Positions 1 to 64,000 of a stretch of 64,000 nt of DNA are shown one piece after another. The notes beneath the pieces are model-generated. The model saw only the letters and a program-made list of their open reading frames with translations. It ran no database searches and was not told where the DNA came from. This DNA comes from Podarcis erhardii (Eukaryota): NCBI GenBank assembly GCA_964252035.1, contig CAXUOO010000087.1; one strand, given 5' to 3'. Within the stretch, counting starts at the first letter, position 1. The number at the start of each line of letters is the position of its first letter. The position numbers and the translations under genes were made by a program.

Positions 1-586
1 ACGCGTGTTTGTACAGGCGCTACTAATATACATAAAACCAGATATTGAACAAAAAAAGCATCTGCAGTTGGCTCCTTGTCGAAGTAATCGATAATTATGG
101 ATACAGATTGAAATATACATGTTTTTAAGACATACACATATGTAGTCTATATTTTCATCTGTTCCATTTGGAGCGAGCTATGGTACATATTTTCTACATA
201 CATATATATGTATTTATATATATATACATATATGCTCGTATATATTTCCACAGTCAGGGAGAGCATGGAAGTACGTGAAGGCCGATATGTGGCACTGCTC
301 ATGCCATACAAATCATGTATATATGTCTATGTAGACGTATCTGAAGAAATGGTTAAAATCATGCACTGACACATACAAACACACAGACACACATACATAT
401 ATACAAGCGCAAACTTGTACATTTGCGCTAGCATACACCCACGTCAGTTTGAAAATGTGGACATATATATGCTATGCCTGAGAAATCAGATACATCGACA
501 CACATACACATTATGTGTATGTATATACCTATGTATACAACGGCATGTACAACTCTGTGATACACATATACATTGTATTTATACAC

Positions 587-619
<33 letters not shown>

Positions 620-1041
620 TAGATAGATAGATAGATAGCAATCTGTCCATCTGTAGAAATATAGACATACAATTATTTATAAATAGTTTGTACTTTAGAT
701 GATAAAACCGGAAAACAAATCAAAAAGCTAATACAGAGACGGCAGAAGAAAAGACTAAGCCAAAATGGAAGCGAGCCCGCAATTCGCGCTTATCAGCGTT
801 GAAGTGAACATAAGTTTATACAAGTGTATACATATGCGAATTTTCTCTGTGGGTGGATCTACTATGTTTGTGTCATATATATGTGTGGATATGAATATGG
901 ATAATTGCATGTGTATATACAGTAGGTAGTTCACACATACATATACACACAACATGCCTATTCTGAAACCCCATTACTCCTCTCAGGAAATGTTGGCGCA
1001 CATCCACTTCATGCGAAAGCATAAAGTTTCTCTGGTCTTAC

Positions 1042-3425
1042 TGTTAGTAAGTATGCATACACTGCATGCGACGTTGCATTTCTCTTGTTGACAATAGCGG
1101 GAATGAAGTCTCTGCTAATCGAAGTGTAATCAAAAGAATAACAAAATAACTGTAGTACTTTTGGAGTACAAATATACAGTCCTATATCCATCCAGTCGTA
1201 GTGCACTTGCAATTGTCTTTTCTTTTTCAAAGAAGCATGGCTGTCCTGAAAAGAAAGAGACAAACACTAAAACCAGGTGGAAGAGAAGAAACAGTTTCTG
1301 AATAGACGCTGAATCAAAGTTTCTGTAGAGAAACACACTTACATATATATATATATCGTATGAAGCACACACGCTGCATAGTATAACAAAGGAAAAAAAA
1401 CTTTATCTAAGAACATATATGCAAATATAAAGAAATTAATGTATGTGAGTAGTATATATCTATACGATGTGTGCCTTTTTCTATAGCTCTAGCACCGCAT
1501 AGACGTCTAGATCCGCGTGAATCTATGTGCACCTTAGCTCTGCAAGTCCCTAATCAACATGTGGCCCACAAAGTCAGTCAACACTGCTTCCCACTGAAGC
1601 GTCTTTACAAGAAGTATTTTATCAATAGTATGACTAAGCGCTTCACTACCAAGGGGACGTCTAAACCTTCACTGCACCACTTTACACACATCAAAAACTA
1701 CGATTAGCACGGCCACACAGTCCAAACGTAGCTTGTAGCGTTTAATATGGTGCAGCTGCTGCTGATGTTTTGCTGGTCATAAAGTTGCTACCTCTACGAT
1801 TGATTGGAAAATGCAGCAGCAGCGAAAACAGGAGGGCTTGTGAAAGAAGGCAAATGTTGCCACAACAACAACCACAGCGACAACAGGACCTGCAATAGCA
1901 GGTGCTGCTGCAGCTGCCCGTTGCCTGTGTACCTGCGAAAGCAGACACATGTCGACGAACAAATTGGCACTCTTTTGCAGCGACTTTGAGGAAAGAATTT
2001 CACTGGTTGACTCGTCGAGGATGACTGCGACATCATCCTGCGGCAGACGCAAAGGACTAGACGGAGGCACACGGATGAGAAGCTGCGTCAACAGCTGCTC
2101 TCGCCCTTCTGCTGCTGATACTTCTTTGGCTGCTGCAGTCGTAACTGCTGCTGCTGCATTGAGCAAGTCTGGCTGACTAGTGCTGCTCTGCGACAGCCGC
2201 GATGAAGACGCACTAGCAGCTGCAGCAGCTTGGCGCAAACGGTGGCAACTGATAGCGCCTTGAAGATCTGCTGTAGCCAATGTGCTGCCTAACATCAACA
2301 CAAAGTCTACGAGTCGCACAGCAGCCGCACCAGCACACCCAGCAGAAGAAAGGCGTGAGAGAGCAGCAGCAGAAGCATACATATGTGCCTATTTGTGTGT
2401 AACGTACGAGAACTAGAAGCAGCAACGTTGAATTTAGACGCAGCAGCATCACTCAGCAGGTAATAGTCATATACACATACGTACATATATGTGATATACG
2501 TTTATGGGGCACCTCTCGTGGTCCTCTTTGCACACACGCAGACAGTTGTTAGCGTACTCACATGTACACCTGAACAGATGTACTCATACACAAATTTGTT
2601 CAGATACCCAAATAGACACGCGGTTTTACGTAAGTGAAAAATCAAATGATTTATAGCTGTGGCATCTGAGTGTCCCGGCTATTCCTTTGCGTACCAGTTC
2701 CCTTAACTGAAATCACGTAGAAGAAGAATCCAACACGTCCTGGTCACAGCCACAAATAAATCGATATATATGGATATGTACACACATATATTCACATATG
2801 TATTAATATACATGCAGACAAGTGAACAAAACTCTGGACAATTACCCAATCGAACCAGAGTGCTATCTCTAACGGCATGAAGGCTGACACTCTGTAGAAA
2901 AAAACGTAGACATTGGTGATGTTTGTCAAACTTACGTAGTCCAAGTTTGAAATATACACTATTGCAAACTCTACACAATGCACCCACGTCCAACAAACTG
3001 ATATACACATTCGAGGTAGAATCTACCGGTGCGCATGTCGACTTGCGCTTCAAAGTCGCGCAAAGCATCGCCCACTGAGTACACATTCTTCGAAAGAAAA
3101 ACAGCAGAAATTGGCCGTCTGCTTCCAATACTCAAGCGCCGCTGCACTGTGTCGTTGCTGCTGCTCCTGGTGCTGCTGTAGCTGCCTCTGCGCATAAGAA
3201 ACGATTCGTAGCTTTCAGCTGCGGCGCTGATGGCATGCCCTTCGTCATCATCCTTTACTAGTAACAACACTTCCGTAACGCCTGTTAGGAGAAAACAGCA
3301 GCAGTGGCATCATATGCATCATCAACAGCAGTGCTGGCACTGACTCAAAAGCAGCAACCAAAACCGTTTTCGCAATGTAAGGTTACCAACTGCACCAGTC
3401 CTACCAGAATGAATTTTTCAAAATC

Positions 3426-3462
<37 letters not shown>

Positions 3463-6055
3463 GAGTACGCGTTTCAAAGGGAATACACATCAGAATTAAT
3501 TCTCTTCTGGATAAACTAAAAGCTACACTGCTTCCATATCTTTTCGCCAGAAGTGCACTTTGCCCGCGACAACTTCTAGACGGCTTTCACTCATTTGAAA
3601 CTGTTATCACATGGAGCTCGTGATGTTGAGTAGAAAGTGTTATGGTTGCTGCGATGGTTGCTCTAGTTCCCTGCTGGAGCTGCAACACCACATGGTGGCG
3701 TTGCTGCTGCACTACGTATTGTTTTTCTATAGTTCACAAGCTTACCCTGCTTCAAATTCTATTATTCCGGTGCAGGATTATTTGCACCTCTAGGCTAGAA
3801 GTCTGACGTTGATATCAAAATTCACGTCCACCTTTTTTTTGAAAACACACATATATATATGATGTGGATCACACACCACATATAGCTACATTCATATATA
3901 ATAAGCAGAACATACTTGTCCACATAATGCAGCAACGCAAAACTGTCAATGATAAACGCAGAAGTTTCCTTTTTAAAGAAAAGAGAGATGGTGTTGCTGC
4001 TACTGTGAGCCGCATAAATGTACCTAAATGCGAAAAGCCATATTACGGAGCAGGCTTGGAGCAAATCGTAGAATTCCACGAAAGGAATATTAGATAGTCA
4101 GGATCTCAGGCAAGTGGTAAGACTGTAAAGGCAATGAAGGCATGACTAAGGGAGAATGAGGACTTGGAGACGACATGCTACAACGAATAGCTCTGATATG
4201 TGAGTCACACATACACTTTCACAGATCTGTTTTATGCAGAACTGGCGCACATTATGGACAGAAAGACATATAAACTCTCAAGCGTTGATAATTACTCATT
4301 GTATAATCATGTACACGTCATAAATATATATATATATATATACATAAGCATAAGCACATACATTCAACAAATCAGTATACATAAAGACGTATAATTATTC
4401 ATCCAGATCTACAGGCATACGTCCCTACCCTAGATTTCCATCTACCTCTACAATCATGTATACACAACTGTATATATACGGATCTGTAGGTTTGTGTGCA
4501 CTTGGAAGGAAAAATAAAAACTTCCTTGCTGTGTATGGATAGTGGATTAAAAGGAGAAAGCGTCTTTGATACTTCTCACACAACGCTCCAAACACTCTCC
4601 GCTAGGTCTAATTTTTCCATATCTTGACTTCCCAATGCACATACAAACATAAGCGTATAGAGATATATATACATATATATGCGCAATAAGAAACACAAAA
4701 TTCGAAGCGGTGCTGCACTCTTCTGAGTGTGTAGTTGGCATCGCAGCATTACCGTTTCCGAATAAGAAATCAAAAGCGAAGAAAAGCAGCGGTACATTGC
4801 ATAAGGGTAGAAGAGCATGTGCAGCTTGGTCAGTCAGGGGGGCAAAAGCCTTTGCTGTTTCAGGCAATGTGAAAGCCAATAACACAGCAGGGAGGTCCGA
4901 ATGGCACGTAAAGTGCATCGGACATAACACTTCGCTACGTATCGTCACTTTTCTATCTCTACGTAATCGCTTCGTCCCTTGAGACACACCGCGCTGCACT
5001 GATGAGTTTACATCATTTACGGCAAAAGGTAGTGTTTGCCGCTGGTGTGGCTGCTTCTGCTGAGTCTCTGCACCAACTGCGACATGTTCGAACTGGGCAC
5101 CTGCCTCTGGCGAGGCTGTCGCCACTGGTCTTTGTGTTAGTGCTGCTGCTGCTGCCCTTGCTGCTGTTCCAGGCGATCTACTATCGTCTGCAGAAAGGCT
5201 GGAGGCTGTACGAGAGCGCCACCCTAACTTTTGAAGAATAGCGGGAAGTGAATTCAAAGTGGCCAGAGGGCGAGACGAAGAAGTTAATGCGCCATGTTGT
5301 TTGGCTGCTGCTGGTTCTTTCGACATAGAGCTTGGAATAGCAGGCCCGAGTTCATCGAAAGCAGCTTTTTCAGGAGCATCACTTGCCAATAAACTAGTTG
5401 GAGGTACTGTGGCCGAGGCAGTGCGTCGCTGCAGCTGAAGAGGACGCGAGTGTTCGGTGACGGCAGCTGTACGTGATCTGTGGAAAACCGACGATTGCTG
5501 TGGCCGCTCTTTACGTTTTATATGCTCACCATTTCCCTTCGGTGTTACAATAGACTGCGAAGAAAAATATTGCGGTTGTTTTCGGTTTTGCCGTTGCACG
5601 TCCCACGGCGAAAGGGAGCTGCCGATCCGGAAGTCAGCAGTTTCCTCTTCGTTCTTGTGTGTCTCTACGAGAGGTGGTAGAGTGGAAAAACGGAGCGGTG
5701 CCTTGGACGGAAAGGATGTTTGAGAGGCCGGCTTATACACTGTGATCGGAGGTATAGATTGAAATCGAGGTTGACGACGTGACGAAGTAGGATTCGCCAA
5801 CCCTTTGTGCATTCGTGGAAACCTTGAGATGAGTCGTGATTTGAGCGATGAGGCACGTGAAATGTTGCTTGCTGCTGCACTGGGCGTCGTGTGTGAAATC
5901 AGATCTTTGAACCTTCCGTTCTCAGCTGACTTCTCTGACAGTGGAATTTCGGGAGAGCCGTCAAATACTTCTTGTTGTTCGCCTGGCCCGTCACCCACAT
6001 AGTGCCGGTTTCTTGTTTTAGGGTTCTTTCGCCAGGAAAGTTGAGTGGAATACAT
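1042..6055 (-). CDS. EIF2B5: Translation initiation factor eIF2B subunit epsilon (GCD6/EIF2B5 family), multi-exon, 3'-partial. Inferred exons: 6055-4753, 3281-3027, 2306-1933, 1245-1042. Later exons (LbH and W2 domains) were not found in the window.
   Basis: The spliced translation gives eIF2B-epsilon NT-domain blocks in the correct order: LPAVLL..FAPLT....HALLPLCNVPLL..FDFL..NG|VTEV; YSVGDALRDFEA; DFVLMLGS...DLQGAI..HRLR; PSSPLR..QDDVAVILD; VHYDWMDIGLYICTPKVLQLF..SFDY. GT/AG boundaries are phase-compatible at all three introns. The start codon is uncertain. Confidence 0.85.
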
Positions 6056-6447
6056 CTGGATACGCACGTGGATATACTGCTTCGGTTGCGGTCAGCCGGG
6101 TTTTACACAGATCTTTCTCTTTTCTTCAGCCTCGATAATTTGGAATGATAGCTCGCTTAATCCAATACGTTCCCAGAAGGTCGCGAGCGCATGAAAACAT
6201 TCCGACATGAACAAGAAGTCGGTAACTGGGAAAATGAGTGCTGCTTGATGAAGTATCTTCGCTACTTTACGAAAATATTAAAGCTGCGCTTGCTCACAAT
6301 CCAGCGATGGCAGCTATTACGGTGAAAAAGGCTTAGTCAGCCATGCTCCCAAAAGATCTAGGCCGCCAAAATTCAATAAAGAAAATTGTTCCTTGCATCG
6401 AATACAAATTTAGTCTATTCAGTTTTTAAGTGGTGAGTTATACATCA

Positions 6448-6450
<3 letters not shown>

Positions 6451-6491
<41 letters not shown>
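6451..6491. repeat. (TA)n microsatellite, representative of dozens in introns and intergenic DNA (e.g. ~22581-22624, ~33219-33256, ~41966-42020)
   Basis: Direct observation. Confidence 0.95.
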
Positions 6492-6494
<3 letters not shown>

Positions 6495-8454
6495 CGCACG
6501 AGGTCTCGTTTCCAAAGCGAGCAGGTCTTTCAATTTCCCTCAGCGTGGTTTCTGCACACAGTCCTGAAAAAGCTTAGTATTGTGAGATCGTAGTTTGTTG
6601 GCGAAGAATGTTTTATTTTCATGTGACTCATTTTCCAAATTTATGTAACTGAATATATCAAATAAAACCGTTTGCCTCTCAAAGTACTACGACTCCACTG
6701 TGCGGTATACAATTCAATCTGTCCTCTGTTTTGTCAGCATCAAAAAAGAGACTTCGCATCTTTTCCCCGTTACAGTGTAACGACAACAACAAATTCTTGA
6801 AGCTGCAGGAAAAGACTTTTTTCCAACGAGAAAGGTCACGTGACACTGCCTGACGATGAAGACATTATGGAGCCTATACACACTCTCGGTTAGCTAGCTG
6901 TTGGTCATCGGCTCTTAATCCCGCCTCAAGCGTGCCAGCAGCAGATCTGATAATACTTGAGAATACGAATATGTTTCGGATTTATAATTTGATCGGTAGA
7001 TATATATTTGTATACTATCCCTAGAAGGAAACTGTGGGCGTACTTGGCAGCGTCATTCCAGTTGATGAAAATGGGAATGCATATAAACGGCCACTCCAAA
7101 CTCAAATGAACACCTTTCTTTCGCCGCTCTCGTTCTACGCTCGACGGCAAGTGGGTTTGAACGTCTGAAACTGCTGGAAATTGTTGGAGAAAAGGTGCGG
7201 TTCAGCATGCATGGTTGAGATGCGCCTGCAAGGACACATGCAAACTGGTATAACTGTATTGTTCTACAAATATCAAATGAACCGTGACCTAAGGTTCCCA
7301 AAAAAGAGCAACACCTACAGAAAGCTGCGCCTGCAGATAGCCTACAAGTGTGCTGTTACGTATACTCTTTTCGCGTGATATCCGCACGTAAAGAGATTAC
7401 TATTTCTTTTCACAGTAGAAGATCCACTTACAAACTATATCTGCGGTACTGGAAAACATTGTTTCACGTTATCATACGGACAGGATTACGTACATATAGA
7501 CAACGAAGCTTATTCAAATGATTTCGTATATGTAGACAAGAAAGCATATAATTGTACAGAGCCATTTATGAGGAGGATTCAGGCAAGCGTTACAACTGCT
7601 TTTCCGCCTATCAAAAATCTTCTTCAGTGCATCCGAGGTCCACTACATGAGGCACATCTCTTCCACTGATTGCTTGGACGCCTTCAAACAAGCGTCAAAA
7701 ATTTGATAGCACAAGGTGAGCGGTGCGGCGGCGGAATCATAATTGAAGAATTGGGAAATAAAGTGAAGGGACGTTGAGTCGCTCATTAAAATAAGAATAC
7801 ATGATCTTTGTGTCCTGAGGTTAATCTCGCTTTGAATGCAGTCATTAGTGTACCTTCCCTTTTTAAAATTTTTTAGTCTGACCTGTATGTTGGCCGATGT
7901 CGTTACTGACGAGCCTAACTGCGATTCCACAATATCTTTGCAATGAGATCATTAGGAGACGTTCGATGCTGGCTTTAAGACGTTTTTTCCCAGCTAGGAT
8001 ACGTCCCAACAGCAAAGTAACGAGCTAGGGACTTTAATCGACAGCATAAGCTTTATATTCATCGATGAAAATCAGTTTTAGTTGTGAAAGTCGTCATACT
8101 GTCGCCTACCGAAGCGACTCTGAAAAGTAAAAACATTACCACACACGTGCTTTCTTCGAAAGAATAAATTGGTATTTGAGAAATATGCGCTCTTTGCCTC
8201 ATAGGCATCAGACTAACGCTACAGCTCCAGCTCAGTTATATGTTAGGAAGTGCCGTTACACGATGACGAGGTTTTCCGCCTCGATCAGTTGCATGCTTTC
8301 TCTACGGTTATTTCTAATATCGTATTACATTCAATAAAGCACACCAGATTATATACTAATTATATATATATATATATATGTGTATATCCGTACAATGAAT
8401 TCTGCACTGACGTACTTCTATGGTAGTTTTCAAATGTACTTTTATATACATATG

Positions 8455-8496
<42 letters not shown>

Positions 8497-10700
8497 GCAT
8501 ACAAAACTTCTGCTTTGCGCTACTATATAGGTGTTGCTATGTTGTACAGTACTGAATGCATCGCAGCAAATAGTGGTCGCAGCATACGTTACTTGTTGAA
8601 GAAGTTATAATTTACTTTCTTGTATGTGCTTTTGGGTGGTTAAACAACTGGAACTAGAATTTGCTTATCACATAGGAGTGCTGAAAGAGCGAGTGACCTG
8701 GACACAACTTCGACGATAACTCGCGTTCTGCTCTACTGATTTTTTGTAGACATCTTGTAAGCGATATATACTAAGAAACAGTCTCGGATGAGCCGTAAGA
8801 TTCGCAAAAGCCTCATTATTCATCATTTCTTTTTGAACGACTCTTTGTATGACCCTCTTATACACTCCTCGCTAACAAGGACTATATAGTTTTATGCTAG
8901 CATAGAAAGTGTTTACATAAACACTCATGATATTATAAATATGTATCCGAGTAAACTGCTGCAAACAGTTTCTGTGTGTCATAAAGACTGCTGCGTCAAC
9001 TAGCTAAACAAGGAAAATTTTGTTCTCATGGATCCAGCAACAGGCATGTTTTATACGGCGGGTTCACACGTATCATGCTGGTAAAATGTAAATGTACCTA
9101 TATATGTGTTTCAGCCGTAAAGGTCGACAACAAGCCTTTTCTCGTCGCAAATCTAGTACATAGGTTTGATGACTATATAAATACACACGCATGTACTCTA
9201 TATATATGTATATATATTTATGTGTATTTATGAACGCATACTGGAAATGTGTATAGGTATGGTTCTCTTTCATGCAGGAAAGACGTCATCGTCTGCGTAT
9301 ACTCATTTACACACGCAGTATACACTTGTAGTAAACGGGCATAGACATGACAACCGCGACAACACTATTGATCACATGAGCTGGATATTGTATAAGGTTG
9401 TCATGAACTAAATTTGCGCTCCTTCATCTATCCAAGCTGATCTGGAGAACACACCTGTAATGACAGATTTCGTTTGACTTTTTCAAATTTGCATAGCAGC
9501 AAAGACAGAGCAGCACAGAGTGTCTACTTTGTATGCAGTGCCAACCAACGCATGCACATGGGCTACTTCCAACGACCGCATGTGCCAAACTTCTCGAACG
9601 TCTATGGCATGGGCCTTACTTGCAGCTGCCGTTGTGTCCCCTTCACTGATGCGGCTATTGCTGTAACTGGATCTCGGCTAAATGTCTTTCATACCCACCC
9701 ACTTTCTACCAACTTCTACTAACAGTTTTTTCTGTCTCAATGTGGAGGATGTTTTCGCCACCTTCTTTGAGTATACAACACGCTGCATGCAATCGATGCG
9801 GTATACACACACAGAAAAACTGGTCGCTAAGAATATATTCTGCACACAAGCACCATCCATGCAGATTCCGAAGAATTTGTCTTTCCATCTGATAATTTTT
9901 CCGCCCAAGATCTCTTTCCAAATGCGCAGATCTTTGCCCACTGCTCTGTTATAGCACGCAGCGAAACAGCAGCTCTGACAGCCGTAGCAGTAGTATTGCC
10001 GCCCATTTAGCCGCAGTTGCGGCGGAGACTGAATCAGGAGCAGCAGCCGCGGAAGTAGCAATGTATATTACCGAAAAGAGTGGCAGTGTTGCGGTGCATG
10101 TGTGCGATATTACAGCAGTAATGAAACTACAAGGTGTGTCACATACTAGCAAAAACGCAGTAGCAGTGTCCACAACAGCTCCAAACTTCCCACGATTTCG
10201 TTGAGAAAAGTGCAGGTGCCGAAAATAAGGACTCGGGTTCGCTGAGAACTCTCAGCTGTGTCAGCTTGAACGAGAGCAGAAGAACACGCGTTCTTTCTAA
10301 GCATGAACTGCTGTTGTTCCAGCGAAGACGAAGCGTGGAGCACAAAACTCGCGGAAGCACTGCACAGTTGACGGTTCATTTTTCACTTCAACTACAGAAC
10401 ATACGAGCTGCTGCGCTTCAGCTGCAGCAGGTGCGGCTCTTCAACTGCGTCTGGGGGGCACTGTCGCATATTTTTGCTGGCTTCAGCTGCAGCTCTGCTG
10501 TTGAACTGAATATGTAATGCTACGAAGCATGCACCAATGCTGCGGTTGCTTGACTGAAGCAGCAACAGCAGCGTTGTGCGCTCAAAGTCTGCAAAGCGCG
10601 TGGTATTTTTTCGAGTGGCAGCCTCATTTCCCAGCAGAAACAGCCACACCAAGTCCTGCCTGAAAAAGCTCCTGCAAGTGCAGCGACTGCTGGCACCTCC

Positions 10701-13700
10701 ATGAGTTCCGTTTCCGCAGTTGTTGTTGAAAGAAGTGGACTTGCTGCTGCTGCTAAAGTTGTCAACAGTGGTCGCCGCAAAAAAGCAGCTGCACAGCCGT
10801 TTCACAAACTCCAGCAGCAGCAGCAGTGGCAGTGGCACCGACTGCAGCGGCAGTTCCAGCGGATTTTTCGAGGCCAACGAACGACTGAGCAGTCTACTCG
10901 AAAATGCGCTGCAGCCTCGCCCCACAGTTGTGTTCTGCAAGTGTTGCAGCAGCGGCACCTGCACACGTCCATGCAGCAGCTGCAGCAAAAGCCAGAGACA
11001 AAGAAAGAGCAACAACAGCAACACCAACAACAACAGCAACAGCCACAACAGCCACAACAGCCACAACAGCATGAGACGGCTCGACTGACTCCACAAAAGG
11101 AGCCGTTGCAGAGAATCGTGGGGCCTCTCCGAAAAAGGAACTTTCTGCAAGACCAGCAACAGCGCCAGACTTGTCAGCAGACGCGCCAGCAGCGAGCAGA
11201 GCACGAAAAGGCAGTTTTTTTTCAGCAGCCACAGCAGCAGAAGCTCCGAAACACGGCAGCAGCAGCGCAGCCAGAGCAGCTGCAAGAAGCGAAGTGCTGG
11301 AGAGACTTCGCGGCTTCCTTCTACGGCTGCCGGCCTTCTTCAGAGGAACTTTCTCGAGCGCTGTGGCCGCTGTGGCTGCGCCTCCAGCAACAGCGGCGGC
11401 ACCCGAACGGCTCGCGCGTTTCATTACTGTCGAAAACCAAAGAAAGCGCAGCAACTGCTTCGAGTGAGTTGTGTTTCCAGCAGCAGCAACAGCGCAGCAG
11501 CGACGACGACTGTCTGCAGCGCACAGCGCGCCGTCTCACTGCGTACGTCTTCACCTGCGCACCAGCGCTGCCAGACGCGGCTGTGTTGCTGGCAGTTTTC
11601 ACTTCTTTGCTTTTGCAGCCTGCTTGCGAGAAAGAAAAAGCGAGCATCAGCTGCGTCCTGCTGCTGCCTCTGCGCGAACTCCTCTTCCGATCTTCCACTG
11701 CGAAACACCAGCACGAGCACCGGCGAACTGGAAAAAGAAACAGCGCTTCGAAGCCAGCCACTCAAGTAGAGAGACGGACTTGCTTGCTGTCTGAAGAAGA
11801 AGCGCTTTCACCCGTCGAGCTGCTGCTGCGGGCCTGCTGCATGCGCAGCCTGCTCCTGCTGCGCATGCAGCAGCTACGAGGAGGCGAGGCCGACGAAGAA
11901 CTACACTCTGACAAAAAACTCGGCGAAACTGCTGCTGCAGTGCTGCTGCTGCTGCAAAGTGTGGGCTCTCTCAAACTGCCAGCTCCGGAACTGTTTCACC
12001 GCGCAGCTGCTCTGCTTGTCTCTTCTCCTCTGCTGCTGCTTCAGCTGCAGCCCCACGCACTGATAAAGCTGCTGCACGTCTACGCCCAGCACGAGCTCCT
12101 TTTGCAGCAGCTGCAGCACAACAACAACAACAACAACTACTGCGACTACTACTACTATTACTGCCGACCACAGTGTAGGGACTCAGCAGCAGCAGGAGCA
12201 GCAGTGCCCACAGCAAATTCCAGTTCATCATCAACAGCAGCAGGAGTAGTGGCAGCAGTGCCCACAGCAAGTTCCAGTTCATCATCAACAGCAGCAGCAG
12301 CAGCAGGAGTAGCAGCAGGAAAAGTAGTGGCAGTGTCTCTGAGTGGGTGTGTTGAGCACTCAGGGCACTTAAAATTTGCACAGTCTGCACAGGCTGCAGA
12401 GGCTGCAGCAGTTGTGAGGGAAACAGCGCCCCAGACTGCAGCGGCTTCAACGCAGCAGCAGACGTCGAAGCCGACAAAAGAGGGAGAAAAAACTCCACGC
12501 ACTGCCTGTCCCAACACTCAGCAAGTGGCAGCAGCTGTGCTAGGCGCCTTGCCCAAAACCACTCGTTTAGAAGGTTCTTTCTCTCTCTCTTCACCCTACG
12601 TATTGCCACTCTTCAGGCGAGTCGCTGTGCGTCTCTGCAGTCTGCAGCGAACCCACGCCCACAAACATCTAGCGCTGCAACAGCTGCGCCTTCAACTGCG
12701 CGCTCTCCAACACCAAATACAGCACCAAATACAGCACCAAATACAGCAACAAATACCGCAGCAGCACCCAATACAGCACCAAATACCGCAGCAGCACCAA
12801 ATACAGCACCAAATACCGCAGCAGCACCAAATACAGCACCAAATACCGCAGCAACACCAAATACTGCACCCAATACAGCAGCAGCACCAAATACAGCAGC
12901 GATTGGTGCAGTGGAAGTGGCCACAAAACCACCACCACCAGCAGCAGCAGGAAGAGTCGTCGCTGCGTTCAGTGGCCCTGCAGTGGGCGCAACAGGTGTT
13001 TTTAGACTTGCCAGCAGTTCGCAAGAAGCAGCGACGACGAAGAAGAGCCCACTCTCTTGAGAAATCGCCCAGTTGGCTAGCGCAGAAAAAGGCTCCTTGT
13101 GTGGATTTGCAGCTGAGTGCGGAGGAGGACCTGCGTGCCGAGCAGTTGCGAGTTTTGCAGCAGCGCGAGAAACAGCTGTGGAGTGCAATCGAGGGTGTGC
13201 AGTTGCAGCAGGAAATGCACTTGAGTGCCGCGCAGATTTCCCGTCTGCTTGCGGCTCTCACGAAACTCGAAATCCTCGACTTTCGAGTGTACAGCCACGT
13301 GGTTTCTTCGTGGATTCCTCACTTGCTGCGTCCACTACTACTGCCACTACTACTACTACGTCGTCAGCCTTTGTCAGTTGCTTCGAAAGAGCAGCTCCCA
13401 CAGCATATTGAACAACGCAGCCAGCCACCACCACCCCCACAGCAGCAGCAGCATCAGAGACAGAAGGAGCAGCAGCATGCAGGGACTACTCTAGAGCGTC
13501 CTGCAGCCCTCCAGAACGCATGCAGTGCAAGGGACTTAGTGGCCCTGTTTGGTGGCTCCGTGCGCATGCTGCGTCTCTGTGATCGCTGGAGGCAAAGCAA
13601 CCAGCAACAGGCAGTCTCCTCTCCAAGCTCTGACTCCGTTGCAGCAGCCGAGGCTCCTACACCTCACCCAGCGAAATCTCCTGCAAATGTGGAGGTTTGT

Positions 13701-15713
13701 GGAGATATGGAAACCAGCTTTCTCGATACGGTTGGCGCCTCGACTTTCGCTGGAAGCTTTGCAGCAGCGCCTGCAACTGAACGAGACACGCGTGGCGTTG
13801 TTATAGCAACTCCCACAGTGAAAATTGCGGAAACAGCTCCACCAGCAGCCGCTTTCGAAAAACTCACATCTGCTACATCAGCAACAACGCAGACAGTTGC
13901 TGCTGCTGCAGAGGGAGGAGCCACAGCGAGAGCTAACGCAAGAAGAGTAGACAATTCCGGGACACTTGTAGGAGTCGATTTTTCTGCAGTGACAACAACA
14001 ACAGCAGGTGGAGTAGTTCACTCAGTTTTTGAAGGCGCCAGTGCCGCCTGTGCTTCGGCCTTTTCTGTGGGAGATGCAGGCTGTTCAACAGCACCAGCAG
14101 AGAAAGCTGAAGTGCGCACAAATACTTGCGCCGGATTTCAGACTGGCTTTGCTGCGCCAGCTCGTTCAGCGCTGGAATCAGCAGAAGCAGCAGCAAACTC
14201 AGCAGAAAACAGTGAGTTGGGAGAGGTGGCGGCTTCGTCTATTGTCGGCACTTTCAGCGACGTCAGTAAACTCCCAGCAGTTGCTCCTGACTCTGCAGCA
14301 AGTTCGACTAGTGACGTCAAAAAATTCTGTGCCAAACGGAAAGCTGAGTCAGCTGCTGTTGGTGCTGCTCCTGTTGCAACAACGCCTACTGGGGGGGGGG
14401 CTGTGGTAGCGGCTGTGGCTTCGGAACCAGCGGAGCAGTTTCTCGTGGAAAACGAAGCTTCTTTTATGACGCTGGCTGTCCGTACACTTCCGCTGCTAGG
14501 GCAGCTGCTGTCTCTGTTGCTCTTGCGCATGGAAAGACTGCATGCAAACAGCGCTGTTTCGTTGCTTCAGAGCGTGACGCAGCTGCTGCTACTGGTGACT
14601 GCTCACCCGCAGCAACAGAAGCTGCTGGAGCTGCTGCTTTGGGAGCACCCTGAACTCGAGCGGACTGAGCAGCTGCAGCCTCAGCAGAAGCAGGACCGAC
14701 TGAGTGGCTTTTTGTGGGGTCTGCATGCACGTCTTTGCAGCTCATTTTTCGACTTCCAGGCCTCACACATAGCCGTCGTTTTGTCTTGTTACGCCTCCTT
14801 TCACAGAGCAGCCAATGCACTATTTCTCAACCACAGACGAAGCAGCCCCCAAAAAGAGGAAGGGCAGCCCCTTCTCCTACAGCGACTGCTGCTGCTGCTT
14901 CCACGCATGCTGCTGCTCCATGCGAATGAGAAGGGCTTGCTGAGCAGACTAGTCAAGTTGCTGCAGCACGAACAGCAGCTTTGGTTTCCTCAACATTTCG
15001 TCAGCGTTTTTAGGGCTCTGACGCTGCTTCAGAACCAGCTGCTTCTTTTCCACACAGTCCAGCCACATAGGCAGTCGCAGCAGCGCGATCCTGGGCAATT
15101 GCAGCGACTTTCTGCAGTGGAAAAAAAGAAAATCGAGCGGCAGCTGCAGGGGCTTCACGTCTCGGCAGTGCCTTGCTGGTTGAAGCAGCAGCAGTTTACG
15201 CAGGGTGGAAGTGGACTTGAAGAAGAAAGCGTGAGAAGAGCTGCTGACGAGCAGCAGAGACACAAGTCTGGACGAAGGAAGGTGGTTGTCGAAAATGCTG
15301 GTGGTGAAGCAGGGTCCCGGAACTTGCAACAGCACTCAGCTTCGTCAGAAACAGCACTTGTTGCTCCTGTCGCTTTTGGAGCCTCTTCTTGCGCTACTAC
15401 GACTGTCTCTACGAGAAAAACTGAGCAACTTCGTTTTCGTGTAGCAGCAGCTGCAGAAGAAGACGAAGAAACTGCACGGAACGCCTGCAAACTTCTCGAC
15501 TCCATCGAACGCGTCCTGCAGGCGAGTTCGGCTCTGCTTCCTCACTCTGTATATACACTCGAAGCTGACTTAGTGTTTCCACTGCTTCTTCTGCTGTTTG
15601 TGTTGCAGTGTGAGACTTCGTTGCTGCGGCACATGCAGTCGCTGAAACGTCTGGCTGCGACTTCACTGTTGGGAAAGATCTACTTCTGGCTACAGTGGAA
15701 ACTAGCCAAGTAG
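10701..15713 (+). CDS. Giant low-complexity protein (1670-aa ORF) with HPR/OPR/RAP-like helical repeats; probable organellar RNA-binding protein
   Basis: Uninterrupted 5-kb ORF starting at ATG, with poly-Q/A/S tracts from CAG repeats. Recurring helical-repeat-like segments: VLLLLQSVGSLKLPAPELFHRAA, LQPHALIKLLHVYAQ, LSAAQISRLLAALTKLEILD, FQASHIAVVLSCYASF, FPQHFVSVFRAL. The family call is motif resemblance by eye. The gene may splice onward past 15.7 kb. Confidence 0.65.
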   Translation: MSSVSAVVVERSGLAAAAKVVNSGRRKKAAAQPFHKLQQQQQWQWHRLQRQFQRIFRGQRTTEQSTRKCAAASPHSCVLQVLQQRHLHTSMQQLQQKPETKKEQQQQHQQQQQQPQQPQQPQQHETARLTPQKEPLQRIVGPLRKRNFLQDQQQRQTCQQTRQQRAEHEKAVFFQQPQQQKLRNTAAAAQPEQLQEAKCWRDFAASFYGCRPSSEELSRALWPLWLRLQQQRRHPNGSRVSLLSKTKESAATASSELCFQQQQQRSSDDDCLQRTARRLTAYVFTCAPALPDAAVLLAVFTSLLLQPACEKEKASISCVLLLPLRELLFRSSTAKHQHEHRRTGKRNSASKPATQVERRTCLLSEEEALSPVELLLRACCMRSLLLLRMQQLRGGEADEELHSDKKLGETAAAVLLLLQSVGSLKLPAPELFHRAAALLVSSPLLLLQLQPHALIKLLHVYAQHELLLQQLQHNNNNNNYCDYYYYYCRPQCRDSAAAGAAVPTANSSSSSTAAGVVAAVPTASSSSSSTAAAAAGVAAGKVVAVSLSGCVEHSGHLKFAQSAQAAEAAAVVRETAPQTAAASTQQQTSKPTKEGEKTPRTACPNTQQVAAAVLGALPKTTRLEGSFSLSSPYVLPLFRRVAVRLCSLQRTHAHKHLALQQLRLQLRALQHQIQHQIQHQIQQQIPQQHPIQHQIPQQHQIQHQIPQQHQIQHQIPQQHQILHPIQQQHQIQQRLVQWKWPQNHHHQQQQEESSLRSVALQWAQQVFLDLPAVRKKQRRRRRAHSLEKSPSWLAQKKAPCVDLQLSAEEDLRAEQLRVLQQREKQLWSAIEGVQLQQEMHLSAAQISRLLAALTKLEILDFRVYSHVVSSWIPHLLRPLLLPLLLLRRQPLSVASKEQLPQHIEQRSQPPPPPQQQQHQRQKEQQHAGTTLERPAALQNACSARDLVALFGGSVRMLRLCDRWRQSNQQQAVSSPSSDSVAAAEAPTPHPAKSPANVEVCGDMETSFLDTVGASTFAGSFAAAPATERDTRGVVIATPTVKIAETAPPAAAFEKLTSATSATTQTVAAAAEGGATARANARRVDNSGTLVGVDFSAVTTTTAGGVVHSVFEGASAACASAFSVGDAGCSTAPAEKAEVRTNTCAGFQTGFAAPARSALESAEAAANSAENSELGEVAASSIVGTFSDVSKLPAVAPDSAASSTSDVKKFCAKRKAESAAVGAAPVATTPTGGGAVVAAVASEPAEQFLVENEASFMTLAVRTLPLLGQLLSLLLLRMERLHANSAVSLLQSVTQLLLLVTAHPQQQKLLELLLWEHPELERTEQLQPQQKQDRLSGFLWGLHARLCSSFFDFQASHIAVVLSCYASFHRAANALFLNHRRSSPQKEEGQPLLLQRLLLLLPRMLLLHANEKGLLSRLVKLLQHEQQLWFPQHFVSVFRALTLLQNQLLLFHTVQPHRQSQQRDPGQLQRLSAVEKKKIERQLQGLHVSAVPCWLKQQQFTQGGSGLEEESVRRAADEQQRHKSGRRKVVVENAGGEAGSRNLQQHSASSETALVAPVAFGASSCATTTVSTRKTEQLRFRVAAAAEEDEETARNACKLLDSIERVLQASSALLPHSVYTLEADLVFPLLLLLFVLQCETSLLRHMQSLKRLAATSLLGKIYFWLQWKLAK
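12710..12900 (+). repeat. Coding tandem repeat (12/27-bp units) encoding (QHQI/PQQHQIQHQI)n
   Basis: Repeated CAAATACAGCAC and CAAATACCGCAGCAGCAC units inside ORF 10701-15713. Confidence 0.9.
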
Positions 15714-16200
15714 TAGTGGGATTCCCACTGTTGTCAGTGGACTACTACACACTACTTGTGGCTTCTCTCGCTGCTGCTAATGATGCTCCAATGCAAACTC
15801 GTCAGTCTGCTTTTTCCCTCTTCAGTTGTCCACTGTACATACACCCCAAAGACGTGCTGCTTCTCGTTTGTCTGACACTTGCATGCACTACCAACAGTAG
15901 TAGTAGTAGTCACCGAAGTGTTGCGCTTTCACTAGCAGCAGAAATAGCCAGCAGCACAAGTTAGTTAAAGAAACGAACGACAGTTGCAAGAAGCAAGAAG
16001 ATACTTCAAAAGCAGTGGAAAATCTATGAATATCTACAGAAGAAGAATGTAAAACTTCAAAGAAGAGCGCTGGAAGTTGAGAAAAAAAAGCAAGAAGAAA
16101 GGAACTCTCCTGCCCACTCACCCATGAAAGAGACATAAATCTAAAATAAGCAGACACAGTGCAAGCAACCGCAACACTAACAACACCAGCTAGCTGCCGC

Positions 16201-16400
16201 TGGCTATATAGCAGCAGCAGCAGTAGCAAGTTTGAAACAGCAGCACCAAAAATGACAGGATATACGTAGTAGTAGAATCAGTAGCAAGATTATATATATA
16301 TATATACATGTATGGCTATATAGCAGCAGCAGCAGTAGCCAGTTTGAAACAGCAGCACCAAAAATGACAGGATATAGGTAGTAGTAGAATCAGTAGCAGG

Positions 16401-16434
<34 letters not shown>

Positions 16435-16629
16435 GCTATATAGCAGCAGCAGCAGTAGCCAGTTTGAAACAGCAGCACCTTCAGGATATACGTAGTAGTA
16501 GAATCAGTAGCAAGATTATATATATATATATACATGTATGGCTATATAGCAGCAGCAGCAGTAGCAAGTTTGAAACAGCAGCACCAAAAATTACAGGATA
16601 TAGGTAGTAGTAGAATCAGTAGCAGGATT
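16201..16629. repeat. Minisatellite, ~4 copies of a 106-120-bp unit
   Basis: Units begin TGGCTATATAGCAGCAGCAGCAGTAGC at 16201, 16313, 16433 and 16539. Each has GTTTGAAACAGCAGCACC and GTAGTAGTAGAATCAGTAGC, and the first three end in a variable (TA)n tract. Confidence 0.9.
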
Positions 16630-17383
16630 TGTAGTCGCGCTTGCAGCTTATCTCGTAGAAGAGCAGCATGTCTAGCAACAGCAGTAGCAGAGTGTATAGC
16701 AACAGCAATAGCAGGATATATAGTGGCACAAAATATATATAGCAGAATGCAGCAAATATAGCATGGCAGAGTCGCAGTAGCGCATGACAGAGAATAACAT
16801 AGTAACAGCAGTAGCAGCAGGACGTAGACAGCAGCAGCAACAGTAGCAAGATATCTACCAGCGATAGTAGTGGAATTCAGGAGGAGCTGTTGCTGAATAC
16901 AAAGCAGCAGTAGCAGCACTAGAAAGAACGGTCTGAAGCAGAAAAGAGGCAGGCAATCTGTGAAGTCGCTATGCGAGCAGCAACAAAACAAAACAGCAGT
17001 GTAGCCCGTAGTGAGTAGCTTTTTAGGAGTGTTATTCGACTGGGTGTGTGCGTAGAAGGGACAACTGAACTGAAGAAAGACATGCGCCTGCATGTACCGA
17101 AACCACAAAAACCAGAGAGTTTCACCACCGCTGGTGTGTTTTCTGTAGCGTGAAATGTTTGTCTTTTTTCAGGTGAGTTGCTTCTATCTGATTCACGAGC
17201 AAGAGTGGAGAAGCGAGTGGACCCTTCTGGATCTCTCAGTAGCAGTGTCTGCTCTAACTCGAGCAGCAGCAGCAGCAAAAGAAAAGACTCGACTACTGCT
17301 GCTGCTGCGTAGGCCTCTCGAAACTTGCAGCTTTTCTTTTCCGTCTTTCTGCTCCAGTTCAGCAACTGTGAGCACCGACTTAG

Positions 17384-19055
17384 CAGCAACAAACTCGCAC
17401 AAAATTCCCAACAATTCGTACCGTGGATTGGGCAGCAACTGCTGCAGAAACGCCGCATGCAGCAGCAGTAAGAAATGCGCGAGCAGGCAGCACGACTCAA
17501 CAGAGAGAGCCGGATGAGGACGCATGCGAAAGTGACGACGACGGTTTCGAGCTGGAATCGATTTTGAGCGAAACGGGTCCTGCTGCTGCTGCTGTTGAGA
17601 CGAAGACTGCTTTCGATGTTGTGGATGTTACCAAAACTCCTTCTGCAGAGGGCCGAGCTGGCTCTCCTCCAAATCAAAGGGAGTTCTTTGCAGACTCTCT
17701 GCCAGTTTTGACTGTGTTGGCAAAACTGTCCTCTCTTCTGCTGTGCAGCCTCCCTCACAACCAAACAAGCGCTGATCTCTGCAGTGCTGTTGCTGCTAGA
17801 ACTACTAGTTGTATAGCAACAACAACAGCAGCAATCTCCTCTACTTGGACGTCTACTCTACTAGCCGAAAGCGCTCGCTCTACTTCTTCCTTTGCTGTGG
17901 GGCCGCGGTCTCTGCTTAGTGAACGAAGATTAGGCAACTTGGGTAGTAGTGGCAGTGGTAGTTTTGCAAAAATGACTGGAGAGAGTTCAGAAAAAACTAG
18001 GAGTGATAGCGACTGCAATCTCGCAAAAATACATGCAAACAGCAACAACTGCAGCGACTGGGTGAGCTGCAGCACGCAGAGCAGAGAGAAAATCTATCCC
18101 TTGATGTGTGCTGCTCGCACCAGGCAAGAAGCGAACACCTTCTTCGCTCTTGTTTCCAAAGTTGCTGCTGCTGCTCAGTCTCCTCAGCAAGTCAGTCAGC
18201 TACTGGCAGCCTTGCTGCATGCTGCTGCTGTGAGTGTGAAGACTCTCCACGAATCGCCTGAGCTGCATGCGGCAAAAGACGGCTCCAGCGTTTCCACTGC
18301 TCGTCTTCAAGCCAGTGTTTCAGCTGCACAAAGCGCTGCAGATTTTGAATCAAAAAAGAATTCCGCTGAAGACGAAGTAGTTGCAGCTGCAACCGTCAGA
18401 GAAGAAGCTTTTTGCAGGAAAAATTCCTTCAAAGAAGCTCAAGAGTTGATTCGACGTGCGCCTGAGCTGGTGCTGCTCACTCAGGTACACTCACTAACAT
18501 AGAAAACAGATACAGCTGTCGTCACACACACACATGTATCTCTGTGTATACACAAAAGACGAATACATACATACATATATATGTGTGTGCAAGGGTGTGT
18601 GAATCTTCTGCCTACCTACTTCTGACACCTGCTGGGGCGCCCGTGTGTGTGTGAATCTATATTCAAATGAGAACACATTTTTGCGCACTTCTTAATGTAC
18701 ACATGAGCACTTGAGTGACGTCCACCTACGTACATATATATGTATGTATATGATTTTTGCGTTGCTTCTCATTGAGTCCTTCTGTCTACGCGTACACACT
18801 TGGTGAATAACTTGCGTTGTAGAGTTCCGTTCGGCTTTCTGTTTTCAGCACTGACGCTTTAAGGGTGCCTCTTTTGGCTGTTTTGTCTGTTTTTTGCAGG
18901 CATGCGCCACAGTGCTGCTTGGTGGCGACGCCTGTAGTGCCCATCAGCCGCAGAAACTGCTGCTATTTGACGTCTCAGCAGTTGCGCATGCATTGCGGCG
19001 ATGCCCTCAGCCATTCATTTTTGCTTCCTTAACACTTCTGTCTCTGCCTTGCTAA
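17384..19055 (+). CDS. Coding exons of a low-complexity helical-repeat-like protein (exon ~17384-18484 spliced to 18900-19055); 5' end unresolved
   Basis: An ORF of about 360 codons ends at the donor CAG|GTACAC (18484/5). The intron has (TA)/(TG) repeats and the acceptor TTTTTTGCAG (18899). The in-phase continuation contains LLLFDVSAVAHALRR, and SPQQVSQLLAALLHA lies upstream. Both resemble HPR/OPR repeats. Confidence 0.5.
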
Positions 19056-19101
19056 GCACCCCTGCAATTTCCAACACATCGAGGAAACGCGTGGCTACTA
19101 C

Positions 19102-19144
<43 letters not shown>

Positions 19145-19275
19145 GGGGCTTCTACAAATCACCCTGCACCCAACTCTGGAGCGACCGCTGCAGCCGCCAC
19201 CGCTACTGCAACTTTCTCTGAATCGACTGCTTTTGTCGAGTTCCTCTTTGTGCTAACAATGAAAAAGCCGCTCTT

Positions 19276-21729
19276 GTGAGTGCCTCAACGGTGCATGCAA
19301 ATGCTGCGAGTGGTTGGGGTGCATGCAGTTCAGCAGCTGTCTCTGTCGCTGCTGCAGCTCCTCCTTCGCTCTTTGTCTCTTCTTCACCAGTTGATCCACA
19401 GCCCTTTCTGCCTAAACAAACACAAGTCAACAACTTGCTGTTATCGATCCTTCAGCAGCTTCTTCAGTATTTGCCCAAAATGCAGCAAGAACAAATGCGT
19501 CCAAACTCCACTGTTCAAAGCAGTGGCTCTGCAGTCTCCGCTGCTGTGGCTCTCTTCTCCGCAATTTCTTCTGCTGCACTGCATGCAGTCGAAGCAGTGC
19601 ATGCAGCGGAAGGAGCGAAAGGAGCAGGAACAGTGCATGCAGCGGAAGGAGCGAAAGGAGCAGGAACTGTGCATGCAGCGGAAAGAGCGAAAGGAGCAGA
19701 AACTGTGCATGCAGCGGAAGGAGCGAAAGGAGCAGAAACTGTGCATGCAGCGGAAGGAGCAGTTGAGAAAGGGGAAGTGTCGACATTTTGTCAAATTCCA
19801 AAAACACCAAGAGAAAGAAGGACAGAGAAAGGCAATGAAGCGCGACTGGAAAGAGCCACACAGACTCCAGGTTTAGCAGGTATTGAGGCAGCAACAGTTT
19901 CAGTGAACGCTACAGCACCAGCTTCACACTTAACAGCTTCTTCAGCACCAGCAAAATATCGAAAAGCAGCAAATGAAGCAGGACAGTCCACCAATAAAGC
20001 AGCTGCTCTAACAGACGTTTTTCTGACAAGTTCAGCACCGGCAACGAGTCACTCGTGGTTGCAAGAAGTGTCTTCAGCAGATGCAGCGAGGACGGAAAGA
20101 GCAATGACAGCAGTTGCTGCATTGAAAGAAACACTCGTGCATCCACACATGGAAGAGCTGGTTCTTCGACTCGCTGCTTTTTTCCACTCTGAATCTGTTT
20201 CTCTCCGTGTTTTGTCTCGAAAACCAAGTCCTGGTGCGGCTGTGCATGCTCCAGCAACGACAACAGCGACACCCCAAACAATTTGCACGAAAGCTAGCAG
20301 CTGCCACCAAAAAAACGCGGATTTGTCTGATTCTTTTCTTCACAGCAGCTGTAGCCCCAGTGCTGCCTCGCCCTCTCCACCAAAAAAAATGGAGAAAAAA
20401 CGCATCAACAACACTTCGCATGCAAACTCAGCAGCACCACTATTCAGCGGTGCCGCGACAGCGTCAGCTGGAGTGCATGCACCAACAGCAGCAAAAGTTC
20501 CGCTTTTTTTGGTTGACGCTCAAAACTCCCTTGTACACAGCAGCCACCATGTCACCCAGACAGCAGCAGCAGCAGCACCTATAGCAGAAACTGCAGCACC
20601 TACAGCAACAGTTACGGCACTTTCGACAGCTACTGCGTCTAGAACAGATTCGGCACCGACAGGGACCAAAGCTGCAGGAATAGAGGGGGCTGCAGCTCCT
20701 TTCATAGCAACAAGAAATCCAGAAAATAAAGATGCAGAAGCCACAGGTATAAATACGGAAGATGCAGATGCTATTGCTACAGGAGTAGCAGCTTCTCCAG
20801 GGGGAGCTGAGGCCGCGCAGGAGGTCAGTGGCAGCGAAAAGGGAGAAAAAAGAAAGAGTGAAAATGAGAGCCCTTCTTTTTTTGCTAGGCCCAGAAGTTC
20901 GAAGGTGGCTCAGTGGTTTTTCTCAACAGCAACAGCGACTCTGCAACTCAGCCAGTTTTTCGCTGAAAACTGCAGCAATTTGTCTGAGCTGCAAGTGCCA
21001 GAACACCAGCAAAAACGGCCTTTGCAGGAGCACTTCTACAAATTATCTTATAGCAGTAGTAGTAGTGGAGTTTCATTGATAGAGGAGAAGAAGAAGGCAT
21101 TGCAGCCCTATCTTCAGTTGCTGCTTTCTCTACAATGCTTCGCGGACCAGTACTTGAAAGTCCAGTTTAGGAACGAGATTGCTTTGTATGAACTCAGTGG
21201 TGAAACAGAGAAGGGTTTCAAAAGCAAGGACAAGGACATTTCGCAGGTTTGCAGGTGGAGAAATGGAGAAGAGTTGAAGACGTTGTCGAGTAGCACAAAT
21301 TCCGCTTTTTTTAGTGGGAAAAGTCCGTACAGACGCGAATCCGCTGCAGCTCCAATTCCATCAGTAGCAACCAAAAAAGCAGCCGAAGTTTCATCATCAC
21401 TCGAGACAGAAAAAAACGGTGCAAGGACGGCTTCACAAGCAGTAGAAGCAGCTTCATGTTCAGCCAAAGTGGCAGAGGAAACAGCACTGAATATCGGAGC
21501 TCCCACACCTACAAAAACACCGTGTAAGGACGCAGCAGTGTTTCGTGGGGAAGCGGGTGACGATACTTGTTTTGCAGATGTTGAAGTGAAGGAAAATGAA
21601 GTTGAAAAGCAGGCGCGCGCTCTTCAGTTCACAGAAATTAGAAGACGACAGCTGCGTCGACTGCTGCGCATCAGCAGCGCATTGAAACGTATTGAGCAGC
21701 TCTATGTACAAAACAATCTGCTCTTGTAG
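19276..21729 (+). CDS. Large Ala/Ser/Thr-rich coding exon (817-aa ORF), probably the terminal exon of the preceding gene
   Basis: Long open frame (open from 19222, listed start is GTG) with typical coccidian coding composition, an in-frame 12-aa tandem repeat, and helical segments (LLLSILQQLLQYLPKMQQEQM; LRRLLRISSALKRIEQL). Confidence 0.55.
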   Translation: MSASTVHANAASGWGACSSAAVSVAAAAPPSLFVSSSPVDPQPFLPKQTQVNNLLLSILQQLLQYLPKMQQEQMRPNSTVQSSGSAVSAAVALFSAISSAALHAVEAVHAAEGAKGAGTVHAAEGAKGAGTVHAAERAKGAETVHAAEGAKGAETVHAAEGAVEKGEVSTFCQIPKTPRERRTEKGNEARLERATQTPGLAGIEAATVSVNATAPASHLTASSAPAKYRKAANEAGQSTNKAAALTDVFLTSSAPATSHSWLQEVSSADAARTERAMTAVAALKETLVHPHMEELVLRLAAFFHSESVSLRVLSRKPSPGAAVHAPATTTATPQTICTKASSCHQKNADLSDSFLHSSCSPSAASPSPPKKMEKKRINNTSHANSAAPLFSGAATASAGVHAPTAAKVPLFLVDAQNSLVHSSHHVTQTAAAAAPIAETAAPTATVTALSTATASRTDSAPTGTKAAGIEGAAAPFIATRNPENKDAEATGINTEDADAIATGVAASPGGAEAAQEVSGSEKGEKRKSENESPSFFARPRSSKVAQWFFSTATATLQLSQFFAENCSNLSELQVPEHQQKRPLQEHFYKLSYSSSSSGVSLIEEKKKALQPYLQLLLSLQCFADQYLKVQFRNEIALYELSGETEKGFKSKDKDISQVCRWRNGEELKTLSSSTNSAFFSGKSPYRRESAAAPIPSVATKKAAEVSSSLETEKNGARTASQAVEAASCSAKVAEETALNIGAPTPTKTPCKDAAVFRGEAGDDTCFADVEVKENEVEKQARALQFTEIRRRQLRRLLRISSALKRIEQLYVQNNLLL
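19597..19761 (+). repeat. Coding 36-bp tandem repeat, ~4.5 copies, VHAAEGAKGA(G/E)T
   Basis: GTGCATGCAGCGGAA recurs at 19597, 19633, 19669, 19705 and 19741. Confidence 0.95.
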
Positions 21730-22577
21730 TTGCAGCAGGCACAGCAGTTCTTTCTTCTGCACATTCAATTGACGACTTGAAAAAATTCCGCAAAATATAA
21801 GAATCAGTAGCAGCACAACTCTGAGCAGGGACAGAAGCTCGAGCTCGTGTAGCCGTGTCTTTGAAAAATCCACTTTTGGGAACATCTTGTCAGCGGCTGA
21901 ATGAATGTGTTGCTCTCAAATGACTGCTTTGTAGGGGTTTAAAAAAGTGGACGCTTGTAGAAACATGTCCAGGCTTGAATGCGCGGAGTTACGAGTGCAT
22001 CAATTTATACTCTTGTTTCTTGAATGTATATATGTTACACAGACGTGCACATATGCATGTATACGAAAACGTTCACGTCGGGAGTATGTGATCTTACACA
22101 GCACGTCGCTTTGTACGCCTCCTGTAAGTGAGATCAAAGAGATTCTTGTATTTCATTAAAGCGCCTGCTGTTCTTGGTCCGTCGATATATACAAATACAT
22201 ACTTCTATGTATGCATGAATGCATATCAATGCAAGTATGTGTCGATGTCTCTATTCGTGAATATGTACGTGTACGTGTGTGGCAATACATGTACTAACGT
22301 ATGTATGTGTGTATGCATGCATATACACGTCCATGTGTAGAGGCTAGTCCATCCACTGCGAAGAAAGATGAGAAAGCAGCTGCAGTAGCAGTGGCCGAGT
22401 CGTACCTTATACTTCTAAAGAACGTTGCGCCCGTTGTCTTTTTTATAGAATATATATATGTAGATATATATAGATATATATATTTACGCAGGTGTGGTCG
22501 TATATCACTAATCTGAATATAACATAATCATGCCGCTCTCTCTGCCATTTTCCACCAATTGTCACACCTGAATAGTA

Positions 22578-22627
<50 letters not shown>

Positions 22628-22658
22628 TCAGTATGCACTTTTGTGTTTTACGTTTGTA

Positions 22659-22694
<36 letters not shown>

Positions 22695-23296
22695 TATGTA
22701 CATATACGTGCACTACGGAAGCTGCTGGTGGACTGTATGGTCATTTTTTTGATCGCTCGAAACACTATACGACTATTGTAGTTGTTTAGGACTGCTAAAC
22801 AGGTATAAATAATTGGTTTTCCTGTCGCTGTACGGATTATTCGATTTATATATTGGATTCATTTATATTGTAAGCCGTCTTCATTATAAGACAAAGACCA
22901 AAACCTTACTTTTACATATTCATTTACCCAAGTATATAGGAAATAAACGTGATGTCTATGCAGTGCCGCTCCAGAAGGACAATTTCTTTCAACCTTTCTG
23001 TTGTTTTTCGTGTAGTTTTATTATGATGATGACTATTGTGGCAGCTGCTGGTGCTGCTGTTCAGGTCTGATAGCGATTTCGGTTGCCGTTGTAGTTGCCC
23101 CCGAAAAATTAATACATATATATATATATATGTATACATGCACACATACATGTGTATATACATTTATGTGCACATGCGTACATATAGGCATACATATGGC
23201 CATTTACAAGTATACATGTACCCATATACACAAACCTACATACATAATCGACTACAGATACTTACATACATGCATACATACATACAATATATTCAA

Positions 23297-23337
<41 letters not shown>

Positions 23338-24160
23338 AGTGTTGCTGCTGATGCTGCTACGTGGTGTCATCTGGTGGTTCAGTCTCTCGTTTAAGGATAT
23401 CTAGTGGGAGACGACATCAGGAGGCGCAAAATTAATGACTATACGCGTTATATATTGTGAGTTGCCTCCCCTGTATACAAAGAAATAATCAAGTCAAGGG
23501 ATAGAGACGCTTCAGTAACAGAAAAATGATCTGTCATCTGATAATACATAAACTTGCATACTGTGAAAATACATACATTTGTATATATATTATTTAGTGA
23601 TGGAGTGAGCAAAGCTTCAGGGAGACAAACAATGAAAGCGAAATTATGACAATTTTCGAGAAAGAGCGAGCGTTAAATTCCTCTCACTCAAGTTGCACCT
23701 GTTTATATAAACATCTGTACTCATACGGAATCACGTACATATATATATATATATATATATATATGCATGCCAGAATTGATAAAGCTAAGATTGCGAAGCA
23801 AGTAGCTGAGCTTTGTAGGTGGCGAAAAAAGGACTTTCCGCACCCAAAAGCACGAGTTGGCTGAACAAAAACAAGCCATTTGCAACATTTTTGAGATATT
23901 TCTTAGACACGCCCATTGATGCTGTTTTCTGCTATGAACCTCTTGCTGCTGTATCTGATGCCCTCCACTGCTGCTGATCTCTCATTGCATCTTTTCCGCT
24001 CTTTCTGTCCAGAGCTGATACCGGTTGTTTCTGTGTTTTTTGTGATCTTGCTGCTGTTGCTTTCTACTGCTGCCGTCTTACACGACAACTCCTGCTGATT
24101 AGGCTGTTTCTTCTTCTTTGTAGTAGTAGTAGTACAACAACCACTGCAACAACTTTGCTG

Positions 24161-24310
24161 CTGGACAGTATATATATATATATATATATATGTATAATTT
24201 TTCTGTTGAACAGTTACTGGACAGTATATATATATATATATGTATAATTTTTCTGTTGTACAGTTACTGGACAGTATATATATATATATATGTATAATTT
24301 TTCTGTTGTA
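24161..24310. repeat. Tandem repeat, 3 copies of a ~50-bp unit with an internal (TA)n
   Basis: CTGGACAG(TA)nTGTATAATTTTTCTGTTG starts at 24161, 24217 and 24267. Confidence 0.9.
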
Positions 24311-24497
24311 TTGTTACTTCGCTGAAGCAAGCTGCATTGATTTTGCAGCAGTAAGACGATAGCTGCTGCGACTGCCTATCAGTAAGAAAGATCGTAACAG
24401 CACTGAAAGTCGTCGTACTGTCTGTTGCAGCAGCAATCTGTGCTTCGCAACGACCACTATCAAAATCAATACTCGCTCTTCCAAGACAGCAATGCTG

Positions 24498-24534
<37 letters not shown>

Positions 24535-24829
24535 TATGTATTTGCACTGTGAGCGCAGCAGCAGAAATGCTGCATACATAGATAGATTTATTACAGCGTG
24601 CACTTCACGCTTGTTGCTGCTGATGGCTTTCGAGTGAAGAGGAAAATCATGAAAGTTCCTGAAACAAAACCTTAAGTCTGCATCATGTGTGGAGCTGTGC
24701 ACTGGCTCTTTTGGCATGCGATGCGATTGCAAGAGCACTCGCTTAGAGACAAACAAATTGAGTTTTCGTTTGAGCATTGTCAGAAGCAGAGCAGCACTAG
24801 TAGCACAGTTAGCAGCAGTAGTGACTGGT

Positions 24830-27800
24830 TTAGTTCGCATCAACAACAGAAGGAACTGGAGCAGTAGACTGACAGTGGTTGCAAAGCAACAGCAGCAAGT
24901 GCAGCAGTTCCTTCACATTCGTTGTTTCTGCGAAAAACGCAGCGACGCGCATTAGCAGCCACTGAGGCAGTCTAGACCTTTTTTCTCGTGTTTCACCAGT
25001 TAGAGCAGAAGTCCCAGTTTGAGCAACAGAAGCGTTAACGAGAACAGGTGTGACAACAGCGGCACTAGCAGCAGAACTGCAGGAGACTTGAGCAGCAGTA
25101 GCTGCAGCGTGCACAGCGTGCACATTGAAGGCAGCTTGCTTGCAGCGATGATAGTCGTGCTGTCGCTGCTGCAACTCTGAAACCCGAATTTGCAGCTGCT
25201 GCAGTTGTTCAAGTAGCAGACTTGCGTCTTCTACACTGTCAGTCGTCGTACAGCAGGGCACACACCCAGAACACACGAGGTTGACGGACGAACTTCCGTT
25301 TTTTTCTCCAGAAAATTCAGCACTTTGCTGCTGCTGCTTCGTCTGTAGACCTCGTCGCTGCATGCTTGTTCCTCCTCCTCCTCCAGCTTGCGGCTGCAGT
25401 TCTCCACCACCTTGGGTTTTTTGCATCAGTCGCTGCTGTGTAGCAACTCCTCCTTTTTGCTGAATTTTGAGCGGCAACTGCCTCCTCTCTTGCTTCTGCA
25501 CTTGAACGTCGATGACGAGCTGCAGCAGATTTGCATACGAGAAATGGAAAGCAGTCGCAAGCACGCGTGAGTGCTGCTGCGCTATAAGCGGGATACATAG
25601 TCCGTGAAGAAACGCTTGTAGAGGCGGGAGGCCGAACGAGCCCAACACATTCTTTACTTTCTCCGAGAATCGACGAAGCTGCCCCAAAGCAGCAGGAGTC
25701 AGCTGCAGCTGCTTATGCTGCTGCTGCTTGTTCCCCTGTCTTGTGTCATGAAAAGATGGCACCAACAGCAGCTGCTGCTTCTTCTTCTCCAGTTGCTCCG
25801 TTGACGGTCGTCGACGTTGTTTTTTTTTCTTTTGAAAGAGCAACTTGAGCTGCTGAGGCTCTTCCGCTGCTGGTGCATGCACGGAGGAGCAAAGTGGCAG
25901 TGAGTCGCTCGTAGCTGTCTTCGAAGTTGCTGGGTTGCTGAGTGCGCCTCTTCGCTGTCCTTCACACTCAGAGGAGACTTTCATCTGCAGTCTGCAGCTG
26001 TTCTTGTTAAACTCGTTCGAAGCACTGAATCGAGTGCAGCTGCTTTCACAGCTGCTGTCGCTGGATTCTGGGGGTGGTTGGGGACTGCAGCAGCAGTTGA
26101 TACTTTTTCTGCTGTGGTGTTGTGTTTGAGCGGCACTTCTTCTTTCTGTCTTGCCCTTGATTTTCTGCTGTTCGCAACAAGTTCCACTGTTTCTGTCTAG
26201 TGGGCTGTTACTGCTAGTGGTGGTGCAAGTGGGCTCGTCCTCAGTGCCCCCAAAAAAAGCAGCAGCAGTAGTAGTAGTAGCAGTAGTAGTAGTAGTACGA
26301 GCAACAACAACAGCAGCAGCTGCAGGTGTGTGGTTTTGCTGCAGTTTTTCTTCCAACTGCTGCTGCTGCGTCCCCAAACGAACACAACACGGCTCTTGCT
26401 CTTGCTTTTGCTGATGATGATGAAGAGGATGATGCAGAGACGGCTTTGAACTGGCTGATTTCTGTTTCTCAAACTTGGACTTGTGCGTAGAAAGCGGGAG
26501 TGCTGCTGACTGTGGCGACTGCAAAAGAAAAGCAAGCAAGTCAGCCGGCGAGCGCCACAGTGCGTTTGCATGCAGTTGCTGAAGGAGTCTGCGAGAAGGC
26601 AGAGGTTTCAAGTTGAAGCCCAGCAGCATGCGTTCAGCAGCAGCAGCAGCTTGTCCGAAAAGGTTTCAAGTTGAAGCCCAGCAGCATGCGTTCAGCAGCA
26701 GCAGCAGCTTGTCCGAAACAGTCCTCTTCCTCGCAGACACTGCAGACGCATAGGGGAAACCGCGCAAGTGGCAGTCGACGCTGACGAAAAAACTGCTGCA
26801 CCTGCTTTTTCTTGACTGTTGTTGTCGTAATGGTGGTGCTGACTGTAAATCTCACTGCCTCGGTTCCTCACACTCCTCGATTTGCATGCAGCAGCCCCGC
26901 CCTTTCCCCCTACTCCTCCTCCTGCTACTGCGACTGCTACTAGAGGCCCTCCGCAAGAGGGACAAGTTTGGGGCGAAAACGAAGGCAGCGCCTTCAAAGT
27001 CTGCACAGGCTCTGTGCGTGGAGAAATTGCCTGCTCTTTCCTCTCCCTCAACCACACCAAGGGCCTGCTGAAATGCTGCTGCTGCTGCGTTTTCTGCTGC
27101 TGCTGCGTTTTCTGCTGCTGCTGCGTTTTCTGCTTGATGCCGAGAACGGCGGGAACCACTCCGCCGACGAGGTGTACGTACACCTGGTCTCCGGGCTGAA
27201 GCAGGCGCAGGGCCTCGGCTTGTCCGCAGCTGACACTGCGTGCATGCAGAGGGCCCAGCCGGACTGGTTTGAGAGTCGCGACTTTGCGCAGTCTGCCGCT
27301 CAAGCTGACAGCGTAGTCTACTGCTTGCACTTCAGCGCATGCAACTGGCTGCGGAAACTTGAAGGCCACTGCCCAGTGAGGCGAGCGACGCGAACTCAGC
27401 AGCAGCTGCTGCTGCTCTAGAGCTGCTGCTTTGAAGACTACGCCGTCGAGAGGAGTGTCTTCTACTGAAGGCCCCAACAACAGTGGAGCGAAGAGAGAGT
27501 CTGCAGCTGCAGCTTCGCTCGAAGAGCTGCTGAGGCGAGGGCGACTGTGGCTGTCTTTGACTTTCGACGCTGTCTCCCTGCTGCTCTGGTTTCTGCTGTC
27601 TGCGTCGCTTCTGCCCGACGAGGAAAAACCCGGAAAAAACACAGAAAGTGGGCTTTTTTCCCTGCTTTTCGACTCCACTCGCTCCTCTCTCTGACTGCTC
27701 CGCGTGCTGTCCTCTACCTGCGGATCTACACGAAATCGCTGCTGCTGTTGCTGTTCAAACTGCTGTTCAAACTGCTGTTCAAACTGCGGTTCAAACTGCG

Positions 27801-30800
27801 GTTCAAACTGGAGCTGGAAGCCGGGGTTCAGAAACTCCTGCTGAGAAGAGGACTGCGGCTGCTCCAGAGACTGTCCACTTTGCTGCTTTTTCTCGGTGAA
27901 AGTCCGCAGTTGCTCCGCCTGTTGCGGAAGAAAACGCATGCAGTCGTGGACAGTGAGTGGCTCTTCTTTTTTCTCGGGAAACTGCATCTGTCCCTGCTGC
28001 TGCTTCAGAAAACTGGCCAGTCTCCGCTGCTGCTGCTGCTGGTTTCGGGCGAAAAAGCAGGCAAATGTCTGACAGTCTTGGAGAGTGTGGCACAACTGAG
28101 CGTGGAAAAACAAAGGCGTCAAAAAGCCTGCTTCTTGCAGCAGCAGCAATAGTTGTCTTTGTGAGGCAACTGGCACTTCCAAAGCCAGTTGGTTTCCACA
28201 CCTCTTTTCTTCCGCTTTCTTCGGCTTCTCCAACTCCTCCACTTCTTCACCTCGCTGTGATGGTGCAACTAGTCGTGGCTGATGTGGCTCTTTCTTTTTT
28301 TCTTGTAGCAGTTTTAGCTGCTGTGAGTGTAGCTGAGGTGGTGGCTCTGAGTGTGGTGGCTGCAGCGCTCGTTGTGAGGACTGTGAATGGACTCTTTCGT
28401 TGAGGACCCTTTTTGTCGCTTTTCGCTGCTTTGGAGACTCTGAAAATGCATGCGCTGCTTCTGCATCCGAAGCAGGAGCAGCAGCAACGGCAGCGGAATT
28501 CTCTGCAGTTGCGCCTGTTGTGGGTTTCGTTGAGACTGCATGCAAAGAAGCCTTTCCAGCAGCAGCAACAGCACAAGAGTCAGCACACAAAGCAGACTCA
28601 GAAAAGGGCACTGTTACACAAGAAGCCGAAGAGAAGTCGAAGGGCGGTGTGGTTGCCCAACTGCTTTGCGGAAAAAACGCAGCAGCAGATTGCTGGGAAA
28701 CCAGTGCAGTCTCAGTCGCTTTAGCTGATAGTAGAGCTTGAGCAGGCGTCGGAGCTTTAGCAGCAGCACCATTTGAAGAAGAGGGACCAACAACAGAGGA
28801 AAAACGAGGAGAAAGAACCCCGCTGAGACAAAGAGCTGCTTCAGTAGTAGGAGTCGTTGTTGCAGAAGAGGAAGAAGAAGAAAAAGCAGTACTACAAGCC
28901 GAAAAAACCCCATTCTTCATTTGGTCCTCACTGCTATTCAAGACAGACTTTGCTTCTGTGGAGAGTGTGGAGTCAACTTCTCTTCTTCGCTCCTTTTGCT
29001 TCTGCTCGGCTGTCCCTGCTACTACTCCTTCTTCTGCAGTCGACTCGAGGTGTATGTACACTTCGTTTCCGAATTTCGAGGAGCCGGTCGTTCGCGATTT
29101 CGGCGGGAGAAAAGAAGAAAAAGCTGCATGCGTCGGTTCCGCGAGGAAAGTGTCAGCATTTTTGAAAGACTTCTGCATTTTCGGTTGTTCTTGCTGTTGG
29201 AGCGGCTCTTCTACTAGCCCAAAAGCTACAAAATGCAGCAAGTCGCAGTGTTCAGCCGTACGAAGGAGGGCACTTGCTGCATGCCTTGCAAACACAAGAC
29301 GGTGAAAATCTGTCTTTTTTTGAGTGGAAGAAATTACGAAAACTGAGAGGTCTGGTGAGTTCTACATGCACTTGCGAGATTCTACATATGCATTGCACGT
29401 AAAAGAGGGACCCGAGATCGAAACAGAGAGTAGAATAGGGGATTTTGTTGTTTGAAAGGTAGTCAACACATGTATATATGTCTGTAGATATACGATACTT
29501 TACTTTTGTAGATATATATAGTGGTATGATATAAGCCTCTCTATCCACAATCTGCAGAAACACACACTGGAAAGGGGACAAATTCACACAGGAGAGACAC
29601 GTAGATGGGGTTGTCGCTCCTGATTGCTTCTTCTCTTCCTTAGTCAGCCACACATACACAGAAATTCATCCATAATATATACGTACAGGTGCCTACTTTT
29701 ATTCTCTTTCAGGTATATACAGTAGAGGCACTCACAAATATATACTGCTGCTAGCCTTTCACGCCGCTGCCACCACTGCTCTATACGCTGCTACGGTAGT
29801 TGCTCTTGTTGGTGCAGCGATTTCTGTTCAAACTCACTTTTATCGCAAAAAGCCCAATCAGCTGCTGCCATTACTGCTGTACTGTGTCAAACCACGGCTA
29901 CTATGACAGATTTATACATATATATATATATATATATATATTGTATTTTATGTATTGTTGGGAAACTGGATATATTCGAGCTAGGAGACGACACCGAGAC
30001 CCATTTTTCTCTCTTCTTGTTCTGTTTTATGTGCTGCTGTCTACTACTGGGTGTTACTATTCTTACTAGAACTGTAAAAGCAACTATCATTTCTCCTGCC
30101 ACAGTACCGAACCGACTAGTGTAACTCTTCTTAATGCTATGACTACTGGCTCCACTAGTCGTACGGGTCTCTATGCCAGCTGAGGCTCGTCTTAGCACTA
30201 CATATGGTGCTACAAACTAATATAAAGCTGCTGCTATTGTTGCAAGTATATAGAATATACTTGCATTGATCCTGCTGTTCTTGCAGTTGCTGCAGTAGCC
30301 TCAGCGCTGTTAGAAATATTCATGTGGCTGCTGCTGGACTTGCTGGTACTCGAATGAAGAAGTTGTTGCCACTAATTCACTTCTGTTATCAAACTAGCTG
30401 CTACTGCTGTCGCTGATTCACTCTTGGTGCAGCTCATATAAGTATATATAAGTTTTAGTTAGTACACCAGTTGTGTACACAGGGATTCTCTACATGAATA
30501 TATATATATATATATCCGTATAAATCTGATACAACTCTTCCTGTGTTTGTTTCTTCTATTGCTGTGACTACTACGAGCCCTTTACTATCTCCGTCAATTC
30601 TGTTGTAGTTCATACGACTATTACGACAACAACACCTACTATCAATATTACAACTACTGCAACTACTACTACTAATACTGCTACTTCTGCTACTACTGCT
30701 GCTTATTACAATTATTGCTAGGAATCTCACCTAACTACTACGACGATGCAGATTGTGAGAAGGAAAGTACACAAGTAAGGACATACATACTTGTACATCG

Positions 30801-33213
30801 ATAAATATATATATATATATATATGTATATACGTATGTTTATGTATATTAAAGGTGGAAAATTTCTTGCTGACAGTGAAGTTTTCACTGCTTACCGTGGA
30901 TGTAATATAGGGCGTTTTCCAGAAGCAGCCCTTCGCTCATTTAATATTTGCAAACTCGATAGTGTAATGAAAACCTCCCCTCTCACCTGGAAAACAGGAC
31001 GAGAAAACAAGTCAGCACGAGAAAGCATGCACGAAATTTTTTTAAGAAAAAAATATATATCTGTAGTATTTTTTCCGCATGTCTTCTTTCTTTACATTTC
31101 AGTGCGCAGTAGTTTTTATATACACGAGAAGAAGAATCTGCACCGTTTTAGACATGTAGTTGAGCGAACACAGCTGCTTGTGCCGCAGCAGCAGCAGCAG
31201 ATTTTCTAGGCAGCGGAAAATGTAAACAGACAAAGAGAGAGAAGACGCTAAATTGGACTACTTTTCCGCTCACCACGAGGTTGCAGCTGCTGCAATAGCT
31301 TGAGAGCTTCTCCTCATATATATATATATATACATGTGGTTGAGTAGCCAGCAAAGCCGGAAACGCGATAGTCCAACGCATGTGCAGGTTCAACATATAA
31401 AATCCCAATACCAATATATATATACATATATATATATATGTTATGGATATAGATTGTGAGAGAGAAAATGCGGGAGAAAAGAAAGAGAAGACTGACTGCA
31501 TTGTCCGCTCGCGTAAGTAGCACCATCATCGACAACTGCTGACTTCGCTATCCGCACAAGTAAGAGATTCCAAGCTTGTACAAACACCTAAAATTAGAAA
31601 TTTCTATATTTGAGTAGATAATACAAGTATGCGCGCAACAATGAGATATCTCTTTTTGCTTTACATGTGTGTGGTTATACTCGTATTGGAGAACTTCTTT
31701 TTCAGCATAGATGCATGCACATGCAGGCTCATCCTCCAGTCCCAATGATGCAGAGCCAAACATATGCAGATTTGGAGAGAAGCACGTCCACCTAGAAGTT
31801 GGACTGGTTTTTTAGATAAATTCAAGGTGGGGCAGAGCCTGATTATTACCTCCAAAGTAGTAATAACGCAGCCAGCAGAAAAGAAGCCTTCAACTGGAAC
31901 ACGTTTAGTAGCTTTAGCTGTGGGTGCCTTTGTTGTGCCTGTTTCAGCAAGTTTGAAAGACGTAGCACGAAAACTGAGAGGCAATTGGCCCGTTTGTGCA
32001 AGGCACTGAACAGCAGCAGTAACATCATCTCCTTGGAGCCCGTTGCCCCTCAATGCTGCATGCACTAAATTCCATTCAACAAAAGCTGCAGCAGCAAGTC
32101 CACCACCAGTCGCTGTTTTTGAGGCAGCAGCATCAACCACTCTACTAAAAGAGCTAGAAATCGAAGAAGGAAATGCAGCAAAAGGAAGAGGTGAGGACTT
32201 CACAGCAGCAACATTCAAAGGAACTTGAAGAGGAGGAGTAGTCTGGGAAGAAGGCGAAAGAGAGGCTGCTCGAACAGGTATGTAGCGAAGAGCGCATGCA
32301 ACGCCATCGAATTTGGGTTCTGCAAACAGAGGAAGTGGCAGCAAAAACGTCTCGTTTTCTGCTGCTGTGGTTCTTGAATCTGGTTTAGGGGTTAGTTTCT
32401 GCACTGTTGCAGTCCAGGCGGCTTCTGATGAATGTGCTGATGCGGCGATTTTTTTACTCCCGTTTTTAGCATCCGTAGATTTGCCCCCTCTTGCTTTCGC
32501 CAACCTGTCACAACAAATCTCAGAAACACTCACAGAACAAAGTAGAAAATGCGTAGACGCAGTCGCTTCTCTATCAAGTCAACTAAAGATACATAGAAAA
32601 GTCGACAGCTGATTTCTGCACGTTGGAGACCAGCTGAGACTGTCGTGTATGTACAGTGACACAGAGATCAGCGAAGAAGACTATGTGCATTATTCGATAT
32701 TGATTTCTACAAAAGATATACAAAAACGTTCTCTAGCACATTTTAAGCAGCTTTCTATCGTTCACAACTTCATCTTTTTTCGACAAACAACCGCACAAGT
32801 AGAAGTTGATTTCTGACACCAGATTATGCATGTATATATAAGGGTGCGCGAAACACCAAATAGTACACGTATGCATCCTTTGTCACTTGCATACGCGAGA
32901 ATCTCATACGCATTGGAAAAAGCGTATCATCAGTTTGGAAGAAAAAAGCACCTTGTTTCTTTTTTGCCTTCCCTGAACTCTTATGCTATCTCTCTGACTT
33001 TTAGAATCCTATGCAGGAATCATCAGAAACACTCAGATAAACTCTACAGGGGTACATAGACATATACAGATATATCCGAAATGTGTCTTTGGGTATGTAT
33101 ATGTGTTGGAGTAACGCAGAGTAGAAAGACGATTATGCCGACACAACTAGTTGACCATCAACATCTGATGCTATAAGCTCTACTCTGACTGAAATTTCAC
33201 CTACACTAGAAGT

Positions 33214-33261
<48 letters not shown>

Positions 33262-33376
33262 AAATATATAAAAGTAGGTGATTGAAATTTACGTATATAT
33301 GTATAATATATTTATATTATATATATATGTTTAAAGAATCAAAAACTTGTAGAAGCGCGTGCTGAACATTCGCACA

Positions 33377-33416
<40 letters not shown>

Positions 33417-34573
33417 GAACATGAAATATGCAGAAATGGGTGTTTGAGGTTGACAGATACTTACATATATGTGGAGTGCAGAAAAAGATGTAGAAGTTGG
33501 TGTATTAGACTTCCATATACATATGGGGTGTGGCGACTCTGCAATAACATATCTATGTTGCTCTAGAGTCGTGTATACTTTCATGTGTGTGTTAAATTGT
33601 ACACATGTACATCTCCTCTTTTTCCACAAATATACATAATAGCTGTATTACTTCTCAGTCATGCGCAGAATAAACTGGCAGAGACTTTGAAAGTCCCGAA
33701 CTGCGTCCAATGAGAGCATTGGCTCAATGTGCGTGTGCCGCACTTGTCTTCCAATGTTTGAAAGTTGCCGCTTCTCTGTCTCCAATAGCAGAAGAGAGGC
33801 CATGGTCTGCTTCGGTTGATTCAGAAGCTGAGCAGAACAATCTTGGCTTTCTTTCAGTGCTGCATTTGCTCTCACGCATGCTTTTTCCTCTGACTCAGCA
33901 GTGGCTTTTCTCTGAAAATTGCTGCTGCTGTTATGAAGGGGTGGTGGGCCAATATATTGAGAAGGACTGTGCTCATCTCGTAGAGCAGGAAAGCGCTGCA
34001 GCAGCACTCGCGACAATCAAACAGAAGCGCCACACTTTCTATGGAACCATCTGAAGTTTCTTTTCCTTCCACACATACACATGCGTTGCCTATAGATTGC
34101 GAATATGTGTTGTGTATGTACGTCTCGGAATCTGCGGTTTACGCAAAGCACATGTATTTATATCAAAAAAGCGAAGAACACACGCAACATCTTCTCACCG
34201 CTGTTCAGGTCTATGTGATGATATGGAAGACACATGACGATTCTCTCATATCAGCAGATCATCATTTTCACATAATCTCGATTCGTCGTGTACAGCTGTT
34301 GCTCTTCGCTCTCTACCCTCGAATTCCATAATCGTGCCTCATTCTCTAAGTCTTCGTATAGACATTTTTACATAGGAAGAGGTCGATTCAAATTACTTTG
34401 CTCAAGACTGGAACTACGAAAAATACAAAAGGCCAGCCACACTTCTTCTGCACATTTCACCCAGGTTCCTTCGTGTTAAATCCGGAAACAATCAAATATA
34501 TACACAATTAGTATTATGTAAGTTCCTTTAGCCTCGACCGCACCCTGAAATCACAAAATATACATATATATAA

Positions 34574-34604
<31 letters not shown>

Positions 34605-35651
34605 ATTTGTGAGCTTCGAACGTACTGTAGAAAGTAGATGTATATATTTGCAATCATATATGTTTTTATGTACTCTGAACTTTCACCAGCTGCGATTGAG
34701 ATGCATATGTAAGTAAGTATAACATATATACACCCGTGGATCGGCGAAGATAATTTTCTGTCTGCAATCATTCCAGGTTGAGTTGCTTCTGAGCCCTCGG
34801 AGTGTGGACATGCATAAAAATAATCAGCAAGGAGCATCCATACAGACACACACACATATATATTTGTCTAGGTATGTGAATCCTTTTCAGGCTCTTGATG
34901 AAATATTTTTCAGTGCTATATTATACAAGTGCACTAAGTACTGCTTTTTCAAGTTTCAAATTACACATGTGAAAAGTGAAAAAGATGTATACGTACTCGA
35001 CTTTATATGTGAGAGTTACATGTGAGTATGTATATCGTATATAGACGTGTGTCCTATAAATGTATTTACTTTTTCAATTTGCAAAAGTTTCTCCTTTAAG
35101 ACGTCATATACAGTGTCTGGCATGAGAGAGAGATCCCTTGAAAAATAAGCTTCGTCGCACATGTGCAACTGCTTGCGTAGATGCGCCCAGTCTCGCAGCT
35201 CTTCAGCCGTTGGATTTTCTCGTTCTGCTTCAGCTTTTCCTTCTTCTGTGAAAGGAAGTCCTGTTTCTTCTGCGGATGATACTGTATCTGGTTTCGTTGC
35301 CGTTTTTCGTATCGCTACCTTCACTGCTGCTGGTATTGCTGCAGCTGTTGTTGCTGATGAGGCTTCAAGTGGTGCACGTACTGCAAGTGTTCTGAATCGA
35401 AGCATCTGCAGCTGCCTGGCTGCTGTACCCGTTGCAGTTGATGCTGCTTCTGCTGTATTTGGTGCCAGAACTCCTCTGTTTGCTGCTGTACGGAAGGCCC
35501 TGCATCTACGCCATTCGCAGGAGTGAATATGTCGGTGCTGTTTCGATGGACAGAAAAAACTCAATTTTCTTACGTTGTATGCCGCTAGTTCTGCTGCATA
35601 ACATAATGGCTGCAGCTGCTTCATCTGCTGCAGCACGAACAACTGCCGCAT
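24830..35651 (-). CDS. ligA: NAD+-dependent DNA ligase (bacterial LigA family), ~1990 aa, six exons: 35651-35070, 33995-33652, 32504-31850, 30986-30895, 29284-26872, 26780-24830 (the last contains a 58-bp duplication that breaks the frame as assembled)
   Basis: All LigA modules appear in order after splicing. Domain Ia: LRKQL..CDEAYF..D...PDTVYD and SPSQYIG. Then HIEPMLSLD; motif I EPKFDG (32303-32314); LRGNGLQGDDVT; motif III LE|VRGEV; HPR|HAASALLR; IIIa LHFVAFG; SQRQLL.LL.EAGF; motif IV PLDGVVFK; motif V PHWAVAFKFP; OB-fold (KVATLKPVRLG, PGDQVYV..VGGVVP); Zn finger CPSC...CEEEDC; HhH blocks SPADLL, LQAFLHGLCIPLI, VAAFFA. Phases match at all introns, and the summed CDS without the duplication is 5979 nt, a multiple of 3. 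The exon-3 acceptor and the 91-nt intron 5 are the least certain boundaries. Confidence 0.92.
26603..26718. repeat. Perfect 58-bp tandem duplication inside the ligase last exon
   Basis: AGGTTTCAAGTTGAAGCCCAGCAGCATGCGTTCAGCAGCAGCAGCAGCTTGTCCGAAA occurs at 26603-26660 and 26661-26718. Confidence 0.95.
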
Positions 35652-35889
35652 TGCTGCTGTTCTTGCAGCACAAAGCACCTATCGTGGCTTTGCTGTTGCT
35701 AAAAAGCAGATACTACTCATGCTCTTACTACAAGAAGCGCTGCAATGCTAAGCTGCATGCTGTGCTCTACTCTACCAGATATGCCGTCTCCTCCACCAGC
35801 CATTGATAGCAATGTGACTGTCGCTGCCACTGCTGCTTATTCTTCTGCTGTTGCTCCTGCTCCGGTTGCTTTCACTATTACGGTTACAT

Positions 35890-36330
35890 CTATGGCTGCT
35901 GCCACTATCACTGCTGCTGTGGTTGCTGCCACTACTACTGTTACCGCTATATGAATGCTGCCACTGTTACTGTTATTGCTATGTTTGCTGCCACTACTAT
36001 GTACAGCTATGGCTGCTGCCACTACTACTGTTAGTAGTAGGACTGCGCTGCCAACACTACTTACGTTACTGCTATGGGTGCCCTGCCACTACTACTGTTA
36101 TTGCTTTGGGTGCACTGCCACTACTACTGTTATGTTCTGGGTGCCTTGCCACTATCACTGTTACTGCTTTGAAGGGGGCCCTGTCTCTATCACTATACTG
36201 TCATGGCTGCCCTGCCACTAACACTGTTACTGCTATGTAAGTCCTACCACTACTACTGCAACTGGCATGGATGCTTTTGCTTTTACCAGTATTGCTGCTA
36301 TCGATGCTCTGCCACTACTACTGTTACTGC
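35890..36330. repeat. Degenerate ~30-33-bp minisatellite (about a dozen copies) upstream of the ligase gene
   Basis: Recurring (GCTAT)GG(G/C)TGC(C/T)(C/G)TGCCACTA(C/T)(T/C)ACTGTTA-like units. Confidence 0.65.

Positions 36331-64000: not shown

What the first reader, a model, noticed from the sequence alone, without database searches (positions are those of the whole stretch)
24830..35651. Intron-containing bacterial-type NAD+-dependent DNA ligase in a coccidian nuclear genome
Seen: domain Ia (DEAYF..D...PD.VYD, the NAD+-specificity module), KxDG, motifs III/IIIa/IV/V, OB-fold, C4 Zn finger and HhH blocks are colinear across six exons. Spliceosomal introns split core motifs (LE|VRGEV, HPR|HAA). 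Established: NAD+-dependent ligases are typical of bacteria and a few viruses/haloarchaea, whereas vertebrate nuclear and mitochondrial ligases are ATP-dependent. Inference: this is an old endosymbiotic or horizontal acquisition that may be the organellar (mitochondrial or apicoplast) ligase, and a possible host-absent drug target. I cannot tell from the sequence whether orthologues are already annotated in coccidian databases.
Basis: partly seen in the sequence, partly recalled or inferred. Interest (0 to 1): 0.9.

Follow-up and report, generated by a model that had tools for sequence, protein, structure and literature searches.

The report
Coccidian nuclear bacterial-type NAD+ DNA ligase

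Summary
On the minus strand, 35651-24830, five GT-AG exons encode a LigA-type protein: domain Ia, KxDG, motifs III/IIIa/IV/V, OB fold and the first half of the Zn finger. The spliced model scores 187 bits against a profile of 88 bacterial LigAs; the best of 200 shuffles scores 3.6. Only NAD+-ligase Pfam families match.

The frame breaks at a 1-nt slip (~26721) and an exact 58-nt tandem duplication (26603-26718). The tail ORF keeps only remnants of the HhH domain, and there is no BRCT domain.

Orthologues are already annotated in Neospora, Hammondia, Eimeria maxima, E. magna and Cyclospora. A 2025 paper notes the Toxoplasma annotation and its absence from Plasmodium.

All four intron positions and phases match Neospora, and three match Cyclospora. 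The gene is therefore old and truly nuclear, not contamination. Coccidian LigAs form one clade (100/97), but their bacterial source is unresolved.

The nucleotidyl-transfer and NMN-binding residues are kept. Several DNA-contact residues (R277, R333, R379) are lost in all coccidia.

A basic, acid-poor N-terminal extension suggests organelle targeting, which is untested. Novelty is modest: a new member of a known, uncharacterised kind.

The parts
35070..35651 (-). Exon 1: start ATG at 35651, a ~150-aa basic N-terminal extension, then domain Ia (core at 35097-35156: Y..D..YD). Ends IEK|GTAAAT, phase 0.
   Evidence: Pfam Nlig-Ia is weak on this piece alone. Local HMM domain 1 scores 44 bits.
33996..35069 (-). 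Intron 1 (1074 nt, GTAAAT...CAG, GC 0.37). Same position and phase as in Neospora and Cyclospora.
33652..33995 (-). Exon 2: RFPAL..HSPSQYIG, a ~62-aa insert, then EPMLSLD. Ends in a split Lys codon (AA|GTAATA, phase 2).
32505..33651 (-). Intron 2 (1147 nt, GTAATA...ACAG, GC 0.34, (TA)n microsatellites). Phase 2 in a Lys codon, as in Neospora.
31850..32504 (-). Exon 3: motif I EPKFDG (32297-32320, adenylylated Lys), an insert, ALRGNGLQGDDVT (32018-32059). Ends TLE|GTAATA, phase 0.
30987..31849 (-). Intron 3 (863 nt), splitting motif III as LE|VRGEV. Shared with Neospora, absent from Cyclospora.
30895..30986 (-). Exon 4 (92 nt): VRGEVF...ILHPR. Ends CG|GTAAGC, phase 2.
29285..30894 (-). Intron 4 (1610 nt), splitting motif IIIa as HPR|HAAS. 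Shared with Neospora (HER|HAAR) and Cyclospora (SPR|HAVV).
26695..29284 (-). Exon 5 as assembled (863 codons; stop at 26692-26694): rest of motif IIIa, two low-complexity inserts of about 330 and 180 aa, motif IV LDGVVFK (27430-27450), motif V HWAVAFKFP (27352-27378), OB fold (27136-27345), Zn finger Cys1-2 CPSC (26947-26964) and Cys3 in RLQCLRGRG (26722-26748).
26603..26721 (-). Frame break: one extra base at ~26721 separates GRG (exon-5 frame) from CFGQ (Cys4, next frame). An exact 58-nt x2 tandem duplication (26603-26718) then shifts the frame again.
   Evidence: Compared with Hammondia/Neospora RLRCARGRGCPAQ....
24833..26665 (-). Tail ORF (611 codons, third frame; stop at 24830-24832): degenerate HhH domain. 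Remnants lie at 26540-26600 (LPSRRLLQQLHANALWRSPADLL), 25541-25687 (LQAFLHGLCIPLIAQQHSRVLA) and 24851-24976 (FFAETTNVKELL, the last helix). No BRCT.

Best explanation
This is the window species' orthologue of the coccidian 'DNA ligase (NAD+), putative'. It is a nuclear gene of bacterial LigA ancestry, interrupted by spliceosomal introns, and was already in the common ancestor of Sarcocystidae and Eimeriidae. The protein is about 2000 aa, and roughly 70% of it is lineage-specific low-complexity insertion. It keeps domain Ia, the nucleotidyltransferase domain, the OB fold and a Zn finger. It has a worn HhH domain and no BRCT. Inferred mechanism: domain Ia binds the NMN half of NAD+; the Lys of EPKFDG is adenylylated; AMP is passed to the 5'-phosphate of a nick; the nick is then sealed. 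The basic, acid-poor N-terminal extension, present in every orthologue, makes an organelle the most likely workplace (mitochondrion or apicoplast). There it would seal nicks in organellar DNA replication and repair alongside or instead of ATP-dependent LIG1. Shown here: homology, gene structure, conserved introns, conserved catalytic residues. Inferred: activity, NAD+ use, location. The 1-nt slip and 58-nt duplication are most simply an assembly or sequencing error, or a very recent lesion.
For: Homology: 187 bits against the bacterial LigA HMM versus 3.6 for shuffles; 2OWO at E 1e-11; Pfam PF01653, PF03120 and PF22745 only. Catalytic set kept (E. coli numbering): Y22, D32, Y35, D36, E113, K115, D117, G118, R136, E173, R200, D285, K290, K314. 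In all, 46 of 62 alignable positions that are >=93% conserved in bacteria are kept, the same fraction as in Neospora (43/58) and E. maxima (50/66). Orthology: WIN+Neospora 100/99 and coccidia 100/97; annotated orthologues. Introns: 4/4 positions and phases shared with Neospora, 3/4 with Cyclospora. N-terminal extension: the first 100 aa hold 15 K+R against 4 D+E. Neospora and E. maxima have no acidic residue in their first 100 aa. The E. magna model starts with a poly-Leu signal-like stretch. The tail ORF of 611 stop-free codons still matches the orthologues' C-terminal helix.
Against: There is no transcript, proteomic or biochemical evidence. The T. gondii protein was not found in the stored (truncated) hyperLOPIT tables. 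As assembled, the ORF stops at 26692-26694, before Cys4 and the HhH domain. Residues known to me as DNA-contact residues in E. coli LigA (Shuman laboratory mutational work, recalled and not read here) are replaced: R277->P, R333->L, T334->S, R379->L. The HhH glycines are also lost, so nick sealing may be weak or altered. Plasmodium maintains both organelle genomes without LigA (PMC12838351), and red algae and plants use LIG1 in organelles, so an organellar LigA is not a necessity. The window protein has no signal-peptide-like stretch, so its N-terminus fits a mitochondrial presequence better than an apicoplast leader. No targeting predictor could be run.
Confidence: 0.6

Rival explanations
1. 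The protein is an active NAD+ ligase that works in the nucleus as an extra DNA-repair ligase rather than in an organelle. In this reading the N-terminal extension is just another low-complexity region.
For: The window's N-terminus lacks a signal peptide. Coccidia have broader repair pathways than Plasmodium, the link suggested in PMC12838351. Bdelloid rotifers show that a horizontally acquired ligase can serve nuclear repair (PMC10665377, title and abstract).
Against: All orthologues carry 100-280 aa, acid-poor, Arg/Ser-rich leaders upstream of domain Ia, and one has a signal-like start. The possibly related BRCT-less proteins P0239 and P0240 start with Arg-rich presequence-like stretches.
Confidence: 0.2
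2. In this species the gene is decaying or has lost ligase function. It would be a truncated protein (Ia-NTase-OB, no HhH) or a pseudogene kept open by chance in CAG-rich sequence.
For: There are two frame-breaking lesions within 120 nt. The HhH hairpin glycines and R277/R333/R379 are lost. The terminal branch is long, at 1.6 changes per column. Tail homology is weak.
Against: The catalytic and NMN-binding residues are fully kept, and conservation equals that of the orthologues. Exon 5 has 863 stop-free codons and the tail 611; by chance this is about e^-42 and e^-29 for random sequence, less extreme in biased sequence. R277, R333 and R379 are lost in all coccidia, not just here. An exact 58-nt duplication is a typical assembly or very recent event.
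Confidence: 0.13
3. The frame break is bridged by splicing. A 131-nt intron, GT at 26719-26718 to AG at 26590-26589, removes both copies of the duplication and restores the frame, giving ...CLRGRG-L-LLQQLHANALW...
For: GT...AG with a pyrimidine-rich acceptor (CCTCTGCCTTCTCGCAG) and matching phases, worked out from the sequence.
Against: The donor (GTTTCG) is weak. The intron would delete about 25 codons that align with conserved Toxoplasmatinae residues, including Cys4. Neospora has no intron there.
Confidence: 0.05
4. The region is bacterial contamination of the assembly, or a recent transfer. NCBI labels the Hammondia orthologue UNVERIFIED_CONTAM.
For: The Hammondia record carries that label, and the best non-coccidian matches are bacterial.
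Against: There are four spliceosomal introns at positions shared by three genera, coccidian-style low-complexity inserts, and only about 30-35% identity to any bacterial LigA.
Confidence: 0.01

Closest known systems
Annotated coccidian 'DNA ligase (NAD+), putative' / 'NAD-dependent DNA ligase OB-fold domain-containing protein' (N. caninum XP_003885386.1, H. hammondi XP_008883447.1, E. maxima XP_013337883.1, E. magna KAL8441447.1, C. cayetanensis XP_026191713.1; T. gondii annotation cited in PMC12838351)
   Same: Same domain order and same four intron positions as Neospora. It shares the 'H-x-R-H' form of motif IIIa, the loss of R333/R379 and BRCT, the giant inserts and the basic N-terminal leader. 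It falls in one clade with them, 100/97.
   Different: Identity is only 44% to Neospora and about 30-35% to Eimeriidae in conserved columns. Its HhH glycines are more eroded than in Eimeriidae or Neospora. The frame is broken at the Zn finger in this assembly. This species' protein was not in the searched libraries at >50% identity.
Bacterial LigA (E. coli LigA, PDB 2OWO/4GLX)
   Same: Ia-NTase-OB-Zn-HhH order. All nucleotidyl-transfer and NMN-binding residues are kept.
   Different: No BRCT; R277, R333, T334 and R379 replaced; about 1400 aa of insertions; spliceosomal introns; N-terminal leader.
BRCT-less LigA-like proteins of other eukaryotes (EukProt g1353.t1 = P0104, g2451.t1 = P0238; Logan P0239 on a contig beside a LYR-motif gene; ENA P0240)
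   Same: They lack BRCT, have His in place of Asn198, and P0239/P0240 have presequence-like starts. Sister to coccidia in the quick tree (SH-aLRT 84). One clade is not rejected (AU p 0.51).
   Different: They are compact (540-680 aa) and P0239 is intronless. They keep R277, R333 and R379. Their pairwise identity to coccidia is no higher than that of bacteria. The careful tree leaves the link unresolved. Their species are unknown to me.
ATP-dependent LIG1 used in organelles (Plasmodium LIG1, PMC12838351; Arabidopsis and Cyanidioschyzon LIG1, PMC4166229)
   Same: The job proposed here: sealing nicks in organellar DNA.
   Different: An unrelated cofactor module (ATP, no domain Ia). No match to these families in the window gene.
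Viral and phage NAD+ ligases (phage LigA; entomopoxvirus and mimivirus enzymes, from my own knowledge)
   Same: Short architectures without BRCT. The language-model neighbours of P0104 are such families.
   Different: Phage and viral LigAs are at most 35% identical to P0104, no closer than alphaproteobacterial ones at 36-40%. Nothing here points to a viral source.

Membership tests
NAD+-dependent DNA ligase (LigA) | Domain Ia with NMN-binding residues (E. coli Y22, D32, Y35, D36) | tested here: met
   Y169, D179, Y182 and D183 of the model align to them; H23 is Phe. The Pfam Nlig-Ia hit is weak on the exon piece.
NAD+-dependent DNA ligase (LigA) | Nucleotidyltransferase motifs I (KxDG), III, IIIa, IV, V with catalytic Lys | tested here: met
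   E113, K115, D117, G118, R136, E173, R200, D285, K290 and K314 are all kept. PF01653 hits on three exon pieces are colinear.
NAD+-dependent DNA ligase (LigA) | LigA-type OB-fold domain | tested here: met
   PF03120 at E 1.3e-6 (28.7 bits; below Pfam's 32.9 cut-off on the piece). 95 bits in the local HMM. 2OWO residues 283-392 aligned at E 1e-11. DNA-contact residues R333, T334 and R379 are replaced.
NAD+-dependent DNA ligase (LigA) | Cys4 zinc finger | tested here: inconclusive
   Cys1-3 are in frame. Cys4 is reached only across a 1-nt slip at ~26721.
NAD+-dependent DNA ligase (LigA) | Four helix-hairpin-helix motifs | tested here: inconclusive
   Colinear remnants only (4.5 bits; last helix at E 2e-4). 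Hairpin glycines replaced. The domain lies beyond the frame break.
NAD+-dependent DNA ligase (LigA) | C-terminal BRCT domain | tested here: not met
   No residue aligns to profile positions 590-667 in the window or in any coccidian orthologue. BRCT is dispensable for ligation in bacterial enzymes (PMC5052709), so this does not bar membership.
NAD+-dependent DNA ligase (LigA) | Adenylylation by NAD+ (not ATP) and nick sealing | not testable with these tools
   Needs recombinant protein.
Coccidian LigA orthologue group | Monophyly with annotated coccidian proteins | tested here: met
   Ultrafast bootstrap/SH-aLRT of 100/97 for coccidia and 100/99 with Neospora. The tool warns that these two long branches meet.
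Coccidian LigA orthologue group | Shared intron positions and phases | tested here: met
   4 of 4 shared with Neospora (L044) and 3 of 4 with Cyclospora (L045).
Nuclear-encoded organelle-targeted protein | N-terminal targeting leader (signal plus transit peptide for the apicoplast, or an amphipathic presequence for the mitochondrion) | tested here: inconclusive
   Composition only: 15 K+R against 4 D+E in the first 100 aa and no hydrophobic signal stretch. The E. magna model has one. No predictor was available.

The most novel reading that the evidence does not exclude
Coccidian LigA and the BRCT-less, presequence-bearing LigA-like proteins of other protists (P0104, P0238, P0239, P0240) are one old eukaryotic lineage of organellar NAD+ ligases. 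That would be a surviving piece of bacterial-type replication machinery, lost in Plasmodium, plants and animals. It would overturn the textbook line that cellular eukaryotes lack NAD+ ligases, and it would give coccidia a host-absent, druggable organellar enzyme.
Probability: 0.15. Interest if true: 0.7.

Novelty: new member of a known kind. Interest (0 to 1): 0.4.

Why it matters
NAD+-dependent ligases are absent from vertebrate hosts and have known inhibitor classes. A functional, essential LigA in coccidia (Toxoplasma, Eimeria, Cyclospora, Sarcocystis-like parasites) would therefore be a selective drug target. The conserved introns shown here also settle that these genes are true nuclear genes, not contamination as one public record is labelled. 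However, the gene family is already annotated in public coccidian genomes. What is missing is experiment (location, activity, essentiality), not discovery.

Tried and rejected
- ATP-dependent ligase: no such Pfam family matched any exon piece at E<=0.1.
- A separate exon 5 between 30894 and 29285: rejected. HPR joins directly to HAAS at 29284.
- Global hmmalign of the 2000-aa model failed because of the giant inserts. It was replaced by local domain mapping.
- An intron between the Zn-finger halves: none fits. Frame 0 carries RLQCLRGRG, matching Hammondia RLRCARGRG, so the break is a frameshift plus a duplication.
- A 58-nt mini-intron: the repeat unit holds no GT.
- Alphaproteobacterial (mitochondrial) origin: the best hits of Cyclospora LigA and of P0104 are alphaproteobacterial (Holosporales; Rhodospirillales at 36-40%). 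The trees do not place coccidia with them.
- Gemmatimonadota/Acidobacteriota affinity: these were retrieved only because they share the search peptides, and they are not close in the tree.
- Phage or viral origin: at most 35% identity.
- Support values of 98 that I first read off re-rooted trees were label-shift artefacts. The true value for coccidia + P0104 is 84, or unresolved.
- T. gondii localisation in the hyperLOPIT supplements: not found, and the files are truncated.
- Andalucia mitochondria use an ATP ligase.
- Neighbouring large ORFs gave no Pfam domain and no clue to the species.
- The first attempt at search for related loci, with a gappy alignment, failed.
- Papers on E. coli LigA mutagenesis (PMC2719376, PMC2516987) are not held. 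The essential-residue list therefore rests on my memory plus the conservation counted.
Full report
**Observation**

The region 24830-35651 holds a minus-strand gene. Six-frame ORF pieces give colinear hits to the NAD+-ligase Pfam families only: Nlig-Ia, DNA_ligase_aden (three pieces) and DNA_ligase_OB. A local HMM of bacterial LigAs places them in order: profile 7-51, 49-100, 109-155, 144-202 and 284-400. E. coli LigA (PDB 2OWO/4GLX, residues 283-392) aligns to the motif IV/V-OB piece at E about 1e-11.

**Gene model**

Reading the minus strand gives five exons: 35651-35070, 33995-33652, 32504-31850, 30986-30895 and 29284-26695.

- The introns are 1074, 1147, 863 and 1610 nt long.
- They begin GTAAAT, GTAATA, GTAATA and GTAAGC, and all end in AG.
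- Their GC is 0.34-0.40 against 0.44-0.54 in the exons, and each frame of each intron holds 4-45 stops.
- There is no separate exon between 30894 and 29285.
- The spliced 1421-aa product scores 187 bits (E 3e-59) against the HMM of 88 bacterial LigAs. The best of 200 shuffles scores 3.6 bits.

**The "sixth exon"**

Exon 5 runs into a stop at 26692-26694. Upstream of it, the exon-5 frame reads RLQCLRGRG, which matches Hammondia RLRCARGRGCPAQ. The fourth cysteine and the following residues (CFGQAAAAAERMLLGFNLKP) lie one frame over, behind one extra base at about 26721.

An exact 58-nt tandem duplication (26603-26718; TRF 2.0 copies, 100%) then shifts the frame again, into the 611-codon tail ORF 26665-24833. 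The repeat unit holds no GT.

The only GT-AG pair that restores the frame is 26719...26589 (131 nt). It would delete about 25 conserved codons. In Neospora the whole stretch, from HAAR to the stop, is one exon. I therefore read the break as an assembly error or a very recent lesion, not an intron. This needs reads or cDNA to settle.

The tail keeps only remnants of the HhH domain:
- HMM 4.5 bits for profile positions 478-530.
- The last helix, FFAETTNVKELL, resembles E. coli FFAEESNRNVISELL and matches Neospora at E 2e-4 and 0.002 by hhalign.
- There is no BRCT domain.

**Residues**

Of 74 positions that are at least 93% conserved in the 88 bacterial LigAs, 62 can be aligned in the window protein and 46 are identical. 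That is the same fraction as in Neospora (43/58) and E. maxima (50/66).

Kept (E. coli numbering): Y22, D32, Y35 and D36 (NMN binding); E113, K115, D117, G118, R136, E173, R200, D285, K290 and K314.

Replaced: R277 to P, R333 to L, T334 to S, R379 to L, N198 and N201 to H, and the HhH glycines. The changes at R277, R333 and R379 are shared by all coccidian orthologues. The roles assigned to these residues come from my memory of the Shuman laboratory's mutational studies, because the papers were not held.

Roughly 70% of the ~2000-aa protein is low-complexity insertion. This includes about 330 and 180 aa inside the NTase domain, in frame and stop-free.

**Already known?**

Yes. An exhaustive HMMER search put coccidian proteins at the top. 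Their records read:
- "DNA ligase (NAD+), putative" in Hammondia hammondi; one copy is labelled UNVERIFIED_CONTAM.
- [quoted passage not shown] in Neospora caninum (1981 aa).
- The same name in Eimeria maxima.
- A hypothetical protein in E. magna.
- LOC34619791 in Cyclospora, which UniRef names DNA ligase (NAD(+)).
- E. stiedai also has one.

A 2025 paper calls the T. gondii annotation "an intriguing exception" not seen in Plasmodium (PMC12838351). I found no functional study. No protein more than 50% identical to the window's was in the library, so this species' copy is not represented there.

**Age and authenticity**

I mapped the annotated Neospora and Cyclospora proteins back onto their loci (L044, L045).

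- All four window introns coincide in position and phase with Neospora: LLHLEE|VHP phase 0; a split Lys codon phase 2; FLE|IRGE phase 0; HER|HAAR phase 2.
- Three coincide with Cyclospora: VLEK|KHP, a phase-2 split codon after FDRLD, and SPR|HAVV.

The intron-bearing gene therefore predates the split of Sarcocystidae and Eimeriidae and is not contamination.

**Origin**

In a careful tree (86 rows, 394 columns, LG+C20), coccidia are one clade (100/97). The window groups with Neospora (100/99; the tool warns of two long branches). Eimeriidae are the sister group (100/97). The window species thus sits on the Sarcocystidae side; the species itself was not identified.

The clade's position among bacteria is an unsupported polytomy. 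It is not with the sampled alphaproteobacteria, where the brown-alga Cladosiphon protein sits in the larger quick tree (99). It is not with Melainabacteria, nor with the Gemmatimonadota/Acidobacteriota that the peptide-pattern search retrieved.

A group of BRCT-less LigA-like proteins came out as sister in the quick tree (SH-aLRT 84). It comprises two EukProt entries and two metagenome or SRA contigs. One of these contigs lies beside a LYR-motif gene, and two of the proteins have Arg-rich presequence-like starts. A single clade with coccidia is not rejected (AU p 0.51; constrained tree 0.2 lnL better). But pairwise identities show no special closeness. Values of 98 that I first read from re-rooted trees were label artefacts. 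Phage and viral LigAs are no closer.

Endosymbiotic versus horizontal origin stays open. True cyanobacteria and Rickettsiales could not be sampled.

**Function**

The intact adenylylation and NMN-binding residues argue for an NAD+-using enzyme. The eroded OB and HhH contacts and the missing BRCT argue that DNA binding differs from bacterial LigA.

Every orthologue has a 100-280-aa leader upstream of domain Ia that is rich in Arg, Ser and Ala and nearly free of acidic residues:
- Window: 15 K+R against 4 D+E in the first 100 aa.
- Neospora and E. maxima: no D or E in the first 100 aa.
- E. magna: the model begins with a poly-Leu signal-like stretch.
- The window, E. maxima and Cyclospora leaders look more like mitochondrial presequences.

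Plasmodium does without LigA, and plants and red algae use LIG1 in organelles. An organellar role is therefore plausible, not required. The stored hyperLOPIT tables did not list the protein.

**Verdict**

This is a real gene, correctly spotted, and it is old and nuclear. The family is already annotated in coccidia but uncharacterised. New here are:
- the conserved intron positions;
- the clade-wide loss of BRCT and of R277, R333 and R379;
- a possible link to other BRCT-less eukaryotic LigAs;
- the frame break in this assembly.

Interest is moderate.

Noticed in passing
window 26603-26718: An exact 58-nt x2 tandem duplication lies inside coding sequence, next to a 1-nt frame slip at ~26721. 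It is probably an assembly artefact or a very recent event.
   Followed up: partly
window 27076-27134 and 27749-27810: In-frame coding microrepeats in exon 5: an 18-nt unit x3.3 (KTQQQQ repeats between the OB fold and the Zn finger) and a 12-nt unit x5.2 (FEPQ/FEQQ repeats).
   Followed up: no
window 33213-33328, 33376-33413, 34558-34602, 29913-29941, 24500-24528: (TA)n microsatellites in the introns and the 3' flank of the ligase gene. In translation they read as YIYIYI runs.
   Followed up: no
window 10701-15713 (+), 19276-21729 (+), 4547-6067 (-): Large ORFs of 1670, 817 and 506 codons in GC-richer DNA with no Pfam domain. They are probably exons of neighbouring low-complexity coccidian genes.
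   Followed up: partly
window 59213-59384: A run of 172 N (assembly gap or mask). Left alone.
   Followed up: no
public record KEP65901.1 (P0030, Hammondia hammondi): NCBI labels one copy of the Hammondia orthologue UNVERIFIED_CONTAM. The introns shared by the window, Neospora and Cyclospora argue that the coccidian gene family is authentic. The Hammondia locus itself was not examined.
   Followed up: partly
P0184 (Cladosiphon okamuranus, 1304 aa), P0216 (Monoraphidium minutum, 993 aa), L035:572-2587: Other eukaryotic protein sets also hold LigA homologues. The brown-alga one sits among alphaproteobacteria in the larger quick tree. The green-alga one sits elsewhere, and neither is with coccidia. 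An intronless BRCT-less LigA with an Arg-rich start lies beside a LYR-motif gene on Logan contig ERR12177238_2815521.
   Followed up: partly
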